Assembly (NCBI GenBank): GCA_964624585.1
Contig: CAZUXE010000001.1
Coordinates: 39,365 to 103,364, forward strand
Reading direction: 5' to 3'
Source of the DNA: an uncultured bacterium
GTDB lineage: Bacteria; Hydrothermota; Tepidihabitantia; B3-TA06
Length of the DNA: 64,000 nt
Shown: piece by piece, positions 1 to 64,000 of the stretch
How positions within the stretch are numbered: position 1 is the first letter of the stretch
Layout of the letters: every line of letters begins with the position of its first letter
Program-made: the position numbers and the translations under genes
Notes under the pieces: generated by a model
Database searches by the model: none
Seen by the model: only the letters and a program-made list of their open reading frames with translations
What the model was told of the DNA's origin: nothing

Positions 1-2
1 CC

Positions 3-251
3 TTAATTGAGGATTCTGTCAGCTACGATGGCAGGTATACAAAGAAATGGAATGGAATTCTGTTTGACGTCGTCAGATATCTTTCCACCCCCACAGCAGA
101 TGATAAGTTAAAGCTTGAACAAGGTAAAACCTTGAGTTTTGAGAAAGTTATATCTATTGACACAAGTTGGAAAAGCCCATTCAAGCTTGCGGCATGGATT
201 GAAGATAAAAGCTTAATTAGCTATCAGGCAGCCTTTCAAGAAATAAAATAA
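3..251 (+). CDS. 3' end of an upstream gene truncated by the window edge; hypothetical protein (C-terminus ...SYQAAFQEIK*)
   Basis: Open frame from the window edge to TAA at 249-251, followed about 30 nt later by a strong intrinsic terminator. No recognisable domain. Confidence 0.35.
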   Translation, partial: LIEDSVSYDGRYTKKWNGILFDVVRYLSTPTADDKLKLEQGKTLSFEKVISIDTSWKSPFKLAAWIEDKSLISYQAAFQEIK

Positions 252-282
252 CCGCATAACCTGTGTTTGTAAATAGATTTAT

Positions 283-315
283 AACAGGCGGACTACATTC
301 GCCTGTTATTTTTTC
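283..315 (+). terminator. Rho-independent terminator
   Basis: Stem aacaggcg (283-290) / cgcctgtt (300-307) with a 9-nt loop, followed by a TTTTTT run (309-314). Confidence 0.7.
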
Positions 316-783
316 TTCGCGCGTATTTACTTTTTGACTTCTGCAGTCCCATAACAGTATGCTTCGTAATCTTCTCTTAAAACCAAACAACACTTGACAT
401 ACTGCATCTTTTATTTAATATTAGGTAAATTGCCAAAAAGCGGGTTGGACATCTTCAAAATTACCGCTTTTGAACAACAATTCTTAGATTCTGTAGCTGG
501 ATTATGGGGACTAATTCCGGAACTACCGTTTGTATGCAAACTTACTAGTAAATGCTGTGATTCCAACGGAATAATTCACCAAACAGTTGTTTCTAGGTCT
601 GTTTAGTATGGATTATAAGCAAAATAATTTTAGGCTTATAAATTTATCTGTAACGGCATCTTTGGAGGAGTGCTGCATTCTAAACGAACTTTTGTTATCT
701 AGCTGATAGAGTAAAATAATCCTTGATTTTTAATTCAATAAGATTAAGGATATAACCTAACCTTTACAGGAGGATTATATAAT

Positions 784-1602
784 ATGAGACATCTTGGTAA
801 AACAGCCGTTTTCATGCTAGTGGCGGCAATTGTCGCTTTCGGTCAATACGACAAAGACAAACCTGACTTAATGCTTAAACGCCCTAGCGAAGCAACATAC
901 CTGGGCGATGATAAATATAACAGTACCGCTATAGGACAAACCATGACCCAGAACGCCGACGCAGGCGACACTGTAATATACCACTTCCGTGTTCAAAACG
1001 ACGGTGAAGCAATGGAACCTGGTTATCCTTACAGTGATGACATCAAGGTAAAAGCCAACGCAGGCAAAGACGGTTGGGAAGTTACCTATTACAATACCAT
1101 CAGCGGTGGTTCAGATATCACAGACGAAATAACAAAAACAGGCTGGACAACAGGCCCCTTAAAGGCAGGTGCATTCAAACAGATTAGAGCAGTAGTGGTT
1201 ATTCCAGACAACGCCAGCGAGAACGATACCTTTATAGTCGACATGATTGCACATTCAGGCAACAAACCCGAGATAGTTGATAGGGTAAAAGGTATAGTTG
1301 TTGTAGGTAAAGGTGGCGGTCCCGGCCCTGGAACAGTAGAAACAGACGACCGTACAGCCTTCTATCTTGAAACAACAGCCTCTTACTCCAATATAAGCTT
1401 TGGATTACCGTCAAGCGAGAATGTATGTATCAATATTTACGACGCTACTGGTAGAATTATAGAACAGGTACTCAATGAAAAACTCAGCGCAGGCGCTCAC
1501 ACCGTAACCTGGAACTCTGCTAACCTTCCCAATGGCCTGTATTTCGTAAGACTTCTAACACCAACCCACACCGCTACATCTACAGTTGTCTTAGTTAAAT
1601 AG
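784..1602 (+). CDS. Secreted protein with a type-A T9SS C-terminal sorting domain
   Basis: N-terminal signal peptide (MRHLGKTAVFMLVAAIVAFGQ). The C-terminal ~80 aa has CTD hallmarks (...VCINIYDATGRII..., ...NGLYFVRLLT..., ...TSTVVLVK). RBS acaggagg lies upstream. Confidence 0.6.
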   Translation: MRHLGKTAVFMLVAAIVAFGQYDKDKPDLMLKRPSEATYLGDDKYNSTAIGQTMTQNADAGDTVIYHFRVQNDGEAMEPGYPYSDDIKVKANAGKDGWEVTYYNTISGGSDITDEITKTGWTTGPLKAGAFKQIRAVVVIPDNASENDTFIVDMIAHSGNKPEIVDRVKGIVVVGKGGGPGPGTVETDDRTAFYLETTASYSNISFGLPSSENVCINIYDATGRIIEQVLNEKLSAGAHTVTWNSANLPNGLYFVRLLTPTHTATSTVVLVK

Positions 1603-1661
1603 CTTTCTATGGCGAACTTAGACTGATTGTTGAAACAACAATCAGCGCTATTAATTGCGCG

Positions 1662-1700
1662 AAAGGCCGAAGGGTTATCTTGCCCTCCGGCCTTTCTTAT
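1662..1700 (+). terminator. Rho-independent terminator, preceded by a perfect palindrome attgttgaaacaacaat at 1628-1644
   Basis: Stem aggccgaaggg / ccctccggcct (one mismatch) followed by a T-rich tract tttcttatt. Confidence 0.55.
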
Positions 1701-1783
1701 TAGTAAAAACTCCGTGAGAATCTTGAACTCACCTTGACTATTTTTGTTCAGAAAAACAGTTTTTTAGAATAGAGACTACAAGC

Positions 1784-2035
1784 TTACTCAGCGTATTTTT
1801 GAACAATCTCCTCTGCTTCGAATAGAGTAGGTAATTTGCCTTCAACTACCTTTTCACCGTTAATGAACACCGCTGGCGTAAACAATACCCCACGCTCTAT
1901 ACCTAAGTTAACATCTGTTATATGATGAATGTCTGCAGATATACCCTTGGCGAATACTACCTGCTGAAATAACTCGTATGTCTTCTTACACTTAGGACAT
2001 CCTGAACCAAAAACCTCTATTTTAATTGCACTCAT
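1784..2035 (-). CDS. Small thioredoxin-fold protein (redox-active disulfide protein 2 / MTH895-like)
   Basis: 83 aa with a CPKC redox motif (VFGSGCPKCKK), the typical size and motif of this family. Last gene of the ArsR-permease-Trx-CcdA operon. Confidence 0.7.
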   Translation of the reverse strand: MSAIKIEVFGSGCPKCKKTYELFQQVVFAKGISADIHHITDVNLGIERGVLFTPAVFINGEKVVEGKLPTLFEAEEIVQKYAE

Positions 2036-2122
2036 TGTTTCTCCTTAGTTTGATAAATCTTTAATTTTCATCCGCATAACACCTTTTTGCCCAATACCGG
2101 AAAGGGAGTAAAGGTACAAACC

Positions 2123-2815
2123 TTATACCCCCTGATATACAAAGTAAAGTCCTAGCAACAACAATAACATCCCTGCCGCTATTTTTACAATACGATTGAC
2201 CTTCTCGGTTTTTTCCGATGAAATAAGCTTCTGAGCGAACACAGCTGATACTCCGGCAGCAAAAATAAGCGCCCAATGCCCTATTGAATAAACAAAAAGT
2301 AATCCCATGCCGTAGAAAACCTTCTTACTTGTAGCGGCAAAGGTTAAAATAAAAGCAAGAACCGGAGCGGCACAAGGGGAGGAAGCTATTCCGAACAACA
2401 AACCTAAAATAAGCGCCCCCCACAAACCGGTTTGCTTAACTTTTATTCTTTTCAACCAAGGTAAGTCGAATTTAATAAGGCCAATAAGGTTAAGTCCAAC
2501 AAAAAAGGCTGCAGCAGCCAATATAAAATACCACACCTTGCTCCCAAAACCGAATATGCCGCCAAGATATGCCGCAATACCGCCAAGAGTTACAAATGTA
2601 ACGGTAAGACCAAACATAAACATCAGGGAATAGGCAACCGCTTTTTTAGCAGAACCTTCAGCATAACCTCCCACATAACCTATGGATAAAGGAATAAGGG
2701 CTAACACACACGGCGAAGTGGATGAAATTATTCCTCCAATAAATACTCCTATAAAGGCAAGTGCCGGAGCACTATTAATCCACTGTTCAACATTGGAAAG
2801 CAATCCTTGCATCAT
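2123..2815 (-). CDS. ccdA: Cytochrome c-type biogenesis protein CcdA / DsbD-like transmembrane thiol-disulfide transporter
   Basis: Polytopic membrane protein with two conserved cysteines in TM segments (ISSTSPCVLALIP and IASSPCAAPVLAF), the CcdA/DsbD-beta signature. Confidence 0.75.
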   Translation of the reverse strand: MMQGLLSNVEQWINSAPALAFIGVFIGGIISSTSPCVLALIPLSIGYVGGYAEGSAKKAVAYSLMFMFGLTVTFVTLGGIAAYLGGIFGFGSKVWYFILAAAAFFVGLNLIGLIKFDLPWLKRIKVKQTGLWGALILGLLFGIASSPCAAPVLAFILTFAATSKKVFYGMGLLFVYSIGHWALIFAAGVSAVFAQKLISSEKTEKVNRIVKIAAGMLLLLLGLYFVYQGV

Positions 2816-3438
2816 CTACCTGTAGTAATATCTATGCTATCTACATCCTCTATAACACTTCTGGAAAGTCCCATAGATTCCAACTGAACAAGAATCTCTT
2901 CCCTAGGCATAAATCCCACATGCCTACTTAACTCTTCACCTGAAGCGGCAAAAAATATCTGAGTAGGAATAACCTGAACACCATATTCCTTAGCCAATTC
3001 GTAATATTCGTCAAGATCTAGAATCAAAACCTCAAGCCTGCCTTGATATTCCTCTCCAAGTTCTGCAAGAATAGGCATCATTTTTTTACAAGGGATGCAC
3101 GTTCCCCGCCCAAAATCAACCAAAACAGGATGCCCGCTTGCCATTGCTTTTTTTATTGGGTCTAATGTAGCGTTTTCTTGTTGAACTTTTTTACTCTCCC
3201 TCTTTATCTTCGTTTTGCTAGAATTCTCTGTAACATTTCGCAAATTACTCTCCGACTTGTCTATTGAAACTTCGGGAACAGAGCTATCGGCTTGCAAGCT
3301 GTTCTGCAACAGAGTATCAGAAGATTTAGTTTCATCACAAGCTGCGTTGGTTTTTAAGAATATTATCACCAACACAGCTAAAGCAAGAGTTAAAAGTACA
3401 GCCGCTAAGAGTTTAGTCCTTGTTTTGTTTTCCATCAA
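2812..3438 (-). CDS. Membrane-anchored thioredoxin-family protein (TlpA/ResA-like)
   Basis: N-terminal TM helix, then a thioredoxin fold with a CxxC motif (VLVDFGRGTCIPCKKMMP). Its stop overlaps the ccdA start. Confidence 0.7.
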   Translation of the reverse strand: MMENKTRTKLLAAVLLTLALAVLVIIFLKTNAACDETKSSDTLLQNSLQADSSVPEVSIDKSESNLRNVTENSSKTKIKRESKKVQQENATLDPIKKAMASGHPVLVDFGRGTCIPCKKMMPILAELGEEYQGRLEVLILDLDEYYELAKEYGVQVIPTQIFFAASGEELSRHVGFMPREEILVQLESMGLSRSVIEDVDSIDITTGR

Positions 3439-3463
3439 TTTCTCCTTTTTGAGATATTAGACA

Positions 3464-4561
3464 TCAGTGAAAAATAGCCCCAAATAGCCAACCGGTAAGG
3501 GTTGCCATTACCACGACCAAACCGATGTAAGTAAGTGTTCTGCCCCAACCCATAATGCGACGGATAACCAGCATGTTGGGCAGCGAAAGCGCAGGGCCAG
3601 CCAAAAGCAAAGCAAGGGCAGGGCCATGTCCCATCCCCATATCGGTGAAGGCTTTGATAATCGGCACCTCTGTCAATGTAGCAAAGTACATAAGCGCCCC
3701 GAATACCGACGCCGTAAGATTAGAAAGAATAGAGTTACCGCCCACAGCCGCCGCTATCCATGCGTCAGGAAGCAACACCTTAAGTATTCCAGCTACAAAT
3801 ACTCCGCCCAGAAGCCAGGGGAAAATCATCTTTGTAAATCGCCATGTTTCACGCATCCAATCGACAAACTCGCCTTTCTTGAACCAACGGACGACGATAG
3901 TGACCACTGCAAGAATAAGAAGTAACGCCGGAAGCCATGCCAACCAGTATGAAAGCGTCTCCCTTACTCCTGCGAGTTTAACCAGATTACGTACCCAACC
4001 GTGACCTGCGGCAAATATCAAAACCAGAACCAGCAAGACGAAAAAGAGGGCCGATTTCCACATAGGACGCTCACCCTTTTCCTGCTCAAACGAAAAAGCA
4101 TCGTCATCGACAACCTTAGGCTGCCTGCCTTGCCATATGGCGGCCATTATCAATCCAATGACTACGGAAAAAACAACTGCCCCAATCACCCTTGCCAAAC
4201 CAAGCTCCCAACCAAGAAGTCTAGCTGAATACACTATAGCAAGCACATTGATTGCAGGGCCTGAGTAAAGAAAGGCGGTCGCAGGACCAATACCCGCCCC
4301 ACGCTTATAGATACCACCAAACAGAGGAAGTACAGTACAGGAACAAACGGCAAGTATAGTGCCGGATACTGAGGCTACGGAATAGGAAAGTACCTTGGGT
4401 GAACGCGGGCCAAAGTAACGCAGAATGGCTTTTTGAGACAGAAACACCGCTATCGCGCCCGCGATAAAAAAGGCTGGAACCAAACAGGTTAATACATGTG
4501 CAGAAAGATAATCAAGTAAGGCCGCCCCTCCTCCCTTAAGAAGTTCAAGTATAAAATTCAT
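3464..4561 (-). CDS. Permease of the COG0701/DUF318 family (ArsP-like, conserved CSC motif)
   Basis: Polytopic membrane protein with a CSCTVLP motif in a TM helix (AVCSCTVLPLFGG), resembling the C-S-C motif of ArsP/DUF318 permeases. Its start is translationally coupled to the upstream ArsR-family gene. Confidence 0.65.
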   Translation of the reverse strand: MNFILELLKGGGAALLDYLSAHVLTCLVPAFFIAGAIAVFLSQKAILRYFGPRSPKVLSYSVASVSGTILAVCSCTVLPLFGGIYKRGAGIGPATAFLYSGPAINVLAIVYSARLLGWELGLARVIGAVVFSVVIGLIMAAIWQGRQPKVVDDDAFSFEQEKGERPMWKSALFFVLLVLVLIFAAGHGWVRNLVKLAGVRETLSYWLAWLPALLLILAVVTIVVRWFKKGEFVDWMRETWRFTKMIFPWLLGGVFVAGILKVLLPDAWIAAAVGGNSILSNLTASVFGALMYFATLTEVPIIKAFTDMGMGHGPALALLLAGPALSLPNMLVIRRIMGWGRTLTYIGLVVVMATLTGWLFGAIFH

Positions 4562-4914
4562 TTATTCCTCAATGGGCATCGCTTGCCCTTTGGTTTTGAT
4601 GATTTAAGAAGCTCTACCACGTTTTTACTATCATTTAAAGACTCCGGACTCGCAGTAGCGAACTCACTAAGATAGGAGTAAAGGGTTTTGGGCAAGGCCT
4701 CAGACGCCTTGTAGAAAATCCAGCGTCCGTCCCTACGCTCCTCAATAAGCCCGGCTTGTCGCAAACTACGAAGCGCATGGGATATACGCGATTGTTCCAT
4801 GCTAAAAACTGTTTCCATTTCGCATACGCACAACTCCTCTTTCAAAAGGAGTAGCATTATGCGCAAACGTGTAGCGTCAGCCAAGGCCTTAAAACTTCTA
4901 AGGATTTCTTCCAT
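4558..4914 (-). CDS. ArsR/SmtB-family metalloregulatory transcriptional repressor
   Basis: Winged-HTH signature (LADATRLRIMLLLLKEELCVCEM...SHALRSLRQAGLIE) with a CVC metal/metalloid-binding motif. First gene of a five-gene minus-strand cluster. Confidence 0.8.
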   Translation of the reverse strand: MEEILRSFKALADATRLRIMLLLLKEELCVCEMETVFSMEQSRISHALRSLRQAGLIEERRDGRWIFYKASEALPKTLYSYLSEFATASPESLNDSKNVVELLKSSKPKGKRCPLRNK

Positions 4915-5290
4915 ATATGATTATATGTTCATGTATTCATTTGTCAAGAGGGGGGTACTGCCTAAGGCTTCATTTCCGAAACTTAGCTTCGTTTTTATTT
5001 TTGCAGGATACAGATAGATTTTGAATGCCACAGAGATACTAAAAAGTCCATTATGCTTTGACATAGTTGAAATCGGCCGCAGTTCTATAACCTACACACC
5101 TTAAATATACTTGGACTTGGATATATGGTATTTAGGTGTATGTCGCCACATCGGTTCCTTCCAGAAGCAAACAATGAACAATATTTTAATAAGTTTGAGG
5201 ATTTTATTGAACTCATCTTTACTTAATAGGCTCTGAGTACTTGACTCTTTTCTTTCCTTCTTTAATATAGAAAAAACATATGGAGGAATT

Positions 5291-6229
5291 GTGACGCAAG
5301 AGGTTAAAAATGCTGCTCTACAGGTAGCGGGTTTTTGGGAAAAAGTGCTTGCATGGCTTGTCGACCCAGGCATCAAAGCAGGTATAACCTTAGTTATTAC
5401 GATAGTTATAGTAATAACTGTATCGTTTTTATTCAAACGTATTGTGCATCATGCCGAAAAAATTGCAAAACCTGAAGATATAGGCAAAACCAAACGTCTA
5501 AAAACTGTTATGGGAACATTACGCATTGCTGTAAGCATTGTAATTTGGGTCATTGGAATCATCAGTATTCTGGGACAAGTTGGCATAGCCATAGGTCCCC
5601 TACTAGCCGGAGTAGGGGTTATAGGCATGGCCATAGGTTTTGGCGCGCAGAATCTGGTAAAAGATTTCCTTGGCGGATTGTTTATTCTTATTGAAAACCA
5701 AATTCGCGTAGGTGATGTAGTCAAAATAGATAAAGCGGTGGGTACTGTTGAATCCGTTAACTTACGCACCATTCTCATAAGAGGCGTAAACGGACATCTC
5801 TATACTGTTCCCAATGGTGAAATCAAGATTGTCGAAAATATGACTATGGGTTGGTCGCGTGCAATTGTCAAAGTTGGCGTTGGTTATTCATCAAACATAG
5901 AAAAGGTTATAGAAGCAATGCATCTTGCCGCCGGTGATATCAAAAAGGATAAAGAATTCGGCTCAGAACTTTTAGGTGAAATTATGGTAAAAGCCATAGA
6001 CGATTTCTCAAACTCTTCTCTGAATGTATCGTTGTGGATAAAAACCAAGCCGGCCAGTCAATGGGACGTCGGACGTATCGCACGCCGCTATATCAAACAA
6101 CGTTTCGAAGAAGCAGGTATCGAAATACCCTTCCCGCAAGTTACATTAACCCTTGGAACAGACGAAGCAGCACTTCTTGAAAACCTCACTTCAGCCACAC
6201 GTAGACACACAACTGTTAATAAAACATAA
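5291..6229 (+). CDS. Small-conductance mechanosensitive channel (MscS family)
   Basis: N-terminal TM helices followed by a conserved MscS beta-domain (VGDVVKIDKAVGTVESVNLRTILIRGVNGHLYTVPNGE). Confidence 0.8.
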   Translation: MTQEVKNAALQVAGFWEKVLAWLVDPGIKAGITLVITIVIVITVSFLFKRIVHHAEKIAKPEDIGKTKRLKTVMGTLRIAVSIVIWVIGIISILGQVGIAIGPLLAGVGVIGMAIGFGAQNLVKDFLGGLFILIENQIRVGDVVKIDKAVGTVESVNLRTILIRGVNGHLYTVPNGEIKIVENMTMGWSRAIVKVGVGYSSNIEKVIEAMHLAAGDIKKDKEFGSELLGEIMVKAIDDFSNSSLNVSLWIKTKPASQWDVGRIARRYIKQRFEEAGIEIPFPQVTLTLGTDEAALLENLTSATRRHTTVNKT

Positions 6230-6430
6230 CGGACAGCATGTATAAGACCAGCGAAAACTAAAATAACTTTAAGCCACAATGCAAAGCTTTAGCTTTAGTC
6301 ATTACCTACTCATCTAAATTAAAAAAACCTTTGTAGCTTACAAATCGACTGTATTCTCCTCTCGCTACAGTATTCCAGAACCATATAGAAAAGCATTGAC
6401 CAATAGAATAATTTCGGTATACTTCTCATT

Positions 6431-7690
6431 ATGATAGGGTTAATACTTTGGTCGCTTTTAGGAATTGGTCAAGCGTCAAGCTCGGCCAGTAGAGAAATGC
6501 TGCCTGAATTGGGCATGGTTTCAGAACATCCAATCAATATTGATAACTATGTTCTTAACGCAGGGGATACTCTTTTGGTTCTGGTTAAAGGAAGTTTTTC
6601 CTATAGTTATCCTACTCAGATTACGCCAACAAGTCAGCTTATTTTGATGCTGCCATCTGGTAGAAGCGTTACAACCTTTGGTCAGAAATGGGGGGACGTA
6701 AGTTTGGTAAACCTTGAAGCTGTGGGGTATGTCAATATTGTAGATGTTCCGGTTAGAAAAGCCCGAAAAATAGTTGCAGATGCGTTTTCTAAATTTATTC
6801 GACCCGTACAAGTTGATTTTATTTTATTAGGCCCCCGAACGTGCAAAATAAACGTTTTCGGCGATGTACAATGGCCTGGTAGTCATCTAGTTACCCCCTT
6901 TATGAGGGTAAAGGATGCAATTGATAAGGCCGGAGGAATAACCTCAATGGGTTCTGCTTCTAAAATTGACCTTATTAGACGTTCCGGGGACACCATAAAA
7001 GTAAACCTGAGACATTTTAAGGAACTGGGCGATATAGACGCCAATCCCTTATTGAATGACGGAGATATTATATTTATTCCCAAAATGAATAATTATGTTC
7101 TTCTCAAAGGCGCTGTTTTCGCAAGAGAAGCAATAGATGAATCTGCCTTATTGCCAGATACAATGGCTTCAGAGATTTTTGCCGAACATTGGCTTGAGTT
7201 TGATAAGGGAGAAAAAGTGTGTGATTTCCTATCATCAAGGGCGGTATTTTCCCCTCAAAGCGATATGGCCAACTGCTATATTCAACGCGGGGATGAACGC
7301 CTCTTCTTCAATATGCAGGAATTCCTTGCTTCAAAAACAGGTAACAACCCAAGACTTAAGCATGGCGATATTATAACCGTTCCTCGGCTAGAAAAGTATG
7401 TTTATGTTACAGGTGAGGTAGGTAGAACCGGTTGGTATCTATACGATGAGAATAAAACTATCAATACCTATATAAATCAAGCACGCGGTTTCCGTTACAC
7501 TGCAAACGTAAGGGGCATAAGGGTTATTTATCCAGATGGACGAACTAAAAGGGCTTACCCAGATATGCCGCTGGAACCGGGAGTCACGATACATGTTCCA
7601 AGACGAGCCTTATACAATACTAGTGAATGGATTCGTCTGGCTGCCGCAGGTATTAGTCTAGTTGGCGCAATAATCGCTTTTGGGAAGTAA
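6431..7690 (+). CDS. Polysaccharide export protein (Wza-like, SLBB domains)
   Basis: Repeated SLBB-type motifs (GDTLLVLVKG, DGDIIFIPK, HGDIITVP) typical of Wza/KpsD-family outer-membrane polysaccharide export proteins. Confidence 0.65.
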   Translation: MIGLILWSLLGIGQASSSASREMLPELGMVSEHPINIDNYVLNAGDTLLVLVKGSFSYSYPTQITPTSQLILMLPSGRSVTTFGQKWGDVSLVNLEAVGYVNIVDVPVRKARKIVADAFSKFIRPVQVDFILLGPRTCKINVFGDVQWPGSHLVTPFMRVKDAIDKAGGITSMGSASKIDLIRRSGDTIKVNLRHFKELGDIDANPLLNDGDIIFIPKMNNYVLLKGAVFAREAIDESALLPDTMASEIFAEHWLEFDKGEKVCDFLSSRAVFSPQSDMANCYIQRGDERLFFNMQEFLASKTGNNPRLKHGDIITVPRLEKYVYVTGEVGRTGWYLYDENKTINTYINQARGFRYTANVRGIRVIYPDGRTKRAYPDMPLEPGVTIHVPRRALYNTSEWIRLAAAGISLVGAIIAFGK

Positions 7691-7693
7691 ATT

Positions 7694-8827
7694 ATGAAAT
7701 ACAATGTTGTTGAACTTTTCGTATTCATTGTTAAACGTTGGTGGCAAGTATTAATTACTCTGGCGATATTTGCAGCAATTGGAGTAGGTCTTGCATTCCT
7801 GTTGCCCAAACGTTACCAAACTGAGCTTAAGCTTTTACCGACTACACAAGAGGCCGGTTTATCAGGAGCGCTTTCCAGTATAACCTCTCAGTTAGGTATA
7901 TCAGGTCTTTCCATACCAGGGAGCGGGGAAAACGCAATGATGCTTACCTATGGTGATATAATCCGTTCCAAAACAGTCACAGACTACGTTATTGATTCAA
8001 CCAATCTAATTAAACGAATGGGTTTTGAAGATAGGGCTGAAGCGTCTTCCTTCCTAGCAGGCGCCACTTCTTTTACACTACTTTCAGTAGAACAGATATT
8101 TGTAATAAAAGTTGTTGCACCAGATCCCAAACTAACGGCAGACATAACAAATGCCTATGCCAAGGCTCTTGATTACTATCTAACTTCATCCAGCACAACT
8201 CGTGGCCGATATATGAGGGAATTTGTTGAATCGAGGAAGTTAAAGGTTGAAGCAGAGCTTAAAGCCGCCCAGGATTCTCTTACAGCTTTCCAAAAGAAAC
8301 ACCGCTTACCGCCTATTGATCCTAAAACAGGTGCGAATATACAGGCCTACGCGGAGCTTCAATCGCAGGCTTTGCAAAAAGAGCTTGAGATGGAATACAT
8401 GCGGGCGTTTTCAACTACTCAGAATCCACAATATTCCGTAACTAGAAGGGAATTGGCGTTTATTCAAGCCAAACTATCCACTTTACCACCATTGGCTACT
8501 CGCTACGCTGAACTTTACCGCAATTACATGGTTCAAGAACAAATATATATGCTTCTAATACAGCAGTATGAACAGGCAAAGCTTCTTGAAGCTAAAGATA
8601 CGCCTTTAATTTCTGTTCTCGAATGGGTTAAGCCTCCCAAAGAACCCTTCTTCCCGCCGAAGAAGCTTGTTATATTGGCGCTCTTACTTATTGGTCTTGT
8701 CTTGATATTCACCTATGCAATGATTAAGGTGTATTGGGAACACGTAATTGCGAATCCTGACGAACATGAAAAAATGTCGTACCTGCGTCAGGAGATTAGG
8801 AATACCTTTTCTCGCAAGAACCGCTAA
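7694..8827 (+). CDS. Wzz-like polysaccharide chain-length determinant / co-polymerase (GumC-like)
   Basis: N-terminal TM helix (WWQVLITLAIFAAIGVGLAFLL), a long coiled-coil periplasmic region and a C-terminal TM helix (LVILALLLIGLVLIFTYAM). This is the Wzz topology, and it sits directly downstream of the Wza-like gene. Confidence 0.6.
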   Translation: MKYNVVELFVFIVKRWWQVLITLAIFAAIGVGLAFLLPKRYQTELKLLPTTQEAGLSGALSSITSQLGISGLSIPGSGENAMMLTYGDIIRSKTVTDYVIDSTNLIKRMGFEDRAEASSFLAGATSFTLLSVEQIFVIKVVAPDPKLTADITNAYAKALDYYLTSSSTTRGRYMREFVESRKLKVEAELKAAQDSLTAFQKKHRLPPIDPKTGANIQAYAELQSQALQKELEMEYMRAFSTTQNPQYSVTRRELAFIQAKLSTLPPLATRYAELYRNYMVQEQIYMLLIQQYEQAKLLEAKDTPLISVLEWVKPPKEPFFPPKKLVILALLLIGLVLIFTYAMIKVYWEHVIANPDEHEKMSYLRQEIRNTFSRKNR

Positions 8828-8838
8828 TACATTAAAAA

Positions 8839-11800
8839 ATGCGCCTTAAAGAACTCAAACTCTACGGGTTCAAATCATTTCCTGAGAAAACTACAATAAG
8901 CCTTGCGCCTGGCATTACGGCATTGGTGGGGCCTAATGGTTGCGGTAAATCGAACGTCCTTGACGCCATCCGCTGGGTACTTGGCGAACAAACCTTGTCT
9001 CAACTACGTTGTGCCAAAAGTGAAGACTTAATATTTGCAGGTAGCGGACGCCATAGCGCTCAAGGTTACGCTGAAGTAAGTTTAGTTATTGAGAATCAAA
9101 ACGACTTCTCCAACTTACCGGCTGAGGTGGAATTAAAACGACGTTACTACCGTAGCGGAGAAAGTTCTTTTTGGATTAACAGAGAAGAATGTCGGCTGAA
9201 AGAAATTGAAGCTATTCTAAGAGGAGGAGCAGCAGGTGGCAGGCTGTATTCTATATTCGATGCCAGAAAACTTGCTTCTATTGTTGGAGGGGAACTCCAA
9301 AACCTTATGGAATCTGCCGCTGGTGTTCTTGGGTTCAGACAACAACGTAAAGAAGCTGAGGCTAAATTAAAGCTGGTAAGTAGAGATTTAACCCGGCTGG
9401 ATGATATTATTGGCGAACGTAAAAGAATAGTTCGCTCGCTTTCCAGACAACGCAGAAGGGCGCAGTTATTTGCGGAGTTAAGGGAACGTAAGGTAGCACT
9501 TGAGGCTCTGGGGCTTAGGGTCAAACTTGCTGGAATAAACGAAGGCATCAACCTTAAAACCAAGCATATTGCCGATTTAGAAGAGCGTGAACGCAAGCTT
9601 GTGTTAAGTCAGGAGAACTATCGCAATCTCCTAAAAGAAAACGATAACAGGCTTTCCAGTCTACTTACCGCAGAGAAACAGGCTCGTGGCAAACTTTCTG
9701 AACTTAATCAGAATCTTTCGGATATATCAGCGGAGCTTTCCGCTTTGACAACTCGTAGGGAAGCGCTTACTGAAAGCCTTGCAACTATTGCTAAAGATAC
9801 TCATCAAGCTGTTGAAAAAATCGAAGAGATAAAAACTCTGCTTAATGAAGTACGTAAAGATGAAGCAGAAGCACTTGGAAGGAAAACTCAAGCTGAGGAA
9901 CTCTTGAAAACGGCCAGAGAGAACCTTACAGACGACGAAGAGAAGCTTGCCGTTTGCAGAAAAAAAGTAACGGAACTAAGAGAAGCTTTAAGGAAAATAA
10001 CTTCTGAACTTTCTGGAAAAATTGAGGAACGAACCAGAATAAGCTCTCGTGGTGAAAACGCCTCCTCTTTAGCTAACACAGCAAGAGAAGAGTTAGCAAA
10101 GTTTGCGTCAAAAGCTTCGGAATTACGTACACGTTTGAAGACGACAGAGGAATCGCTGGCATCCGTCAAAACCCAACTACAATCAAAGGAAACGGATATT
10201 TCTAATCGTGAGAACAAACTATCGTCATTAAACATCGAAATTAAAGACCTAGATTTTGAATTACGAAAGAAGGTAGAGGAAAGCTCTAAGCTTAGTGGAC
10301 AAATAGCTTCCCTGAAAGATAAAATTGATAACAAACCCAGACGACAGCTTCGAAATATGTTGGGAGATAAATTCAAAGGGCTTATGGAGGAAATGCTTTC
10401 CTACCCAAGGGAATTGGAAGTGGCTTTGGAAGCGATCTTCTACGATATTTTGGGTTTTGCTGCCGCAGATAATATACCTGATATTAAAGGAATTTCGCTT
10501 GATGGTCAAACAGGTCTGGTGCTTTCCCGTCAAAGCTCAGATTCCCAACCTGAACGTATAGATGATATACGTTTCAAGGCATGGCTTGCAGATAAGGTAA
10601 AGCTTAAGCCGCATTCGCCCGAACTGCTTAATATAAGGCTTAAACAATGGGTGCTTGCCGATGAGGATGATCTCATCGCTCTTAGTAATCAATACCCCAC
10701 TCTTTCCTTTGTTTCCTTGTCCGGCACGGCCATTCGCGGCGACGGCGTGGTTGTTTTAGGACGTTCAAAAGGTGTTCTGGCCGAACGCCGCAAGCTTAAT
10801 GAACTTGAAGCCTTACTGCAGGAATTATCTCGTAAAATATCTGCTGGAAAAACTCGTTTGACCCAGTTACGTAAATCGCGCGAAGATATGGAATCACGGC
10901 TTGATGAAGAAAGAAAACATTTCTTTGAACAGCGAAGCGAACGCAATGCCCTACAGGCGGAACTGGAAAGGTTGAAGTCTGCTTCCTTGGATATGGAGCG
11001 GGACAGAGAAAGGCTTCGGCGGGATGCTCAAACCCGTGAAGAGGAAGCTCAGAAAGCGCTAAGCGGTCTTGAGGAGTTGGATAAGAATATTTTCGAAATG
11101 GAAGGCCTTAAAACCTCTCTTGAAAATGAATTGGCCGAAGCGGAAAAAAGGCTTATTGGTTTTGAAGAAACCCTTCGGGAGAAATTAGCCGGTCTTAACG
11201 ACAACTTGCTTGGGCTTGCCGCAGAGGAAGAAGCCGAACACGCTGCCAGAAACCGTAGGGAAAGGCTTGAAGAAGAGCTAAAGCGTCTTGAGGCAATGCT
11301 TATCCGTAAGAAGCAGGAAAAAGAAATAGCCGAGGCTTCAATAGTTGAGCTAAAAACCAAAATTACTCTTATACAACAGGAACGCTCTAGGCTTCTTGAA
11401 CAACGTCGTGATGCTGAAAACATTATGTCTGAAATTGATACCGGCAAGTTGCTTGAAGAAAAACATAATCTTGAATCGAAGCTTGAGGAATGCCGTGAGG
11501 AACTTGCAAAGCTACGTGAGAAATTGGTAAGCGAAAGAACTGAGAACCTATTGCTTCAGCGTGAACGTGAAGAGATAGCCCCTATGGTCTCAACACTTGG
11601 AACTAATTATGAGGCAGACGAGCAAAAAAGCGCCGAAGAGGTTACCACCCAACTTGCTGACGTATCACGAAGGTTGGCCGATTTGGGAATAGTAAACGAG
11701 TACGCGGCCATTCAATTTGAAGAGGAGAAGGCTGAACTTGACAAAATAAAAGCTCAACAAACCGATATACTACAGGCTTCAGAAAGTCTTAACGCAATTA

Positions 11801-12312
11801 TTGCAAACATTGATGGGGAGGCGCGTACACGTTATGAAAATACCTTTAAGCAGGTACGCGAAGAGTTTCGTCGCACCTTCAACTTCTTTTTCCCAGGCGG
11901 AGAGGCCAATCTTCGTTTTGAAAATCCTGACGACCCCTTCAACTCCGCCATTCACATTACAGCTAAACCTGAAGGCAAACAGCTCAAACGTCTAGCTCAG
12001 CTCTCTGACGGCGAACGCACTATGCTTGGTATATCACTTCTGTTTTCTTTCTATGCTGTCAGGCCGGCGCCTTTCTTATTCGTTGACGAATTAGATGCGC
12101 CTCTTGACGATAATAACGTGCTGAAATTTGCATCCTTCCTAGCGCGGGTTAAGGATAAAATTCAAATATTTGCAGTTACCCATAACAAACGCACAATGGA
12201 AAAGGCCGATTCAATATACGGCGTAACAATGGAAGAGCCTGGTGTTTCAAAAATTATTTCCGTAAAACTTAAAGACGTAAAGCGACATCATGTGGCCGTG
12301 GAAGAAACTTAA
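8839..12312 (+). CDS. smc: Chromosome segregation protein SMC
   Basis: N-terminal Walker A (LVGPNGCGKSNVLDAIRWVLGEQ), long coiled coils with a hinge, and C-terminal ABC signature and Walker B (LSDGERTMLGISLLFS...FLFVDELDAPLD). Confidence 0.9.
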   Translation: MRLKELKLYGFKSFPEKTTISLAPGITALVGPNGCGKSNVLDAIRWVLGEQTLSQLRCAKSEDLIFAGSGRHSAQGYAEVSLVIENQNDFSNLPAEVELKRRYYRSGESSFWINREECRLKEIEAILRGGAAGGRLYSIFDARKLASIVGGELQNLMESAAGVLGFRQQRKEAEAKLKLVSRDLTRLDDIIGERKRIVRSLSRQRRRAQLFAELRERKVALEALGLRVKLAGINEGINLKTKHIADLEERERKLVLSQENYRNLLKENDNRLSSLLTAEKQARGKLSELNQNLSDISAELSALTTRREALTESLATIAKDTHQAVEKIEEIKTLLNEVRKDEAEALGRKTQAEELLKTARENLTDDEEKLAVCRKKVTELREALRKITSELSGKIEERTRISSRGENASSLANTAREELAKFASKASELRTRLKTTEESLASVKTQLQSKETDISNRENKLSSLNIEIKDLDFELRKKVEESSKLSGQIASLKDKIDNKPRRQLRNMLGDKFKGLMEEMLSYPRELEVALEAIFYDILGFAAADNIPDIKGISLDGQTGLVLSRQSSDSQPERIDDIRFKAWLADKVKLKPHSPELLNIRLKQWVLADEDDLIALSNQYPTLSFVSLSGTAIRGDGVVVLGRSKGVLAERRKLNELEALLQELSRKISAGKTRLTQLRKSREDMESRLDEERKHFFEQRSERNALQAELERLKSASLDMERDRERLRRDAQTREEEAQKALSGLEELDKNIFEMEGLKTSLENELAEAEKRLIGFEETLREKLAGLNDNLLGLAAEEEAEHAARNRRERLEEELKRLEAMLIRKKQEKEIAEASIVELKTKITLIQQERSRLLEQRRDAENIMSEIDTGKLLEEKHNLESKLEECREELAKLREKLVSERTENLLLQREREEIAPMVSTLGTNYEADEQKSAEEVTTQLADVSRRLADLGIVNEYAAIQFEEEKAELDKIKAQQTDILQASESLNAIIANIDGEARTRYENTFKQVREEFRRTFNFFFPGGEANLRFENPDDPFNSAIHITAKPEGKQLKRLAQLSDGERTMLGISLLFSFYAVRPAPFLFVDELDAPLDDNNVLKFASFLARVKDKIQIFAVTHNKRTMEKADSIYGVTMEEPGVSKIISVKLKDVKRHHVAVEET

Positions 12313-13129
12313 ACAGGGATTCAAAAGGCTAAGGGAAAAATTTGCCCATGCCTTTAAGTCAGGCGATACCGATGAATTGGAAGAGATTCTTATTGAAGCC
12401 GATATTGGCGTTGAGACAACAATGGAATTTATTCAAGCAAGCCGAGGTAGACCGGAAAAACTTAAAGAGATAATTACCTCTGTCTTGGAGCCTGCAGAAA
12501 AGGAAATTGCATTCACAGCGCATCCTACAGTAATTATGATTGCAGGTACCAATGGTTCAGGAAAAACAACTACTATTGCTAAACTTGCAACCCTTTGGAG
12601 GGAGAAAAAAGTGCTTATCGCAGCATGTGATACCTATCGTGACGCTGCAGGTCTTCAGTTGGAACGCTGGGCCAAGACTACCAACACCGATTTAGTGTCT
12701 TCCACTCAACGTCAAGATGCCGGCGCTGTTGTATATGATGCTCTGCACAAGGCACTTTCAGGCGGCTACGGGGTTGTTTTAGTCGATACGGCAGGCAGGC
12801 TACACACTCGTAAAGATCTCATGGCTGAAGCCGAAAAAATCCACAGGGTAATAAAAAAAGTTATACCCAACGCTCCGCATGAAGTTATCTTGGTTCTTGA
12901 CGCATCAACCGGTCAAAACGGACTTCGTCAGGCACAGGGCTTCAAAGAACATATAGATGTTACCGGTGTTATTCTCACAAAGATGGACGGTACCTCAAAA
13001 GCCGGAATTATTATCCCAATCGTCAAACAGTTAAAGCTTCCAATTTACTTCATCGGGCTGGGTGAGAAGGCCGATGATATAGCTGCTTTCGCAGCTTCAA
13101 ACTTTGTATCCGCTCTCCTGGGCGAATAA
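12290..13129 (+). CDS. ftsY: Signal recognition particle receptor FtsY (short NG-domain form)
   Basis: SRP-GTPase motifs (IMIAGTNGSGKTTTIAKLA, VLVDTAGRLH, ILTKMDGTSKAG). The conserved smc-ftsY adjacency has a 23-nt overlap. Confidence 0.9.
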   Translation: MWPWKKLKQGFKRLREKFAHAFKSGDTDELEEILIEADIGVETTMEFIQASRGRPEKLKEIITSVLEPAEKEIAFTAHPTVIMIAGTNGSGKTTTIAKLATLWREKKVLIAACDTYRDAAGLQLERWAKTTNTDLVSSTQRQDAGAVVYDALHKALSGGYGVVLVDTAGRLHTRKDLMAEAEKIHRVIKKVIPNAPHEVILVLDASTGQNGLRQAQGFKEHIDVTGVILTKMDGTSKAGIIIPIVKQLKLPIYFIGLGEKADDIAAFAASNFVSALLGE

Positions 13130-13382
13130 GTTTAGCAATCTCTCTCATAAACACATAGCTACGGGATATTAAGATAGTCTAAGATATAGGGATAGGCTTG
13201 CAAGCTATTGATAGCCAAGGCGCGTATAATCGACAATTTTCTATATTCTCCAAAAATCCTGAATCTAATATGCCAAGGATTTCCTGACGATGGATATTAC
13301 TATATCTCCATCTTGCTCTACTCCTCACCTCATATAAATCGCATTAATTGACAGTTGGTAATTCTAATCCTATACTTACAAT

Positions 13383-15599
13383 ATGGTCTTTTTCTCAGTA
13401 TTCCTGCTTTTACTTTCGGCAATACCGAAGGATATAGACTATGATCCACAGATTGCTGAATTTATTAACAATGTATCCACAGATAGCATTGCGTCAACTA
13501 TTTCCCGTCTTTCAGGTGAACAAGCTGTTTTCATTGACAATAAAGCGGATTCCATTCCATGCCGTTACGCTTATTCCAGTGGTGCTTACAAAGCTATGCG
13601 CTGGTTGGCAGAGCGTTTCGACACAACCCTTATGAAACTTAAACTTACGCCGTTTATTCCAGTAGAAATAAGGGATGTTGATATTCTTGCTTCAGGGATT
13701 GGTTGGGCATGCGGTTTTACAGGTACTTGGGAAGGACACAAACATGGCCTTATCCATACCTCCAACACGGGTACCTCATGGGAGTGGGTTTCAGGAATCA
13801 AGGGCTACTATTGGCAGGCGGTTAAGACAATATCTGCTGATTCGGCATGGCTGGTTGGTTCAAAGGGTCGAATAATGCGTACAGTTGACGGTCTCAATTG
13901 GAAAGAGATGCGCTCAGTTAGCGCGGGTCTCTACGATATTGCCGCGCTGGATTCCCGAACAGGATGGGCGGTAGGTAATGGAGGCATTCTTCTTTCAACA
14001 AAGAACGCATGGGAAACTTATAGTGAAGATACCATAGTTACAGATGACCTGCGTTACATAAGCGTTCAATCGCCTAACCTAGCTTGGATTGCTTCCAATA
14101 CTAAAATATGGCGAACAGCTGATGCCAAAACTTGGCAAGAACTTAGTCAACCTTTAAGCTATATCTCTGATATGCTATTCATTGATTCTCTAACCGGCTA
14201 CCTTACGGGCGAAGTTAACTCGCAGGGCGCAGTTTGTATAACTCATGATGCGGGTCACTCATGGCATATTCTTACAGATACCTTTTCAGCTAAAATCAAC
14301 GCCATTAGCGTTATTTCCCCAGATACCATTATTATTGCAGGAAGTGCCGGTCTCTTACGCAAATCAACTGATGGCGGCATTCGCTGGTTTAGGATGCACC
14401 CTCCTTCTTTAACAACTATCAATGACATTGCCTTTGCAAAAGATGGTCAGGGATTGGCAGTAGGTGATGAAGATATATTCTACAGTCATAACGGATTGGA
14501 CTGGAGTAGAACAGATACAAGCAATTTAGGTCTTATGTGGAATATTGAGGCTACTCTACCTACAGAAGACAATAGTTCCGCAGTGCTTATTACCGCTCAT
14601 TACGATGCCAGAGGAAGCGATAATTTTGCATATACTCCAGGAGCTGATGACAATGCTTCCGGTGTTGCGACAGTAATTGAGGCGGCACGTATTTTAGCGC
14701 CGTCCTCTTTTCGGCATCCCCTTAAGTTTGTGCTGTTTGGTGGTGAAGAGGTCGGCTTGTGGGGCTCTCACAGATACCTAAGTGAGGTCAATGGGAGCAG
14801 TCAGAAAATTATGGCCGTACTCAATGCCGATATGTTTGCCTATGATAGTGACTCCAATCGAGTTTTAGAAATAAACTCAAATATCCACGACCCTATGTCG
14901 CTGGCGGCAGGAAAGCTGATGTTGGAAGTTATTAACCTGTATTCTATTAAGGTATCACCAGAACATCACACTACAGACGCTTGCGACAAAAGCGATCACT
15001 ACTATTTCTGGAAAAACAGACTGCCTGCGATATTTATAACAGAAGACAGAACAGACTTTAATCCTTTTAATCACAGTGCCGCCGACCGTATTTCATCCAT
15101 AAATATCGGTTATCTTAAAGAGGGTGTTAAGGCAGCTGTTGGATGGTTGGCAAGTATGGCTAAGGAAACTAAATTGATTGCAATAGACGAATCACCTTCT
15201 ATTTCCCAAGCTCCTGTTATTGAAATTAAAATATCTTCAGACATTTTGTCTTCAAAGGGATGGCTTGAACTAGCTCCTCTCCCTCCACCCGTAACACCAC
15301 CCGTAACACCACCCGCAACGCAACCCGTAACACAGTCCATAACACAAACGCCATCCTGTGCAACTCCCGCAATTTCTATAACACACAAGTCTCCACTAAA
15401 TGAGCTATCCTTTAGCCTTCCTTCCTTGCTAACACCTTGCATATATGAGGTTTCGGGAAGAAAGGTTAAAACTTTGGCTGGGTTCAACCCTCAATCGAGA
15501 CTGTATTTTAGCGTAGACGATTTAGCTTCAGGTGTATATTGGATAGGTATAAATCTTCCCTACGGCAAGCTAACAAAACGCTTTATAGTTGTCAGATAG
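13383..15599 (+). CDS. Secreted M28-family metallopeptidase with an N-terminal BNR/Ycf48-like beta-propeller, a Pro/Thr-rich linker and a T9SS C-terminal domain
   Basis: BNR-like blades (e.g. STDGGIRWF, HNGLDWSR, HDAGHSWH). M28 zinc-ligand region (LITAHYDARGSD...GADDNASGVATVIEAARIL...FVLFGGEEVGLWGSHRY). Linker PPPVTPPVTPPATQPVTQ. CTD (...SGVYWIGINLPYGKLTKRFIVVR). Confidence 0.75.
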   Translation: MVFFSVFLLLLSAIPKDIDYDPQIAEFINNVSTDSIASTISRLSGEQAVFIDNKADSIPCRYAYSSGAYKAMRWLAERFDTTLMKLKLTPFIPVEIRDVDILASGIGWACGFTGTWEGHKHGLIHTSNTGTSWEWVSGIKGYYWQAVKTISADSAWLVGSKGRIMRTVDGLNWKEMRSVSAGLYDIAALDSRTGWAVGNGGILLSTKNAWETYSEDTIVTDDLRYISVQSPNLAWIASNTKIWRTADAKTWQELSQPLSYISDMLFIDSLTGYLTGEVNSQGAVCITHDAGHSWHILTDTFSAKINAISVISPDTIIIAGSAGLLRKSTDGGIRWFRMHPPSLTTINDIAFAKDGQGLAVGDEDIFYSHNGLDWSRTDTSNLGLMWNIEATLPTEDNSSAVLITAHYDARGSDNFAYTPGADDNASGVATVIEAARILAPSSFRHPLKFVLFGGEEVGLWGSHRYLSEVNGSSQKIMAVLNADMFAYDSDSNRVLEINSNIHDPMSLAAGKLMLEVINLYSIKVSPEHHTTDACDKSDHYYFWKNRLPAIFITEDRTDFNPFNHSAADRISSINIGYLKEGVKAAVGWLASMAKETKLIAIDESPSISQAPVIEIKISSDILSSKGWLELAPLPPPVTPPVTPPATQPVTQSITQTPSCATPAISITHKSPLNELSFSLPSLLTPCIYEVSGRKVKTLAGFNPQSRLYFSVDDLASGVYWIGINLPYGKLTKRFIVVR

Positions 15600-15669
15600 C
15601 TCTAAGCATTGCCAAATAGAACCTTTGCCTACCTAACGCTTTGCAGAAATTGTCTTAAGACAATTTTGT

Positions 15670-17907
15670 TCAAAAGGCCACAGAAAATTTTAAGTTAAAA
15701 TAGCGAGCCGGAACTGGGGAAGGTATTTGGGACTGATAATATTTCCAGGCCGCCTTGTAAGCCTGCACCTCTTCGGCTGCTGTAATGTAGCCATCCTTAT
15801 TAATATCGCGGGCAGGATGGTAGTTCGCATCGCCTATTGCATAGCGGGTTGGAAAGTCTTTTTCTAAAGGTAGTGTAGGTTCAGACAGCTTGCCGAATAT
15901 CGGCTCTGTCCAATTAAATGGATTAATTAGCTCTGCTTTAATTTCAGCGCGGAGTTTTCCTAAAATAATTTCTTTCCCTGCTGCTAGTTCTGAATACAGC
16001 CACCACGGAGAATTATTGCCAACTTCCTCATCTGCAAAACCCGACATTAAAGCCAATCGGGGTTTAACAAACCATCCTTTCAAAAGAAACGGTAAGTTAT
16101 TGGGAGTCTGAAAGCTTGTTTCTAAAACAAACTTATGCTTTGCGTCCAAGGGCAGTTTCTGCATCTTTTTAATAAGTGTATCTTCTAAAACAATCCTTTC
16201 ATAATCTTTTCTGAATCCCTGACTTGTTCCCTTGGCTAAGGCGTAGGAATAAGAAACGCGTATTTTTCCCCAATTCAATACATTAAACTGAAACCATGGA
16301 AGCATACCCCACGCGAAAGCCTTGCCATTTGACAAAATGTCCAAAGAACCTGGGGCATTTGACGCAGTATCCTTAAGATTGGCGCTCAATTGCGTTAAAT
16401 TATATGAAAAGCGTATATATCCTGATAAACCCACGTCAAAGCTTTTCCCGAAACTCCTGCTTGCTTCAAACCAACTTCGCCACGCTTCTTCAGGTTCAGG
16501 ATACTTAGTCGGAATAACTAGTAAGGTATCGGCATTCGGAGAGCTTGTCTTGCCGTCATAGTAGTAGGCAAGCACAGGAGGGGCTGAGCTAAGTTCCGTT
16601 CCTGCATCAAAACGAAGTCCGTACAATAATGTCCCGACCTCTAGTCTAGGTTCAAGTCTTAACTTATAAGCTGATGCAGTATCGCTTGATTTTGCATTCT
16701 TACCCCCAAGCTCCATGTATAAAAGTCCCAAGCCTGTTTCAATCCAAAGGCTGTCGCTTTGCAACGAAAGGCTATCTGCAAAATAGAAATTACCCAAATG
16801 CGGAGTATATTGATAGTCCCAATCGTATTTCTTCCCATCACTGCGAGTAGAAGCTTTTGACAAAAGGTTGTACCCGGCATACAAGAATCTGGCCTTTAGG
16901 AGATGTCGTTCTTCTAGCTGTATAGATGTTGATATATTGGCTCTATCGGCAAGGGAGTTCCTTGTCAATAAATAAGGATTGTTCCCTGAGGAATAAAACA
17001 TACCGATTACGCCATAAGGATTAGCCCTTGAAAGTTCTGCAAATGGATTTTTGTAGGATTGTTCTTTGAATAATTTTAATATTGAGAACGGCTCCGGGGT
17101 TCTGCCGCCGGTTCGGAAATTAGAATTGTAGGAGGAAAGCGTTGCATCTATATTCAAAACATCTGTTGTGTAATTAAAATTAAACATGAATAATCCGGCC
17201 TCTGAAAATTCAATTGGGGTGGATGCGGGGTTAAATGCCCAGGCCGGTGAAAATTTATCGTGCTGACATTCAGAAAAAAGATATTGCGCCCGTACTCCTA
17301 TACGCTCTGAAGCCTTCAAATAGGCGGAAGCTGCAGCGCTCCATGCGGCTAGCCCACTATGATGAAGAGAAATATTGTAAGGGTAAGAATTTTTGTACTG
17401 CACAGCTTGAGCGTCAAGTGAGACCGCCAACTTTTTTCCTAATGGGACATTGAAGAATATTTCGGCTTCCCCCTGAAGGCTATCTTCAAAAAACAACTGA
17501 GGATTATATACTAAAAAACCGCCATGCCATCCTTGCTGTTGATTTTTGAGATTTCTGAATTCAAAATAAGGGTTAAGACTAAGCGCACCACGGTTAAGCG
17601 AAACGGATGGTATCAAATGGTACGGAAGCTTTATGAAACATTTTCCGGTTAGAGGATCATTCAAAGGAATTCCATCCAAGCTAAAAAACAGTTCATCTGT
17701 CCTACCACCAAAGAAACCTAGCCTAGCGCTTTTTACCCTCATTTGCGGAATAAACCATGCATTTCTTATTCGACTGAAGGGATTTACAGAAAGCAGTTCC
17801 CTACACCCACAGGAATATGTAAGTGTGTCTTTAGATATTCTGCCGTCCTTGGTCTCTTCTATCTGCGTAAATAGGGATAACCCCAGAAAGACTATTGAAA
17901 AAGACAT
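15670..17907 (-). CDS. Outer-membrane beta-barrel protein, possibly TonB-dependent-receptor-like
   Basis: Short signal peptide, a plug-like motif (SLDGIPLNDPLTGK) and many predicted beta strands. C-terminal aromatic residue (…FSVAF) typical of OM beta-barrels. No confident family assignment. Confidence 0.35.
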   Translation of the reverse strand: MSFSIVFLGLSLFTQIEETKDGRISKDTLTYSCGCRELLSVNPFSRIRNAWFIPQMRVKSARLGFFGGRTDELFFSLDGIPLNDPLTGKCFIKLPYHLIPSVSLNRGALSLNPYFEFRNLKNQQQGWHGGFLVYNPQLFFEDSLQGEAEIFFNVPLGKKLAVSLDAQAVQYKNSYPYNISLHHSGLAAWSAAASAYLKASERIGVRAQYLFSECQHDKFSPAWAFNPASTPIEFSEAGLFMFNFNYTTDVLNIDATLSSYNSNFRTGGRTPEPFSILKLFKEQSYKNPFAELSRANPYGVIGMFYSSGNNPYLLTRNSLADRANISTSIQLEERHLLKARFLYAGYNLLSKASTRSDGKKYDWDYQYTPHLGNFYFADSLSLQSDSLWIETGLGLLYMELGGKNAKSSDTASAYKLRLEPRLEVGTLLYGLRFDAGTELSSAPPVLAYYYDGKTSSPNADTLLVIPTKYPEPEEAWRSWFEASRSFGKSFDVGLSGYIRFSYNLTQLSANLKDTASNAPGSLDILSNGKAFAWGMLPWFQFNVLNWGKIRVSYSYALAKGTSQGFRKDYERIVLEDTLIKKMQKLPLDAKHKFVLETSFQTPNNLPFLLKGWFVKPRLALMSGFADEEVGNNSPWWLYSELAAGKEIILGKLRAEIKAELINPFNWTEPIFGKLSEPTLPLEKDFPTRYAIGDANYHPARDINKDGYITAAEEVQAYKAAWKYYQSQIPSPVPARYFNLKFSVAF

Positions 17908-18001
17908 GACCTAGGATAATCTTGCTGGCGAATTTGTCAACTGGGGATTTTAACTAAAACCTTCAAAGTGCGAAATAAAACAATGCTGTGATGCTGTTAC
18001 G

Positions 18002-18946
18002 TTAAACTAAAGAATTAATGCGTTCGGCTACCCGCCATGCAATAATCAGTTTTGCAATACCGATTTCGTCAACAATTTTATTTTCAGCCGGCAAAACCTT
18101 CGCCCCCGGCTTCCCTGCAATTTCAGCTATTCTTTTTTCAACCTCAGCCAAGGTAGGACGCGGTATCAGGCCGTTGATTTCTATTTTGGAAACAGCCTGC
18201 TTACCCCTTAAGCCCTTACGGTACTCAAAATAGAGTTCTTCACCCTCAGAACGGCACATCCGCGCAAGATTCAAAGGCAAATGAATTTCCGATAATTTCT
18301 CCTCCGTAATTTTTTGAGTTAATCTTATCCAATAAGGAGAACCACGTTGATATCGCTGTTCTGTTTTTTCTTTTTTTATCTGAACAATAATCTCCGCCCA
18401 TCGGCGCTGCGGAGCAATAAAACGGCGGTAATGCGGCTCACGCTCAGCAATAGAGCGCAAAACCGCCTTCTGTGAGTGTCCGCGTTCTTCAACATCTCGA
18501 CGAAGTTTCCATTCTCTCTTAACTTCTGGATCGGGATCTATGTATACTGTGAAATCAAGTAATTCCCGCATTTTTTTGCTGTGGAAAGGAAGCAAGCCTT
18601 CAAGAATAACTATTTTTTTAGGTTTGAACCTTACCGGCGGATCTAACTTACCTGTAGAATGATTATAAACAGGTTTCATTATCATCTGCCCTTGTTTGAG
18701 CGCCGTCGTGTGAAGAGCCAATAATTTCAAGTCATTTGCTTTTGGGTTGAGCGCTACTATACCTGTTTTCCTACGTTCCTGACGGTCAAGCTTATGGTAA
18801 TCATCAAGTGAAATTGCCGCAACATTAGCTTTGCCAAATAAGGTTCTTATGCCTGCGGCAAAGGTCGATTTACCTGAACCGCTGTCGCCTGCAACCCCTA
18901 TTAGAAAAACCTTGTTTGAGCCTTCTACCACTTCTTCTTTCCCCAT
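18002..18946 (-). CDS. prk: Phosphoribulokinase, class II (cyanobacterial/plant/archaeal type)
   Basis: P-loop VFLIGVAGDSGSGKSTF, then ISLDDYH, KPVYNHSTGKLDPP, VILEGLLPFH and ERGHS; I recall these as near-identical to the signature blocks of class-II PRKs. The start overlaps the rbcL stop by 22 nt. Confidence 0.85.
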   Translation of the reverse strand: MGKEEVVEGSNKVFLIGVAGDSGSGKSTFAAGIRTLFGKANVAAISLDDYHKLDRQERRKTGIVALNPKANDLKLLALHTTALKQGQMIMKPVYNHSTGKLDPPVRFKPKKIVILEGLLPFHSKKMRELLDFTVYIDPDPEVKREWKLRRDVEERGHSQKAVLRSIAEREPHYRRFIAPQRRWAEIIVQIKKEKTEQRYQRGSPYWIRLTQKITEEKLSEIHLPLNLARMCRSEGEELYFEYRKGLRGKQAVSKIEINGLIPRPTLAEVEKRIAEIAGKPGAKVLPAENKIVDEIGIAKLIIAWRVAERINSLV

Positions 18947-20190
18947 ATTTCATACGCTTTACCAACATCTTCATCTGCTGCTGCCAGAGATTCTATATCT
19001 TTCCCTTGAAGCACCGCATCAACCACTTTTCGCGAAGTTCTGGCTCCTGCACAGGTACCTGAAGGATGACCATGGATACCGCCACCCTGCATTATTGCCG
19101 CATCACGTCCAAAGTTGCCCATAATTGCTGGGATAAGGAAGGGATGAACGCCTCCTGAGGCAACTGAAAGAACTGGTTTTATTGAACCCCAATCCTGTCC
19201 CAGCCATACTCCACTAGCTTCCACTTTCTGTTTGTTCATCTCTTCATGCATTCTAAGAATCTCTTCTTTATTACCTTCCATTTTGCCAACAATAGTTCCA
19301 ATGTGTAACTGATCTACTCCGGCAAAACGGCAGAATTTTGAAAACGCAAGGGTACTCATACCGTGATCTGGAACACGAGTAAATGCCGCATACATTGCCC
19401 TATGGGCATGGATGGCTAATCCACCAGCATGTTTTCGCAACATTTGTACAGCAGCAAATCCTGCTGTAACAACGTCAATCATCACATAGCGAGAACCGGC
19501 CTTCTTCGCCATTTCCAACCTTTTAAGCATTTCATCGGCAGGCGCTGTAACGTTAGGCATATAACCTTTGGATTCACCTGTCTCCTGTTGCGCTTTTTCA
19601 GCGGCTTCAAGAGAAAGCTTGAGTCTTCGCTCAAAACGGTTGAATTCCTGATTGGTAAGATTCTCATCATCCTTGACAATATCGCAACCACCTAACATTG
19701 CCTCATAGAGTACCTCGGCGAATTGTTCAGATGAAAGTCCAACCTTTGGCTTCACTATTGTTCCAATTAAAGGTCTATCTTTAACTCCAAGCATTTCGCG
19801 TACCCCGTCCCTACCTAAGGCCGGGCCCGAAAAACTATCTACCAGAACTTTGGGAAGCTGAAAATCTTCCAGCCTTAGCCTTTCTACCGCTTTCATACCA
19901 TAGATATTACCTGCAATTGACGAGAGTATTTGAGGAATAGAGCCTTTTTCAAACAATTGAGATGGATAGGCTATCCATACATAGGGAGGCTCCATTTTAT
20001 AAGCATGGGGTTTTAAGGTTTCAGCGACCTTTGCTATCATTGTGGATACTTCTGTCCAAGTTCCAATAGACGATTCCCCAACCAATGCTTCTACTGTCTC
20101 CTCAAAACTTTTTCCCAAAGCCGGTTTAAGCTTAAAAACTGTCAAAAGGTCATTTTCCGGAGGCTTATAATCTAAATCCAAATATTCCAT
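18925..20190 (-). CDS. rbcL: Ribulose-1,5-bisphosphate carboxylase/oxygenase large subunit, short form-III-like (421 aa)
   Basis: All canonical active-site blocks are present: ESSIGTWT; GNIYGMK (Asn123); GTIVKPKVGLS (Lys175/177); DIVKDDENL (carbamylated Lys201, Asp203, Glu204); IHAHRAMYA (His294/Arg295); HIGTIVGKMEG (His327/Lys334); VASGGVHP (Ser379); GGGIHGHP (Gly403/404). No rbcS is adjacent. Confidence 0.9.
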   Translation of the reverse strand: MEYLDLDYKPPENDLLTVFKLKPALGKSFEETVEALVGESSIGTWTEVSTMIAKVAETLKPHAYKMEPPYVWIAYPSQLFEKGSIPQILSSIAGNIYGMKAVERLRLEDFQLPKVLVDSFSGPALGRDGVREMLGVKDRPLIGTIVKPKVGLSSEQFAEVLYEAMLGGCDIVKDDENLTNQEFNRFERRLKLSLEAAEKAQQETGESKGYMPNVTAPADEMLKRLEMAKKAGSRYVMIDVVTAGFAAVQMLRKHAGGLAIHAHRAMYAAFTRVPDHGMSTLAFSKFCRFAGVDQLHIGTIVGKMEGNKEEILRMHEEMNKQKVEASGVWLGQDWGSIKPVLSVASGGVHPFLIPAIMGNFGRDAAIMQGGGIHGHPSGTCAGARTSRKVVDAVLQGKDIESLAAADEDVGKAYEIWGKKKW

Positions 20191-20219
20191 AATTCACTCC
20201 TTTAATTATCTTTATCTAC

Positions 20220-20247
20220 AGTATAGAATTAATTCGGTGTTGGTCAA
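20220..20247 (-). promoter_or_regulatory. Sigma70-type promoter for the rbcL-prk operon
   Basis: Minus-strand -35 TTGACC (20247-20242), 16-nt spacer, -10 TATACT (20225-20220). RBS aaaggag lies 6 nt before the rbcL ATG. Confidence 0.55.
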
Positions 20248-20250
20248 ACT

Positions 20251-20286
20251 CTATAATAAAAAAGGGGAAAGCCTATGGCTTTCCCC
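20251..20286 (-). terminator. Rho-independent (bidirectional-looking) terminator for the C25 peptidase gene
   Basis: Hairpin ggggaaagcc-tat-ggctttcccc flanked by an A-run on + and a T-run on the minus strand (ttttttattatag). Confidence 0.7.
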
Positions 20287-20308
20287 TTGGGTTAAATTTT
20301 TGTATAAA

Positions 20309-22687
20309 TTAACGTATCACTACAGCTTTTGTAGTGGTAGTGTTATTTTCAGTTTGAAGAGTAATGAAGTAGGAACCAGAGGCTAAATTGTGAGTATCCC
20401 AATTCAGACTATGGGAACCAGCTGTAAGTTTACCTTCAGCCAAGGTAGCTACTTTTCTACCTGCTACATCCCAGACCTTTATTGTAATATCTTCAAAGGT
20501 AGGTATGGAGAAGTTTACGGTATAGTTAGAGCTAACTTCTAATGCTAATGAAGGCTTAAGAACAAAAGAATTATCTTCAACGCCTCCGCTTGGTATTGTG
20601 CCATCGCGTCCAAAGTGACGCAATGCAGGATCACCAAACAAGGTATGTTCATAGGTGTTTATAAATCGCATGCTTGCCGAACCTTCAGAATGATAGTATT
20701 GGAGTCGTCCTGCATCTACAGCATCACCGATAACATTATCGTAGGCAGTATTTTTAAGGTAATTATTACTCACATAATAATAGAGAGCGTTCTGGCCGCC
20801 TTGCCCTGGGCCGCTCCAACCTTCTCTACCCAATGCGGAACGGGTATGGGCTACAACAGCTACACTGCCTTTGTTAAGTAGAGCCTGAGCCAAACAATTT
20901 GCCGATTCAAGATGGCCGTTAAGACAAGACATAAGAAAAGCTACGTTGGGAGTATTGTCGTTGAGCTTATATACATCACCGCTACTTAAGGCAACAACGC
21001 CATCAACATCTCTATTGTTTCCTTTTTCTCTGGGTACACCGTCACCGTCATCCTTCCAAACCATGCGGGCAAAAGAGTTCTTCGAACCATGATTGTTCTC
21101 AAAGAATAAACCGTGGTTCGGTTGATTAAGGGCAGCGATAAGATTTTTATTTGTAAAAGGAGTATCACAGGCATATTGAGATGGACCATTACCCTCTTTT
21201 TCATACATAGTATAGGCAAGTTTATCATCTACTATCTTATTTGTTTGCAGGAATTCCATCATATGTGCGCCATCATAACCAGGTCCGCCGCGGCCATCAC
21301 GATTTGGATACCACAAAATCCCGCCTGCCATTACCGCTGATTTCTTGTAAGCGTCGTCCTTATTATTTTCAAACAGCCATGTTTTTTTAAGAATAGCTGT
21401 AACCTTCGTCGAATAAGAAGTATTTATACGACCAACGTGGAGTTCCATTTCGATGTCAGGAGCATCCTGCATATCCACACCTGGAGGAGTACTATTATTA
21501 AGTGCCTCTCCGTAATAGTTATCGCCGTCTTTATTCCATGACCCAGGGTCATCTTTTGAAAGATCGCCGTAATAGATATCAGAAGGTATAGAAGATAAAT
21601 CTTTATAGTATTCAGGTGGATTATTATTGTTAAAACAAGTTAGCATCCGAGCGGGGATATTGGCGAAATGGCCAATAATCAAAAGATATTGATAATCGGA
21701 AGCATTATCTCTAAGATAATATCTTATTTTTTGCGGTAAATCAACGCCGGTACCCTGAGCTGCAATTGTTTCAACTGTAACTACGTCAACATCAAATCCG
21801 GTGCTTTTACGCCATGATACGTAATCTTCAATAACCGATTTCAGTTTATCCAAAGTAATAATTAGCATCTTCTTGTTAGCAAGCAAGCGTGCTGAAGGCT
21901 TATACCATTTGCGTGCCTGATCTTTATTGTACACATCTTGAGGCACATCTGCTTCAATAGTTCCTGCATTTATGAAACGCGATACAAATTCGGCATGTTT
22001 TGCATTAACTGGTGCGTAATGAATTCTTATGGTAATAGTTTTCGCAAAAGACAATTTCCCAGTAGATGGTTCGTAGTAAAAAGGATGCAAGGCAACAGTT
22101 GCCAAAGAATACTCGCGACGTTCACCTTTTGCATATTCTTGCCCAACTGCGTCACTTAGTTTTTCAGCTCCAGAATATACACGTTGCTTGTTTTTTTCGT
22201 AAAGCTCATAGTATTTTGAGATTTCTTCAGAAGATGCCGATAAAGGTAGGCTTGGCAGGGCTGCTTCAATGGTATAGGTTCCCTCAAGTGGCATACGATT
22301 TGCAACAACTTCCACGTCTGTAATTTCGGTTCCCGGTGGAAGAGCAAAGGTATAGGTAGGCATAGGAAGCATTGGATATCCAGCTATCATACTATAGCCG
22401 ACATTATCCATCTTAATTCTAATATCACCATTTTGTAGGGTGATTAAATCATACGAAGGTACATCAATATTGTACTCAAGGATACCGGTTGAACTGCAAA
22501 GTTCAACTCCAGCGGCAAGCTTCTTGGAACCGCCAGTATTAGCCATAAGCGGGATTGCAGCCAGTAACACAATCCCTAATATGAAGATTTTCTTCATTAG
22601 TAGACTCCTAACTTGAAAGTTTGAATTTATTCTGTAATTAGGTTTTTCTTTCATAATAATTAACTCCTTTCCACCCCCAGCATCCAA
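20309..22687 (-). CDS. Secreted peptidase C25 (gingipain-like) family protein with a T9SS C-terminal sorting domain
   Basis: Signal peptide. C25-like core (LLIIGHFANIPARMLT...SDIYYGDLSKDD...NYYGE). C-terminal CTD (…SGSYFITLQTENNTTTTKAVVIR). Confidence 0.65.
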   Translation of the reverse strand: MDAGGGKELIIMKEKPNYRINSNFQVRSLLMKKIFILGIVLLAAIPLMANTGGSKKLAAGVELCSSTGILEYNIDVPSYDLITLQNGDIRIKMDNVGYSMIAGYPMLPMPTYTFALPPGTEITDVEVVANRMPLEGTYTIEAALPSLPLSASSEEISKYYELYEKNKQRVYSGAEKLSDAVGQEYAKGERREYSLATVALHPFYYEPSTGKLSFAKTITIRIHYAPVNAKHAEFVSRFINAGTIEADVPQDVYNKDQARKWYKPSARLLANKKMLIITLDKLKSVIEDYVSWRKSTGFDVDVVTVETIAAQGTGVDLPQKIRYYLRDNASDYQYLLIIGHFANIPARMLTCFNNNNPPEYYKDLSSIPSDIYYGDLSKDDPGSWNKDGDNYYGEALNNSTPPGVDMQDAPDIEMELHVGRINTSYSTKVTAILKKTWLFENNKDDAYKKSAVMAGGILWYPNRDGRGGPGYDGAHMMEFLQTNKIVDDKLAYTMYEKEGNGPSQYACDTPFTNKNLIAALNQPNHGLFFENNHGSKNSFARMVWKDDGDGVPREKGNNRDVDGVVALSSGDVYKLNDNTPNVAFLMSCLNGHLESANCLAQALLNKGSVAVVAHTRSALGREGWSGPGQGGQNALYYYVSNNYLKNTAYDNVIGDAVDAGRLQYYHSEGSASMRFINTYEHTLFGDPALRHFGRDGTIPSGGVEDNSFVLKPSLALEVSSNYTVNFSIPTFEDITIKVWDVAGRKVATLAEGKLTAGSHSLNWDTHNLASGSYFITLQTENNTTTTKAVVIR

Positions 22688-22893
22688 CCTCTAAATAATT
22701 TGACGTTCATCTATAGGAAAAGTTCCTTATAGATGCAAAATGCAAAGACTTTGATTACAAATTATTATAATACTAATGCTCCATTTGGCAACCCCTTTTT
22801 CGGGAAAAGATATACTTATAGCAAAAGACATACTAATTTCAAATAAGCTATGAGTATATGCTCTCTTGCCGATTTTTCAGAACCACAGGGGAC

Positions 22894-22921
22894 TTGACAG
22901 CATCAATCTACTTCCTATAAT
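22894..22921 (+). promoter_or_regulatory. Consensus sigma70 promoter
   Basis: -35 TTGACA (22894-22899), 16-nt spacer, -10 TATAAT (22916-22921). RBS ggagg lies 8 nt before the ATG at 22951. Confidence 0.65.
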
Positions 22922-22950
22922 CGCGCCACAAAGGTTTCGGAGGACTAAGA

Positions 22951-23280
22951 ATGATTGAAATTGAATGCCCAACGTGCGAGTCTAAGATAATCATACAGAA
23001 AAAGCTTCATGTAGGCGATAGAATAGAATGCAAAGAATGTGGGGAGATACTGCAAATTTTGTCAACCAATCCCATAGAGGTTGATTATTGGGATTCTTCT
23101 GAAGGAGAAGATAGCGACTTATACGCCTATTACTTGTCCGATGACGAGTTATCTGATATCGGACTTAGTAAATTTACATCGAAATGCGATGAAGAGAATG
23201 AATCCTTTGAGCTACCTGACAGTAGTTCACTTTTCGGCGACTGTGACGACGAATCTGATACCGATGAAGATAATAATTAA
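22951..23280 (+). CDS. Small zinc-ribbon protein with a long acidic C-terminal tail (LysW-like architecture)
   Basis: CPTCE...CKECG four-Cys ribbon in the first 35 aa. The remaining ~70 aa are extremely acidic (…DSDLYAYYLSDDELSDIG…DCDDESDTDEDNN). Expressed from a perfect consensus promoter. Confidence 0.5.
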   Translation: MIEIECPTCESKIIIQKKLHVGDRIECKECGEILQILSTNPIEVDYWDSSEGEDSDLYAYYLSDDELSDIGLSKFTSKCDEENESFELPDSSSLFGDCDDESDTDEDNN

Positions 23281-23465
23281 ATGCAACAATTGATGATTAT
23301 TGCCAAGTGTTATCCTTAGCGATTTGGGCAATTTTAGCCATTTTATTCTTAAAGCGAGCGTAATTACAATCCATTGTTACCTTATTCAAGTCGTTTTCCA
23401 CAAAAAAGCTTAGCTTCAGCCACGTTTTGAGGTTAATTGTTAACAAAATATGAAGCAGGGAGTAA

Positions 23466-23518
23466 AGTCCAAAGTCTTAAGAATAAGTTTTGAACTTTAT
23501 TTACCAAGACTTTGTTTT
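23466..23518 (+). terminator. Structured element / probable intrinsic terminator (nested palindromes followed by a T-run)
   Basis: Outer stem caaagtctt ... aagactttg followed by ttttt; inner palindrome aagttttgaactt. Lies about 190 nt downstream of the zinc-ribbon gene stop. Confidence 0.4.
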
Positions 23519-23674
23519 TACTAAGCTTATTCTTTAATTAAACTAATTCTTTTAAGCAGAGAGTAGTAACTTAGAGAGTCTTTTCGCTAGAAAAGTTATT
23601 ATTTATAGTAAGCATTGCGAAAACTCATACGCTAAAACTTGACATTAACCCCTATGCGGGCTAAAATCTCTTGG

Positions 23675-24991
23675 ATGACTAAATTCAGCATTTCCGGTTT
23701 ACGTGGAGTTGTAGGTAGCGATCTTACAACTTTGGATTTTGCAAGCGTTTCAAATGCCTTCTGTCGTTTTATGAAGGCTGAAAAAATGCTGCTTGCACGT
23801 GATGCGCGAATTACAGGCGAAATGATTCACTGTGCTGCCGTTGCAGGAATAATGTCTGCCGGCTGTCAACTTACAGACGCCGGTATGGTTACTACACCAA
23901 CTGCTGTTTTTGCTGTCTTAAAATCAGGTGCGAATGCAGGTATAGTAATTACCGCAAGTCACAACCCCCAAGACCAGAATGGACTAAAATTTCTTGAATC
24001 AGGGCGTTTCCTTGCTCCTCACACAAGCTCTCAGCTGGTTAAGTATGTGGGGGTTGCAAAATTTGTACAGGTTGATGCGCAATTAATTAAACCGCTTGAG
24101 AAATTTGACGCCCAGTCCGTCCATAGGGATGCGTTGTTATCGCTTTTTCCCTCTAATTCGTTAGAGCCACGCTTGAAAATAGGTCTTGACCCGGTCAACG
24201 GCGCTGCTGGACCTGAAGCGCTTGAAATTCTTAAAGCGCTTAATTGCGAAGTGCATACCATTAACTTCACGCCTAACGGTCGTTTTGCCAGAGGAGGCGA
24301 ACCTGTGCCTGAAAATCTGGATAACTTGCAGTCCTTAGTTAAGGAAAAGAATTTAGATATAGGCTTTGCCTTTGATCCTGATGGCGACAGGTTGGCTTTT
24401 ATAGATGAAACCGGTTGTCCGCCAGGGGAAGAGTATACTATTCCCCTATGTACAAAATGGGGTGTTGAAAACAAGAAAGGCGACATTGTTGTGAATATGT
24501 CAACATCAAGATTAATAGAATCAATTGCTAAAGATGCAGGAGTTGCAGTCCATAGAACACCTGTAGGAGAAGCACATGTGGTTGAAAGACTTTTGAAGAT
24601 TGACGGTTCCTGTGGTGGTGAAGGAAACGGCGGGTTTATTTTCCCTGAATTTAACGCTACCCGTGATGGTCTTTTGGCAATGGCTGTTCTGGTTGCACTC
24701 AAACGGAAGCATAGAAGGCTTTCTGATATAGTAAATTCACTTCCCACCTATCATCGTTTTAAGGAAAAGTTGAATATCCCATTTACGTCAAATCTTGTAG
24801 AAAAAGTTGCATCACTGTATCCTTCAGGAAACTGTGATTATCAAGACGGGTTATGGATAGGAGAGCAAGATTTCTGGCTGCATCTACGTCCTTCCAACAC
24901 CGAACCTATTGTAAGGCTTCTTATAGAAGCTTCATCAAAAGAACTAGGTGAGCAAATTTCTAAACAGGTTAAAACAATATGTGTGGAATAG
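23675..24991 (+). CDS. glmM: Phosphoglucosamine mutase-like phosphohexomutase (GlmM/PMM family)
   Basis: Active-site phosphoserine loop ITASHNPQDQNGLKF. Four-domain phosphohexomutase length. Directly upstream of, and overlapping, glmS. Start moved to the ATG at 23675 because a promoter overlaps the ORF-track TTG start. Confidence 0.7.
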   Translation: MTKFSISGLRGVVGSDLTTLDFASVSNAFCRFMKAEKMLLARDARITGEMIHCAAVAGIMSAGCQLTDAGMVTTPTAVFAVLKSGANAGIVITASHNPQDQNGLKFLESGRFLAPHTSSQLVKYVGVAKFVQVDAQLIKPLEKFDAQSVHRDALLSLFPSNSLEPRLKIGLDPVNGAAGPEALEILKALNCEVHTINFTPNGRFARGGEPVPENLDNLQSLVKEKNLDIGFAFDPDGDRLAFIDETGCPPGEEYTIPLCTKWGVENKKGDIVVNMSTSRLIESIAKDAGVAVHRTPVGEAHVVERLLKIDGSCGGEGNGGFIFPEFNATRDGLLAMAVLVALKRKHRRLSDIVNSLPTYHRFKEKLNIPFTSNLVEKVASLYPSGNCDYQDGLWIGEQDFWLHLRPSNTEPIVRLLIEASSKELGEQISKQVKTICVE

Positions 24992-26814
24992 TAGGATATT
25001 TAGGAAACCGTGATATAGAATCCGTAATAATGGTTGGCCTTGAACGTCTGGAGTACAGAGGATATGATTCATGCGGAATGGCTATGGTCAACGAAGGTAA
25101 AATAGATATTACAAAAGTTACTGGACGTTTGCAGAACCTTAAAGACGCTCTGGCAAAGCAACCGTTGACCGGTTCGGTAGGTATAGGACATACTCGCTGG
25201 GCAACACATGGTCCTGTAAAAAAAAGTAACGCCCACCCATTTACCGACACTTCAGGACAATTCGCAGTTGTACACAACGGCATATTGGAAAATCATGCAC
25301 AACTCAGAAAGCAACTTGAATCCAAGGGGATTAAATTTACTTCTGATACCGATTCTGAAATAATTCCTCATCTTCTTGCACTACACTATAAGGGAGATTT
25401 TCTTAAAGCGGTATTAAAAATGGTTAAGCATCTTAAAGGCAGTTTTGCCCTTGCTGCAATTTCAAAAAATAATCCGGATACCTTGATAGGAGTAAGATTA
25501 GGCTCACCTTTAGTTGCCGGTCTTGGAAATGACGAATTTGCAATAGCTTCCGATTCCCTTGCACTGGTAGGTATTACTCAAAAAATGGTTGCTCTTGATG
25601 ATGGTCAAATTTTGGTACTTAAAAAAGGACAACAACTTCCCGAAGTTTTCGGTTTTGACGGCAAAAGTATTGACTTTCAGATAGCGCCTATCGAATTTAA
25701 GGTGAAAGCGGTATCTAAAGGACATTATCGTCATTTTATGAGAAAGGAAATATTCGAACAGCCAGAGGTCATAAAAAATAATATTGAACATAAAATACGC
25801 AATGGTCGAATTTCCTTAGGCTCCGCCTTCCGCTTTTATCCTGAAGAGATGGAAGATTTCGACCGTATACTTATTCAAGCGTGTGGAACCAGTTATCATG
25901 CCGGATTAGTTGCTCAATATCTAATTGAACATTTTTGCAAAATGCACGTACAGGTAGAGATAGCCTCTGAACTTATCGATCGTACTCCTGTGTTCGGAGA
26001 ACATGATTTAATGATAGCTATCAGTCAATCAGGTGAAACCGCCGATACCTTAGCCGCTCTTCGTGCCGCGCGCCAAAATACAGATCTCAAGGTACTTTCT
26101 ATAATTAATGTTAAGCGAACATCACTTGATAGGGAATCAGATTCTTCCATATATATACATGCAGGGCCCGAAATAGGCGTAGCTTCCACAAAAGCCTATA
26201 CTTCACAGCTATTTTCTCTTTTAGTCTTCGCCCTTGAACTGGCTCGCAAAAAAGGAACCCTCAATTCCCGAAAGATTAAAGAAATAAAAGAAGTTCTGCG
26301 TAAACTACCTGAACAGATATCCCATGTACTAAAGCAGGATCGTAAAATTAGAGAAATTGCCAAAAGTTTTCAGAAGCGTAACTCTTATTTATTCCTCGGA
26401 AGGGGCGTGAATTATCCTACAGCGCTTGAGGGGGCGCTGAAACTTAAAGAAATAAGTTACGTACATGCAACTGGTTATCCGGCTGGTGAAATGAAGCATG
26501 GCCCTATTTCTTTAATAGATTCAAAAACACCTGTGGTAGTTGTAGCTCCCAAGGATGCAAGCTACGATAAAATGATGTCGAATATAGAAGAGGTGGCGGC
26601 TCGTAAGGGACAGATTATAGCCGTAGGTACTGCAGGAGACAGCGAACTGGCCTCTAAGTCTGCGGCATTTATTCCTGTCCCTGATGCTCCAAGTTACATA
26701 TTACCGTTTCTTACCGTCATCCCCCTACAACTCTTGGCATATCATACTGCGGTATTTAGAGGATGCGACGTAGATAAACCTCGCAATTTAGCTAAAAGCG
26801 TAACAGTTGAGTAG
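24979..26814 (+). CDS. glmS: Glutamine--fructose-6-phosphate aminotransferase (isomerising)
   Basis: N-terminal MCGIVGY (catalytic Cys2), two SIS domains and a C-terminal ...VTVE. Confidence 0.95.
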   Translation: MCGIVGYLGNRDIESVIMVGLERLEYRGYDSCGMAMVNEGKIDITKVTGRLQNLKDALAKQPLTGSVGIGHTRWATHGPVKKSNAHPFTDTSGQFAVVHNGILENHAQLRKQLESKGIKFTSDTDSEIIPHLLALHYKGDFLKAVLKMVKHLKGSFALAAISKNNPDTLIGVRLGSPLVAGLGNDEFAIASDSLALVGITQKMVALDDGQILVLKKGQQLPEVFGFDGKSIDFQIAPIEFKVKAVSKGHYRHFMRKEIFEQPEVIKNNIEHKIRNGRISLGSAFRFYPEEMEDFDRILIQACGTSYHAGLVAQYLIEHFCKMHVQVEIASELIDRTPVFGEHDLMIAISQSGETADTLAALRAARQNTDLKVLSIINVKRTSLDRESDSSIYIHAGPEIGVASTKAYTSQLFSLLVFALELARKKGTLNSRKIKEIKEVLRKLPEQISHVLKQDRKIREIAKSFQKRNSYLFLGRGVNYPTALEGALKLKEISYVHATGYPAGEMKHGPISLIDSKTPVVVVAPKDASYDKMMSNIEEVAARKGQIIAVGTAGDSELASKSAAFIPVPDAPSYILPFLTVIPLQLLAYHTAVFRGCDVDKPRNLAKSVTVE

Positions 26815-26927
26815 GGGTTATTTAGCGTTAGGTTGGGAACACGGGGGTTGTGGTATACAAAAGATTACATATAATACTCTTAAAAATATTCGGTTCAATC
26901 ATTTTTGAGTGTATTCAAGGAGGATGA

Positions 26928-28013
26928 ATGACTAAGAGTGTAAAATCTAACAAGGAATTGAATAATCGGCAAAAAGCTTTAGATACAGCAATTAGCCAAA
27001 TTCATAAACAATACGGTAAGGGCGCCATAATGAGACTGGGGGAAAACCCAATTGGTCTTGGAATTCAGGTTATACCAACAGGTTCTCTTACTCTAGACGC
27101 AGCGTTAGGAATAGGCGGTCTACCTAGAGGTAGGCTTATTGAAATATTTGGGCCTGAAGCTTCGGGAAAAACCACTATTGCCCTACAGGCTGTAGCCAAC
27201 GTTCAAAAACAAGGAGGGCAAGCGGCATTTATCGATACTGAACATGCCCTTGACCCTATCTACGCACAGGCGCTTGGGGTGAATCTTGATGAATTACTCC
27301 TTTCTCAACCCGATGCAGGGGAACAAGCTTTAGAGATTGCAGAAATTCTTACCCGCTCTGGCGGAATTGATTTATTTGTTCTCGATTCTGTTGCCGCTTT
27401 GGTACCGCGAGCTGAAATTGAAGGTGAAATGGGCGATGCCCATGTGGGACTTCAAGCGCGTCTTATGTCACAAGCTTTAAGGAAATTGACTTCCGTTATT
27501 TCTCAATCTAATACCTGCGCAATCTTTACTAATCAAATAAGAATGAAGATAGGCGTAATGTGGGGAAACCCTGAGACGACACCTGGCGGTTTGGCATTAA
27601 AGTTCCATTCTTCAGTACGCTTAGATATTCGCCGTATTGCCGCTATCAAGAAAGGCGACGAGGTTGTGGGTAACCGAACCAGAGTCAAAGTGGTGAAGAA
27701 CAAGTTGGCTCCGCCCTTCAAACAAGCGGAATTCGATATCATGTACGGCAAGGGTGTTAACTACCTAGGCGAACTAGTCGATAAAGGTGTTGAATTGGGA
27801 TTTGTGCAGAAGTCTGGAACTTGGTTTTCATACGGTGATGAACGAATGGGACAGGGTCGTGATGCGGCTATAGGTTTTCTTACCGAAAATCCGAAAGCCA
27901 AAGAACAGCTTGAAAAACAGGTTCGCGACAATCTTTTCCCTTCACGAGACCTAAAGGAATCAACTGACTCTTCAAAAAAAGGCAAATCGGCTAAGGAATT
28001 AACAGAGGAGTGA
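26928..28013 (+). CDS. recA: Recombinase RecA
   Basis: Walker A ([16 protein letters not shown]). Conserved RecA blocks ([33 protein letters not shown]). Confidence 0.95.
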
Positions 28014-28029
28014 GTGTTTACAGGTTTTC

Positions 28030-28491
28030 ATGAAACCGGTAGATGAAAAGGATAAAATTCATACTGCCGCTCTGCGTTTGTTAAAGTATCGCGATAGAAG
28101 TGTTGCTGAATTGCGTGAACGTCTGCGTCGCAAAGGGTTTAATCCTGAAAGCGTTGAAAATGAACTTCAGACACTTTTAGATAATAATTTCTTAAATGAC
28201 CAGCGCTTTACGGAAATATGGATACGGCATAAACTGACTATTTCCCGAAAGGGAAAGAAAATAATTCGCGCCGAACTTGCGGCAAAGGGAATTTCCTCCC
28301 GGCTTTTTCTTGAAGTTTGGTCGAAATACCGGGATGCGGAAATTGCCTCGGCACGTGCCTTTACTTTGGCAAAAGCAGCCGGATTCAATTTACTTGATTC
28401 GTTCAAACGACGGGGTAAACTTAGGCAAGCCCTTTATAGAAGGGGATATTCTGCCAAAGCTATAGAAGAAGCACTTAAGGAGATTCAATGA
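28030..28491 (+). CDS. recX: Recombination regulator RecX
   Basis: ~150-aa helical repeat protein (LLKYRDRSVAELRERLRRKGF...) directly downstream of recA. Confidence 0.8.
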   Translation: MKPVDEKDKIHTAALRLLKYRDRSVAELRERLRRKGFNPESVENELQTLLDNNFLNDQRFTEIWIRHKLTISRKGKKIIRAELAAKGISSRLFLEVWSKYRDAEIASARAFTLAKAAGFNLLDSFKRRGKLRQALYRRGYSAKAIEEALKEIQ

Positions 28492-31067
28492 AGTCAAGTG
28501 AACTTCGCGAAGCGTTTTTACATTTTTTTACACAACAAGAACATACTTTGGTTCCATCAGCCCCTTTGGTACCTAAAAATGACCCAACTTTGCTTTTCAA
28601 TGTGGCTGGAATGGTGCAGTTCAAACCGCTTTGGGCCGGACTTCGTGAACCACTGCCCTACACTCGTGCAACTTCAGTTCAGAAATGCTTGCGACTCAAT
28701 GATATAGACCTTGTTGGTACAGATGCAACTCACGACACATTTTTTGAAATGCTGGGCAATTTTTCCTTTGGTGACTATCAGAAGCGTGAGGCAATTCGCT
28801 ACGCTTGGGATTTTATAACTACCGTTATGCACCTTCCTGTTGAACGTTTATGGGTAACTGTGCATGAGACAGATGACGAAGCTGCTTTACTGTGGGAAAA
28901 GGAAGTTGGATTTCCCGCCAAGCGTATAGTAAGAATGGGCGATGAGGATAATTTTTGGGGACCTGCAGGCGGAAAAGGCCCTTGCGGAACTTCATCAGAG
29001 ATATTCTGGGATATTAAACACGATGGCTCTGCAGGCCCAGGGCCTGCAGAAGACAAAAATGAACGTTACACAGAGATATGGAACTTGGTTTTTCCTCAAT
29101 TTGATCATCAGGAAAATGGCTCCAGACCTCTGTTGAAATACCGTGGCATTGATACCGGTGCCGGACTTGAACGAATGCTGATGGCTGTTCGAAATGTCTC
29201 CAGCATTTTTCACACCGATTTGTTCAAGCCCCTTATGGAAGTTGCGGCTGATACTGTAGGTGTAAAGATATCTACCGATACATGGGAAGCTTTAGCAATT
29301 ACAGCAGATCACGTACGTGCCGTTACTTTTGTCATAGCCGAAGGAGTTAGGCCATCGAATACCAAACAGGGTTATGTGGTACGTCGGCTTTTGCGCAGGG
29401 CGCTAGGTGCGCTTTATCCTTTTGGGATAGAAAAACCATTACTTTACCGTATGTCAGGACAAGTTGTTGAACAAATGCGCCACGTTTACCCTGAACTTGA
29501 AGAGCGTCGCGAACAGGTAGCGCTTATGATAAAAGGGGAAGAGGAACGCTTTCTTAAAACCCTTGAGCAAGGGATGCGACTTTTTGAAGATACCGCCCAT
29601 TCAGGAGTAATAGCGGGCGTTGATGCCTTTAAGCTTTATGATACTTTTGGTTTTCCAATAGATTTAACCAAAATGCTGGCCAAACACAGAGACATTAAAG
29701 TTGACATTACCGGTTTTGATAAGGCTATGCAGGAACAGCGTGAGAAATCACGCGCTTCATCGTTTGCCACAGAAACTAAAACCACACTTGATACAAGCTC
29801 TGCCGGAAAGTTTGTTGGTTATACATCAACAGAGCTTGAAACTACTATCCTTTCTACAATTAAGACAGATGGTGCAGAAATTATTATAAGTCTGGAGGAG
29901 AATCCATTCTACGCTGAATCGGGCGGACAGCTTGGTGATACGGGAAAAATAGTCGGCAAGGATTTTGAAATTCAAATTACCGATACAACTTATAATCAGG
30001 CAGGTGCAAGAACTCTACACGGGGAATTTATCAAAGGTAAACCTTTGCAAGAGCTTGCGGGAATGAAGGTTAGGGCAATAGTTAACATTGCTCGTCGTCG
30101 TGAAATAGAGCGAGCGCATACGGCTACACACCTTTTGCATTCTGCACTACGCAAAGTTTTAGGTGAACACGTAAAACAGGAAGGTTCTTTGGTAGAACCC
30201 GGTAGACTGCGTTTTGATTTCTACCATCCATCTCCCATGACGCCTGAAGAGCTGACCGAAGTTGAACGTATAGTCTACAATTGGATAATTGGCAACCATG
30301 CTTTAGTTGTTAGAGAAATGGACAAGAAAGATGCTGAAGCTAAAGGAGCCTTAGCCTTCTTTGGCGAAAAGTACGGTGACCGGGTTAGAGTAGTTTCCAT
30401 ACCCGGAATATCAACCGAACTCTGCGGCGGCACTCATCTTAGAGCTACAGGAGAGACAGGCATGTTCCTTATCATTGCAGAAACCGGAGTAGCCGCAGGA
30501 ATAAGACGAATTGAAGCTTTAGTCGGACTAAGGGCATGGAAACAAATGCGCCACCTGCGCTCTATACTTGCAGAAACCTCTTTGCTTGCAGGTACCGACT
30601 CATCTAAGCTTCCCAAAAAGCTTGCAGAACTCAAACAGAAGATTTCTGAAGATTCAAAGATGCGTGAACGAATTACCAGACATTTGGTACAGATACTCTC
30701 AGAACGCATTCTTTCAGAATCCTACACTGTTAAAGATACTTACTTTGTATCGGCAAAACTTGATGAGGCCTTAGGACGTGAGGGTTTAAGGTTTCTAGCC
30801 GACGCCTTAAAAACGCATCGAGAACGTATTGTGGGGCTTTTAACTATTCCTGATAAAAAAGGACGTATGGCGGTATTGTGTTTTGCTTCTAAATCCGTGG
30901 CCAAAAACTATTCTGCAGGCGATATGCTTAAAAAAGTTGCGGCAAAATTTAAGGGCGGCGGCGGCGGCTCAGCAACACTTGCCGAAGGCTCTATTACTGA
31001 AACTTCACTAGATAACCTGAAAACCGTGTTTTTAGCTGAAATCCAGCGTCGCTCCAAAGAAAAATGA
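28488..31067 (+). CDS. alaS: Alanine--tRNA ligase
   Basis: Class-II aaRS motifs (FTQQEHTLVPSAPLVPKNDPTLLFNVAGMVQFKP). Editing-domain HxxxH...CGGTH (HTATHLLH...CGGTHL). C-terminal DHHA1 domain GGGG. Confidence 0.95.
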   Translation: MKSSELREAFLHFFTQQEHTLVPSAPLVPKNDPTLLFNVAGMVQFKPLWAGLREPLPYTRATSVQKCLRLNDIDLVGTDATHDTFFEMLGNFSFGDYQKREAIRYAWDFITTVMHLPVERLWVTVHETDDEAALLWEKEVGFPAKRIVRMGDEDNFWGPAGGKGPCGTSSEIFWDIKHDGSAGPGPAEDKNERYTEIWNLVFPQFDHQENGSRPLLKYRGIDTGAGLERMLMAVRNVSSIFHTDLFKPLMEVAADTVGVKISTDTWEALAITADHVRAVTFVIAEGVRPSNTKQGYVVRRLLRRALGALYPFGIEKPLLYRMSGQVVEQMRHVYPELEERREQVALMIKGEEERFLKTLEQGMRLFEDTAHSGVIAGVDAFKLYDTFGFPIDLTKMLAKHRDIKVDITGFDKAMQEQREKSRASSFATETKTTLDTSSAGKFVGYTSTELETTILSTIKTDGAEIIISLEENPFYAESGGQLGDTGKIVGKDFEIQITDTTYNQAGARTLHGEFIKGKPLQELAGMKVRAIVNIARRREIERAHTATHLLHSALRKVLGEHVKQEGSLVEPGRLRFDFYHPSPMTPEELTEVERIVYNWIIGNHALVVREMDKKDAEAKGALAFFGEKYGDRVRVVSIPGISTELCGGTHLRATGETGMFLIIAETGVAAGIRRIEALVGLRAWKQMRHLRSILAETSLLAGTDSSKLPKKLAELKQKISEDSKMRERITRHLVQILSERILSESYTVKDTYFVSAKLDEALGREGLRFLADALKTHRERIVGLLTIPDKKGRMAVLCFASKSVAKNYSAGDMLKKVAAKFKGGGGGSATLAEGSITETSLDNLKTVFLAEIQRRSKEK

Positions 31068-31756
31068 ATATATTAGCCGTTCTCCTAAGTATTTTTGCAG
31101 GATTTTCTGACCCTGTTATTCCTGATGGTGAACGACTCATCTACCAAGGTTATGACGCAGGTAACCAAACTTCAAGAGAAATAGTTCACGTAGTTCACGA
31201 TAAAGGCAATTATTACTATTCAGAGCATGAACATATCGACAGCACACAAATTAAAGTTAGGTATTGGATCCGCAAACAGGATTTCTCCACAATTAAAATT
31301 ATAAAAAATCGCTCAGGACGCCTTCAGCTTACTGTAGAACAAGTTCCTTCGGGTATAAAAGTAACAGATGGATTCAAGAATAAAGAGTCAAATCTTAAAT
31401 ATTCTGGTCGTTTTTATGATAGGCACAGTCTGTTTGATGTCTTTCGGGCCTATCCATTTAACAAACCGGTTGATATGGAATTTCCGCTTTTTGAATCAAC
31501 CCTTGGAACGCTTATCACTGGAACCTGTACTTATGGCGGAATTCACAAAATTAAGACCAAGCTTGGTACGTTCCGCTGCTATAAAATAACCCTGGGGTTC
31601 AAAAACAATCTCTTAGCTGCAGTTTACAAAATGTTAACTGCAGACCGAAGCTTTGATTTTTATTACGAACTTGCAAAGCCTCACCGTATGATATATTGGA
31701 CAGACAATAAAAAAAGCTATATGGAATTAAAAAGAATTGAAAGTGAGGGGAAGTGA
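31064..31756 (+). CDS. Hypothetical secreted protein
   Basis: Signal peptide. Translationally coupled to alaS (ATGA overlap) and to scpB. No recognisable motif. Confidence 0.4.
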   Translation: MNILAVLLSIFAGFSDPVIPDGERLIYQGYDAGNQTSREIVHVVHDKGNYYYSEHEHIDSTQIKVRYWIRKQDFSTIKIIKNRSGRLQLTVEQVPSGIKVTDGFKNKESNLKYSGRFYDRHSLFDVFRAYPFNKPVDMEFPLFESTLGTLITGTCTYGGIHKIKTKLGTFRCYKITLGFKNNLLAAVYKMLTADRSFDFYYELAKPHRMIYWTDNKKSYMELKRIESEGK

Positions 31757-32472
31757 ACGAAAGTTGGCAAATTATAGAGGCGCTCTTGTTTGCCTCACCA
31801 GAGGTTCTTTCAACCAAAAAACTGGCTAACGCGGCTGACTTAAGTTCTTCGGAAGTTGAAGCCTGTATTGAAAAGCTCAACCGTGACTATCACCAATACG
31901 AAAGGGCGTTTCACATACGCAAGGTAGCAGGAGGTTGGCAAATGACCACACTTGCGAGATTTGCGCCATGGATTGGTCGACTTCTTTCAAAAAAATCCCG
32001 CGCTAGGCTCTCTAAAGCTGCATTAGAAACCCTAGCGGTTATTGCGCATCGTCAACCAATTAATAAACCTGATATAGACCAAGCGCGTGGCATTGAATCA
32101 TCATACATTATTGCAGCCCTAATGGAGCGCAAGCTTATACGCATCAAGGGACGCGATAAACGCGCCGGACATCCCTATGTTTATGCAACTACACCCAGGT
32201 TCCTTGAATTTTTTGGCCTTAACTCTTTGAACGATTTGCCCGACCTTGAGGAACCCTCTGTAAAGGAAGAAGATATTATCCCCATTGAGGAAGATAGTGA
32301 GGAAACCATTTTTAATCAAGAAGCTGACGAATCGCATCGATTGACAAATACAGAAAATGCGAATATAGCTTCAGACGCTTTGGCAGCTATAGGTTACCGT
32401 ATAGAAAAACACGATGCGGAACCGAAGGTGCTTGAAAATCAGGATTCCAAAGATGAAACCACAGAAACCTGA
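31753..32472 (+). CDS. scpB: Segregation and condensation protein B
   Basis: Tandem winged-helix ScpB blocks (IIEALLFASPEVLSTKKLA...; LSKAALETLAVIAHRQPINKPDIDQARG...). GTG start. Acidic C-terminal tail. Confidence 0.8.
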   Translation: MNESWQIIEALLFASPEVLSTKKLANAADLSSSEVEACIEKLNRDYHQYERAFHIRKVAGGWQMTTLARFAPWIGRLLSKKSRARLSKAALETLAVIAHRQPINKPDIDQARGIESSYIIAALMERKLIRIKGRDKRAGHPYVYATTPRFLEFFGLNSLNDLPDLEEPSVKEEDIIPIEEDSEETIFNQEADESHRLTNTENANIASDALAAIGYRIEKHDAEPKVLENQDSKDETTET

Positions 32473-32983
32473 AGACTTGCAGGCTTTAATTATCTGCGGC
32501 CTGCTTTCTGTAGAAAGCGATTTATTGAAGAACATTGAACCGGAACTCCAAGAAGTATTCGGTAAAGTGGCTTTGCGTAGCGAGCCTGTGCCTTTTGAGT
32601 GGACAGATTATTACAATACTGAAATGGGCAACGGTATTTTGCGAAAATGGTTGCTTTTTTCAGCGCCTTTGAACCTTGTGGAATCGTGGAAGTATAAATT
32701 GATTACCTGTGAAATTGAAGATAGGTATCGTATAAACGGCAAACGACGTATAAATATTGATCCAGGTTTTATCCGTCTTGATGGATTGTGGCTTTTAACC
32801 ACTAAATCGGCAGGACACAGGGCATATCTTGATAAGGGGATATGGATTGAATTAACTTTAAGGTTTCTTCGTGAACATTGTGAGGAATTGCCATGGACAT
32901 ATCCCGATCATCGCCCTGCCCAAATACAAGCTTTTTTTATGAAAACCCGCAATCTGCTTAAAAAATCTCTCAATTCTCTGTAA
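32453..32983 (+). CDS. Conserved hypothetical protein (possibly DUF4416-like)
   Basis: Start placed at the internal ATG (MKPQKPEDL...), overlapping scpB by 20 nt. No catalytic motif recognised. Confidence 0.35.
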   Translation: MKPQKPEDLQALIICGLLSVESDLLKNIEPELQEVFGKVALRSEPVPFEWTDYYNTEMGNGILRKWLLFSAPLNLVESWKYKLITCEIEDRYRINGKRRINIDPGFIRLDGLWLLTTKSAGHRAYLDKGIWIELTLRFLREHCEELPWTYPDHRPAQIQAFFMKTRNLLKKSLNSL

Positions 32984-32985
32984 TT

Positions 32986-33369
32986 ATGTTTGAAACAGAA
33001 GTTACCGTCGCTTTTGAATTTAGTCATCACCTTGAAGGTTTTGACATCCGTTTCGCTAAAGAACATCAACACACATGGAATATCACGGTAACCATAGCTA
33101 CTCCTGATGTTGATTGGCGTGGGGTAGGTGTAGACTTTGTAAAACTTAAACAGGAATTAGCTACGCTTCTTGCTCCATATCAAAACAAGCTCCTCAATGA
33201 ATCTGACCTACCGTTTTGCTCTCAACCTACCGCTGAACATATTGCTCTATGGGTTGCAGATAAAATGTCGTACCACTACCCACACCTAATAAAATCAGTT
33301 ACAGTAGGTACTGTTGAGGAACGTGCGCGTTTCATTGTTCCTCAAGATCCCAAATATCAACAACACTGA
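32986..33369 (+). CDS. 6-pyruvoyl-tetrahydropterin synthase-like (QueD/PTPS fold) protein
   Basis: Pattern FEFSHHLEG...EHQHTW matches the F-x-AAH-L...HGH-x-W zinc-binding signature of the PTPS/QueD family, with HQH in place of HGH. Confidence 0.4.
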   Translation: MFETEVTVAFEFSHHLEGFDIRFAKEHQHTWNITVTIATPDVDWRGVGVDFVKLKQELATLLAPYQNKLLNESDLPFCSQPTAEHIALWVADKMSYHYPHLIKSVTVGTVEERARFIVPQDPKYQQH

Positions 33370-33528
33370 AGGCGTTAAATATAGTTTGCCTGCCCATACA
33401 TATCAACCGCTTTAATCAATTAAGAAAGTATTTCAATCCACTAGCTGATATTTACAAACTCCAAAACCTACAGGCTCCATACGAATATCCCTGATGTCCC
33501 TGAATTTGTAACAGCCTAGAGCTTAGAC

Positions 33529-35019
33529 TTACTTTACAGCTCTAAACGTAAATTTGATGGTCTTATTTGTATTATCCATCCCCGCAATCAAAGCCTTCAT
33601 TTTCAAGGCATCCAGCAATGGGAAAAGCTTCTCTTCAACGGCCTCTGGTGTGGCTTTTGATGTTCTGTCAGCAGCGTAGAGCATATATTCCTTAAGTTCA
33701 TCCTTAAACAATGACCAGTTGACATAGGCAACAGGGTTTTTGATGTCTGCAGATTTGCAAAAATCCCCAAACTCATCCGAGGTTTCTATAGATGCTTGCT
33801 TGGCGTTAAGCTGCCAGCCAAGCAGTAAGGAATCGTCTGCAACAGTAAGGAAGTTGTCCTTATAAATATATGTTATGGCAGGATAGACGTCTCCAAAACC
33901 AAAATAGTTAGCCTCCGTACCTATGCAACTTACTGACATTTGGTCAGCGTAAGGAAAGAGCCATGACATCAAGGCATCACAACTTTTGGCCGATTTAACG
34001 GACTCTGCTTTCAATGAAAGTAGCCAGCTTGCAGGACAATACCACTTATCAGCATCCCAGCCCTGCATAATGAATAGAACCTCATCACCGAGGTCTATGG
34101 CCAACTGGTTGATTTCCTTCTCAGTATTGATATCGCCAAACGGATTATTTTTCTTTACAGAAAGTAGTCCGGCTTCCTTCCATGCTTTATAGGCATTAAC
34201 ACCTGTTAGTTTGATGAAGCAGATGACGTCTGCCGGAACAATTTTGTAATCACGCGGTGGTTTCGCTTTGGCAATATAGCTTCCCAATACACCTGAAGGA
34301 TTATCAAATTCAACGCAGGCTTTTATTCCCAAAACATCTTTACTAATGCGCCACCTTGCTTGTGAATAAATCAGGTATTTCCCGTGATTATACGTAAGTC
34401 CATAAGCCAACGCGTCAGAAGCGTTATTTTCGTTATTAGGAAAAGCTATCTTTTCTTTTAATGTTGTTGAAGCTGCTATTTTTGCAGCCTTGGCAAGTAG
34501 GTTTTCAGAAGAGGCTAACCAGAAATAGTCACCTGCAAATAATATAGCCAAACCATCCTTATCAACAGCGCAAGGAAACCCTGAAATATTCTTTTCTTCA
34601 CCTTTGGCCAATATGGTCTTCCATACAAGCTTTACTGTCCACTTAGGTTGAGAGATAAGTAGAAAATCGTTCTTCCCGTATTGAGCGTAAATGAAACGTT
34701 TGCCAAGAATATCCCAGAAACGACCATGGGTTTTCTTCTCAATCTTTTCTATTGTTCTTAGACTGTAGAAATCTTTCTGAACACCTACTTTTTTGGCTTG
34801 ACGCCCAAGTTCTGAACCTTTATACAGCTTACTTATTTCTGCAAAATCAGCGGCAACAATGTAGCTTTCCGCGCCTTTTGGCAGCAGTTCCTCCAAGGCT
34901 CCCACTTCACGTTCTAAATTAGGAGTGCTGAATATGCACGCAAAGGCTACGCCGCTTCCTATTACAAGCGCCACCAAGATTCCTATTCCTATAATAATTC
35001 TTTTAACAGCTTTTTTCAT
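33529..35019 (-). CDS. Hypothetical periplasmic/membrane-anchored protein, last gene of the alpha-2-macroglobulin operon
   Basis: N-terminal TM/signal anchor (IIIGIGILVALVIGSGVAFA). ~470-aa soluble region with no recognised motif. Overlaps the upstream gene by 4 nt. Confidence 0.4.
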   Translation of the reverse strand: MKKAVKRIIIGIGILVALVIGSGVAFACIFSTPNLEREVGALEELLPKGAESYIVAADFAEISKLYKGSELGRQAKKVGVQKDFYSLRTIEKIEKKTHGRFWDILGKRFIYAQYGKNDFLLISQPKWTVKLVWKTILAKGEEKNISGFPCAVDKDGLAILFAGDYFWLASSENLLAKAAKIAASTTLKEKIAFPNNENNASDALAYGLTYNHGKYLIYSQARWRISKDVLGIKACVEFDNPSGVLGSYIAKAKPPRDYKIVPADVICFIKLTGVNAYKAWKEAGLLSVKKNNPFGDINTEKEINQLAIDLGDEVLFIMQGWDADKWYCPASWLLSLKAESVKSAKSCDALMSWLFPYADQMSVSCIGTEANYFGFGDVYPAITYIYKDNFLTVADDSLLLGWQLNAKQASIETSDEFGDFCKSADIKNPVAYVNWSLFKDELKEYMLYAADRTSKATPEAVEEKLFPLLDALKMKALIAGMDNTNKTIKFTFRAVK

Positions 35020-35618
35020 AAAGCCTCCTGTATAATCAGCTTAAAAAGACTATCCCTTCCAAGCTTTTCAATAGTTTTTTCAACTAGACTCGCAGCTGAC
35101 AGATAGCCGCGTTTTAATTGCAATGTATCGCTTGATGCAAGCAATTTCTTTATCTTCACAATATCCTCTGTCAAATCGTCAATATCCACATTGGCAGATA
35201 GTCCTTGAACTTCTCCAGAACAGACGACTGCCAGGCCTTCATTCATCCACAACGGAAGTTTGTAGGGACTAAGAACAAGATGCAGGTATTCGTGGGTTAT
35301 AACTTGTTCTGTAATTCCTCGTTTTTCCAGCACTCTAAAAGGTTGAAGAGTCAATTCACCGTTTATAACCGCAGCTCCTTGCCAGATGGAGCATCCGGTT
35401 AAAGCTCTGAAATCGCCTGAGGTGGCTGCAATTTTTACAACCACTGGTGAAGCAACTGGTTTAAGTCCTGAGAAGTCATAAACCCTTGCTTCAGCTCTTC
35501 TTAATACATTAACTAAGCTTGATATTTCAGAATTTACCGGACGCTCATTAGCTGTAATTATTAGCCAATTTTCAACAGGAATAACAGCGCTCAGTAATAC
35601 AAAAATCATGCCTACCAT
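35016..35618 (-). CDS. Putative zinc metallopeptidase (peptidase_MA-like: HExxH ... EGLA)
   Basis: Signal peptide. ITHEYLHLVLSPYKLPLWMNEGLAVV gives HEXXH plus a downstream Glu in an EGLA context, as in MA-clan 'peptidase_MA_2' proteins. Confidence 0.45.
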   Translation of the reverse strand: MVGMIFVLLSAVIPVENWLIITANERPVNSEISSLVNVLRRAEARVYDFSGLKPVASPVVVKIAATSGDFRALTGCSIWQGAAVINGELTLQPFRVLEKRGITEQVITHEYLHLVLSPYKLPLWMNEGLAVVCSGEVQGLSANVDIDDLTEDIVKIKKLLASSDTLQLKRGYLSAASLVEKTIEKLGRDSLFKLIIQEAL

Positions 35619-36655
35619 TTTTGAACCTCAGTACCTGGATAGTAATAAGTCAAAATTTCCCTATAATCATATCCTGCATCAGCCATTCCTTTTGCACCCC
35701 ATTGGGAAAGTCCAACCCCATGCCCAAGCCCCCTGCCTTTGAAAACATAAACCTTACCCACACGTTCAACCTTAAACCATGAACTTTTTAGTGAGTTCCA
35801 TCCCAGCTTTTGACAAACAAGCATCCGAAAATTCCAACCGCCGAACACCCGTTTTTCCTGTCTGTATTTTACAGCAATCTCTTTGACTCTTCCATCAGGA
35901 TAGGTAGATAACACTTTTAAGTCGCTTATACCCTCAAAGCCCAGCACTTGGGCGATTTTGTGCGCAGGAATATTTCTTTCCCAACGGTAATGTGGAGATT
36001 TTTTGCAAAAGGAATCCTGAACTGAAATCAAGTAAGGTGCGCATTCATCTGGCCAAATGAATGCAGCGTTTGCAGTGCTTCCTCCTGAAGTAGAATGATA
36101 GAAAATTCTACAAGGTTTATTATGATAGGTTAAAATCATCCCTTCCGTCTCTTTTACAGCTTTCAGGCTTGCAGAGCTTACCGTTTGCCTACCGCGATAA
36201 GATTGACAATGTGTCAGATCGCAAACATCCCAAGCTTCTCTTTCGTGGCGCTTTCTCTTTTCATATATAAAGGTTCTTGCAAGCACAGCCTGGGCTTTCA
36301 ATGCCTCAATTCCAGCGTTCGGAAGCATTTCTGCGCCAACAACTGAAGCAAGGTAATTCGTCTTGTCAACAGAATTCAAGAGCAGTAATTCTCCATCGTG
36401 AACCCTTGCCTTAAGCCAACCATCGTAATTACGCGACTTCGCCTTCCATTCTACCGTGAAACCTTTTGTTTCTAAAGTATAGGTATCAAGAAAGGCTCCA
36501 TTCACAAGTAACTTGTTTTGCTTCACTTGCAAGGTATCTTCGCTCTCTTCTGCTCTAATAACAGCTTTTTTTAGATGATATGAGGAAAGGATATCTATCT
36601 TAATCAGACCCGATGCCGCAAAAATTGCAAGTAGCTGAAGAATAATGTTAGTCAC
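35612..36655 (-). CDS. SpoIID/LytB-domain protein (peptidoglycan lytic transglycosylase / amidase enhancer family)
   Basis: Conserved SpoIID block (QAVLARTFIYEKRKRHEREAWDVCDLTHCQSYRG). Confidence 0.75.
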   Translation of the reverse strand: MTNIILQLLAIFAASGLIKIDILSSYHLKKAVIRAEESEDTLQVKQNKLLVNGAFLDTYTLETKGFTVEWKAKSRNYDGWLKARVHDGELLLLNSVDKTNYLASVVGAEMLPNAGIEALKAQAVLARTFIYEKRKRHEREAWDVCDLTHCQSYRGRQTVSSASLKAVKETEGMILTYHNKPCRIFYHSTSGGSTANAAFIWPDECAPYLISVQDSFCKKSPHYRWERNIPAHKIAQVLGFEGISDLKVLSTYPDGRVKEIAVKYRQEKRVFGGWNFRMLVCQKLGWNSLKSSWFKVERVGKVYVFKGRGLGHGVGLSQWGAKGMADAGYDYREILTYYYPGTEVQKW

Positions 36656-37574
36656 CGTGTCTCCGATGGAAATAATCGGAAATTACCATTCCCGCAATCT
36701 TTGCCGCATCCTTGCCTTCGCCTCTTTCCAAAAAAACCACAACGGCAATTTGGGGTTCCTCGAAGGGTGCGAACCCTGCAAACCATCCGTAAGTTCGCCA
36801 TGAACCAAGTACGGTTGAAGAACCTGTTTTACCGGCTACATTTACTTCGGCTATGTCGGCGTTTTTGCCGGTACCTGAACGTACTGCATCCCTTAAGAAC
36901 AATCTGATGTCTGCAAGACAGCTTTTTTCAGAAAAACTTGCAAGAATTTGCTGACCGCCTGGCTCAAGGTGAGGTCTTAGAAATTCGCCACCTTTGGCTA
37001 CTCCTGAAATCATAGCCAACATAGCAACAGGCGTCAACTGTAAGGCTGAACCCTGACCTATTGCAAATGCTAGTTTGGCTGAATCGTTTGCAGGAATTTG
37101 GACAATACTAGCAAGTTCCGACGGTAGGTTAACACCAACTTTGTTATTCAACCCCAAAGAGAAGTATATATCCGCTAACTCTTGCGGCTTCAGTTTATAG
37201 GCAAGATTTTGAAAATAGAGATTGCATGATGCTAACAGAGCGCGATGGAAATCCACTTTTCCGTGACCACCGCGTAATGAACATTTTAATGTATCTCCTT
37301 TCAGAAACCTATCGCCTGTACCTATTTCAAATCCCTTGCATACAAAGTTTTGGGAAAAATCAACACCTGCCTTTGCTGCCGCCATACTAGTGAGTATTTT
37401 GGCAACTGAACCAGGAGGATATCGGTGCGCAAACAGTATATCGCTATCGGTTGCCACAATAAGTCTTCCATTTCTTAAATCCATAACAGCCACAGCGCCT
37501 TTATTAGCAACTAATTCCGCACAACGTTCGCTAAAGGTTACCCCGACAGCTATAAAGAGAAGTAATAGATTCAC
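36648..37574 (-). CDS. Monofunctional penicillin-binding transpeptidase-fold protein (class-D beta-lactamase / PBP-TP-like)
   Basis: The three active-site motifs of serine penicillin-recognising enzymes appear in order and at the right spacing: SVAK (SxxK), SCN (SxN), KTGSS (KTG). Only 308 aa; no glycosyltransferase domain. Confidence 0.6.
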   Translation of the reverse strand: MNLLLLFIAVGVTFSERCAELVANKGAVAVMDLRNGRLIVATDSDILFAHRYPPGSVAKILTSMAAAKAGVDFSQNFVCKGFEIGTGDRFLKGDTLKCSLRGGHGKVDFHRALLASCNLYFQNLAYKLKPQELADIYFSLGLNNKVGVNLPSELASIVQIPANDSAKLAFAIGQGSALQLTPVAMLAMISGVAKGGEFLRPHLEPGGQQILASFSEKSCLADIRLFLRDAVRSGTGKNADIAEVNVAGKTGSSTVLGSWRTYGWFAGFAPFEEPQIAVVVFLERGEGKDAAKIAGMVISDYFHRRHGD

Positions 37575-37577
37575 AAA

Positions 37578-40500
37578 TTATTTCTCAACCACTGTGATAA
37601 TATTTTCTGCCGAATGAGCGCGTTTGTCGGAGAAGTACATAAGCGAAGCTTCGGCAGGCATGGTATGGTAAACGCCAGGCAAATACGGTTCAAGCACATA
37701 GCTGAACTCACGATGTCCCCAAAGATAGCTTATGAAGAAAGCCGTGTGATCGTCATGAAGCTCTCTGCCGGAATACATATATCCCCAATCTTCATAATCA
37801 TAGTAGCCCCACCAGTAGCGTTCGTTGCGAATACTGTAACGGTCTCTGTTTTTTGCAACCTCGAAACCTGCCGGAAGCGGGTCTTTAATCATTACATACT
37901 CATAGTCATCGTCTGCATCAACATACAGCTTAACAAACAGTGGTTCGCCAACCTTGAGCGCTCCTTCTAAGGGCAGTTTATCATAGACCAACTTATTGTT
38001 TTCTACTTTAGGAACAAGACGATAGTACTCACGGGTTATCTTCAAAGCGGAGCCTGCACTTGGGATTTCCTCTTCCTTGGAATAATATGAGAGAATCAGG
38101 CTAAAGAACAAATTGCCGCTACCTTTTTTATGCACCTTTAGGATATTATTCGCAGTAGGTTTTATAGACCTTAAATTAATAACTAAAGGCCTGTTAAATT
38201 CTGAAAGCGTGTTTGCAGAAACATTGTAGTTTGCAATAGATTTTCCATTAAGGGTAAAGTCAAGCTTCATATTAGGATTCGTATCACCGGTCGTTTTCAA
38301 AAACTCGGCAAGAGCAAGAAGAGCTAAACCCGAATCTTTAGTTGATTTCCAACGGTTACCCCTTCTTTTCCTCAAGAGCCAGAATACAACCTTTGAAACA
38401 ACTTCATCTTTAGGAGAAATTGCCAAAAACGCACGTAGCGCAGTGGCTGTGGTTTCTATAGGGTCATCATACCAGTATTCAACATTACGTACCTGCCCAG
38501 CCCAATAAACCGTTTCCTCATCTGTAATAGCGTCTTTCTTCAAACGCTTAAGTATTAGCTTGGCTGAGGCGTCATCGCCTATTTCATGATAACTCAAGGC
38601 CATCAAAGCCTTGGCGTATGGATCAACTTTTTTCTTTCGTAGAATTTTTAAGTGCTTTTCCACAACCGCTTTATTGTCTCCAGGAGCCATTGATAACGCA
38701 TAAACCATGTAAGCACGTTCAGTTACGTTTATTGTCGTATCGCGAGTTTCTAAAAGACTAGCAAGCGCAGAGCTACCTCTTTTTAACACTTTAGGGTTGA
38801 TATCGTAGCCTAATTCCTGAGCATAGGTAAGGCCATGAACTACATAAGCGGTCATGATATTCATGGTTTTATCATTTTCCCACCAGCCCCAGCCGCCGTC
38901 TGAATGTTGGTAACCGTAAAGTTTTGCCAGTCCTTTTTCAATCATCTTGGGTAATTCTTTGGCTAAGGCAGGATTACCTTTTTTGGGGTCTGCTATTAAA
39001 TCTGCAACTATTAAATCGGGAAAGAAACTTGACATAGTTTGCTCAACGCATCCGTAAGGATAGGCTGCCAGATATGAAAGTCCTGAGAATAAGGCTGAGC
39101 TAATGGTAGGGGTAAGGGTTAGTTTAGCCTGAATTGAGCTTAATTGAATTTCTTTAGGTATGCTGAAGGAACGGGTAATTTTTTGCTCTGGCTTTGGCAT
39201 AAATCCTGAAAGAAGCAAATTGCGCATAATGCCATGCGGATTAGCCGGTATGGTAAGTTGCATAGCATCAGAAGCGTCAACGCCTATGACTTTAGCGGTC
39301 ATTTTAACCTTACCTGAGGTTTCACACTTAACAGGCCAATCTACCCTGAAAGCTCCTCCTGAAGCTATAGTAGCTGTGTATGAAGTCTTTTTTGAAAACA
39401 GCTTAGCGCCATCTACCAAGAAAGAAATCTTGACGTCCTGAGTGGAATGCGTGTAGTTGTGGACAACGGTTGGAATTATCAGCGAATCACGCTCCGTCAC
39501 AAAACGCGGGGGAATAATTCTTATCAATAAATCTTTTGTTACTAAAGACTTATAACGTACTTCGCCAACCTTGCTATCCTCGGTAATCGCTTTAGCTGTA
39601 GCCCGCCAGGTAGTCAGATTATCCGGCCAAATAAGTTCAAAATTGGCTTCTCCCTTGGCGTTGGTTCTCAAGATAGCGTCCCAATAGGCCATATCTTTGA
39701 ACTTTGTTCTTATCTTAGGCTCATCTTTACCTTTATATGCTGCAAGAACAACACTATCTTTCGTCGCTGCCTTCAATTTAGCGTAGTCTTGTTCGTAGCC
39801 GTAGAATGAAAAATAGATTGATGAAGAGGTTGAAACCTGATTATAGCGTTCACCATAGAAATAATCCTTAATTGGTGAAGCAAATTCTGAAGCCAGTGAA
39901 TAGATGGCCTCATCAACAAGCCCTACCGATATATCGGCTTTAACCGGTCTATTCTTCCAATCCTTAACGAAAACCTTGAATTTAGCCTTTTCTCCGGGTT
40001 CGTACTTTTCCTTATCAGAGCTAAGCTCAATCTTAAGTAACTTAGAAGTGTCGTTGACCACCATTTTTTCAGAATGGTTGAAGAAATCGCCCTCAAATAT
40101 TCCACTAACCGATAAGTATACGTTGGGGAAATATTCAGGACGTACCTTAAACTTCAGGCGGGCAGTATTTCCCTTCATTTCAGTAATTCTAATATCGTAG
40201 AGGTCATCAGCTTCAATTGAGCTTATAACACTCGCATTCTCAAATGGATAGATAATCAGAGCTTCAGCCCAATCACCTACTTTGTAGCTTTCTTTATCGA
40301 AAACAATCTGAGTTCTGTCAACCTTCCATGTATAATAGCCGTTTCTTTCAGAAACCCAGAACCAGCGTTTATCAACATTAGTTCGTCCATTTTTATCGCT
40401 TGAGGTAGCTTTTACGTAGTAATATCCGCCTTTTTTGGGCTTGAATTTATAGATATAGACACCATTATTAGATATCCTGACGGTTCTTCTGGCAACCACT

Positions 40501-42215
40501 TCATCATCTTTATCCCAGTAATCCCTGTACACAAGCAAATCAACCTTACCGGCAACAGGTTTATTGAGGATATCGTGGGTTTTTATCTCTATTTCCGCCT
40601 CTTCACCTAAATTTACCACGTAAGATAAAGGGGTCAGGTTAACTAAAACTTCAGAAGATGCAACAAGGCTTCTAGCTTCGCCCGATTCACTGCGCCTTGA
40701 GGCATCACGAACTTGAGCTTCAAATATGTAACTGAAGTTTTTATCATTCAGAGGTAGACGATAGGAAAAAACAAGTTTCCCGTTTTCATCGGTACTAGCT
40801 TCAAGTTCATCAACATATGAAGTCCCGTACCAATAGTAGCGATGATGCTGCCTGCGATAAACCTTTAGTTTAACGTCAGCTTTAGCCACAGGAGCGCCAA
40901 AGAAGTAATCGGCGGATACGGTAATTTTTGCAATATCGCCCTGAATATAGGCCTTTTTGGCAACCTTTACTTCCACTTTAAATTCAGGCTTTCGGTACTC
41001 TTCTACCTTGAAATAAGTTGAATGACAACTACTATCAACATATGCTGTTAGGGTATACTTTCCCAGACGTGATGAAGTTGGTACTATTAATGAGTCATTA
41101 AATGCCCCCCAATCATCACTTTTCAATGTCTGACGGTATATTTCCTTTCCTTCAGGATCGGTTATTACAACTTTGGCTTCATCAACCGATGGCTTGCGAT
41201 ATTGCCCCCGCTTAAATCGCCTTATAATTCCTTTGAAGTAAACGGTTTGGTCAGGTCTGTAAATAGGACGTTCAGTATGTAAGTAGACCTTTATTTCGGT
41301 CTGTTTTTTAGGGTCAGGTATAAAACCTTCATCATCTTCATAATAATCATCATAGTAATAATCTTCATTGTCGTAATAGTAATACTTATCAAGCAGGGCA
41401 AAATTGTCTCCATCCTGAAGCAATACCTTTATATGCGATGTATCAACAGCGGTATGAAAAAGCCCCTTGGCATTTGTTCTGCCTGAAGCAAGCGTCTTTG
41501 TACCTGCAAGAACCGTTACCTTTGCACCTTTTCGAGGTTTCCCGTCTGCAGAGTTGAGTGCAAAGATGTAGACTCCTTTAGGAGTCTGCTTAGTTATTAG
41601 TGAAATATTTGAAACAACCACCGGTGTATACGCAACTTTGGTACCGTAATAAGCTTCCACCAAATATACCCCCGGCTCATCAATCCCCAAGTCTACTGTT
41701 TCATAGTGATAGCTGTTATTATAGCTGTAGTAATCGTCATTAGACTTCTTTTTCTTCACAAACTTAAAAGTCCATTCTTTAAGCAAGGGATAGCCTTTAA
41801 GTTTAGGCACACTTCCTTGAACTACGGCTTTGCGGATTTCTTTATCCGTTTTCTCCAAATTAGGTAAGCCTATGTAATCTCGTATACTTATCCTGCTTTC
41901 CTCGCTCAGCATTTCTCTAGCCAAATATCGAGAATTCCGCTTAGCGCGTTCACTTATTCCTTGTATCATATGGAAGAGATTAACCGCATCCTTATTTTGT
42001 CTAACTTTTGGTGAGTGCAAGTTCTTTTGTGATGCGAAAAATTTAGTTGGATTTTCAATTTTATATAACCTGAAATAAACCTTGTCAATACCATAGGCTT
42101 CCAGATTTATTTCAGTTTTCTCTTCAGGAGAATACAGATGAGATGCAGAAAGGTATATATCGGAATATGCAAATAACCCGCTGGTTAAAATGGATAAAAG
42201 CGCAAAAACTTTCAT
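37578..42215 (-). CDS. Bacterial alpha-2-macroglobulin (thioester-containing protease-trapping protein)
   Basis: 1545 aa with a signal peptide. Canonical thioester motif AYPYGCVEQTMSSF (CxEQ). Large multi-domain MG/TED organisation. Confidence 0.9.
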   Translation of the reverse strand: MKVFALLSILTSGLFAYSDIYLSASHLYSPEEKTEINLEAYGIDKVYFRLYKIENPTKFFASQKNLHSPKVRQNKDAVNLFHMIQGISERAKRNSRYLAREMLSEESRISIRDYIGLPNLEKTDKEIRKAVVQGSVPKLKGYPLLKEWTFKFVKKKKSNDDYYSYNNSYHYETVDLGIDEPGVYLVEAYYGTKVAYTPVVVSNISLITKQTPKGVYIFALNSADGKPRKGAKVTVLAGTKTLASGRTNAKGLFHTAVDTSHIKVLLQDGDNFALLDKYYYYDNEDYYYDDYYEDDEGFIPDPKKQTEIKVYLHTERPIYRPDQTVYFKGIIRRFKRGQYRKPSVDEAKVVITDPEGKEIYRQTLKSDDWGAFNDSLIVPTSSRLGKYTLTAYVDSSCHSTYFKVEEYRKPEFKVEVKVAKKAYIQGDIAKITVSADYFFGAPVAKADVKLKVYRRQHHRYYWYGTSYVDELEASTDENGKLVFSYRLPLNDKNFSYIFEAQVRDASRRSESGEARSLVASSEVLVNLTPLSYVVNLGEEAEIEIKTHDILNKPVAGKVDLLVYRDYWDKDDEVVARRTVRISNNGVYIYKFKPKKGGYYYVKATSSDKNGRTNVDKRWFWVSERNGYYTWKVDRTQIVFDKESYKVGDWAEALIIYPFENASVISSIEADDLYDIRITEMKGNTARLKFKVRPEYFPNVYLSVSGIFEGDFFNHSEKMVVNDTSKLLKIELSSDKEKYEPGEKAKFKVFVKDWKNRPVKADISVGLVDEAIYSLASEFASPIKDYFYGERYNQVSTSSSIYFSFYGYEQDYAKLKAATKDSVVLAAYKGKDEPKIRTKFKDMAYWDAILRTNAKGEANFELIWPDNLTTWRATAKAITEDSKVGEVRYKSLVTKDLLIRIIPPRFVTERDSLIIPTVVHNYTHSTQDVKISFLVDGAKLFSKKTSYTATIASGGAFRVDWPVKCETSGKVKMTAKVIGVDASDAMQLTIPANPHGIMRNLLLSGFMPKPEQKITRSFSIPKEIQLSSIQAKLTLTPTISSALFSGLSYLAAYPYGCVEQTMSSFFPDLIVADLIADPKKGNPALAKELPKMIEKGLAKLYGYQHSDGGWGWWENDKTMNIMTAYVVHGLTYAQELGYDINPKVLKRGSSALASLLETRDTTINVTERAYMVYALSMAPGDNKAVVEKHLKILRKKKVDPYAKALMALSYHEIGDDASAKLILKRLKKDAITDEETVYWAGQVRNVEYWYDDPIETTATALRAFLAISPKDEVVSKVVFWLLRKRRGNRWKSTKDSGLALLALAEFLKTTGDTNPNMKLDFTLNGKSIANYNVSANTLSEFNRPLVINLRSIKPTANNILKVHKKGSGNLFFSLILSYYSKEEEIPSAGSALKITREYYRLVPKVENNKLVYDKLPLEGALKVGEPLFVKLYVDADDDYEYVMIKDPLPAGFEVAKNRDRYSIRNERYWWGYYDYEDWGYMYSGRELHDDHTAFFISYLWGHREFSYVLEPYLPGVYHTMPAEASLMYFSDKRAHSAENIITVVEK

Positions 42216-42241
42216 AATGAACCCTCCTTTAGGTTCAGAAA

Positions 42242-42958
42242 CTATATTAAAATCTTAAATCTGTAGAATCCGGCAAAGGCAGGATTAGTCTCAACCGGAC
42301 GCCAAATTTCATTATCTAAAGCAAGTAAGGTTTCAAACTTAATTAAACGCATTTCCCCTTCCTTAACCTCTCCGTTTGCTTCATCAATACCCGGGCCTGT
42401 GTGATAAAGAAGGTAGGGTCTAGACCTAAGTTCTATATATATCATCACATGCGCTTCTTTGCCTTTGGGGGTAAAAAAAAGCAAATCGCCGGACTTTATT
42501 TTCTCATCCAATTTTCTGCTTAAAAAAACTGTATGATGCTCCATTAAATGACGCACGTCTGCAAAGTTATTTAATTTTCCCCTTTTTCTGTCTCCTGTTT
42601 GATAAGAGCCATCAGCTACCCTAAAGATATCTGTACCTATATATGGTATCTCTGGATAATGAAAGGCTTCTATTTCCGGAATTGTGCGCTCTACTAGATT
42701 ACCAAAACTTTTCCGCCAGTTAGCGTTATGCGCCTTAAGCGCTTCCCTGTAAGAAAAAAGAACCAAATTAGTACAATCTGCAACTTCATCTGTTGGATTT
42801 AGGTAGCGTGAAAGGGCAATTGTGGTAAACCAGCGACGAAAATTACGACGATCGGCATTTGTTTTCAACTCAGCAAGATCAGGAAAACCGTCTGAATCTG
42901 TATCAAGCGGTTGATGTGGGTTCAGGGCTAAAAATAGCGCTATAAGTGCAGTGTGCAT
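42242..42958 (-). CDS. Secreted hypothetical protein co-transcribed upstream of the A2M gene (possibly DUF1175/YfaT-like)
   Basis: Signal peptide. Calcium-binding-like DTDSDGFPD motif. 26-nt gap to the A2M start. The family assignment rests on memory of an A2M-neighbour family and is not verified. Confidence 0.35.
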   Translation of the reverse strand: MHTALIALFLALNPHQPLDTDSDGFPDLAELKTNADRRNFRRWFTTIALSRYLNPTDEVADCTNLVLFSYREALKAHNANWRKSFGNLVERTIPEIEAFHYPEIPYIGTDIFRVADGSYQTGDRKRGKLNNFADVRHLMEHHTVFLSRKLDEKIKSGDLLFFTPKGKEAHVMIYIELRSRPYLLYHTGPGIDEANGEVKEGEMRLIKFETLLALDNEIWRPVETNPAFAGFYRFKILI

Positions 42959-43282
42959 TAGTACTTACCTCCAAATATAGGTCGTTGCAGAACAAATGCC
43001 AACCAACTTCCACCCTAGCTGACTCACTCCAGAATACCAAATACGATAAAAAGAGTCGTATTAATCTGGTGTTGCCCCAAATTATTTGGGCTAAGCAAAG
43101 TATTACAGTATAGTTGTAAGAACAAAGCTTGTCAAGTATTAAATTGTGAGCTAGCTAAAGAGAGGTTCTTAAAACTTAAACAGCTTGACAAAAAAATCTT
43201 TTCAGATATTCTTTAAGTTATATGGGAGAACAGTATTAAACTGCCTCCTTAAAAAGCATGACTCAAGGAGGATTGTCAGGTA

Positions 43283-44938
43283 ATGAGTATAATTATTTTA
43301 ATGTTTCTAACTTTATCTGCGTCTGAAAGTAAGCATAATGTAGGCTCGTCATTTCAGGAATACAGTCTTATTAAACGTAGCGAAATATATCTTCACCGCC
43401 TAAAATTAGGTGGCAGACCGTGGTCAAAAAATCTTAACGTAGGTTTTCGTTTTGCACACCTGCCTAACGGAAACTCCTTTTTGTTTGAAAGGGATAAGAA
43501 TAACTTTGGAAGGGCGTACTTTTTTAAGCCTAATGGTGAACTAAATAAAAGCATTTTGCTTAAAATACCTAGTAGGCTTAGCCCAAAAGGAAAACCCGAC
43601 GATTTAGCTTCAATAACAAATACCCTTACCAATTCATATAATAATTTTCTAACTTATGATCTTTCTTTTGGAAAACTAAAATTATGGGATGCTAGAGGAA
43701 ATCTGGTTCGCAATTTCTTTCTACCAAGTAACCCTGATTTTAATCCCGATAAACTCATATTAACAGGCAGTTTTGACTATAACACCTTGGCTTTTGGATG
43801 TTTCTATCTTACATACGAAGAGGGCAAGTCCATTTGTGTACCCAAAGCCCTGGTTTTTGACCAAAACGACACATTAAAACCTCCGCTTGAGGTTATTTTA
43901 TTAAAAGATACTACAAAACTACCTGAAGACCCCGGTCCTTATTATATTGTACAAGTAAACGTTATTTCAGAAGATTTAACAGCCTGTTATGTTACCGATT
44001 ACCCAGAGCTTTACTTAATACGCAAGGATGGCACTGTTCTTCGGGAAAATACAGTTCCCCCCCATTTTCGTTCAATTGAAGACGCCGCCCCACCACCTGT
44101 ACGAAAAGATACAGAATGCGGATGTAAGAATATTAATGATGATGATGGATACTTTTTAGAAGCAATGGAGGAATGGGTTAGTACATGGACACATTCCATT
44201 GTAGCCCCCTACAAGTACTTAAATAATACCCTGATAGTCCCAAGAGAGCGTGATTCAACATCTTATCTTGATATGTATTCATACTCTAAAGACAGCGTTT
44301 CTTACCTAGGGTACGCTTCTATTGATAATAAAAAGTTCCTGTTTGCCGATACTTCCGGCGTATTCATGCTTGAAAGAAAAGACGATACTTGTGTAGTTGT
44401 AGGTAAATACAGCATAATAACACCGGACTACAGGGAAAGTCGCCCCGGTGGATGGAGCAATGCTAATTTGAACTATGAACAATTGGCCGGTATCCACAAG
44501 GTTCCTGCAAATAAGCAAGAAAAACCGCCTAAACCTCCTTTGGAAACAAATATAAGTACACTCAAACTGCTCTCTTCTGATAGTATTGAGTACTCTTTAA
44601 TAGATTCTTTGAGCAATGGTAAAAATCATGTAATCTTGTTTGTAGCTCCTGAAAATTACTTCGCTAATAAAGGTTTTAAGGCGGCTCAAAAATACTGGTT
44701 AAACGATAGTACAAACTCTGATTTTACCGTAGTTTATATTTACCCCTATCCTGACGAATTTATGCCCCTTAGGCGTTTGATGCAATGTAATCATCCTATT
44801 TTCACCGATATCAAGTCTAGTAATTTGAAACCATTTATGCGAAAAGAAGTAAGTTTTCTTATTGTCTCAAAGGATGGAACTGTTAGCTCAATTGCAGATT
44901 ACCCTGATTTTGAGCTAAAACCTGTAGAAGAGAAATAA
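43283..44938 (+). CDS. Hypothetical secreted protein (551 aa)
   Basis: Signal peptide and RBS caaggagg. No recognised domain. Followed by a strong terminator. Confidence 0.4.
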   Translation: MSIIILMFLTLSASESKHNVGSSFQEYSLIKRSEIYLHRLKLGGRPWSKNLNVGFRFAHLPNGNSFLFERDKNNFGRAYFFKPNGELNKSILLKIPSRLSPKGKPDDLASITNTLTNSYNNFLTYDLSFGKLKLWDARGNLVRNFFLPSNPDFNPDKLILTGSFDYNTLAFGCFYLTYEEGKSICVPKALVFDQNDTLKPPLEVILLKDTTKLPEDPGPYYIVQVNVISEDLTACYVTDYPELYLIRKDGTVLRENTVPPHFRSIEDAAPPPVRKDTECGCKNINDDDGYFLEAMEEWVSTWTHSIVAPYKYLNNTLIVPRERDSTSYLDMYSYSKDSVSYLGYASIDNKKFLFADTSGVFMLERKDDTCVVVGKYSIITPDYRESRPGGWSNANLNYEQLAGIHKVPANKQEKPPKPPLETNISTLKLLSSDSIEYSLIDSLSNGKNHVILFVAPENYFANKGFKAAQKYWLNDSTNSDFTVVYIYPYPDEFMPLRRLMQCNHPIFTDIKSSNLKPFMRKEVSFLIVSKDGTVSSIADYPDFELKPVEEK

Positions 44939-44980
44939 ATTACCATTCTCAGACTATGAGAATAAAGAGACAAATCAACA

Positions 44981-45010
44981 AGCGCCGGTTAATTCCGGCG
45001 CTTGCTTTTC
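44981..45010 (+). terminator. Rho-independent terminator
   Basis: agcgccgg-ttaatt-ccggcgct followed by tgcttttc. Confidence 0.7.
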
Positions 45011-45130
45011 CCGCAACCCGAAGATAAACCACTTAGAAAAGCCATTCCGACTAAGCACTATCATAGTTTTGCAACTTTTCAATCTTGACATTGGACTAAT
45101 CGTTGCTATACTTTTCTAAAATAGTCTTTA

Positions 45131-45925
45131 TTGTATACTATGGAGGATATCTTGGCCTTAAAGGATATAGAAGTCTCAAGGGCAATTATTGAACGCTACA
45201 CAGAGAGGCTTTTAGACAATCTTGAAGTTGATGTAGCCGTGGTTGGAGCGGGACCGGCAGGCCTTACTGCAGCCTACACGCTAGCTGAAAAAGGATTCAA
45301 AACCTGTATCTTTGAACGCGCCCTTAAGCCCGGAGGCGGTATGCCGGGCGGAGGCATGATGTTTTCAGAAATTGTGGTTCAGCAAGAAGCTAAACCGATT
45401 TTAGAAGATTTAGGTGTTAGGCTTCATGAACAGAATCCGGGCTACTTTGTTGCCGACGCTATTGAAGTGTTAGGTTGTCAGTTAGTAAGAGTAACCCATG
45501 CCAATGTGAAATTGTTTAATTTGGTGTCAGTTGAGGACGTTCTTCTGTATGATGAACGAGTATCAGGATTGGTACTGAACTGGACTGCTGTTCAAATGGG
45601 CGGACTTCATGTTGATCCACTAACTATGAAGGCAAAAGTCGTAATAGACGCAACTGGTCACGCTGCCGAAGTTGTCAACGGACTCTTAAGAAAGGCCAAG
45701 GTGAAAATTAATACGCCGTCAGGTAAATTTGAAGGGGAACGCCCAATGTGGGCAGACAAGGCGGAACAGCTGACTCTTGAAAATACGGCAGAAATTTATC
45801 CAGGACTTTGGATTACCGGAATGGCGGCTAATGCATGTTTTGGTGCCCCTCGCATGGGACCTATATTCGGCGGAATGTTTATGTCCGGAAAAAAGGTTGC
45901 TGAGAAAATAGCTGAAACCTTGTAG
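45131..45925 (+). CDS. thi4: Thiamine thiazole synthase, Thi4 family (archaeal/eukaryotic-type)
   Basis: FAD/NAD-binding motif VAVVGAGPAGLTAAY. Thi4-specific GGGMPGGGMMF loop. VVIDATGHAAEV block. Confidence 0.8.
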   Translation: MYTMEDILALKDIEVSRAIIERYTERLLDNLEVDVAVVGAGPAGLTAAYTLAEKGFKTCIFERALKPGGGMPGGGMMFSEIVVQQEAKPILEDLGVRLHEQNPGYFVADAIEVLGCQLVRVTHANVKLFNLVSVEDVLLYDERVSGLVLNWTAVQMGGLHVDPLTMKAKVVIDATGHAAEVVNGLLRKAKVKINTPSGKFEGERPMWADKAEQLTLENTAEIYPGLWITGMAANACFGAPRMGPIFGGMFMSGKKVAEKIAETL

Positions 45926-45950
45926 AAACCGGATTCTTAAAGGAGCAAGC

Positions 45951-46331
45951 ATGAAACATAAAATCTGGTATGATGAGGAGCATGGCGTAGTTCGTGAGCA
46001 ATTCTTTGGCGATATATGCAAAGATGAATTGGACGAATTCTTTAATGTTGCGCGACGCTTTCGCAATGGTAGCACTAAACTTAAGCTGTTATCTGACTAC
46101 ACCAGGGCATCACGTAAAGTATACGATTGTGCAGAAACCAGGTTAAAGATGACTAATGAATTAGTTCGCTTAAACAATTGTCATGAAAAATTAGCTATTT
46201 TAGTCAACGACGCCTATATAAGGCTTCTGGCCGGAGCCACCGCCTTGGGAACAAAAGACAGAGGTAGAAATGTTGAAATGAAAATGTTTCAAAACGAAGG
46301 CGATGCTTTGGCATGGTTGAAGGAAGATTGA
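45951..46331 (+). CDS. Hypothetical protein (STAS/SpoIIAA-like?)
   Basis: 126 aa. Weak resemblance to STAS-fold proteins. RBS aaaggagcaagcATG. Confidence 0.3.
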   Translation: MKHKIWYDEEHGVVREQFFGDICKDELDEFFNVARRFRNGSTKLKLLSDYTRASRKVYDCAETRLKMTNELVRLNNCHEKLAILVNDAYIRLLAGATALGTKDRGRNVEMKMFQNEGDALAWLKED

Positions 46332-46333
46332 GT

Positions 46334-47107
46334 TTACAGGTATATCCTTAAGCCATCGGATGCGGCAATAACATCAATAGCTGTTTTATCTGATAATCGC
46401 TTAGCTAAGGCATATGGATTAGCTTCAATCATTCGTGTACCGAAATGTGTCATAATAACTTTTTTAGGGTTCAAGTCGGGAATCAGTACCCCTAAATCTT
46501 CAGCGCTTAAATGCCTTGCCGAAGCGGTTACATGCGTTTGACTTAAAACTGTATTGATAACCAAAATATCCAAATTAGAATAGCTTCCGCTGAGTTCCTT
46601 GAAATAGCCGGTATCTACCAAAAAACCAATTGTTTTTCCTTCTGCCTCAAATATCAATCCGTAGGTTTCTACAGGATGTTTGTGCTTTAGGGATGTCCGG
46701 AATTGCAATTTGTCCAATTGATAGGTTTTGTTCTCTTGCAGAGTTATTATATCCTGAGGAAAGTTCCTTAGATACTCCAGCAACACCGAATTTACTCCTT
46801 TTATGCAATCTGCAGGAGCATATACCACTCCTTGTTTCTTGATACCGCCTGCTGTCATTGCATCAATCAAGACGTTCAAATCGTTGGAATGGTCAATGTG
46901 AGAATGGGTAAGCATCAGTGCATCCAAATTGCGAACATCAATACAAGGTTTGGAGGCAGCCATTTTCACTAAAGTTCCTGGCCCTGGATCAATAATAATA
47001 TTTTTCCCGCACATGTGGAGATAAATTCCCGCAGACGAACGCAGCTGACTGGCAATAACATAACGGGCGCCGCCGGTTCCCAAAAACTCAATAAATGACT
47101 TTTTCAA
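46334..47107 (-). CDS. MBL-fold metallo-hydrolase
   Basis: HxHxDH zinc-ligand motif (LTHSHIDHSND) and a downstream His/Asp. Confidence 0.75.
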   Translation of the reverse strand: MKKSFIEFLGTGGARYVIASQLRSSAGIYLHMCGKNIIIDPGPGTLVKMAASKPCIDVRNLDALMLTHSHIDHSNDLNVLIDAMTAGGIKKQGVVYAPADCIKGVNSVLLEYLRNFPQDIITLQENKTYQLDKLQFRTSLKHKHPVETYGLIFEAEGKTIGFLVDTGYFKELSGSYSNLDILVINTVLSQTHVTASARHLSAEDLGVLIPDLNPKKVIMTHFGTRMIEANPYALAKRLSDKTAIDVIAASDGLRIYL

Positions 47108-47622
47108 AAAAATCTCCTATTCCGCGTCCTGCCAACTCAAGATTGACTGATTTAAGGAATATTCCTTCCGACGCTTAGGTCTCATCTGAAACTAATCATA
47201 GTTATCGAAGGATTTTTGTCAATTCAACTCAGTGCAAACTTTTGTAAACGCCGCAAATATCTTCCATACCATGTCCTTAATCTTTTCGCCCTATGGCAAA
47301 AGAAGACACCTACCTGCATCACTTACACTTTCACAAAAATCGGTATTTCCTAAAATAATAGAATAGCGCCTAACGAAACACTAAGCTTTACGTATGAAAG
47401 CTTAGTAGAGATAACTGATTATTAATCCCCTCTCTGTGCTACAAACTTAAGCAGACAACTCTTATTTCGGCTAATCCCTTACTTGCAAAGTAATAAAAAG
47501 ACTCTTTTGGCCATCTTGAAACCGAAATAATATCAAACAATGACGTGTGCAAAATTGAGGCTGAAGTCTCTGGAAACGATACCCTAGAGAGTCTGTAGGC
47601 TTTCGAGTTACCGTTAATGCCC

Positions 47623-47651
47623 TTGACAAACCGCCTTAAGCTGTCTAATAT
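47623..47651 (+). promoter_or_regulatory. Sigma70-type promoter for the histidine kinase gene
   Basis: -35 TTGACA (47623-47628), 17-nt spacer, -10 TAATAT (47646-47651). Lies 7-12 nt upstream of the GTG/ATG start. Confidence 0.55.
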
Positions 47652-47657
47652 TTCCCC

Positions 47658-48626
47658 GTGGAGAATGATAATAAAACAACCTCGCTTGACGCGATGAGTG
47701 CCGACGAGCTTCGTGATTATACAGAAGACAAGTTAACGGATATTCTATCGGTTCTTTCAGACGTTGCCCTAGGTGACCTTACGGTTGAAGTTCCGGTAGG
47801 AAGTAACGACATCTTCGGTTCGGTGGCTATGGGCGTTAACGTAATGGTCAAGGGATTGCGCGAATTAAAAGAACAGGATGAACAAAAAACCCGGCTTCTG
47901 GAAAAGGTTAATCAGGAGCTTGAGGATTTTGTCTATATTGTCAGTCATGACCTCAAAGCGCCCTTACGGGCCATTACCGGTTTTGCTCAATTCCTCAAAG
48001 AAGATTACGTAGATAAACTTGATGCCGGCGCACAAGATTACATTACAAGAATCGTTAATGGTGCCGCACGGATGCAGCAATTGATTAACGATCTTCTGGA
48101 ACTTTCCCGTATCAGCCGTTACAAAAATCCTTTTACCGAAGTGAACGCAACGGAATTAGTTAAACGCGCTGTTAGCTTCGTCCATCCCCCTGAAAACGTT
48201 AAGGTTACCGTTCAGGAAGATATGCCGCTAATTTACTGCGACGAAGTGCGTTTGGAGCAGGTATTCGCAAACCTTCTAACTAACGCTATGCGATACAACG
48301 ATAAGGACGAGAAAAGAATAGATATATCGCTAAACCCTGCGTCTGATAATGGTTACTACGAATTCTTGGTAAAAGACAACGGTATTGGCATTGACGAAAA
48401 ACACATGGATAGAATATTTAAGATATTCCAACGACTGCATAACAAAGATGAATACGGCGGCGGAACCGGTGTCGGATTAAATCTTGTACAAAAGATTGTT
48501 CAACAACACGGCGGCAAAATATGGGTTGAATCAAAACTTGGTGAAGGGTCAACCTTCCATTTCACAATACTTATACAGCCTTCGGAAAAAGCTGATCAAT
48601 CGGAAGAAGGAATATGGGAAAACTGA
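47658..48626 (+). CDS. Cytoplasmic sensor histidine kinase (HisKA + HATPase_c), orphan
   Basis: H-box VSHDLKAPLRAI. N-box NLLTNAMRYN. G-boxes DNGIGID and GGTGVGLNLV. No TM segments and no adjacent response regulator. Confidence 0.85.
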   Translation: MENDNKTTSLDAMSADELRDYTEDKLTDILSVLSDVALGDLTVEVPVGSNDIFGSVAMGVNVMVKGLRELKEQDEQKTRLLEKVNQELEDFVYIVSHDLKAPLRAITGFAQFLKEDYVDKLDAGAQDYITRIVNGAARMQQLINDLLELSRISRYKNPFTEVNATELVKRAVSFVHPPENVKVTVQEDMPLIYCDEVRLEQVFANLLTNAMRYNDKDEKRIDISLNPASDNGYYEFLVKDNGIGIDEKHMDRIFKIFQRLHNKDEYGGGTGVGLNLVQKIVQQHGGKIWVESKLGEGSTFHFTILIQPSEKADQSEEGIWEN

Positions 48627-48644
48627 CGGACTGGAAGTTGTGTT

Positions 48645-48899
48645 ATGGATAACGCTGTATGTATTTATGAATGCAGTTATGAGGAAGCACTAGTTATTGC
48701 AGGCCTGTTGCAAGCCTCAGAAATTGAAGTTCACCTTCTTGAAGATAAATCTGTGAAGCTGAGACCATTTTCAGAAAAAAAGCCAAGCACGAAAATTTTG
48801 GTTTCCCGCGAAACCGCCGATTTTGCATACCAGATAATTAAAGATGCTTCCCAAAACAAAGAATTCTCAGATTTTGAGCAGAGCGCCGAACTGGAATAG
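48645..48899 (+). CDS. Small hypothetical protein (DUF2007-like putative signal-transducing protein)
   Basis: 84 aa immediately downstream of the kinase. The pattern resembles DUF2007. Weak. Confidence 0.3.
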   Translation: MDNAVCIYECSYEEALVIAGLLQASEIEVHLLEDKSVKLRPFSEKKPSTKILVSRETADFAYQIIKDASQNKEFSDFEQSAELE

Positions 48900-49212
48900 A
48901 CTTTTCCTTTACAAAAATTTAAGATAATTGACCATGAGCTTGAGGATAGAGGCAAATGAAACATTCAGAATGCTCTCTTAATAATTAAGGATAATACTTT
49001 AGGCTAAGATGTCTCTTTTGGGGAAAGCATCAGATATGCTTATCCTCATAGGCTTTAATAACGCTTTACCTGAAGTTATCAGAGGCTACAGATTAAAAAT
49101 ACTTCTGCCTAAAACAACGCTAGCTGTTAATTTTGTAAACCCTTTTTTAGATATTACATATTCTAATTCATTGTCCCAAACAGACCTATATTTAGCGACT
49201 CCATCGCTTTTA

Positions 49213-49773
49213 TCAATATTCCCTTATTACGCCTACCACTTTACCTACTATTTCAAAAGGATCGGTAATTATGGAATAAGCGGTATTTTCCGGCTTAAGG
49301 GCATGGACATCCCTGTGCATAATAAGCCGTTTGACAGTAGCCTCATCCGCCAGTCGAGCAACCACTATATCGCCTATTTTTGGCACCTGCTTAGGATCAA
49401 CTACTACCAGATCATCTTCCATAATACCTACTTCTATCATGGAATCACCCTTTACCCTAAGCATAAACGAACGGCGCCATTTTGAGGCGGTAAACACCTC
49501 TTCTACGTCTTCAACCGCCAAGGTGGGAGTACCTGCCGGAACACGTCCCATTATAGGAATTCCCCATGGTTCAACCTGAATAGCGCGGGCGTGTCCTTCC
49601 TTACGCTTTATAACCCCTTGAGTAGCCAGGTCGTCAAGATGAACTTTTACAGCTTTGGTACTTTTATACCCTAGCCCTGCGGCTATCTCACGAATTGAAG
49701 GCGGATAACCTCGTTCGGAAATAAACTCCCGAACAAAATCATAGATACGCATCTTTGGATTAGGTAGTCTCAC
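49213..49773 (-). CDS. lexA: LexA repressor (S24 peptidase)
   Basis: N-terminal wHTH (IREIAAGLGYKSTKAVKVHLDDLATQGVI). Cleavage-site region and S24 catalytic Ser/Lys (VKGDSMIEVGI ... VKRL). Start set at the GTG (49773), which has an AAGGAG RBS; the longer ORF-track start lies inside the promoter. Confidence 0.85.
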   Translation of the reverse strand: MRLPNPKMRIYDFVREFISERGYPPSIREIAAGLGYKSTKAVKVHLDDLATQGVIKRKEGHARAIQVEPWGIPIMGRVPAGTPTLAVEDVEEVFTASKWRRSFMLRVKGDSMIEVGIMEDDLVVVDPKQVPKIGDIVVARLADEATVKRLIMHRDVHALKPENTAYSIITDPFEIVGKVVGVIREY

Positions 49774-49795
49774 ATCAATCTCCTTTTTGCCTATT

Positions 49796-49824
49796 ATTGT
49801 AAACATTAATACACTGTTTGTCAA
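49796..49824 (-). promoter_or_regulatory. lexA promoter with a candidate palindromic operator in the spacer
   Basis: Minus-strand -35 TTGACA (49824-49819), 17-nt spacer, -10 TACAAT (49801-49796). The spacer reads AACAGTGTATTAATGTT (AACA-N9-TGTT dyad). Confidence 0.5.
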
Positions 49825-50037
49825 GGCCTACTATCGCTGAGCGCAAAATAATCTTGTTATATAAGAAGATTTATATTATAGAAAAACTGATTAAGACCAA
49901 GCTATGCTACAGATTCAGATTACTTTACCGGAAGCCGATGGTAAGCGCCACGCCCAGAATTCCCTTTGATAATTGATAGAGAGCAATGAGTAAGAATACT
50001 CTAGGATTAGGATACAGAAGGGGAAGTCAGACTTATT

Positions 50038-50628
50038 TTATGCTATATCGGCAGATTCCTTAAGTTTCTTCTTAGCCGTCAACCGATACTGCACAAATAT
50101 GCCCAAAAATCCTAAAATCAGCCATCCTACCGCATTTACATAGGGTATAACAGAGGCATCAAATTTCATAACAGTAACCAGAGTAACCACAATTAAATAC
50201 GCACCTATAAACGCTGTGGTTACAATTATCATGAATTTTTGGAACACAAGCGCCAGTACTCCCAGCAACACCGCCAAAACAATAGCTACCCAAAACGGCA
50301 AGACTATTCCTGTAACAGAGCTTATCACAGACCAAACTACAATTCCTAGGTACGCGCCAAGAATAAAGATCCCGATAAAATAAAGATAGAAAGCCAAAAC
50401 AGCAAATATTAAACCGCCTACAATACCTACCAGACCGGATATTAAAGTTAAATTAGTAAATTTATATAGTATACCCGCAGTTAAAACGAATCCGAAAATA
50501 AACCCCACAATGGCCAAAATTACCTTAAATAACCGATAACCGAAGAAACAAAACAACACTCCAAAAATAATAACTATTGCCGCAAGTATAAATGGCAACA
50601 CCCCTGACAAACTTAAAGCTCCAGTCAT
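50038..50628 (-). CDS. Polytopic membrane protein (hypothetical, ~6 TM)
   Basis: Hydrophobic helices throughout. No motif recognised. Confidence 0.45.
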   Translation of the reverse strand: MTGALSLSGVLPFILAAIVIIFGVLFCFFGYRLFKVILAIVGFIFGFVLTAGILYKFTNLTLISGLVGIVGGLIFAVLAFYLYFIGIFILGAYLGIVVWSVISSVTGIVLPFWVAIVLAVLLGVLALVFQKFMIIVTTAFIGAYLIVVTLVTVMKFDASVIPYVNAVGWLILGFLGIFVQYRLTAKKKLKESADIA

Positions 50629-50695
50629 AAAGCCTCCTTAACGTTTAAGAAGATAAGGCTATTTATAAAAATCGGAATGCCTCACCTAAATTTCG

Positions 50696-50938
50696 TTATC
50701 CGAACCAACCCCCGGCAGCCAGTCTTAACATAGCCATCACTATTACTATGGATGAAATGATAAACCCCGCGATACCGGCAGGCGTAGACATTTTTTTCAC
50801 TATAGGAATAAAACCGAACGTAAATCCTAATACACTTAAGATAATTGCCAACCATTCGAGAATACCAAACAGCGGCAGCAATCCCACTACTCCTACCACA
50901 AAAGCAACTATAGAAACACTTAAACTGGCAATGTCCAT
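50696..50938 (-). CDS. Small membrane protein (3 TM), hypothetical
   Basis: 80 aa. RBS aaaggag upstream. Minus-strand promoter TTGACA-16-TAAACT upstream. Chosen over the overlapping 86-aa frame because of the RBS and its hydrophobic periodicity. Confidence 0.4.
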   Translation of the reverse strand: MDIASLSVSIVAFVVGVVGLLPLFGILEWLAIILSVLGFTFGFIPIVKKMSTPAGIAGFIISSIVIVMAMLRLAAGGWFG

Positions 50939-51046
50939 TCATGCTCCTTTATAATTCAATTTAGTTTAATCACAAGTTCATGGCTGTCAACAAGAAAATA
51001 GACTGTTGATAACGCTCCGAAAAATCCCACTACACACATCTAAACC

Positions 51047-51079
51047 GCAAAAAGGGTCGCCTAGGCGACCCTTTTTCAT
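51047..51079 (+). terminator. Orphan bidirectional intrinsic-terminator-like hairpin between divergent promoters
   Basis: aaaaa-gggtcgc-ctag-gcgaccc-ttttt: a perfect 7-bp GC-rich stem with an A-run and a T-run. Confidence 0.5.
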
Positions 51080-51301
51080 ATGGTTTTAGAGGAATTTATA
51101 CCTTCCGTTCAGAACACACCAGCAATTGTCAAAAACAACTGCTCACCATGGGACATAGTAATATGACGACTCGAAAAGCATTTTTGTTACATATCGTAAG
51201 ACTTTTCTTTCCGATAATCCCCTCACCGCATTCCTTGACTTGCCAAATCTAAATGTTATTATGGATATTGCTTATTTTTTGAAAATGAGACAATTATCAT
51301 T

Positions 51302-51967
51302 ATGGAGGATTTTTTGAAACAAATATTTTATCTTACGCTTTTATTAGCTTTGGCTGGATGCGGAACGGTATCTGCAATTCGTCCTCTTAATCCAGGAAAA
51401 AGGGCATTGGCCTTTTCAGTAGGCGGCCCTATAGCTGAGGTACCTAATATTGGTAAACTTCCCCTGCCTTATACTCAGCTAAGGTATAGGTGGGGAATAA
51501 TTAAAGGGATTGAAGCCCACGTAAGCCTTCATCCCACTATGCTTGCCTTCGGCACGCTCGGAGTAGATGCTGGAGCTAGTTTTGAATTGCTTGAGCAAAA
51601 AAATGCGCTACCTTCCGTATGTATCGGACTTAATCCTACACTTTGGGTCAATCCATTTAATGCAGCTGGCGGATTTAAGCCACAGGCAGAAGGCGTGCTT
51701 TCCTGGAGACTTAGTCCTGCTATCCTTAGCTATTGCGGAGCTCAAGCCTTTTTTCAACTCAAAAAACCCTATGTTCCTTTTGCAGTAATGCTTGGAAGTG
51801 AATTCCTTCTTGGGCATTCTTTAGGACTAAGCATTGAAGCCAAATGGTTCGCGCCACTGGAGGACTCTAAACTCAGGGTAATAAATTTCCCAATTTCCCC
51901 AGGCGACAGAGGTGCAATTGGAGCAGTTGTAGGTATAACTTTTTACCCCGGAGGCAAATATGAGTAG
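51302..51967 (+). CDS. Lipoprotein, hypothetical
   Basis: Lipobox LLALAGC. Glycine-rich beta-rich sequence. Promoter TTGACT-16-TATTAT upstream. Confidence 0.4.
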   Translation: MEDFLKQIFYLTLLLALAGCGTVSAIRPLNPGKRALAFSVGGPIAEVPNIGKLPLPYTQLRYRWGIIKGIEAHVSLHPTMLAFGTLGVDAGASFELLEQKNALPSVCIGLNPTLWVNPFNAAGGFKPQAEGVLSWRLSPAILSYCGAQAFFQLKKPYVPFAVMLGSEFLLGHSLGLSIEAKWFAPLEDSKLRVINFPISPGDRGAIGAVVGITFYPGGKYE

Positions 51968-52058
51968 ACGGGGACAATTCCTAGCTTACAGGGAAAACAC
52001 TCTAATGAGCAAGTCTACATCTTTAACTGTTAGGAAGGAGATAGTGTGCAAAAAATCT

Positions 52059-52940
52059 ATGAGAGATAAAAAACTCCTCCTATCCATAACAGCCCTATTG
52101 TTGTTATTAACCGGATGCTTTTCATTAGAACCCTTCTATTTCCGTAACGAAAGCGTAGACAAGTATTTCAAAACTCAGGATATGGCACGTGAAAAACATT
52201 ACCGCGGCATTATACCGCAATCTTTAATAAAAGCCGACAGTTTCGTAGTTGAAGGCGATACCATATTTGCATTCTGGGCAATGCAACCGATAGATACACT
52301 TAAACAACTTGATAAAACCGTAACTATCCTTTATAGCCACGGCAACTTACGCAATATCAACACTTACTGGGACAGGGTTGAATTACTATGGGAACTGGGA
52401 TACAGAGTGTATATATACGATTATCCCGGATTTGGCCGCTCACAGGGTAAACCAAGCTCTGCTGCTTGTTTTAGCAGCGCCAAAGCCGCCTTAAACAGGG
52501 TCTATAGTAATCCAAATGTTGATACGGCAAATGTGGTTTTCTATGGATATTCGCTTGGAACTTACGTAGCAACCTATCTTGCAAGTGAAGTACGTGCGCC
52601 AGTTGTCTTGACATTGGAATCTGCAGCAGCATCAAGCTCAGCCTTTATCGAAGATTCAGGTCTGCTTGACTTACCAGGTGGAGTAATCTCAGATGACGAC
52701 TTTGATAACGAAAAACGAATAGCCCACATCAATTGTCCACTTTTGATGATTCATGGCAAAGCCGACGCTTACGTTGTCTTTAATCACCATGTTCCAAAAC
52801 TTTGGGAACTTGCAAAAGAACCTAAAGACTCGCTTTGGATTGAAAATGCAGGTCATGGTAATATCCCCTATATCGCTGGAAACACTTATACTAAAAAAAT
52901 TGTAAATTTCATAACTGCACACACATCTAAGAAAAAGTAG
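52059..52940 (+). CDS. Alpha/beta-hydrolase-fold lipoprotein (serine hydrolase)
   Basis: Lipoprotein signal (LLLLTGC). Nucleophile elbow GYSLG. HGxxD-type catalytic triad spacing. The start is uncertain (GTG 52044 or ATG 52059); the ORF track begins at 51960. Confidence 0.55.
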   Translation: MRDKKLLLSITALLLLLTGCFSLEPFYFRNESVDKYFKTQDMAREKHYRGIIPQSLIKADSFVVEGDTIFAFWAMQPIDTLKQLDKTVTILYSHGNLRNINTYWDRVELLWELGYRVYIYDYPGFGRSQGKPSSAACFSSAKAALNRVYSNPNVDTANVVFYGYSLGTYVATYLASEVRAPVVLTLESAAASSSAFIEDSGLLDLPGGVISDDDFDNEKRIAHINCPLLMIHGKADAYVVFNHHVPKLWELAKEPKDSLWIENAGHGNIPYIAGNTYTKKIVNFITAHTSKKK

Positions 52941-53059
52941 CTTTTTAGAAACATTTCTAAGCTTTAGCTTGACGTATTTAACGCGATTAATTGGATAAAA
53001 GGTGTTCTAAGCTAGTTAAGAAACGTCGGATATTGAACTATTGGTCTATATACAATTAC

Positions 53060-53095
53060 AAAAAAAAGAGCGAGGCCTATGGTCTCGCTCTTTGA
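53060..53095 (-). terminator. Rho-independent terminator downstream of tRNA-Pro
   Basis: Minus strand: gagcgag-accatagg-cctcgctc followed by TTTTTTTT. Confidence 0.7.
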
Positions 53096-53098
53096 GAA

Positions 53099-53173
<75 letters not shown>

Positions 53174-53417
53174 ATTAATTAGGCTTTAGATTTTTTCAAA
53201 AATCCAAAACCTAGAAAGAATTATAAACCCAAGCTTAGCTTATGTCAAGCTTCTAAACCCTATACCGCAAAAACTATCCCTTCTTACTTGAAGAAAATAG
53301 ACAGAATACAAATAACATAAAGCCTTAACACCATAGTATTTACGTTTTATTACTACTGCCGCCCCCAAGGAGGATAAAAACACTTGACTCTACCTAAATT
53401 CTCGTTATCCTATTAGT

Positions 53418-54362
53418 ATGCCTAAGTTTATTCCTAAAGGTGACAGGAAAGACGAAAAGAAAAGTCAAAAACCTGCGCCTGAAGTTAAGAAAAAAATGCA
53501 ACCTTCAGATGAAGATTTAGCTAAGCTACGTGAGTTAGAAAAGAAATTCGGTAAAACCGGCGGGGCAAAAGAACCCTCAACTGCTTCAAATATTTCTGAA
53601 ACTAAGAAACCCGATTGGAAAAAAGTCGAACGCAAAGATGAAAAGAAAAGCGTTCAATCTTCTGGAGCCACAAAAGACCTTGATTTAATCAATCACGAAG
53701 CTATAAGACGCTCACGAATACCTACTGATGCTGTTTCTAAAGATGATGCCCAATACATCTCTAAAGATAAGCTTGAGCGCCGGAAACGTGAACTTTCCAT
53801 GACAGAGGCGCGACTGAGAAGTCTGGAAAGGGAAGAGCAGGAAATTAACAAACGCCTTGAATACCTGAGACGAGAGCATTCAGCCATGGAGTTGGCTATA
53901 AAGGAGAAGTCTCATCTAGAAAGGGAAATTGCTGAACTAAGGGAAGACAGAAACAGGGTAAAGGCAAAGTTGGACGAATTCAAAAGCATGGCAGGCCAGC
54001 TTGAAGAGAAAACATGGGAAGAGTTAAGAAAATCACCAGCCATCGGCGCCAAGATATCGGCCTTGGAAAGACGTATACATGAACTTGAAGGACAAATTCT
54101 TGAGCTTAACGAACAAAGATTTAAGGGTACTGGCGTTACTGATAAAACTACAGCCGCAACAGTCCAACCGCAACCAAAACCTCAACAGGTACCGGTAGTA
54201 AAATCTGAAACTAAACCTGAACCTCCGCCTGCCCCTACACAAATACCGGCAGAATCTCCACAAAAACCCGCTGAGCCAAAACAACAAAAACCGCCTAAAA
54301 CTCCGGAGAAAAAATCTGCGGTTGCTCAGCAGAAGAAAAAGAAAACCCGATTGGCGTTCTAG
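53418..54362 (+). CDS. Lys/Glu-rich coiled-coil protein with a Pro/Gln-rich C-terminus (hypothetical)
   Basis: Low-complexity charged N-terminus, central heptad-repeat region (…LEREIAELREDRNRVKAKLDEF…) and a PQPKPQQ… tail. Confidence 0.4.
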   Translation: MPKFIPKGDRKDEKKSQKPAPEVKKKMQPSDEDLAKLRELEKKFGKTGGAKEPSTASNISETKKPDWKKVERKDEKKSVQSSGATKDLDLINHEAIRRSRIPTDAVSKDDAQYISKDKLERRKRELSMTEARLRSLEREEQEINKRLEYLRREHSAMELAIKEKSHLEREIAELREDRNRVKAKLDEFKSMAGQLEEKTWEELRKSPAIGAKISALERRIHELEGQILELNEQRFKGTGVTDKTTAATVQPQPKPQQVPVVKSETKPEPPPAPTQIPAESPQKPAEPKQQKPPKTPEKKSAVAQQKKKKTRLAF

Positions 54363-54621
54363 TTTAATCCCGACGACCTTCAACTCTTCCTAACCTACAA
54401 CATCTTCAGAGCAAGCATAGCTTAGAATTGTTATGGATAGCTCGCCTTTTTTCGAAAAATACGATGCTGATACTGTACTGGGATGAAAAGGTAATTCCTT
54501 CAACAACTTAGAGATATAATTAAAACAAAGTAGCTAAAAATTGATTCACCGTATCAACATAATGTAAACAAGTAACTTTGAAAAGACTAATGTATCAGAA
54601 TACAGGGCGTCTAGGCCATCA

Positions 54622-55881
54622 TCATTCGTATCTTATCGCTTGAATAGGGTTAAGTTTGGAGGCCTTTTGCGCTGGATAGATTCCAAAGAATATGCCAACT
54701 GCAGCAGAGAAGGTGAAACCCAAAAGAATAGTCCACCAAGGCGATGCTGCGTTAAGAAACTTTACGAAAACAGAAACCAACTGGGATATTCCTATTCCGG
54801 CAAGAATACCAATCAAACCGCCAAGCATAGCAAGCATCACTGATTCCAAAAGAAACTGCATCATAATATCTTTATCGCGAGCGCCAAGGGCCTTACGAAC
54901 ACCTATCTCACGTGTCCGCTCTGAAACAGATACCAGCATTATATTCATGATACCGATACCGCCAACAAGAAGGGAAATCGCAGCAATACCTACCATAACA
55001 ATCCACATCACAGAGGTTATACCCTTAAGAGCGGTCATAATCATCTGTTGAGTATTCAAGCCAAAATCGTTTTCATCATCATAATGCAAACCACGTCTTA
55101 CTCGCAATAATTCCTCAACATCTTCTAAAGCTCTCTTCATAGGCACGCCCTTCTTGGGCAGCGCCTCTATAGAAAGACCACGCCATATTGAACGCCAACC
55201 GCGAGGAACAGGATTGTATTTAAGATAAGTTGATATCGGTATAATTATAACGTTATCCTGAGTGTTGCCAAACATTGTTCCTTTTTCTTCAAGGACACCG
55301 ACAACTAAATAGCGATGATTCTCAACATCAATAGTTTGGTCAATGGGGTTCTCAGCGCCAAAAAGATTCTCAGCAACATATGAACCAATTACGCAAACCA
55401 TACGACGATGCATACGATCACCTCTGGTAATAAACCTACCCGACTCAACCATTCGATTAGCGGTTAAGTCTCCGCCCTCACTTGTACCAATAAGTTCACA
55501 ATTTTGGGCCTTCTTACCCAAGCGTTTAAGAGTTCCAACACCTTTTTGTATGGAGGGAGCAGCGACTTCAATTGACGGCAAGCTTGCCAAGGCTTCTGCA
55601 TCTTCCACTGAAAAGTTGGGACGTTTACGAATTTCATCAAAGTCTACATTAGAGCGTTGTCCAGGCCCTCCCATCATCCATTCCATTTTCTGAATATAGA
55701 TTGTTGAAGACCCAAGGCTTGAAAATTGTTTAGCTATGGTGCGATTCAAGCCTTCGAGGAGCGAGAGTATAGCTATGACAGTCATAACACCTATAATTAT
55801 TCCTAAAGTAGTAAGAAACGAGCGCGACTTATGGTGCCTGAGAGAGCCAACAGACAAACCAAGCAAAGCCAAGAAACTCAT
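54622..55881 (-). CDS. ABC transporter permease, MacB/FtsX-type
   Basis: N-terminal TM, large periplasmic domain, C-terminal FtsX-like four-helix region. Confidence 0.8.
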   Translation of the reverse strand: MSFLALLGLSVGSLRHHKSRSFLTTLGIIIGVMTVIAILSLLEGLNRTIAKQFSSLGSSTIYIQKMEWMMGGPGQRSNVDFDEIRKRPNFSVEDAEALASLPSIEVAAPSIQKGVGTLKRLGKKAQNCELIGTSEGGDLTANRMVESGRFITRGDRMHRRMVCVIGSYVAENLFGAENPIDQTIDVENHRYLVVGVLEEKGTMFGNTQDNVIIIPISTYLKYNPVPRGWRSIWRGLSIEALPKKGVPMKRALEDVEELLRVRRGLHYDDENDFGLNTQQMIMTALKGITSVMWIVMVGIAAISLLVGGIGIMNIMLVSVSERTREIGVRKALGARDKDIMMQFLLESVMLAMLGGLIGILAGIGISQLVSVFVKFLNAASPWWTILLGFTFSAAVGIFFGIYPAQKASKLNPIQAIRYE

Positions 55882-56594
55882 ACAATCCTCCCATCGCGTA
55901 GGGTTATTACTCTCTTTGCATGTTGGGCCACACTGTCGTCATGAGTTACTACTATTAAAGTGCGTCCCTGTTCATTAAGTTCATCCAGAAGCTGCATAAT
56001 TTCCTCTTCAGTTTTTGAATCGAGATTACCTGTAGGTTCATCTGCAAGGATTATAGCCGGATTATTACTCAAGGCACGGGCTATAGCCACACGTTGTGAT
56101 TCACCACCTGAAAGTTCGTTGGGTTTATGATGCCCACGGTCAGCTAAACCTACCTTACGCAATGTATCTTCAACTATTTGTTCACGCTTCTCAGCGTCCA
56201 TTCCGGAATACTGTAGAGGAAGCTCTACGTTTTGAGCAGCTGTCAATCGTGGCAAAAGATTGAACTGCTGGAAAACAAATCCTACTTCATGGTTACGCAC
56301 ATAAGCCAATTGATCTGAATTATAACGCGATATCTCTTGACCTTTAAGGTGATATTCCCCCTCTGATGGAGTATCAAGACAACCTAGAATGTGCATAAGA
56401 GTGGATTTACCGGAACCTGAGGAACCCATAATTGCTACATAATCGCCTTCGTAGATATCAAGGTCTATATTAACCAAAGCCTTAACAGCAATACGGCCAG
56501 TAGCATAAACTCTGGATATCCCGTGCAAGCTAATTATCGGCTCTAGCCCCCTATTTTCACTTCTACTCTGGCGCCTTGGCCTTTTTTCCGCCAT
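55878..56594 (-). CDS. ABC transporter ATP-binding protein (MacB/LolD-like)
   Basis: Walker [10 protein letters not shown], signature LSGGESQR, Walker [12 protein letters not shown]. Confidence 0.9.
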
Positions 56595-57709
56595 CCGTCT
56601 TCTCCTTTCAGGGGTTTTACTTCGTCTCCGTCACTAAGTGTTCTTAATATTTTGTAGGGACCGGTCACAATCATGTTGCCTTTCTTTAATCCACTGACTA
56701 TTTCTACAGAACGTCCATCTGAAATACCTGTTTCTACAGCTGTTAATTTCACCGTATTGTCTTTTTTAACTACGAAGACTGTTTCACGGGATTCCTCATC
56801 TTCATTAATTTTCCTGCGCCCAATTGCCTGAAGAGGACATACTACAACATTTTTTCTTTCTGCAGTGATGATATCTGCTGTTACTGACATTCCCGGCCTT
56901 TGGGCTGGATCTGTATCTACAAGATCTATCAATACCTCAAAATCCGTTACGCCTTCAGCAGCTGAGGCCATAGAAGAGTTTGGCATGTAACCTACAGTGC
57001 TTACCTTAGCTTTGAAGAATGTATCCGGCATCGCGTCTAATTTTATTTTTGCACTCTGCCCAACCCTAAGGTTGACCACGTCGGATTCGTCAACATCCAC
57101 ACGCGCCTGCATATCTGAAAGATCAGCTATAGTAATAATTACTGTTCCAGCATTGTTCATAGTTCCCATCATCACTGTTTCACCCTGTTCAACGTTTAAG
57201 CGAACCACCCTACCTGAAATAGGAGCATATATTCTAGTTTTAGAAAGATTGTCTTGACTCTGGTCTAGGTGCGCACGCGCAACCTCGAAAGCCGTGCGTA
57301 AACGTTCAAATTCAGCTGATGAAATAAGGCTATCAACATAAAGAGCCTTTCCCCTGTCGTATGCCAACTTGGCTTGGTCATAATTCGCCTTATTTAAGTC
57401 GCGATTAGAACGGGAGCTTACGTCATCCAAAACGCATAACAACTGTCCCTTTCTTACCCTGTCTCCTTCCTTGACGTATAGCCTGCGAACCTTGGCAACT
57501 ATCTCGGCTGAAATATCAACCTGATTTGTTGCACGAAGCTCACCTGTGGCCGAAACAGTTGAAATTATATCTCTTGATTTAAGCGCGGCAACGTTTACTT
57601 CAGGAGCTTTTTTGCGCGATTTCATCAAATTAGAACAAACCAATAAACCAAGAATAACCACTACTAGTGAAATTAAAATTATATTTCTAATGCGCTTTTT
57701 CTTGTTCAT
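56543..57709 (-). CDS. Efflux periplasmic adaptor subunit (MacA/HlyD family)
   Basis: N-terminal anchor, coiled-coil hairpin, lipoyl/beta-barrel motifs (GELRATNQVDISAEI..., LDDV...). Confidence 0.8.
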   Translation of the reverse strand: MNKKKRIRNIILISLVVVILGLLVCSNLMKSRKKAPEVNVAALKSRDIISTVSATGELRATNQVDISAEIVAKVRRLYVKEGDRVRKGQLLCVLDDVSSRSNRDLNKANYDQAKLAYDRGKALYVDSLISSAEFERLRTAFEVARAHLDQSQDNLSKTRIYAPISGRVVRLNVEQGETVMMGTMNNAGTVIITIADLSDMQARVDVDESDVVNLRVGQSAKIKLDAMPDTFFKAKVSTVGYMPNSSMASAAEGVTDFEVLIDLVDTDPAQRPGMSVTADIITAERKNVVVCPLQAIGRRKINEDEESRETVFVVKKDNTVKLTAVETGISDGRSVEIVSGLKKGNMIVTGPYKILRTLSDGDEVKPLKGEDGWRKKGQGARVEVKIGG

Positions 57710-59004
57710 CTATCCTCCGCGAGAACCTGAAGGTTGGTCCCCAAAAAATAATTTAATTCAGCGCGAGACGACCAGTATGCGGCCAGAGTCTCAACATAGG
57801 ACCGCTCAGCCGTAGCCAACTCAGCCCCTACCTGCAACAAATCGGCAAGGGACTGCGAACCAAGTTCGTGCCGCTTGGCAGAAAGTCGATATACTTCACG
57901 CGAAAGTTCAAGATTTTTCCCAGCCGCTTCCCAGTTTTTATAAGACACCTCTTGCGCAGCAATGAGAGAGGCAAGCCGCTGACGCCAGACCAACTTCTGT
58001 TGGGCAAAATTGACTATAGCTTCTTTTCGCCTTAAACGCGCTCTATTAATTGCTAAAGCCCTTCCTTTAATATCTATGAAGGAAAAAGACAAGGAAAGAC
58101 CATAAGTTGTTGGCGTATTTTTCCATTGTGATAGATCTGGTATTGGGCCATTTTGAGCAAAATTCTTTGAAGCGTCGAACGACAAAGAAGGTAATATCGT
58201 CCCCCAGGCCCCCCAATACGCTAAATTAGACGATGAAACCTGTTTTTTCAAAACCTCAAAATCGGGATTAGATTCCAACATAGCCATAGATACCACTGTT
58301 GAAGAAAGTGAATCCGGATTTTCTGGCAAAGGTAAATTTTCCACCTTTATATTCTTGTATTCATCAAGACCAAGCAAATCAGCAAAAACACGTTGCTTAT
58401 TTTCTATATCCATATGTGTATTAAGAATTTCTGTCTCAGCTGTCAAAAGAAAGGATTCAGCTCGCAATTTTTCGGCTTTGTTTGCCGCACCAAGTTCAAA
58501 TTTCTTCACAACTATTCTAAAGTTTTCCTGCGCTCGCAATTTCTTTTGCTCGGCGCTTTCCGAAAGCGCCTGCGATTTTGCCAGATTATAGTAGGCTCTT
58601 TCCACGTCTAATATTAATCTAGCTATCTTTTGCCGCGATTGCGCTTGTGCGCTAGCATTGTTTTGGAATCCGCCTAGGAAGCTAAAAATAACTGAAGCGT
58701 CCAAAACCGGCTGAGACAAAGAAACATTGCTTCGCCACATCCCTTTACCTAAACTATCAAGAACCATAGAGTTAGTGGAAGATGACGACCTTAAATTCGG
58801 AAGCAAAGATGCAATTCCTTCCGCCAAACTCTGCAGGCCCTGCTCTTTATCTAGCTTAGCCTTTTCAATGGCTAGACTATTTTCCATAGCATATTCTATT
58901 GCGTCTTCCAAATTGATAGGACTACCGTTTGAGGTTTTTATCCGCGAGGCCTGAACCTGCGTAAATAGTAATGTTGTAAAAATTGTTATGGCAAGACTTT
59001 TAAT
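57706..59004 (-). CDS. TolC-family outer-membrane efflux protein; probable non-ATG (ATT) start at 59004
   Basis: TolC-like paired coiled-coil/beta-barrel repeats. The ORF-track start (TTG at 58911) yields a protein without a signal peptide. The same frame stays open upstream to 59025 and encodes (M)KSLAITIFTTLLFTQVQA|S, with AGGAG 5 nt before the ATT at 59004-59002. Confidence 0.7.
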   Translation of the reverse strand: MKSLAITIFTTLLFTQVQASRIKTSNGSPINLEDAIEYAMENSLAIEKAKLDKEQGLQSLAEGIASLLPNLRSSSSTNSMVLDSLGKGMWRSNVSLSQPVLDASVIFSFLGGFQNNASAQAQSRQKIARLILDVERAYYNLAKSQALSESAEQKKLRAQENFRIVVKKFELGAANKAEKLRAESFLLTAETEILNTHMDIENKQRVFADLLGLDEYKNIKVENLPLPENPDSLSSTVVSMAMLESNPDFEVLKKQVSSSNLAYWGAWGTILPSLSFDASKNFAQNGPIPDLSQWKNTPTTYGLSLSFSFIDIKGRALAINRARLRRKEAIVNFAQQKLVWRQRLASLIAAQEVSYKNWEAAGKNLELSREVYRLSAKRHELGSQSLADLLQVGAELATAERSYVETLAAYWSSRAELNYFLGTNLQVLAEDR

Positions 59005-59250
59005 GTCCTCTCCTAGGTTAATTTTTCAAAATATCCTAAATCTTCACTCTCACATGTCTGTACAAGAATTCCAATAAAAACCCGCACTGGATATAAATTC
59101 TACAAAAATACCGACATATTTATTCATTACTTATAAACATATCACTATGTCTTTATTCCTATATCTTTTAGACGCATTGCTACAATAAAAGTTACAACAA
59201 AGAACTTGCAAGTAAGTTATTAATTGTATGAAGCTCGTAAAAATGAGGAA

Positions 59251-59276
59251 GGGGCGGTTCGCAACCGCCCCTTTTA
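59251..59276 (-). terminator. Intrinsic terminator hairpin downstream of the PorV-like gene
   Basis: ggggcggtt-cgc-aaccgcccc perfect 9-bp stem. T-rich tract on both sides. Confidence 0.55.
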
Positions 59277-59303
59277 GGATTTTTAGCTAATTTATCAAGA
59301 GTC

Positions 59304-60389
59304 CTAGAACTCTATCCCCAACGAAGCTCTATGAACAGGACTAAGATACCAATGCCATTCAAAACTGTAATCGACAGCGACTTTGTAGCCACTGACCGGT
59401 ATTCTTACGCCAAGTCCAGCCGATGGACCACGACTATTACGATTGGAAAGAACCTCACGCATAATCAGTCCGACATCGGGAGTTGACGCTTGATTTGCAT
59501 CTTTATCGCTCTTCAGGTTTGGAGCGGTATTAAGACCAAAACCAGTTCGCAGGAAGAACATCTCGTTAAGAGCGTATTCTAAACCTATGGCGCCTTTTGC
59601 CGATTGATCTCCCAGATGTACGAAATCAGCCTCAAGAGTAAGCCGGGAAGGAGAACCTTCAACAAGGTCTATAGCCAATCCGCCTGCAAATGTGAAAGGA
59701 AGCCGGAAAGGCTCAGATATAAACTCAGCAGGGATATCTTTTTTCTGCAGGGTATCTTTTTTCGTATTAAAGCCCAGGGTATTACCCTTGTAAGCCATAT
59801 CAGGACCGAAGTTCTGTAATACGAATCCCAATCTGAGATTATTAATACCGATATTGTACACTGCACCAACATCAACAGCCCATCCAACGGCAGAAACCTG
59901 ATCAAGGGCCAAGTCAATTGCCTTAATGGTTATTCCCGCGGTAAACTTGTCAGTCATTTGACGGGCATAACTAAGACCTATTGCATAGTTATTTGCAGTG
60001 TAGAAATTACCGGTGCCGTTTTGTCTCTCTATTGTTGTTACCTCTATCGGGCCGGAAAGGTGCGCCAGCGCCTGTATTCCTATAGCTCCTGTTGGTCCTG
60101 CAGGAAATACAACACCCAGATTCTCTTCAAGCATTCCTGCAAAAAGAATAGCCTGACCAAACGAAGCGCTAGGGGTTTTGACAGAAGCAATCCCGGCAGG
60201 ATTCCAGTAAAGAGCGTCGGGACCGTTAGCCATTGCTGTGTAGGCGCACCCCATGCTGATAGGACGAGCGCCGCCGCCCATAGTCAGGAAGGACGCAGAG
60301 GAACCTGCCCCACCCAGACGGGCAGCAAGAGGAGTGCACAAAGCTGCCAGCACGAGGAGGCCAACTGTAAGTAGTCTTTTGCTTTTCAT
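59304..60389 (-). CDS. PorV/FadL-like outer-membrane beta-barrel protein (T9SS-associated family)
   Basis: Signal peptide. N-terminal signature GGGARPISMGCAYTAMANGPDALYWNPAGIA shared by PorV/PorQ and FadL-type barrels. C-terminal Phe. Sits 11 nt downstream of a large T9SS cargo gene. Confidence 0.55.
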   Translation of the reverse strand: MKSKRLLTVGLLVLAALCTPLAARLGGAGSSASFLTMGGGARPISMGCAYTAMANGPDALYWNPAGIASVKTPSASFGQAILFAGMLEENLGVVFPAGPTGAIGIQALAHLSGPIEVTTIERQNGTGNFYTANNYAIGLSYARQMTDKFTAGITIKAIDLALDQVSAVGWAVDVGAVYNIGINNLRLGFVLQNFGPDMAYKGNTLGFNTKKDTLQKKDIPAEFISEPFRLPFTFAGGLAIDLVEGSPSRLTLEADFVHLGDQSAKGAIGLEYALNEMFFLRTGFGLNTAPNLKSDKDANQASTPDVGLIMREVLSNRNSRGPSAGLGVRIPVSGYKVAVDYSFEWHWYLSPVHRASLGIEF

Positions 60390-60400
60390 TTCTACCTCCT

Positions 60401-63400
60401 CTAATTAGATTTAACAATGGCAAACTTGCCTGTCGCTTGTTTACCATCTTTGGTTTTAACCTGCCATATATACAAGCCGTTGGAACAATCAAGGCCTTCA
60501 CTGGTCAACAGATTCCAGTCTTCGGATCCTGCTGAACCCAGAAGACCTGTTCCATCATGCTCTATAGTTCTTATAAGCAATCCGGCGGAATTGAATATGC
60601 GTATAGTACATGTCTGAGGCAAGTTCTGGAAGATAACGTGTCTGGCGTATTTATTTTCGTCCCAGGGAGCGGTAATGTAGTACGGATTAGGAACCACACG
60701 AACCGAATCAAGGGTGCGTACATCCTGCGCTGTATCGTATTCCACAGGAATCGTTGTAAAACGACATCTATCGCCAGCTACGGTAGCCTTAAGGGTCTTA
60801 ATCAAGAACTGGTCACCCTGTTGCGGCAATATAGCGTTAGGATTCTGTTTATACACAAAGGAATCTATAAGGAACGTATCCCCTGAAGCTGTCCTGAAAG
60901 TATCAATAAGAAGAAGCGTATCTTTGAAAGTTATTTCAAACTCTTTGCTTCCGGGTTGAATTTTATCCTTGTATATGAAGAGTTTATCGCCGTGATCAAG
61001 TACATCGTCCTTGTTCAATCCTTTAGCGCTCTTACCGTGGGACCAAAGCAGTGCAAATTTACCGCTTCCGCCACCGTAACGGGAAACAGTAATTGGCATA
61101 GTCTTGCCCTTATCATCTTTCCCGGGAGCCACAGTTATCAAGTAGTCATGTGTATAGGGAACAGCGCCGCCAGCGGTTTGAGGGAAACCTACATTCCAGT
61201 TTAGGGTAGTGGTTGACTTGAGCCATCCTGTATGTAGAGTGTCTATTAATGTATCCAAATCAAGGGTATCAACCGATACACCAGCTATCTGAATCTTAAC
61301 ACCATCTACAACAGGGCCGCTTTCAACTCCGGAATGCAGAAGGAATGTATCAACATTAGATTTACTAGCAGGATTTGTAATATCCTTAATATAAGCATAC
61401 TTTACCGCATTATTCGTATCAGCAAAGAAACCTACTTCGTATTCGTCTCCTGTAACCTGATCCGGCGAAACAACACTAACATTTACAAAAGCATTTCCTC
61501 TACTGGATACCCACTTAAGATTGCTGACATCTGATTTCTGCCATCCTAGAGGATTAGAGCGCGGAACAGCCCAATAAGTTTTTCCTGTTTTACCGCCTTC
61601 AAGAGAACTTACATTTTCCAAAGGCTGAGAACGAGAGTACGAAGTTACTGAATAATAGTAAACTTTGCCATTGTCGACCTTTTCATCAACATAATAATGT
61701 TTAAGACCGGTCTGACCACTAAGTTGTTCTGCTGCATAAGTCTTGACAGTAAATTTAGCACCTGAAATAGGAGTAACGATATCTCCCTTTTCAGGATGCT
61801 TGTCTTCCAGAATCGTAATTTGAGCACCGTCAATGAATATAACGTCACCAGGTTTGTAAGGATAGTAATCCTGACCATCTGTACCACCTGATGTTGGGGT
61901 AGAATTAGTTACAGCTGTAACGTGAGCAATAGCATCAACAAGCTTAGTAATTGTACCTGAAGAAACATTACCGCTGCTTCCGCCAGCTATCGCCTTAATT
62001 GCAACATCTGCAGTTCCGTTCCCAACAACAGAAGCTTCCGCAGTGGTCTCAAAAGTAACTGGCGATTTGTTTGTAATGGTAGAATCCGTAGATACCTTTG
62101 TACCCTTAGGAATAACGGTTGTATCGGTAGAATCGGCAGTTACAGTAAAAGTAACCGTTCCGGTAGCATTAACTGAACCTGGAATTTTAACAACTTTGCC
62201 GTCTATCGTATCAAGAACACAGTAGCCGCCTTCTTTAAGAGCCTCTTCGTTATAGCTTAATTGTTTCTGATCACCAATGTTATATATAAGGTAGTAAAGA
62301 TTACCGGAAACAGGATCTTTTTTGAAAGTAAGTGTATAAGTGTTGTTGCCAAACCCTATTTTTGCAAGGTCAGCACTCGGATGGAATCCAAGAAACTTTC
62401 CTACCGCTGTGGAAGGCCCAACTGTATGGTCAACAATTACGGTATCCGGATTCTTTGAATCAGCCAAATCATAATCTGCAAGCAAGTCCCAAGTTTCTGC
62501 AAGACCTGAAAGACTTCTGTAAACACGGTAACCTTCAAAAGTAGGCTGATGACTCATAGGATCAATGTAACCTTCAGGACTGCTACTCCAATTAAGATAG
62601 ACTTTACCATTACCTGGAATTACGTTTAATTGAGGATTCGGTGGAGGAGCGTATCCGAAATAGCCGTTGTTGAACTGAATTTTTGCAGCTTTCGCTTTCT
62701 CCTGAAGTTCATCTAGCGAATAGGCCACTATAACCGCGATGGTCACGTTAATCTCTTCTCCAGCCTTAAGCACATCATAGGGACCACAGTTCAGAAGCAT
62801 ACGCACATCATTAGGGTTCTGCCAGGTGTTAAATTGAGTGGAAGCCATGTAGACATACTTCAAGCTATCATGAGCATCTAAATCAATATCAGAACCATTC
62901 TGCCATGTTTCAAAACCAGTCAAGCCTATATCGCCTGGAGTATCAAGAAGAACCGCGCCAATGTAACCTGCTGGTGTTACCCAGCCTGGTTCAGCGCCAT
63001 CGGAATCATAGGTATAGCCCATGTTCAATTCCTTATCGAAACCAATAAGGTCATCCCAGGCGGCAGGATCCCCTGGACTGGTTCCGCCAGCTGCCTGTCC
63101 TATGTCATTATCCATAAAGAAGGAGACATATATATCTTCAAGATCGAACTCATTCATATTCTTAATCTTATAGTTTATGAATATGTATGAATCGTTGTAC
63201 TCGTAGTTCCAGGCATAGGTGCGCTGCTCTATCCTTAAGCCTTGTCCCCAAACGTCATATACTCCACCGCCTGAATTACGTACCCAAATTGTAGTAGCGT
63301 CTTTTGCAGGAATCCAGTCACCGGCACGGGCATAGGAATCCTGCATGGAGATTATATCACCATTTGCAGGAGAAACCTCTGGCATATGTATTTTTCTGCG

Positions 63401-63997
63401 CAAAGGATTGATAGCTGCACTATCCACAAAAGGCCATTTTACCTGATAGCTAAGCGGTGTAGTTCCAGGAAGCGCAAACAGCCTCTGTTCTTCACCGGTA
63501 AAACCAAAACCCTTGGGGATAGTCATGTCGCTAAAGTAAAGACCGGCAGCGCTAATATCACCCATACCGCCGCCATCTTTCATCCGCGGTTCGGCCATAG
63601 CGCCCATATCAGTATAAAATGCAGTTTTACTTACGTTAGGCTTGCGTTCTTCACCGTTTCCAGTCGGGTACATACTGCCGACCCATAGTCCCCAAGCCCA
63701 ACAGTAATACTGCTCTGCTCCCTTTGGATATTCGGCATTATGTCCTGGAGCTGATGCTCGTAAAGCAACTGATCTTCGAGGATACTCACCTCTATATTCA
63801 TGCTTATCCGCGAGATGCCTGGGAAATACGCCACCTTGCAAGGTATTACTTACAAGAAAATCAGAAAGATTTCCGGCGTCAACCCACCATATTCTCCAAA
63901 AATCAGCGGGTTCATCGCTTTCTTTAGCGCCACTTAGCAGGCTCACCCGACGCGGCTGACGTCTTGAGTTAACCTCCAGCTGTTGGGAATCACTCAT
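60401..63997 (-). CDS. Very large secreted T9SS-sorted protein (>=1198 aa), N-terminus probably beyond the window edge
   Basis: C-terminal type-A CTD (VVPNPYYI..., IRIFNSAGLLIRTI..., NGLYIWQVKTKDGKQATGKFAIVKSN). FN3-like motif (GYRVYRS). No signal peptide after the ATG 3 nt from the window end, so the true start is probably upstream. Confidence 0.5.
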   Translation of the reverse strand: MSDSQQLEVNSRRQPRRVSLLSGAKESDEPADFWRIWWVDAGNLSDFLVSNTLQGGVFPRHLADKHEYRGEYPRRSVALRASAPGHNAEYPKGAEQYYCWAWGLWVGSMYPTGNGEERKPNVSKTAFYTDMGAMAEPRMKDGGGMGDISAAGLYFSDMTIPKGFGFTGEEQRLFALPGTTPLSYQVKWPFVDSAAINPLRRKIHMPEVSPANGDIISMQDSYARAGDWIPAKDATTIWVRNSGGGVYDVWGQGLRIEQRTYAWNYEYNDSYIFINYKIKNMNEFDLEDIYVSFFMDNDIGQAAGGTSPGDPAAWDDLIGFDKELNMGYTYDSDGAEPGWVTPAGYIGAVLLDTPGDIGLTGFETWQNGSDIDLDAHDSLKYVYMASTQFNTWQNPNDVRMLLNCGPYDVLKAGEEINVTIAVIVAYSLDELQEKAKAAKIQFNNGYFGYAPPPNPQLNVIPGNGKVYLNWSSSPEGYIDPMSHQPTFEGYRVYRSLSGLAETWDLLADYDLADSKNPDTVIVDHTVGPSTAVGKFLGFHPSADLAKIGFGNNTYTLTFKKDPVSGNLYYLIYNIGDQKQLSYNEEALKEGGYCVLDTIDGKVVKIPGSVNATGTVTFTVTADSTDTTVIPKGTKVSTDSTITNKSPVTFETTAEASVVGNGTADVAIKAIAGGSSGNVSSGTITKLVDAIAHVTAVTNSTPTSGGTDGQDYYPYKPGDVIFIDGAQITILEDKHPEKGDIVTPISGAKFTVKTYAAEQLSGQTGLKHYYVDEKVDNGKVYYYSVTSYSRSQPLENVSSLEGGKTGKTYWAVPRSNPLGWQKSDVSNLKWVSSRGNAFVNVSVVSPDQVTGDEYEVGFFADTNNAVKYAYIKDITNPASKSNVDTFLLHSGVESGPVVDGVKIQIAGVSVDTLDLDTLIDTLHTGWLKSTTTLNWNVGFPQTAGGAVPYTHDYLITVAPGKDDKGKTMPITVSRYGGGSGKFALLWSHGKSAKGLNKDDVLDHGDKLFIYKDKIQPGSKEFEITFKDTLLLIDTFRTASGDTFLIDSFVYKQNPNAILPQQGDQFLIKTLKATVAGDRCRFTTIPVEYDTAQDVRTLDSVRVVPNPYYITAPWDENKYARHVIFQNLPQTCTIRIFNSAGLLIRTIEHDGTGLLGSAGSEDWNLLTSEGLDCSNGLYIWQVKTKDGKQATGKFAIVKSN

Positions 63998-64000
63998 CCT

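What the first reader, a model, noticed from the sequence alone, without database searches (positions are those of the whole stretch)
18002..20247. Self-contained rbcL-prk operon: short form-III-like RuBisCO plus class-II phosphoribulokinase, no rbcS, in a T9SS-bearing (FCB-like) genome
The 421-aa RuBisCO large subunit retains every catalytic residue (KPK, KDDE, HR, GKxEG, SGG, GGG blocks), so it is a real carboxylase and not a form-IV RuBisCO-like protein. It is about 50 aa shorter than form I or form II and has no small subunit. The translationally overlapping PRK is unmistakably class II. Unlike cyanobacterial PRK, which as I recall has a redox-sensitive Cys in the P-loop, this one has Ser there (DSGSGKST), so it is probably not thioredoxin-gated. 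The operon has its own TTGACC-16-TATACT promoter and sits between a TonB-receptor-like OMP and a gingipain-like protease, far from any other Calvin-cycle gene. A PRK plus form-III pairing is what is described for the archaeal reductive hexulose-phosphate pathway, and differs from the AMP-salvage context (AMP phosphorylase plus R15P isomerase) of most bacterial form-III-like RuBisCOs. In a probable heterotroph this could act as a CO2-fixing redox shunt, and may have been acquired horizontally.
Basis: partly seen in the sequence, partly recalled or inferred. Interest (0 to 1): 0.85.

Follow-up and report, generated by a model that had tools for sequence, protein, structure and literature searches.

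The report
RuBisCO–phosphoribulokinase gene pair, WOR-3 bacterium
This is a real two-gene operon for a CO2-fixing RuBisCO without a small subunit plus the kinase that makes its substrate, in an uncultivated WOR-3-type bacterium; the same pairing was published for WOR-3 in 2025, so this is one more example and its physiological role is still unproven.

Summary
On the minus strand, rbcL (18925-20190, 421 aa) and prk (18002-18946) overlap and form a compact unit with a terminator, a promoter-like site and a ribosome-binding site upstream. RbcL passes NCBI's type III RuBisCO cutoff and keeps the catalytic residues. One phosphate-site His is Tyr, and that Tyr tracks PRK-linked RuBiscos. No small subunit or other Calvin-cycle gene lies in the 64 kb. 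The PRK has one cysteine and Ser at both positions where Synechococcus PRK has Cys. Its affinity is archaeal-type rather than strictly class II.

Composition is native, and synteny with WOR-3-labelled genomes argues against recent transfer. The overlapping rbcL-prk pair is conserved down to about 53% RbcL identity, always without other Calvin-cycle genes. More distant Tyr-bearing relatives sit in full Calvin-cycle operons.

It is not new. Zeng et al. 2025 (PMC12542636) reported RuBisCO plus prk in WOR-3 genus B3-TA06, and a 2026 survey (PMC13454268) places WOR-3 RuBiscos at the base of form I. This 42% GC genome is another lineage. Most likely function: ribulose-5-phosphate + ATP + CO2 gives two 3-phosphoglycerate, as a shunt fed by the pentose phosphate pathway. 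Full autotrophy is the main rival. Interest is about 0.3.

The parts
20262..20288 (-). Intrinsic-terminator-like hairpin (12-bp stem, 7 G-C pairs, T-run) ending the upstream C25 peptidase gene and insulating the cassette
   Evidence: sequence read
20220..20247 (-). Sigma-70-like promoter candidate, TTGACC-16-TATACT (10 of 12 matches)
   Evidence: The motif count in the region equals the shuffle expectation, so support comes from its position only.
20197..20203 (-). Shine-Dalgarno-like AAAGGAG, 6 nt before the rbcL ATG
   Evidence: sequence read
18925..20190 (-). rbcL: 421-aa RuBisCO large subunit with no small subunit. Type III by NCBIfam profile; at the base of form I in the published tree. 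Tyr267 sits at the H298-equivalent position.
18002..18946 (-). prk: phosphoribulokinase with archaeal-type affinity, P-loop GDSGSGKST and a single Cys. The longest ORF starts at ATG 18946; the conserved start is probably GTG 18931 (309 aa). Either start overlaps the rbcL stop, which implies translational coupling.

Best explanation
This is a native, vertically inherited, translationally coupled rbcL-prk operon of a WOR-3-lineage (T9SS-bearing) bacterium. PRK phosphorylates ribulose-5-phosphate to ribulose-1,5-bisphosphate. A RuBisCO without a small subunit then carboxylates it to two 3-phosphoglycerate. The PRK lacks the cysteine pair of oxygenic-phototroph PRKs, so it is not thiol/redox-gated.

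Shown: gene identities, intact active sites, operon anatomy, and conservation of the pair.

Inferred: the pair draws ribulose-5-phosphate from the housekeeping non-oxidative pentose phosphate pathway. It would then work as a two-step CO2-incorporating bypass (a PRK-RuBisCO shunt) that routes sugar carbon to 3-PGA without the NADH-producing GAPDH step, in an anaerobic heterotroph or mixotroph. On this reading it is not the core of a closed autotrophic Calvin cycle.

My confidence is about 0.9 for the enzymology and about 0.5 for shunt versus cycle.
For: Enzyme identity:
- Profile scores are above the curated cutoffs.
- Catalytic residues are conserved.
- PRK motifs (Walker A, DDYH, YNH, EGL, RGH) are present.
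- PDB matches are strong: E 3e-116 to form III RuBisCO 6hun and 6.5e-57 over the full length to archaeal PRK 5b3f.

Operon: terminator, promoter-like site, RBS and overlapping stop/start. The overlap is conserved in all ten cassette loci examined.

Native origin: composition z-scores are within +/-0.7. The locus is syntenic with L003 and with WOR-3-labelled L039.

Shunt reading:
- The cassette is always bare. No CBB-enzyme homologue lies in the window or in about 116 kb around ten cassette loci.
- More distant Tyr-bearing relatives sit inside full TAL-rbcL-prk-TKT-FBPase-RPE-GAPDH/PGK/RpiB/FBA operons.
- In Zeng et al.'s Table S2, all five RuBisCO/PRK-positive WOR-3 genomes are flagged gluconeogenesis = 0 and glycolysis/gluconeogenesis = 0. 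Non-oxidative PPP = 1 in three of them, the exceptions being the two least complete genomes.
- In a relative (L005/L006) the cassette ends a same-strand PTS-HPr-EI-PGI-NTP transferase run.
- The window encodes secreted peptidases with T9SS tails, as expected of a heterotroph.
Against: - Only 64 kb of the genome was available, so FBPase, PPi-PFK, aldolase, TKT/TAL, hydrogenases and similar genes could lie elsewhere.
- Zeng et al. interpret the same genes as a complete CBB cycle and note widespread NiFe hydrogenases.
- MAG-based absence calls are unreliable.
- Obligate autotrophs can have dispersed CBB genes.
- No expression or activity data exist for any WOR-3 enzyme.
- The effect of the Tyr substitution on catalysis is untested in this lineage.
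Confidence: 0.5

Rival explanations
1. The pair is the key step of a complete, dispersed Calvin-Benson-Bassham cycle (probably the transaldolase variant) that supports H2-dependent autotrophy or mixotrophy, as Zeng et al. 2025 proposed for WOR-3 genus B3-TA06.
For: - Published interpretation.
- PRK is otherwise considered specific to the CBB cycle.
- The RbcL shares the Tyr signature and tree neighbourhood with Ammonifex and Thermodesulfobium enzymes, which a 2026 survey describes as chemolithoautotroph RuBiscos with a modified CBB cycle.
- TKT, TAL, RPE and RpiB are reported in most WOR-3 genomes.
Against: - The five CBB-positive genomes are flagged gluconeogenesis = 0 in the authors' own table.
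- FBPase was annotated in only 15 of 181 genomes, and subgroup 1 is said to lack glycolysis/gluconeogenesis.
- No CBB genes are linked to the cassette in ten loci, unlike the L097 and L098 operons.
- The neighbourhood suggests a proteolytic, heterotrophic lifestyle.
Confidence: 0.3
2. The pair operates an archaeal-style reductive hexulose-phosphate (RHP) pathway, with Hps/Phi regenerating Ru5P from F6P and releasing formaldehyde.
For: The PRK is closest to archaeal-type PRKs, and its P-loop is identical to that of M. hungatei PRK.
Against: - The RuBisCO is not form III-a. It groups with IIIb-like and basal form I sequences.
- In M. hungatei the genes are unlinked.
- No Hps/Phi was seen in the window.
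- No report of Hps/Phi in WOR-3 was found.
Confidence: 0.05
3. The RuBisCO serves nucleotide (AMP) salvage through the pentose bisphosphate pathway, as in Thermococcus and CPR/DPANN organisms, and PRK is incidental.
For: The NCBIfam type III call. The nearest sequences outside the clade include many archaeal IIIb enzymes.
Against: - prk is translationally coupled to rbcL in every clade member.
- None of the 77 archaeal loci has a PRK, so the two contexts are mutually exclusive in this sample.
- Zeng et al. report no AMP phosphorylase or R15P isomerase in these WOR-3 genomes.
Confidence: 0.03
4. The cassette is a recently acquired horizontal island of archaeal origin.
For: RbcL and PRK both have archaeal proteins as their nearest relatives outside the clade. 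The cassette sits in different neighbourhoods in L004, L005 and L093-L096.
Against: - GC, GC3 and codon usage are typical of the window.
- The chromosomal position is the same in the window, L003, L039 and L007, with housekeeping-like divergence.
- No mobile-element genes flank it.
- There is a long gap (>=72% identity within the clade, <=59% outside) to any potential donor.
Confidence: 0.05

Closest known systems
RuBisCO + prk of WOR-3 genus B3-TA06 (Zeng et al. 2025, mSystems, PMC12542636)
   Same: Same gene pair and same protein clade. My locus L004 comes from GCA_016934635.1, one of their five CBB-positive genomes; its RbcL is 75% and its PRK 72% identical to the window's, with the same overlap. 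There is no small subunit and no AMP-salvage enzymes.
   Different: The window has 42% GC, against 49-53% for the five published genomes. Its neighbourhood also differs from L004 but matches L003, L039 and L007. It is therefore another lineage. The paper does not describe the overlap, the PRK type or the Tyr signature in the parts I read.
'Form III' / clade I-beta RuBisCO of Thermodesulfobium, Ammonifex and Desulfothermobacter, with the transaldolase-variant CBB cycle (Frolov et al. 2019, cited, paper not held; clade named in PMC13454268)
   Same: These are bacterial, lack a small subunit, are about 420-430 aa long and about 50-52% identical. They share the HAHRAMY Tyr, have an adjacent prk, and show a similarly small gap between the type III and general RuBisCO profile scores.
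   Different: Their PRK is a different lineage: 27% identical over the full length and 38% over the N-domain, and not overlapping. Related uncultured members sit in full CBB operons, whereas the WOR-3 cassette is bare.
M. hungatei PRK + form III-a RuBisCO, RHP pathway (Kono et al. 2017, PMC5241800; PDB 5b3f)
   Same: The PRK aligns over its full length, has the identical P-loop GVAGDSGSGKSTF, has no Cys at the two Synechococcus Cys positions, and is 47% identical over the N-domain.
   Different: The RuBisCO there is form III-a, the two genes are unlinked (Mhun0794 and Mhun2315), and the pathway needs Hps/Phi.
Archaeal form III-b RuBisCO in AMP salvage (T. kodakarensis 1geh, P. horikoshii 2cwx, H. 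butylicus 6hun)
   Same: Best PDB scores (342-392 bits), similar length, no small subunit, and above the TIGR03326 cutoff.
   Different: The hosts are archaeal and no PRK is nearby (0 of 77 loci). They have His, not Tyr, at the H298-equivalent position. Their gap between the type III and general RuBisCO profile scores is larger, at +15 to +42 bits against +6.
Deep form I relatives (I', I'', I-alpha; reconstructed ancestral form I 7qsx/8qmv; 6ura)
   Same: PDB scores are nearly as high as for form III (384 bits to ancestral form I, 338 to 6ura). [quoted passage not shown] Bacterial form I-alpha genes are also adjacent to PRK.
   Different: The window protein lacks the N-terminal extension, insertions and C-terminal tail seen in the three canonical form I references. 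Form I-alpha genes sit within CBB operons. My tree does not resolve the relationship, with under 20% bootstrap support.

Membership tests
Bona fide RuBisCO (forms I-III), as opposed to form IV RuBisCO-like proteins | Carbamylatable Lys with the KDDE metal ligands, the KPK motif, H-R, loop-6 Lys, and the SGG and GGG phosphate sites | tested here: met
   K173-D-D175-E176, K147-P-K149, H263-R264, H296, K303, S345-G-G347 and G369-G371 are all aligned and invariant against form I and III sequences. RLP models score 174-220 bits against cutoffs of 409-700.
Form III RuBisCO | Score above the curated NCBIfam TIGR03326 equivalog cutoff | tested here: met
   523.0 bits against a cutoff of 497.45, but only 6 bits above the general large-subunit model NF003252 (517 bits). 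Archaeal IIIb sequences are 15-42 bits above it.
Form III RuBisCO | No small subunit; short (about 420-445 aa) large subunit | tested here: met
   421 aa; no rbcS by tblastn in the window or in ten cassette loci.
Form III RuBisCO | Archaeal-type functional context (AMP phosphorylase and R15P isomerase; no PRK) | tested here: not met
   prk overlaps rbcL. None of the 77 archaeal relatives' loci has a PRK. AMP-salvage enzymes are reported absent from WOR-3 RuBisCO genomes. Not checked genome-wide for this organism.
Form I RuBisCO (including I', I'' and I-alpha) | Small subunit gene (canonical form I) | tested here: not met
Form I RuBisCO (including I', I'' and I-alpha) | The N-terminal extension, internal insertions and C-terminal extension seen in the form I references | tested here: not met
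   Absent in alignment A2 against the Cupriavidus and Nitrobacter form I enzymes.
Form I RuBisCO (including I', I'' and I-alpha) | Phylogenetic placement on the form I stem | tested here: inconclusive
   In my NJ tree, form I emerges from a grade containing the WOR-3 supergroup and the Ammonifex group, but with under 20% bootstrap support and no I', I'' or I-alpha references. PMC13454268 says 'deep base of form I'; PMC12542636 says form III.
PRK-linked bacterial 'form III / I-beta-like' RuBiscos | Adjacent prk and Tyr at the H298-equivalent position (HAHRAMY) | tested here: met
   Tyr267. All 9 PRK-adjacent loci have Tyr, and all 76 His-bearing loci lack a PRK. The prediction was confirmed for P0040 and P0077. 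The exceptions are L010 (Tyr, no PRK) and P0016/P0019 (His, PRK-linked).
PRK-linked bacterial 'form III / I-beta-like' RuBiscos | Embedded in a CBB operon (TAL, TKT, FBPase, RPE, GAPDH and others) | tested here: not met
   No such genes in the window or in ten cassette loci, in contrast to L097 and L098.
Phosphoribulokinase (as opposed to uridine kinase and other PRK/UK-family kinases) | Score above the curated PRK model cutoff, and the PRK-specific motifs | tested here: met
   NF005655 scores 303 bits against a cutoff of 236. Uridine kinase models score 118-128 bits, below their cutoffs of 180-220. Walker A, DDYH, YNH, EGL and RGH are present.
Class II (oxygenic-phototroph) PRK | Regulatory N-terminal Cys pair (P-loop Cys plus a second Cys) and a plant-type C-terminal domain | tested here: not met
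   Ser24 and Ser46 sit at the two Synechococcus Cys positions, and the protein has a single Cys, C231. Cyanobacterial PRKs align only over residues 11-191 or 11-212.
Class I (proteobacterial) PRK | Match to the class I model | tested here: not met
   NF011997 scores 42.6 bits against a cutoff of 362.
Archaeal-type PRK (M. hungatei clade) | Full-length homology and clade membership | tested here: inconclusive
   Full-length alignment to 5b3f with an identical P-loop. The best hits outside the clade are archaeal. The point-estimate sister group is archaeal-type, but bootstrap support is weak and the cassette PRKs form their own lineage.
Complete Calvin-Benson-Bassham cycle | Regeneration enzymes present in the same genome (FBPase/SBPase or TAL, aldolase, TKT, RPE, RPI, PGK, GAPDH) | not testable with these tools
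   Only 64 kb of this genome is available, and none of these enzymes is in it. Published tables for relatives are contradictory: CBB = 1 with gluconeogenesis = 0.
Reductive hexulose-phosphate pathway | Hps and Phi, plus form III-a RuBisCO | not tested
   No Hps/Phi domain appeared in the Pfam survey of the window, and the rest of the genome was not available. Form III-a references were not in my tree; the nearest named archaeal relatives are III-b-type.

The most novel reading that the evidence does not exclude
The bare, translationally coupled rbcL-prk pair is a free-standing, ancient two-enzyme CO2-incorporating bypass of lower glycolysis in anaerobic, T9SS-bearing (FCB-type) heterotrophs. 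On this reading it is the ancestral module from which PRK-linked CBB operons (the Tyr-bearing I-beta-like clade) and ultimately form I cycles were assembled by accreting regeneration genes. WOR-3-type bacteria would then preserve a pre-Calvin-cycle stage of RuBisCO-PRK cooperation.
Probability: 0.12. Interest if true: 0.7.

Novelty: new member of a known kind. Interest (0 to 1): 0.3.

Why it matters
If the shunt reading is right, many uncultivated anaerobic heterotrophs re-fix CO2 while fermenting sugars. That would affect carbon budgets and how 'RuBisCO-positive' MAGs are scored: RuBisCO plus PRK alone would not mean autotrophy. These enzymes lack a small subunit, are PRK-coupled and sit near the split between form III and form I. 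They are therefore useful material for reconstructing how RuBisCO was recruited into the Calvin cycle. The Tyr-for-His change at a phosphate-binding position is a simple marker that could be tested by mutagenesis. None of this is unique to this window, and the system has already been flagged in the literature.

Tried and rejected
1. Placing RbcL myself. I built an NJ tree with 200 bootstraps on 60 sequences, using annotated form I and RLP references taken from plasmids. The WOR-3 clade (100%) and its sister group (82%) are solid. The key node, IIIb versus the form I stem, has under 20% support. I had no form II, II/III, III-a, III-c, I', I'' or I-alpha sequences and no ML software, so the form question stays open.

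2. Testing whether the PRK is the sister of cyanobacterial class II PRK, which would have made both genes 'pre-form-I'. That relationship appeared in 23% of bootstraps with a small set and 2% with a broad set, so I rejected it as unsupported.

3. Looking for signs of recent horizontal transfer in GC, GC3 and codon usage. None were found.

4. Recovering per-gene CBB presence for the B3-TA06 genomes from Zeng Table S4. The stored file is truncated to 44 genome columns, so I used the Table S2 pathway flags instead.

5. Frolov et al. 2019 (PMC6744853) is not held. I cite it only through other papers.

6. Identifying the 745-aa neighbour. Pfam, NCBIfam and PDB gave nothing meaningful at E <= 10.

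7. Cluster look-up for a source name of the exact protein. None was given.

8. My first PRK cysteine check used the wrong residue index (position 23 instead of 24). I corrected it from the alignments.


Full report
**1. What is in the sequence**

Two ORFs lie on the minus strand at the reported coordinates. rbcL spans 18925-20190 (421 aa) and prk spans 18002-18946 (314 aa from ATG). They overlap by 22 nt.

RbcL carries both Pfam RuBisCO domains (E 5e-39 and 7e-86). It passes the NCBIfam type III equivalog cutoff (523 bits against 497). It fails the form II model and every RuBisCO-like-protein model by wide margins.

PRK passes the NCBIfam phosphoribulokinase model (303 bits against 236). It fails the uridine kinase and class I PRK models.

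The best solved-structure matches are H. butylicus form III RuBisCO 6hun (E 3e-116), followed by reconstructed ancestral form I enzymes and other form III-b structures. For PRK the best matches are cyanobacterial enzymes, over the N-terminal domain only, and the archaeal M. hungatei PRK 5b3f, over the full length.

**2. Operon anatomy (minus strand, 5' to 3')**

- The upstream C25 peptidase gene ends at 20309 and is followed by a 12-bp G+C-rich hairpin with a T-run (20288-20262).
- Next come TTGACC-16-TATACT (20247-20220), AAAGGAG (20203-20197) and the rbcL ATG at 20190.
- Promoter-like motifs are no more frequent here than in shuffled sequence (6 found, 5.5 expected). The site is therefore plausible from its position and is not statistically supported.
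- prk can start at ATG 18946 or at GTG 18931. The GTG lies within GTGGTAG, overlaps the rbcL stop by 7 nt and follows a purine-rich stretch.
- A start at this 7-nt offset is present in all five close relatives. Two independent gene callers also chose the 309-aa form. I take GTG 18931 as the likely start.
- No terminator was found after prk. The next gene (745 aa) has its own promoter-like site at 17940-17913.

**3. Active sites**

In an alignment with three annotated form I enzymes, Ammonifex, Thermodesulfobium and archaeal sequences, all the classical catalytic positions are conserved.

There is one exception. Tyr267 (HAHRAMY) replaces the His found in form I and archaeal III-b. This is spinach H298, part of the distal phosphate site; the numbering and the role come from my own knowledge.

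The protein lacks the N-terminal extension, three internal insertions, a 12-residue insertion near the C-terminus, and the C-terminal tail of the form I references. It is 52-65 aa shorter than they are.

No small-subunit homologue exists in the window or in ten related loci.

The PRK has Ser at both positions where Synechococcus PRK has Cys, and only one Cys overall. A disulfide switch is therefore impossible. The biochemically characterised M. hungatei PRK has the same P-loop.

**4. Organism and inheritance**

The window is ordinary chromosome. It carries SMC, FtsY, RecA, RecX, AlaRS, ScpB and GlmS, several T9SS-tailed secreted proteins, and no mobile-element genes near the cassette.

The exact RbcL occurs in public assemblies but without a name. 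Relatives at 72-80% identity are labelled 'candidate division WOR-3' or 'Candidatus Stahlbacteria'.

Locus L039 (WOR-3-labelled) and L003 share the window's gene order. That order runs from GlmS through a GlmM-like gene, a Zn-ribbon gene, the C25 peptidase, rbcL, prk and the 745-aa gene, and in L003 on to FtsY and SMC. RbcL is 72-78% identical, GlmS 74%, and in L003 RecA 82% and AlaRS 76%.

The cassette's GC, GC3 and codon usage lie within +/-0.7 SD of the window's 42 genes.

Taken together, this indicates vertical inheritance within this lineage and gives no evidence of recent horizontal acquisition.

**5. The cassette as a conserved unit**

An overlapping rbcL-prk pair occurs in every member of the clade that I could inspect, and in a wider group down to about 53% RbcL identity: P0014, P0015, P0016, P0019 and P0024. 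These sit in several unrelated neighbourhoods.

Among 80 loci from species-representative genomes, only the two close WOR-3/Stahlbacteria relatives and Ammonifex have a PRK beside the RuBisCO. None of the 77 archaeal loci does.

No transaldolase, transketolase, FBPase, RPE, GAPDH, PGK or RpiB homologue lies in the window or in about 116 kb around ten cassette loci.

**6. The Tyr signature**

At the H298-equivalent column, Tyr occurs in 10 of 86 loci: all nine PRK-adjacent loci plus one Iainarchaeum. His occurs in the other 76, none of which has a PRK.

I used this as a prediction. Two further Tyr-bearing homologues, P0077 and P0040, both proved to be PRK-linked. They lie inside full transaldolase-type CBB operons: TAL-rbcL-prk-TKT-FBPase-RPE-GAPDH, and TAL-rbcL-prk-TKT-GAPDH-PGK-RpiB-FBA.

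The exceptions are P0016 and P0019, which are PRK-linked but keep His. These counts are not phylogenetically independent.

**7. Classification**

The profile-score gap between the type III model and the general large-subunit model is small for the window (+6 bits). It is equally small for Ammonifex and Thermodesulfobium (+5 bits) and larger for archaeal III-b (+15 to +42 bits).

My bootstrapped NJ tree recovers the WOR-3 clade at 100% and its sister group, P0024 + (P0014, P0015), at 82%. It places them with the Ammonifex group in a grade from which form I emerges, but with under 20% support.

Published trees disagree. Zeng et al. place WOR-3 RuBisCO with archaeal form III. [quoted passage not shown]

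I therefore file it as type III by profile and architecture, with its phylogenetic position (III-b versus the form I stem) unresolved.

For PRK, an exhaustive search of 1.84 billion cluster representatives returns one representative of the cassette lineage at 430 bits, and the next hit is at 252 bits. Outside the clade, the nearest full-length relatives are archaeal. N-domain identity is about 50% to Synechococcus, 47% to M. hungatei and 38% to Ammonifex. Trees weakly favour an archaeal-type sister group. 'Class II' is thus too specific.

**8. Prior knowledge**

Zeng et al. 2025 (PMC12542636) reported rbcL and prk in five genomes of WOR-3 genus B3-TA06. They noted the absence of AMP phosphorylase and R15P isomerase and proposed a bacterial-type Calvin cycle. 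One of those genomes, GCA_016934635.1, is my locus L004.

All five have 49-53% GC, and the window has 42%. The window therefore represents another lineage carrying the same system.

Their own Table S2 flags all five as lacking gluconeogenesis and glycolysis/gluconeogenesis, while the non-oxidative PPP is present in three. The text states that FBPase was annotated in only 15 of 181 genomes. The 'complete CBB cycle' claim is therefore not secure.

**9. Mechanism**

The enzymology is well supported: Ru5P + ATP gives RuBP, and RuBP + CO2 gives two 3-PGA.

The physiological role is inferred. I favour a PRK-RuBisCO shunt fed by the non-oxidative PPP. The supporting points are:

- The cassette is always bare.
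- Relatives' genomes appear to lack gluconeogenic steps.
- One relative places the cassette at the end of a PTS-HPr-EI-PGI-NTP transferase run.
- The neighbourhood looks heterotrophic.

Such a shunt is known from plant embryos and from engineered microbes (my own knowledge). It lowers NADH output per carbon and recaptures CO2.

Full autotrophy remains a serious rival, because only 64 kb of the genome was visible and MAG absences are weak evidence.

**10. Verdict**

The system is a new member of a known, recently published kind, and the interest is modest.

Noticed in passing
window 19390-19392 (codon for Tyr267 of RbcL); also L001-L007, L009, L039, L097, L098: Tyr replaces the His of the HxHRAMH motif (spinach H298, numbering from memory) in PRK-linked RuBiscos. 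Tyr is found in all 9 PRK-adjacent loci, and all 76 His-bearing loci lack a PRK. Two predicted cases (P0040, P0077) were confirmed. The exceptions are L010 (Tyr, no PRK) and P0016/P0019 (His, PRK-linked).
   Followed up: yes
L005 4242-12183 and L006 (GCA_964417925.1; RbcL 56% identical): rbcL-prk is the last pair in a tightly packed same-strand run: PTS EIIB-EIIC-EIID, HPr, enzyme I, a SIS/bact-PGI-type isomerase, an NTP transferase, then rbcL-prk. This links the cassette to sugar uptake in that lineage.
   Followed up: partly
L097 985-8519 and L098 5335-13284: Uncultured relatives (about 52-53% RbcL identity) carry complete transaldolase-type CBB operons around rbcL-prk, with split transketolase and, in L097, an FBPase_3-family gene. 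These are a useful contrast to the bare WOR-3 cassette.
   Followed up: partly
window 18931 vs 18946: The longest-ORF start of prk (ATG 18946) is probably not the real one. A GTG/TTG start overlapping the rbcL stop by 7 nt is present in 5 of 5 close relatives.
   Followed up: yes
window 15670-17907 (-): This 745-aa protein has no meaningful Pfam, NCBIfam or PDB match at E <= 10. It has a hydrophobic N-terminus and a C-terminal ...KFSVAF ending in Phe, as outer-membrane barrels often do (my reading). It is conserved downstream of prk in L003 and L039 at 35-37% identity. The family is unknown.
   Followed up: partly
window 22951-23280 (+): A 109-aa protein with an N-terminal LysW-like zinc ribbon and a very acidic C-terminal tail. 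It is conserved in synteny in L003 and L039 (41-49% identity).
   Followed up: no
window 60401-63997 (-): A 1198-aa protein with a Baseplate_J domain, running to the edge of the window. It may belong to a phage-tail-like or contractile injection system.
   Followed up: no
window 36648-42958 (-): A same-strand cluster of DUF1175/NlpC-P60, a 1545-aa bacterial alpha-2-macroglobulin, a transpeptidase-domain protein and a SpoIID-domain protein. It looks like a periplasmic protease-defence and cell-wall module.
   Followed up: no
Zeng et al. 2025, supplementary Table S2, rows 127 and 129-132: The five genomes scored 'CBB cycle = 1' are all scored gluconeogenesis = 0 and glycolysis/gluconeogenesis = 0. 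The published 'complete CBB' call seems to rest on rbcL plus prk.
   Followed up: partly
L009 7259 onward (Ammonifex thiophilus): The PRK next to Ammonifex RuBisCO is only 27% identical to the window PRK, although the RuBiscos are 52% identical. The RuBisCO-PRK partnership therefore involves different PRK lineages in the two groups.
   Followed up: partly

Follow-up and report, generated by a model that had tools for sequence, protein, structure and literature searches.

The window, as we term the whole 64,000-nucleotide stretch of DNA analysed here, holds a cluster of six co-oriented genes on the minus strand, and all of the open reading frames, gaps and overlaps listed for it by the initial annotation were recovered. 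The genes, with a motif and a promoter match, are as follows.

42242..42958, minus strand: gene 1, MagC/YfaT-like protein, 238 aa
37578..42215, minus strand: gene 2, alpha-2-macroglobulin (A2M), 1545 aa
36648..37574, minus strand: gene 3, class-B-PBP-type transpeptidase (TP) domain, 308 aa
35612..36655, minus strand: gene 4, SpoIID/LytB-type lytic transglycosylase, 347 aa
35016..35618, minus strand: gene 5, minimal gluzincin-like HExxH metallopeptidase, 200 aa
33529..35019, minus strand: gene 6, membrane-anchored protein, 496 aa
39039..39059, minus strand: thioester motif PYGCVEQ, aa 1053–1059 of the A2M, in the TED domain
43107..43135, minus strand: sigma-70-like promoter match, TTGACA-17-TATACT (11/12), a consensus match only

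From gene 1 to gene 6 the genes are separated by gaps of 26 nt and 3 nt and then overlap by 8, 7 and 4 nt, a spacing from which we infer that they form one co-transcribed unit. The promoter match lies approximately 150 nt 5′ of gene 1, in a region where the count of such matches does not exceed the shuffled expectation. An identical six-gene order was found in five other WOR-3/Stahlbacteria/TA06 genomes (L001/L009, L006, L010, L076 and L077; the L010 contig ends after gene 5), with protein identities of 42–67%, and this recurrence is far beyond chance. In L076 and L077 the cluster also shares its chromosomal position with the window, adjoining PTPS-DUF4416-ScpB-AlaRS. The initial annotation had named a class D beta-lactamase in a neighbourhood not conserved in relatives as grounds for abandoning its proposal; since the order is kept, the proposed unit of a thioester A2M, peptidoglycan-acting enzymes and a candidate protease stands. 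The motifs on which it had relied (PYGCVEQ, SxxK/SxN/KTG, HEYLH…NEGLA and the DxDxDG-type DTDSDGFPD) were all located, and HMM searches bore out the domain assignments to DUF1175, the A2M domains, Transpeptidase and SpoIID, the match of the 200 aa protein to Peptidase_MA_2 being weak (E 0.008, below the cutoff).

The product of gene 1 belongs to DUF1175/MagC (Pfam, E 1e-46) and has an NlpC/P60-like fold (NLPC_P60, E 1e-5; PDB 7BK8 ‘MagC’, E 6e-14). It possesses a signal peptide and carries the DTDSDGFPD motif near its N-terminus, while alignment to E. coli YfaT revealed that the positions of Cys62, His170 and His186 are kept. In the study of 7BK8, P. aeruginosa MagC reportedly bound peptidoglycan without degrading it.

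The A2M is composed of MG2, MG3, A2M_BRD, A2M, TED_complement and bMG10 domains (Pfam), matches CD109, A2M, Sa-A2M and ECAM in the PDB, and has a signal peptide; a search for a lipobox cysteine in this protein found none. BLASTP comparison with MagD/YfaS-type proteins gave 24% identity at E 1e-58 to 1e-71, the best of these matches being P. paraeruginosa MagD (E 1e-71), as against 20% identity (E 2e-24) with ECAM/YfhM, and on these sequence comparisons the protein is assigned to the MagD/YfaS lineage rather than being placed nearer to ECAM. The presence of MagC directly upstream, the lack of a lipobox and the proximity of the A2M to MagD/YfaS therefore identify a Mag/Yfa-type operon. Relatives from WOR-3 and Acidobacteriota carry the thioester as GC[VT]EQ, as do at least 14 canonical mag loci, and CxEQ is therefore not diagnostic of type I A2Ms.

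The 308 aa protein matches Transpeptidase (PF00905, E 3e-39) over residues 26–295 and displays the motifs S56-V-A-K59, S116-C-N118 and K249-T-G251. It is a free-standing domain with a hydrophobic N-terminus and no pedestal domain, and its best PDB matches are SpoVD (E 8e-20) and PBP2. A class D beta-lactamase was considered and rejected, as the transpeptidase region of TIGR03423 (pbp2_mrdA) matched at E 5e-41 and OXA models, whose cutoffs are far higher than the score of this protein, at E 2e-3; the earlier preference for a PBP-type protein was thus upheld.

The 347 aa protein exceeds the cutoff of SpoIID_LytB (TIGR02669, E 4e-65) and matches SpoIID in the PDB (4RWR, E 2e-29). When it was aligned to C. 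difficile SpoIID, in which the roles of the catalytic Glu and zinc site are established (PMC6221140), E109 fell on E101 and C145/H149/C150 on C140/H145/C146, and a predicted catalytic Glu109 and Cys145/His149/Cys150 zinc site are therefore present. SpoIID normally requires an amidase partner to provide it with denuded strands.

In the 200 aa protein, HEYLH (109–113) and NEGLA (126–130) supply H109, E110, H113 and E127, all invariant across 17 homologues. Its AF2 model (pLDDT 84) retrieved M9 collagenases, M30 lugdulysin and M1 aminopeptidases as top Foldseek matches in the PDB (TMq 0.46–0.62, E 2e-3).

The initial annotation had set this operon in place of the A2M-PBP1c pair, with the glycan-strand activity of PBP1c supplied by a separate small protein. 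It was correct that no PBP1c adjoins the A2M; the pair is, however, the wrong comparator, given the upstream MagC/YfaT, the missing lipobox and the lineage of the A2M. A variant of the type I pair with the activities of PBP1c divided among small proteins would account for the CxEQ thioester and for a TP gene directly after the A2M gene, an order matched by yfhM and pbpC in E. coli, yet the same thioester occurs in the canonical mag operons mentioned above and MagC is a hallmark of Mag operons. Furthermore, the TP has no BLASTP match to PbpC at E 1e-3 and resembles class B enzymes (PBP2/SpoVD), no GT51 glycosyltransferase was found in the operon, and SpoIID is a lytic transglycosylase that cleaves glycan strands (PMC6221140) and does not polymerise them, so that the operon has no separate supply of PBP1c glycosyltransferase activity. 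Being largely refuted by these comparisons, such a derivation is very improbable.

Taken together, the TP, SpoIID and HExxH genes are the counterpart of MagE/YfaQ (‘tandem DUF2300’ in Proteobacteria), split in three. An independent preprint employing HHpred and structure prediction found the N-terminus of YfaQ to be transpeptidase-like and its C-terminus SpoIID-like (bioRxiv 10.1101/2025.02.11.637708). Our own comparisons gave YfaQ/MagE the three-part layout of the window genes, ITHEYLHLVLSPY aligning with LTHEYLHLAFDGY. In hhalign comparisons the TP family matched YfaQ residues 1–240 (probability 93.7%, E 2e-7) and the SpoIID family residues 303–360 (probability 81%, E 1e-5), YfaQ itself passing the Pfam SpoIID threshold; judged by these alignments, the 308 aa and 347 aa proteins would correspond to YfaQ/MagE residues ~1–240 and ~300–445, respectively. 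The link between the TP and YfaQ rests mainly on profile-profile comparison because the window TP gave no match to the YfaQ HMM at E ≤ 1, the only TP match to that HMM being the L010 relative (E 0.002). The likely counterpart of the 200 aa protein is the C-terminal HEYLHL module (DUF2300) of YfaQ/MagE, an equivalence drawn from a short motif and a positional match rather than from a statistically strong alignment (hhalign probability 39–56%, E 1e-4 to 3e-4). In L030, L063 and L069, MagE is cut down to a 133–135 aa module carrying HEYLHL (matching Pfam DUF2300 in L063 and L069), which suggests that HExxH is the part of MagE most closely tied to the A2M.

Further information can be deduced from Acidobacteriota-type loci, in which a single protein of 855–1000 aa comprises the TP, SpoIID and HExxH modules in the gene order of the window. 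Of 43 metagenomic fusions preceded by 2.5 kb or more of sequence, 41 have an A2M upstream, and MagC is also present in 14 of the 16 loci with enough sequence. The shared domain order constitutes gene-fusion (‘Rosetta-stone’) evidence linking the three window genes. The SxxK, SxN and KTG motifs, the SpoIID Glu and zinc site, and the HExxH with its Glu are all intact in both the window and the fused proteins. Members of the YfaQ/MagE family lack the asparagine of SxN, having S-C-G there, and show K-T-W instead of KTG; the Ser that serves as nucleophile, the Lys, the Glu of SpoIID and HExxH are 100% conserved.

These motifs bear on the notion that the enzyme-like accessory proteins are decoys, sensors or scaffolds which recruit or trigger the A2M at wall damage, the penicillin-binding fold sensing muropeptides or beta-lactams like BlaR and the SpoIID fold merely binding glycan. 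The altered YfaQ/MagE motifs suggest lost or changed transpeptidase chemistry in Proteobacteria, the peptidoglycan binding reported for MagC fits a binding role, and MagA, MagB and MagF act toward MagD as structural partners (PMC5764988). We nevertheless consider this notion improbable, as the intact canonical residues of the window and fused proteins are those expected of active enzymes, and the YfaQ family itself retains the fully conserved residues listed above.

The 496 aa protein, whose N-terminus is strongly hydrophobic as had been noted, contains one N-terminal transmembrane helix (hydrophobic residues ~8–30). It matched nothing in Pfam or NCBIfam, 1.84 billion representatives yielded only 15 relatives (two distant ones touching DUF3352), and it showed no detectable similarity to MagB/YfaA (DUF2138; hhalign probability below 1%); the AF2 model, at pLDDT 41, could not be used. 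Its gene is always the last of the cluster. By analogy with MagB, the membrane anchor in Pseudomonas (PMC5764988), it is a candidate inner-membrane anchor.

We regard it as probable that the cluster is a WOR-3/Stahlbacteria/TA06 operon of the Mag/Yfa type, with MagE split, which encodes a periplasmic envelope-defence and peptidoglycan-repair complex. Its function would most likely be that of an inner-membrane-tethered assembly, a view in which the existence of a complex, the activities of the enzymes and a part in defence are all carried over from Pseudomonas and E. coli. The thioester A2M would capture foreign hydrolases breaching the outer membrane, MagC would trim stem peptides or keep the complex on peptidoglycan, SpoIID would clear away glycan strands that are damaged or denuded, with the transpeptidase re-crosslinking the wall, while the HExxH module may be a dedicated processing or activating protease of the A2M and the 496 aa protein would probably tether the assembly to the inner membrane. 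This proposal draws support from the block of MagD processing (165 to 100 kDa in P. aeruginosa) upon magE deletion (PMC5764988) and from the protection that the mag operon of P. aeruginosa gives against the incoming peptidoglycan-targeting T6SS effectors VgrG3 and Tae1 (PMC12663445). This protection and the trapping of a protease by MagD in vitro (PMC5764988) argue against a housekeeping machine that remodels peptidoglycan to serve cell shape, division or wall turnover, cutting and patching in the manner of SpoIID/SpoIIP with NlpC/P60, lytic transglycosylase, transpeptidase and metallopeptidase components, and in which the A2M is no trap for foreign enzymes and instead regulates or inhibits the cluster's own protease or hydrolases. 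Such a machine would fit the four of five accessory proteins that are peptidoglycan-enzyme or peptidase homologues with intact motifs, the fixed chromosomal position amid housekeeping genes, and the MagE-dependent processing of MagD in vivo (PMC5764988). It would also fit the envelope and cell-width phenotypes of the E. coli yfaQ deletion, which widens cells with no attacker present and groups with mutants affected in peptidoglycan and the envelope (bioRxiv 10.1101/2025.02.11.637708). The system is, however, dispensable and sparsely distributed, yfaS being a pseudogene in E. coli K-12 and yfaQ missing from some E. coli sequence types (bioRxiv 10.1101/2025.02.11.637708), and a thioester trap would be a costly regulator of a cell's own enzymes; we therefore deem a housekeeping role rather unlikely.

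The claim that the arrangement is undescribed holds in part: the Mag operon is known and the make-up of YfaQ was noted in 2025, while we found no paper on split or fused enzyme-intact MagE variants or on their link to the A2M, and no description of the Acidobacteriota-type fusion loci in the searchable literature.

Among known systems, the SpoIID-SpoIIP engulfment machinery of endospore formers shares with the window the SpoIID fold, catalytic Glu and zinc site (as in C. difficile) and the pairing of SpoIID with a peptidase or amidase-type enzyme of peptidoglycan. The window, in contrast, derives from a non-sporulating candidate phylum, places SpoIID in an A2M operon and has the NlpC/P60-like MagC as partner, with no SpoIIP or SpoIIM. 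The type I ECAM (YfhM)-PBP1c pair of E. coli/Salmonella likewise sets a CxEQ A2M beside a penicillin-binding transpeptidase and has in common the idea of linking a protease trap with enzymes of peptidoglycan. ECAM, however, is a 1653 aa lipoprotein (LAGC lipobox), PBP1c is a bifunctional GT51 and transpeptidase synthase whereas the window TP is a transpeptidase domain alone, and the pair lacks the MagC, SpoIID, HExxH and extra membrane protein of the window. The Acidobacteriota-type loci (L012, L014, L015 and L078–L157) share the core of MagC and thioester A2M (31% A2M identity) and the order and intact motifs of the three enzymatic modules, but these are fused, and instead of the 496 aa single-pass protein the loci have a polytopic membrane protein of ~270 aa, encoded between A2M and fusion in 52/52 loci.

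The closest parallel is with P. aeruginosa magABCDEF and E. coli yfaA-yfaT-yfaS-yfaQ-yfaP, in which, as in the window, MagC/YfaT (DUF1175) immediately precedes an A2M that has a signal peptide but lacks a lipobox, the operon includes a single-pass membrane protein and every product is exported. P. aeruginosa MagD has Gly at the thioester Cys position, whereas the Cys is kept in the window A2M and in at least 14 other canonical loci. A DUF2135 (MagA/MagF/YfaP) homologue, part of the mag/yfa operons, was sought in the window and not found, and the membrane protein of the window is encoded last and lacks detectable homology to DUF2138. Where MagE/YfaQ follows the A2M in these operons, the window has three genes whose products each carry all their catalytic motifs. 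The operon is a known one, the Mag/Yfa (type II, MagD/YfaS) A2M operon, in a deep-branching version, and its three apparently intact cell-wall and protease enzymes in place of MagE/YfaQ point to cell-wall repair as the task of these systems.

Concerning the anatomy of the locus, six co-oriented open reading frames (ORFs) were recovered at exactly the coordinates proposed in the initial annotation, and the motifs reported there were all found again, namely PYGCVEQ, the SxxK/SxN/KTG triad, HEYLH...NEGLA, DTDSDGFPD and the N-terminal membrane anchor of the 496-aa protein. The operon and its divergent neighbour are as follows:

Window 42958-33529, minus strand: six-gene operon encoding, in 5' to 3' order, a MagC-type protein (238 aa), an alpha-2-macroglobulin (A2M; 1545 aa), a predicted transpeptidase (308 aa), a SpoIID/LytB-type protein (347 aa), an HExxH protein (200 aa) and a membrane protein (496 aa)
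Window 43283-44938, plus strand: 551-aa ORF, divergent from the operon

In the direction of transcription the six genes are spaced by gaps of 26 and 3 nt followed by overlaps of 8, 7 and 4 nt. Good Shine-Dalgarno sequences precede the first and second genes, and a sigma-70-like match (11 of 12 positions) lies approximately 150 nt 5' of the first gene, such matches being no more numerous in the region than the shuffled expectation. A terminator scan returned nothing convincing 3' of the last gene, an Rfam search of the operon and its leader yielded nothing at E <= 0.1, and PADLOC matched none of the six proteins.

The closest homologues of the transpeptidase, HExxH and 496-aa proteins are encoded by candidate division WOR-3, Stahlbacteria and TA06. 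Examination of the neighbourhood in these relatives bore out its conservation: the same six-gene order recurs in loci L001/L009, L006, L076 and L077, while in L010 the order is that of the window until the contig ends after the fifth gene, and the proteins of all these loci are 42-67% identical to those of the window. Downstream neighbours (PTPS, DUF4416, ScpB and AlaRS) are common to the window, L076 and L077, and since the upstream neighbours vary between genomes the conserved unit consists of exactly six genes. The divergent 551-aa gene, which matched nothing in Pfam or PADLOC and is not kept at that position in relatives, was excluded as a seventh component, the upstream neighbours being others in L001, L076 and L077. 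In L076, from a TA06 genome, a phage-type integrase gene (118-1395) is located directly 5' of the MagC gene and synteny with the window is perfect on the downstream side, which together hint that the upstream edge of the operon is an insertion hot-spot.

The 238-aa protein belongs to DUF1175 (PF06672, E 1e-46 by HMM search); its sole PDB match is MagC of P. aeruginosa (7BK8, E 6e-14), and it shares NlpC/P60-type Cys/His/His positions with YfaT of E. coli. The E. coli operon comprises yfaA (DUF2138), yfaT (DUF1175), yfaS (A2M), yfaQ ('tandem DUF2300') and yfaP (DUF2135), and the magABCDEF operon of P. aeruginosa encodes the same families (PMC3735191). A MagC-alignment scan of 185,579 species genomes produced 69 loci, among which the canonical order is seen in approximately 55 proteobacterial loci, one Schekmanbacteria locus and one Magnetaquicoccus locus. 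The window DUF1175 gene is co-oriented with and directly 5' of the A2M gene, across the 26-nt gap, an arrangement also present in approximately 55 canonical loci. A YfaP-family HMM run over every window ORF of 60 aa or more detected no DUF2135 protein (MagA/MagF/YfaP), and hhalign revealed no similarity between the HExxH family and YfaP/DUF2135. As a separate observation, yfaS of E. coli K-12 MG1655 (L005:5799-10403) is an annotated pseudogene and the yfa operon is fragmented in Shigella flexneri (L072) and in one E. coli strain (L070); certain enterobacterial lineages therefore seem prone to decay of the Mag/Yfa system.

The 1545-aa protein carries the full bacterial A2M domain series (MG2, MG3, bait region, A2M, TED and bMG10) as identified by HMM search. 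It has a signal peptide; its N-terminus, MKVFALLSILTSGLFAYSD, is free of Cys, and the first 40 residues hold no Cys and thus no lipobox. In BLASTP comparisons it is 24% identical to A2Ms of the MagD/YfaS type (E 1e-58 to 1e-71) and 20% identical to ECAM/YfhM (E 2e-24). The operon had been presented in the initial annotation as a substitute for the canonical A2M-PBP1c (PbpC) pair, a frame that is not supported: of the features of this type I pair, the CxEQ motif is present and the lipobox and an adjacent pbpC gene are missing. A GT51 transglycosylase domain was absent from the six operon proteins and from 8 scanned neighbours of the operon, out of 11 ORFs of at least 80 aa that flank it, and the 308-aa transpeptidase gave no BLASTP match to PbpC. 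Since MagC is encoded upstream, the A2M is without a lipobox and nearer to MagD/YfaS, and PbpC is not matched, we conclude from these comparisons that the locus is a Mag/Yfa-type operon and not a rearranged A2M-PBP1c pair.

The thioester motif PYGCVEQ occupies aa 1053-1059 of the A2M. Type II A2Ms, i.e. those of Mag/Yfa operons, are defined in the literature by the missing CxEQ (PMC5764988, PMC3735191), a definition from which the window protein departs through the presence of the CxEQ Cys. GC[VT]EQ is found in all window, WOR-3 and Acidobacteriota A2Ms of the collected loci, and PYGC[VA]EQ is kept in the TED region of 14 canonical mag loci (L016-L019, L021, L022, L025, L032, L035, L039, L053, L054, L063 and L069), including several Pseudomonas species, a Rhodocyclaceae MAG and the Schekmanbacteria and Magnetaquicoccus loci. 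GGVEQ occurs in 22 canonical mag loci, P. paraeruginosa included, PYGGVEQ being the form of the P. aeruginosa group. As these 14 canonical loci have GC[VA]EQ, a thioester within a Mag-type operon is not unique to the window, and because many canonical mag A2Ms retain the Cys, the rule that type II A2Ms lack a thioester fails across the family. The textbook split, with thioester plus PBP1c in type I and neither in type II, is too simple.

With regard to the genes downstream of the A2M, the 308-aa protein matches PF00905 (Transpeptidase; E 3e-39, 135 bits against a cutoff of 22) and no other Pfam domain. The transpeptidase domain, of the class B PBP kind, begins at residue 26, and its motifs S56xxK59, S116xN118 and K249TG251 are kept in relatives and in fusion proteins. 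Unlike a full-length class B PBP with its N-terminal membrane anchor and pedestal (dimerisation) region, the protein lacks PF03717 and PF21922, domains which longer homologues carry. The possibility that it is instead a class D (OXA) beta-lactamase, raised in the initial annotation, was rejected, the best OXA scores of 15-17 bits being far under their cutoffs (620-625). Stand-alone transpeptidase-only proteins of approximately 325-340 aa, 35-37% identical to that of the window, are encoded on three KSB1-type contigs (L002, L003 and L004), where they adjoin EutN/CcmL and DeoC genes with no A2M nearby, and a lone transpeptidase domain therefore does not mark the system.

The 347-aa protein scores 220 bits against SpoIID_LytB (TIGR02669, E 4e-65; cutoff 83). 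Its E109 aligns to E101 of C. difficile SpoIID, and C145/H149/C150 to C140/H145/C146, for which roles, in the latter case as the zinc site, have been described (PMC6221140). By both family and residues, it is a predicted SpoIID/LytB lytic transglycosylase. The 200-aa protein, a candidate gluzincin (clan MA) metallopeptidase, matches Peptidase_MA_2 weakly (E 0.008, 16 bits, under the cutoff of 32), and its HExxH and Glu127 motif residues are invariant across 17 sequences; its AF2 model (pLDDT 84) resembles the catalytic domains of M9 collagenase, M30 lugdulysin and M1 aminopeptidase (TMq 0.46-0.62), but at Foldseek E-values of 2e-3 or weaker. The canonical catalytic residues (SxxK, SxN and KTG; the SpoIID Glu and Zn site; HExxH and Glu) are all intact in the window proteins and the fusions.

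The fusions were encountered in Acidobacteriota-type loci (L012, L014 and L015), where a single protein of 855-1000 aa, encoded after MagC and a thioester A2M, unites transpeptidase (Pfam E 1e-34 to 1e-36), SpoIID (E 1e-18 to 1e-20) and HExxH modules, arranged as the genes are in the window. A metagenome scan with the fusions returned 142 relatives, 80 loci of which were retrieved for neighbourhood counts. An A2M is encoded upstream in 41 of the 43 fusion loci whose upstream sequence extends for at least 2.5 kb, and MagC too in 14 of the 16 where it extends for at least 7.5 kb. A polytopic membrane protein of approximately 270 aa, without a Pfam match, is encoded between A2M and fusion in every A2M-plus-fusion locus among L078-L157 (52/52), and occupies the same interval in the three Acidobacteriota-type loci:

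L012:15680-16507, polytopic membrane protein
L014:15742-16590, polytopic membrane protein
L015:8810-9586, polytopic membrane protein

Rare exceptions among the fusion loci are L140, L142 and L147, representing two transpeptidase-SpoIID fusion genes with no A2M within 4-5.6 kb upstream and one short contig where the fusion comes straight after MagC and an A2M is missing from between them. L015 is labelled as an 'uncultured Heliobacteriaceae bacterium' MAG, its architecture being of the Acidobacteriota type and its proteins closest to the Acidobacteriota loci; finding a periplasmic system of diderm type in a bin assigned to Firmicutes suggests that the contig was mis-binned or the MAG mislabelled.

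Profile-profile comparison by hhalign aligned the transpeptidase family with YfaQ residues of approximately 1-240 (probability 93.7%, E 2e-7), pairing GSVAK with GSLWK, SCN with SCG and KTG with KTW, and the SpoIID family with YfaQ 303-360 (probability 81%, E 1e-5), also covering 423-445. YfaQ itself exceeds the Pfam SpoIID threshold, and a YfaQ-family HMM detected the window SpoIID protein among the window ORFs (E 3e-5) and, among 4,812 ORFs, a WOR-3 SpoIID (E 6e-5) and a WOR-3 transpeptidase (E 2e-3). Independently of this work, YfaQ has been called transpeptidase-like and SpoIID-like (bioRxiv 10.1101/2025.02.11.637708). The transpeptidase and SpoIID genes are thus, at the level of sequence, parts of MagE/YfaQ (COG5445, DUF2300), present here as two separate genes. 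For the 200-aa protein, the comparison of ITHEYLHLVLSPY with LTHEYLHLAFDGY of YfaQ reached a probability of only 39-56% (E 1e-4 to 3e-4), both segments standing in third position, and Pfam DUF2300 gave no direct match; this protein probably corresponds to the C-terminal HEYLHL module (DUF2300) of MagE/YfaQ. As fusions, profile-profile comparison and independent literature agree, the three middle genes together probably represent MagE/YfaQ. Profile comparison of the C-terminal part of YfaQ with its N-terminal and middle parts gave nothing, so that the label 'tandem DUF2300' is without a detectable internal repeat.

No substitution occurs across 42 YfaQ/MagE sequences at the SxxK Ser and Lys, at K-T in KTx, at the SpoIID Glu or in HEYLH (100% conservation); SxN is altered to S-C-G. 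Reduced MagE proteins of 133-135 aa that carry HEYLHL, without the transpeptidase-like and SpoIID-like parts, are encoded 3' of the A2M in three loci:

L063:15144-15545 (Schekmanbacteria), reduced MagE, matches Pfam DUF2300
L069:12834-13238 (Magnetaquicoccus), reduced MagE, matches Pfam DUF2300
L030:15328-15735 (Serratia microhaemolytica), reduced MagE

The 496-aa protein, always encoded by the last gene of the cluster, has a single strong N-terminal transmembrane segment, no family match in HMM searches (Pfam included) and a tiny family of 15 matches among 1.84 billion representative proteins. None of nine close family members matches DUF3352 (PF11832); among its distant relatives, two give E-values of 1e-5 and 2e-6 against this model, the score of one lying right at the cutoff. 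Its family shows no similarity to MagB/YfaA (DUF2138) by hhalign (probability 0.2-0.3%), also with the distant relatives added, and its AF2 model, from a nine-sequence alignment, is unusable (pLDDT 41). Because of its topology, its operon membership and the presence of some membrane protein in every system variant, be it MagB, the polytopic protein or the 496-aa protein, it may act as a MagB-like anchor.

In P. aeruginosa, the only organism for which a membrane-associated complex around the A2M is known, MagB anchors and stabilises MagD, and MagD processing depends on MagE (PMC5764988). The mag operon shields this species from T6SS effectors directed at peptidoglycan, through a mechanism that the authors call 'unknown' (PMC12663445, 2025). 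In E. coli, yfaQ deletion mutants have wider cells and group with mutants affected in peptidoglycan or the envelope (bioRxiv 10.1101/2025.02.11.637708). Based on these reports and on the retention of the HExxH module alone in reduced operons, we infer that the six exported proteins may form an inner-membrane-tethered periplasmic module in which a thioester protease trap would be coupled to peptidoglycan editing and repair: MagC would bind or trim, SpoIID would cleave glycan, the transpeptidase would re-crosslink and the A2M itself would be the target of the HExxH module. Extended tentatively to Mag-type A2M systems in general, it is possible, if rather doubtful, that these are peptidoglycan damage-response machines in which MagE is an active three-enzyme subunit and not a chaperone, the HExxH module is a dedicated protease that cleaves and arms the A2M, and the enzymes are still separate and intact in WOR-3. 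This damage-response reading, if true, would explain the protection afforded by mag against peptidoglycan-targeting T6SS effectors. For the window module, the main rival, a housekeeping peptidoglycan-remodelling machine under the control of its own A2M, we consider less likely.

Bacterial A2Ms are widespread, and the Mag/Yfa accessory proteins have hitherto been viewed as being of unknown function or as MagD stabilisers. The window operon and the fusions present the downstream partner of the A2M as PBP transpeptidase, SpoIID lytic transglycosylase and HExxH peptidase modules, key residues of which MagE/YfaQ retains, and thereby raise the hypotheses that protease trapping is coupled to peptidoglycan repair and that the MagD-processing protease is the HExxH module of MagE. 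Since the predicted enzymes are naturally separate in the window, each can be expressed and assayed singly. In the part of the literature covered, no paper was found that connects SpoIID, or a PBP transpeptidase in free or fused form, with A2M operons; the earlier description of the operon as an undescribed variant is therefore upheld for the link of split or fused SpoIID and transpeptidase to A2M, within that coverage, but not for the operon as such, Mag operons being a known kind. The main value lies in the insight into MagE and into what Mag systems are for, and not in a new system category.

As far as sampled, the window form is a Mag-type operon with MagE split into three motif-intact genes, obtained so far only from WOR-3, Stahlbacteria and TA06. 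With the type I system (ECAM/YfhM-PbpC) it has in common the CxEQ thioester, whereas the lipobox of YfhM (...LALAGC) has no counterpart in the window A2M. With the type II Mag/Yfa system it shares the MagC gene before the A2M gene, a lipobox-free A2M and counterparts of MagE/YfaQ, while differing in the split of MagE, the thioester of its A2M, the absence of DUF2135 genes and a membrane partner without detectable homology to MagB/YfaA.

Follow-up and report, generated by a model that had tools for sequence, protein, structure and literature searches.

Where does translation of a TolC-family gene begin when its reading frame carries no ATG, GTG or TTG ahead of the segment that would export the protein? 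This question arises on the minus strand of a 64,000-nucleotide stretch of DNA from an uncultivated WOR-3/Stahlbacteria bacterium, hereafter the window. The public gene call P0001 (401 aa) starts at a TTG (58909 to 58911), and a sequence-only reading had proposed an ATT further upstream. Based on comparison with orthologous loci, we judge the public start incorrect and find that the gene very probably starts at the rare ATT, which gives a revised CDS of 432 aa plus stop (57706 to 59004, minus strand) supported by a Pfam OEP match, full-length orthologues and homology to CmeC and OprM.

An in-frame ATT follows a well-placed Shine-Dalgarno sequence

Read directly on the minus strand, an in-frame TGA (59026 to 59028) is followed by AAA ATT AAC CTA GGA GAG GAC and then by the proposed initiation codon ATT (AUU, 59002 to 59004), the TGA closing the frame eight codons 5′ of the ATT. 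A Shine-Dalgarno (SD) sequence, AGGAG (59010 to 59014), lies 5 nt 5′ of the ATT with AGGAC as the spacer, an arrangement that the sequence-only reading had described exactly. It had also claimed that the upstream extension lacks ATG, GTG and TTG, and we find no canonical start codon between the stop at −8 and position +31; the first in frame is the TTG of the public call (58911 to 58909), 31 codons 3′ of the ATT. An SD scan of the window revealed no SD of at least 5 nt at a suitable spacing from this TTG.

Entry into the frame from an upstream ORF or by a frameshift was considered and rejected: the sole upstream in-frame ATG (59053 to 59055) runs straight into a TGA, and inspection by eye of the other frames upstream of the gene found no long ORF leading into it. 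A conserved RNA structure that hides or presents the SD and the AUU or AUC (AUY) codon was likewise rejected, as the minimum free energy folds of the −45 to +30 region differ among orthologues (z-scores −3.1 to +1.1). At a permissive threshold, an Rfam search of the leader returned only a chance miRNA match, on the terminator described below, and a scan of the whole window at the gathering threshold returned only a tRNA.

The upstream extension encodes a predicted signal peptide

The product is a TolC/OEP-family outer membrane factor with two repeats (Pfam PF02321, E = 5.4e-36, 124.6 bits versus a cut-off of 22). TolC-family hits outside the clade share only 22–27% identity with it. The protein translated from the ATT matches CmeC (4mt4, E = 4.6e-9) over residues 31–399 and OprM at E = 4e-5. 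As the CmeC alignment begins at residue 31, one residue before the TTG codon (residue 32), a start at the TTG would leave no export signal, and the position at which the similarity starts is consistent with residues 1–19 forming a signal peptide.

From the ATT, the frame translates as I/M-KSLAITIFTTLLFTQVQA-SRIKTSNGSPINLEDAIEYA. Its first segment, (M)KSLAITIFTTLLFTQVQA (58948 to 59004, minus strand), is predicted from translation and hydropathy to be a signal peptide cleaved after VQA, with an n-h-c layout of MK, SLAITIFTTLLF and TQVQA that places V at −3 and A at −1. The prediction used simple criteria only (hydropathy and the −3/−1 residues), by which the maximum 9-residue Kyte-Doolittle hydropathy is 2.23 from the ATT versus 0.52 from the TTG. 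The Sec signal peptide would thus be present only if translation begins at the ATT. These values, together with predicted orthologue signal peptides that begin at the same codon, support the earlier proposal that the signal peptide is encoded solely in the extension, and the companion claim that a product beginning MEDAIEYA, as in the public call, would lack one holds as well. OprM and CmeC carry a lipobox cysteine; the window protein has no cysteine in residues 1–30, which rules out a lipoprotein-type outer membrane factor of the OprM/CmeC type.

The start position is ATT or ATC throughout the clade

We compared 16 distinct orthologous sequences, consisting of the window gene and 15 others (49–56% protein identity) from WOR-3/Ca. 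Stahlbacteria MAGs and metagenomes; some are closely related (especially L001, L014 and L015), and the set represents 10–14 independent lineages by estimate, not by computation. The orthologues are full length in the alignment of public calls, with 48–58% protein identity and conserved motifs. In all 16 aligned start regions an invariant AGGAG, with variable flanking bases, is positioned exactly 5 nt before an in-frame ATT (n = 10, including the window) or ATC (n = 6), and in most orthologues the SD is extended to AAGGAGG or AGGAGG. ATG, GTG, TTG and ATA are absent from the homologous codon (0/16). The recurrence of this arrangement in all 15 other sequences goes well beyond chance and supports the ATT at 59004-59002 as the initiator. 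ATT and ATC are interspersed on a neighbour-joining tree.

The composition of the position and its surroundings was also compared with background. ATA accounts for 35% of internal Ile codons versus none of the 16 codons at the start position, and A occupies the +4 base in 15/16 sequences versus 21% in the background. The segment after the AUY codon is open, hydrophobic and under coding-type conservation in all sequences, with T conserved at second codon positions. Alignment with orthologues, which the sequence-only reading had called for, places the beginning of the predicted signal peptide at the ATT/ATC codon in all 15 other sequences, and behind the downstream TTG none of the orthologues carries some other targeting signal; the proposed ATT start is supported on both counts.

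Eleven of the 16 sequences contain no canonical start from the upstream stop to the AUY codon. The remaining five have one in frame (GTG at −2, ATG at −8, TTG at −8, TTG at −10 and ATG at −37), four of them without a well-placed SD as judged by eye. The ATG at −37, in L027, has AGGTG 3 nt before it and is the start chosen in the public call, but its position is upstream of the promoter-like motif described below. Downstream of the AUY codon, the first canonical codon occurs at +31 in the window, +26 in L005 and +19 in L028, in each case past the hydrophobic core. Several loci have a TTG or ATG 2–9 codons 3′ of the AUY that would keep part of the core, as at the ATG at +4 of L025, from which the hydropathy stays at 3.14. 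ATG at the start position itself is found only in the more distant L019/L020 and in 0/15 AUY-clade orthologues; among the relatives L019 diverges most, and it combines the same operon with an ATG at the homologous codon and a weaker SD.

The orthologues have no canonical codon at the position of TTG 58911, and the starts of their public calls are scattered over various positions. Among the family members examined, public calls reaching the N-terminus are either cut short within or beyond the signal peptide or over-extended across the promoter, and by this comparison of sequences they are wrong there. Localisation predictors run on such calls would miss an outer-membrane protein, and pipelines limited to ATG, GTG and TTG will repeat the N-terminal error.

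The probable non-canonical start is specific to this gene within the window

A raw tally of codons 4–9 nt after any AGGAG or GGAGG was too noisy and was replaced by a gene-centred scan of window ORFs of at least 150 codons. Only the tolC-family gene has both a distant first canonical start and an SD-anchored AUY in the gap. The other plausible genes of this length begin with a canonical codon close to the upstream stop; a strong SD accompanies most of them, and some overlap the preceding gene. Within the 64-kb window the non-canonical start is therefore gene-specific. One alternative is that start-codon selection is relaxed across the lineage, AUU and AUC starts being common and nothing particular to tolC. 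Translation in WOR-3 has yet to be characterised, and starts of this kind would escape gene callers, but the result of the scan, and the use of ATG by L019 in the same operon, make this explanation improbable. We attach a similarly low probability to initiation at another codon near the AUY, with the AUY then acting as a normal Ile codon or contributing to an extended ribosome-binding site. Candidates are downstream TTG or ATG codons within the hydrophobic core of the orthologues, ATA 58989 and ATT 59022 in the window, and the upstream canonical codons of the five loci; several loci offer such a codon, for instance L025, where the ATG at +4 still gives a hydrophobic N-terminus. Only the AUY, however, is found at a constant and suitable spacing from the invariant AGGAG; the canonical alternatives are not positionally conserved, with none in the window, L005 or L028, and the window scan found no suitably spaced SD of at least 5 nt for ATT 59022 or ATA 58989. 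The absence of ATA at the AUY position is also unlike the behaviour of an Ile codon.

The public annotation would be right if translation started at TTG 58911, the protein had no cleavable signal peptide and the open frame upstream were accidental. In this frame the TTG is the earliest canonical codon and the one already called, yet it lacks a suitably spaced SD of at least 5 nt, it is not kept in orthologues, and its product starts where similarity to CmeC begins and has a hydropathy of 0.52, while the segment that it would leave untranslated is an open, hydrophobic stretch whose in-frame conservation extends over 16 sequences; we regard this start as very improbable. Scarcely credible, in turn, is an artefact or recent lesion: a mistake in base calling or assembly, or else a mutation of ATG to ATT that would leave a poorly expressed gene or pseudogene. 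A single base change would suffice, and the window is probably a metagenome-derived assembly, as the orthologues are all MAG or metagenome contigs. Exact-sequence look-ups of the window protein and its cluster mate returned no independent assembly on record, so the base-call question rests on the orthologues. Because this position holds ATT or ATC in 15 further distinct sequences, drawn from independent assemblies and samples, a base-call error at 59004-59002 appears very unlikely, and the full length of the gene, with 48–58% identity throughout and conserved motifs, argues against a pseudogene.

The gene leads a pump operon behind a conserved promoter-like element

An intrinsic terminator of the upstream gene (59249 to 59273, minus strand), with an 11-bp stem containing 7 GC pairs followed by a T-run, places tolC at the head of a separate transcription unit. 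Directly downstream on the same strand are a membrane-fusion (MacA/HlyD-like) adaptor gene (56543 to 57709; HlyD_D23/HlyD_3), with an ATG that overlaps the tolC stop (as ATGA) and a GGAGG SD of its own; an ABC ATPase gene (55878 to 56594; ABC_tran) with the SD AAGGAG and ATG; and a MacB-type permease gene (54622 to 55881; MacB_PCD and FtsX) with the SD GGAGG and ATG. The same order is found in L024, L025, L027, L028 and L029. Together the four genes make up an operon, led by tolC, for a MacAB-TolC-type pump whose MacB is split.

A promoter-like element that resembles those of ECF sigma factors, GTAAC-N16-CGTCTAA (GTAACTTTTATTGTAGCAATGCGTCTAA; 59168 to 59195, minus strand), is located 165–192 nt upstream of the ATT. 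In 13/13 AUY loci examined, (G/T)TAAC or TTTAC precedes CGTCTAA by N16/17 upstream of the gene, with variants of the −10 part in L003 (GTCTAA after T) and L027 (GTCTAT). Features of the ECF promoter consensus are an AAC-containing −35, a spacer of 16–17 nt and a CGT(C/A) −10 (PMC5758882); the window element has an AAC-type −35, N16 and a CGTC −10. With the Bacillus subtilis SigW/X/M/V class (tGAAACnTTTt ... CGTC) it shares the AAC and T-tract of the −35, the 16-nt spacer and the CGTC of the −10, although, unlike the B. subtilis promoters, it is known by resemblance alone. We infer that this conserved element upstream of tolC is an ECF-type promoter.

As genome-wide promoter motifs, CGTCTAA and AAC-N16-CGTC were rejected, since neither is enriched in the window. 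Both occur there at only chance frequency, which indicates that the element is specific to the pump operon. A sigma-70 promoter scan gave a sole match, inside the coding region and within chance expectation, and the Pfam scan of window genes, which covered only part of the window, detected no sigma-factor domain.

A weak start codon may limit synthesis of the channel

We estimate a probability of about 85% that the tolC-family gene is translated from the AUU at 59004-59002 and that this weak codon is under selection and limits channel synthesis. The AGGAG at 5 nt would position the 30S subunit, initiator fMet-tRNA would pair with the near-cognate AUU, and the product, MKSLAITIFTTLLFTQVQA with cleavage before S, would have an ordinary Sec signal peptide. 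Since initiation at AUU or AUC is poor, the codon would cap the synthesis of the outer-membrane channel, while the three downstream pump genes would keep their own SD and ATG. Selection would hold the weak codon, which flips between AUU and AUC across the clade and never to AUG, GUG, UUG or AUA, and this toggling without a strong codon argues that weak initiation itself is the selected trait. The conserved ATT/ATC with its strong SD has the look of a purposeful brake on translation, one that gene callers consistently overlook. By analogy with characterised genes, initiation at AUU would entail low output and modulation by IF3. The earlier suggestion that an AUU start points to low-level or autoregulated translation fits the literature and may apply here.

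It is conceivable, though we think it rather doubtful, that the AUY start serves as a regulatory sensor. The ECF-type promoter would then switch the operon on under stress and the IF3-discriminated AUU/AUC would tie the channel to the state of initiation, so that its synthesis would depend on IF3 level, ribosome maturity or growth phase, with AUA specifically excluded. Such two-layer control of an envelope export channel was not found described for any TolC-family gene in the literature searched. AUC would also be added as a native start of a conserved protein; in that literature a bacterial AUC start is documented only for a small upstream ORF. The combination of an AUY start and an ECF-type promoter offers a testable model of envelope-pump dosing.

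Comparison with known near-cognate starts and pumps

To our knowledge, confirmed native bacterial starts that are not AUG, GUG or UUG are very few (infC and pcnB in Escherichia coli; cvfC1, ccpN and infC in Staphylococcus aureus). In E. coli, AUA, AUC, AUU and CUG initiate with fMet at 1–2% of AUG, and infC, which encodes IF3, and pcnB use AUU; these two genes, like cvfC1 and ccpN, combine a weak start with a strong SD. The window gene resembles these two in having a near-cognate AUU on a specific gene, a codon that IF3 would discriminate and selection would keep. It differs in encoding an exported outer-membrane channel and not a translation or RNA-metabolism factor, in the alternation of AUC with AUU across the clade, and in belonging to an uncultivated phylum and being known from sequence alone. 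For the window tolC there is no evident autoregulatory logic, in contrast to infC, which senses its own product. A near-cognate start would here have been retained through about 50% protein divergence.

Retapamulin ribosome profiling located the S. aureus starts (AUU in cvfC1, AUA in ccpN and infC), reporters were used to test them, and conserved AUU/AUA starts with an extended SD gave about 10% of AUG output (PMC13009471). The window gene shares with this set (PMC13009471) the pairing of a weak start codon with an SD that is strong or extended, fixed spacing and cross-species conservation, and cvfC1, like the window tolC, is the first gene of an operon. The phylum and gene class are different, the window start is drawn from the orthologue comparison, and AUA, used in the S. 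aureus set, is apparently avoided in the tolC clade.

With E. coli MacAB-TolC the window system has in common the two OEP repeats and an operon with a HlyD/MacA-like adaptor, an ABC ATPase and a MacB_PCD and FtsX permease. It differs in that MacB is split into ATPase and permease genes and that tolC leads the operon; E. coli tolC is unlinked.

A probable AUU start codon in tolC

Read from the minus strand, the tolC frame is closed upstream by a TGA (59028-59026) and then continues AAA ATT AAC CTA GGA GAG GAC ATT (59004-59002) AAA AGT CTT GCC ATA ACA ATT TTT ACA ACA TTA CTA TTT ACG CAG GTT CAG GCC TCG. A Shine-Dalgarno (SD) sequence, AGGAG (59014-59010, minus strand), is spaced 5 nt from this ATT. 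The earliest ATG, GTG or TTG in the frame is the TTG at 58911, where the public protein call (P0001, 401 aa, 100% identical to the window protein) begins. Pfam places the product among the OEP/TolC outer membrane factors, with two repeats (E = 5e-36). The sequence-only reading had placed the start at the ATT, with the signal peptide encoded only in the extension upstream of the TTG. Its description of stop, AGGAG, ATT and TTG is correct in every element, and its interpretation is supported by the same AGGAG-N5-AT(T/C) layout in orthologues (16 distinct sequences, window included). From these sequence comparisons we put the probability that the AUU at 59004-59002 is the true tolC start at about 0.85. 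The leader also holds a minimal ATG-TGA start-stop (59050-59055, minus strand) in frame with tolC, 51 nt upstream of the ATT and lacking a recognizable SD, which is probably meaningless.

Conservation of the start region

A protein search returned about 21 orthologues at 48-58% identity, beyond which matches drop to about 26%. Orthologous DNA loci came from GTDB genomes (L001-L007, all candidate division WOR-3 or Ca. Stahlbacteria MAGs), JGI metagenomes (L014-L020) and exact-protein look-ups (L024-L029). An in-frame upstream walk gave the same picture in every orthologue carrying ATT or ATC (AUY) at the start position. In a gapless codon-anchored alignment of 16 distinct sequences, some of them close relatives, the region reads cc(a/t)AGGAG-N5-AT(T/C)-a. 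No sequence departs from AGGAG or from AT at the first two codon positions, and the five spacer bases and later codons vary. The window tolC sequence itself rests on one assembly. The codon is ATT in 10/16 (window counted) and ATC in 6/16, and the two are intermixed on an NJ tree, so that several flips are needed. None of the AUY lineages has turned to ATG, GTG or TTG, each one substitution away, a pattern that selection for a weak initiator would explain best.

The AUY position does not behave as an isoleucine codon. Internal isoleucine codons of these genes are 35% ATA, 43% ATC and 22% ATT; ATA is absent (0/16) from the start position, where ATT is the most frequent. The +4 base is A, a favored initiation context, in 15/16 sequences versus 21% background.

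A more distant relative (L019/L020, 46-48% identity), separated from the AUY clade by a long branch, has the same tolC-adaptor-ABC operon and a plain ATG at the homologous position (MKLVVMLLVVFSAATA|GEA), preceded by a weaker SD (AAAGG-N5-ATG). The tree is rooted on this relative, and the direction of ATG/AUY change is an assumption. The proposed non-canonical start is specific to tolC in a gene-centered scan of all window ORFs of at least 150 codons: every other plausible gene has a canonical start near its upstream stop, usually behind a strong SD and in some cases overlapping the gene before it, and the first canonical tolC start is at codon 38, with the SD-anchored ATT at codon 7.

Canonical start codons as alternatives

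A start at the TTG, as in P0001, would remove the export signal. The earliest downstream canonical codon lies at +31 in the window, +26 in L005 and +19 in L028, in each case beyond the whole hydrophobic segment, and in these three lineages no canonical start can give a signal peptide. In all 16 sequences the frame stays open after AUY and encodes a hydrophobic segment (maximum 9-residue hydropathy 2.2-3.7), with T kept at second codon positions. Similarity to solved CmeC begins at residue 31 of the ATT-start protein, which fits a predicted signal peptide at residues 1-19 followed by a short linker; the TTG-start protein would thus begin where that similarity begins, without an export signal. 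As for upstream starts, 11/16 sequences have no ATG, GTG or TTG between the AUY and the in-frame stop, 5-12 codons upstream. In the other five loci an upstream canonical codon is present; by eye, four of these codons lack a suitably placed SD. The fifth, an ATG 37 codons upstream in L027 (the start of P0018), has AGGTG at 3-nt spacing and is located upstream of the conserved promoter-like motif.

The public N-termini of the orthologues (P0002-P0022; L027 13-1380) are ragged. Many open within the hydrophobic stretch (MLLTTLLPAQA..., LLLTTLL..., LAAVL...), others start well inside the mature protein, and two (P0018, P0019) are over-extended by about 40 residues, starting about 37 codons upstream and running through the promoter-like motif. 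This disagreement is a systematic annotation error, because callers accept only ATG, GTG and TTG. L028 additionally carries about 5 copies of an imperfect 6-residue repeat (ASYVQD/ASSVQN), inserted about 60-190 nt after its ATC start and separating its signal peptide from the conserved beginning of the mature protein; its protein is 473 aa versus about 420 aa in other orthologues.

Promoter-like motif and operon structure

A bipartite motif, (G/T)TAAC (TTTAC in some)-N16/17-CGTCTAA or a close −10 variant (GTCTAT in L027), is found 44-169 nt upstream of AUY in 13/13 AUY loci examined; it is listed for the window, L001-L006, L016, L018 and L024-L028. The window copy, GTAAC...CGTCTAA, is at 59195-59168 (minus strand). 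CGTCTAA and AAC-N16-CGTC show no enrichment in the window, and this is therefore not a housekeeping promoter motif. It resembles ECF-sigma promoters, in which the −35 element has AAC and then a T-tract and the −10 element has CGTC (PMC5758882). By eye, no such motif was seen upstream of tolC in L019. A second promoter-like copy, GCAAG(A/T)TTT-~N14-GTCTAA, lies 110-160 nt upstream of the first motif in L005, L006, L018, L024 and L028, and 44 nt upstream of AUY in L027, which suggests tandem promoters in several loci. The window has a single copy and a leader of about 165 nt, versus about 75 nt in most loci.

A strong intrinsic terminator (59273-59249, minus strand) closes the gene upstream of tolC, so that tolC opens a unit of its own. 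It is followed on the same strand by an HlyD/MacA-like adaptor gene (56543-57709), with an ATG that overlaps the stop codon of tolC, then by an ABC ATPase gene (55878-56594) and a MacB_PCD + FtsX permease gene (54622-55881); all three have a good SD and ATG. The products of the four genes make up a tripartite pump of the MacAB-TolC type in which MacB is split.

Proposed mechanism and known parallels

In the mechanism that we propose, the SD would anchor the 30S subunit at AUY, fMet-tRNA would pair with AUU or AUC with the third position mismatched, and the weak codon may hold output of the channel protein below that of the downstream SD + ATG genes. Neither the folds compared across orthologues, which gave no conserved RNA structure in the start region, nor an Rfam search, which gave no such element, pointed to an additional riboswitch-like layer.

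E. coli initiates at AUA, AUC, AUU and CUG with Met as the N-terminal residue, at 1-2% of the output from AUG, and its confirmed native AUU genes are infC and pcnB only. Conserved AUU and AUA starts in S. aureus are always paired with extended SD motifs and give about 10% of AUG, with IF3 sensitivity presumed (PMC13009471), a pattern matched by the tolC arrangement. Functionally and anatomically, tolC groups with infC, pcnB, cvfC1 and ccpN, which combine a conserved near-cognate start with a strong SD. In the literature that we searched, no TolC-family gene is reported to have a non-canonical start, and only one bacterial AUC start is documented, on a small upstream ORF. New here are the class of gene (that of an exported channel of the TolC family), the lineage (WOR-3/Stahlbacteria), the alternation of AUU and AUC with AUA excluded, and the association with a putative ECF-type promoter.

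Genes flanking the operon

Between a beta-barrel-like gene and the putative tolC promoter sits a GC-rich hairpin, GGGGCGGTT/AACCGCCCC (59247-59275, both strands), flanked by T-runs on either side and therefore a potential bidirectional terminator. Further upstream, a Baseplate_J-like domain (PF04865, E = 2e-13) is carried by a 1198-aa protein (60401-63997, minus strand). The protein encoded next, of 361 aa (59304-60389, minus strand), has an N-terminus resembling a signal peptide and matches DUF5723 and FadL/Toluene_X only weakly. L025 (1-1297) has the same pair, a 1192-aa Baseplate_J protein and a 383-aa protein without a Pfam match, and L028 (1-919) has a counterpart of the 361-aa protein. 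The sole RNA gene detected in the window, tRNA-Pro(GGG) (53098-53174, minus strand), lies near a LexA-like repressor gene (LexA_DNA_bind + Peptidase_S24; 49213-49773, minus strand).
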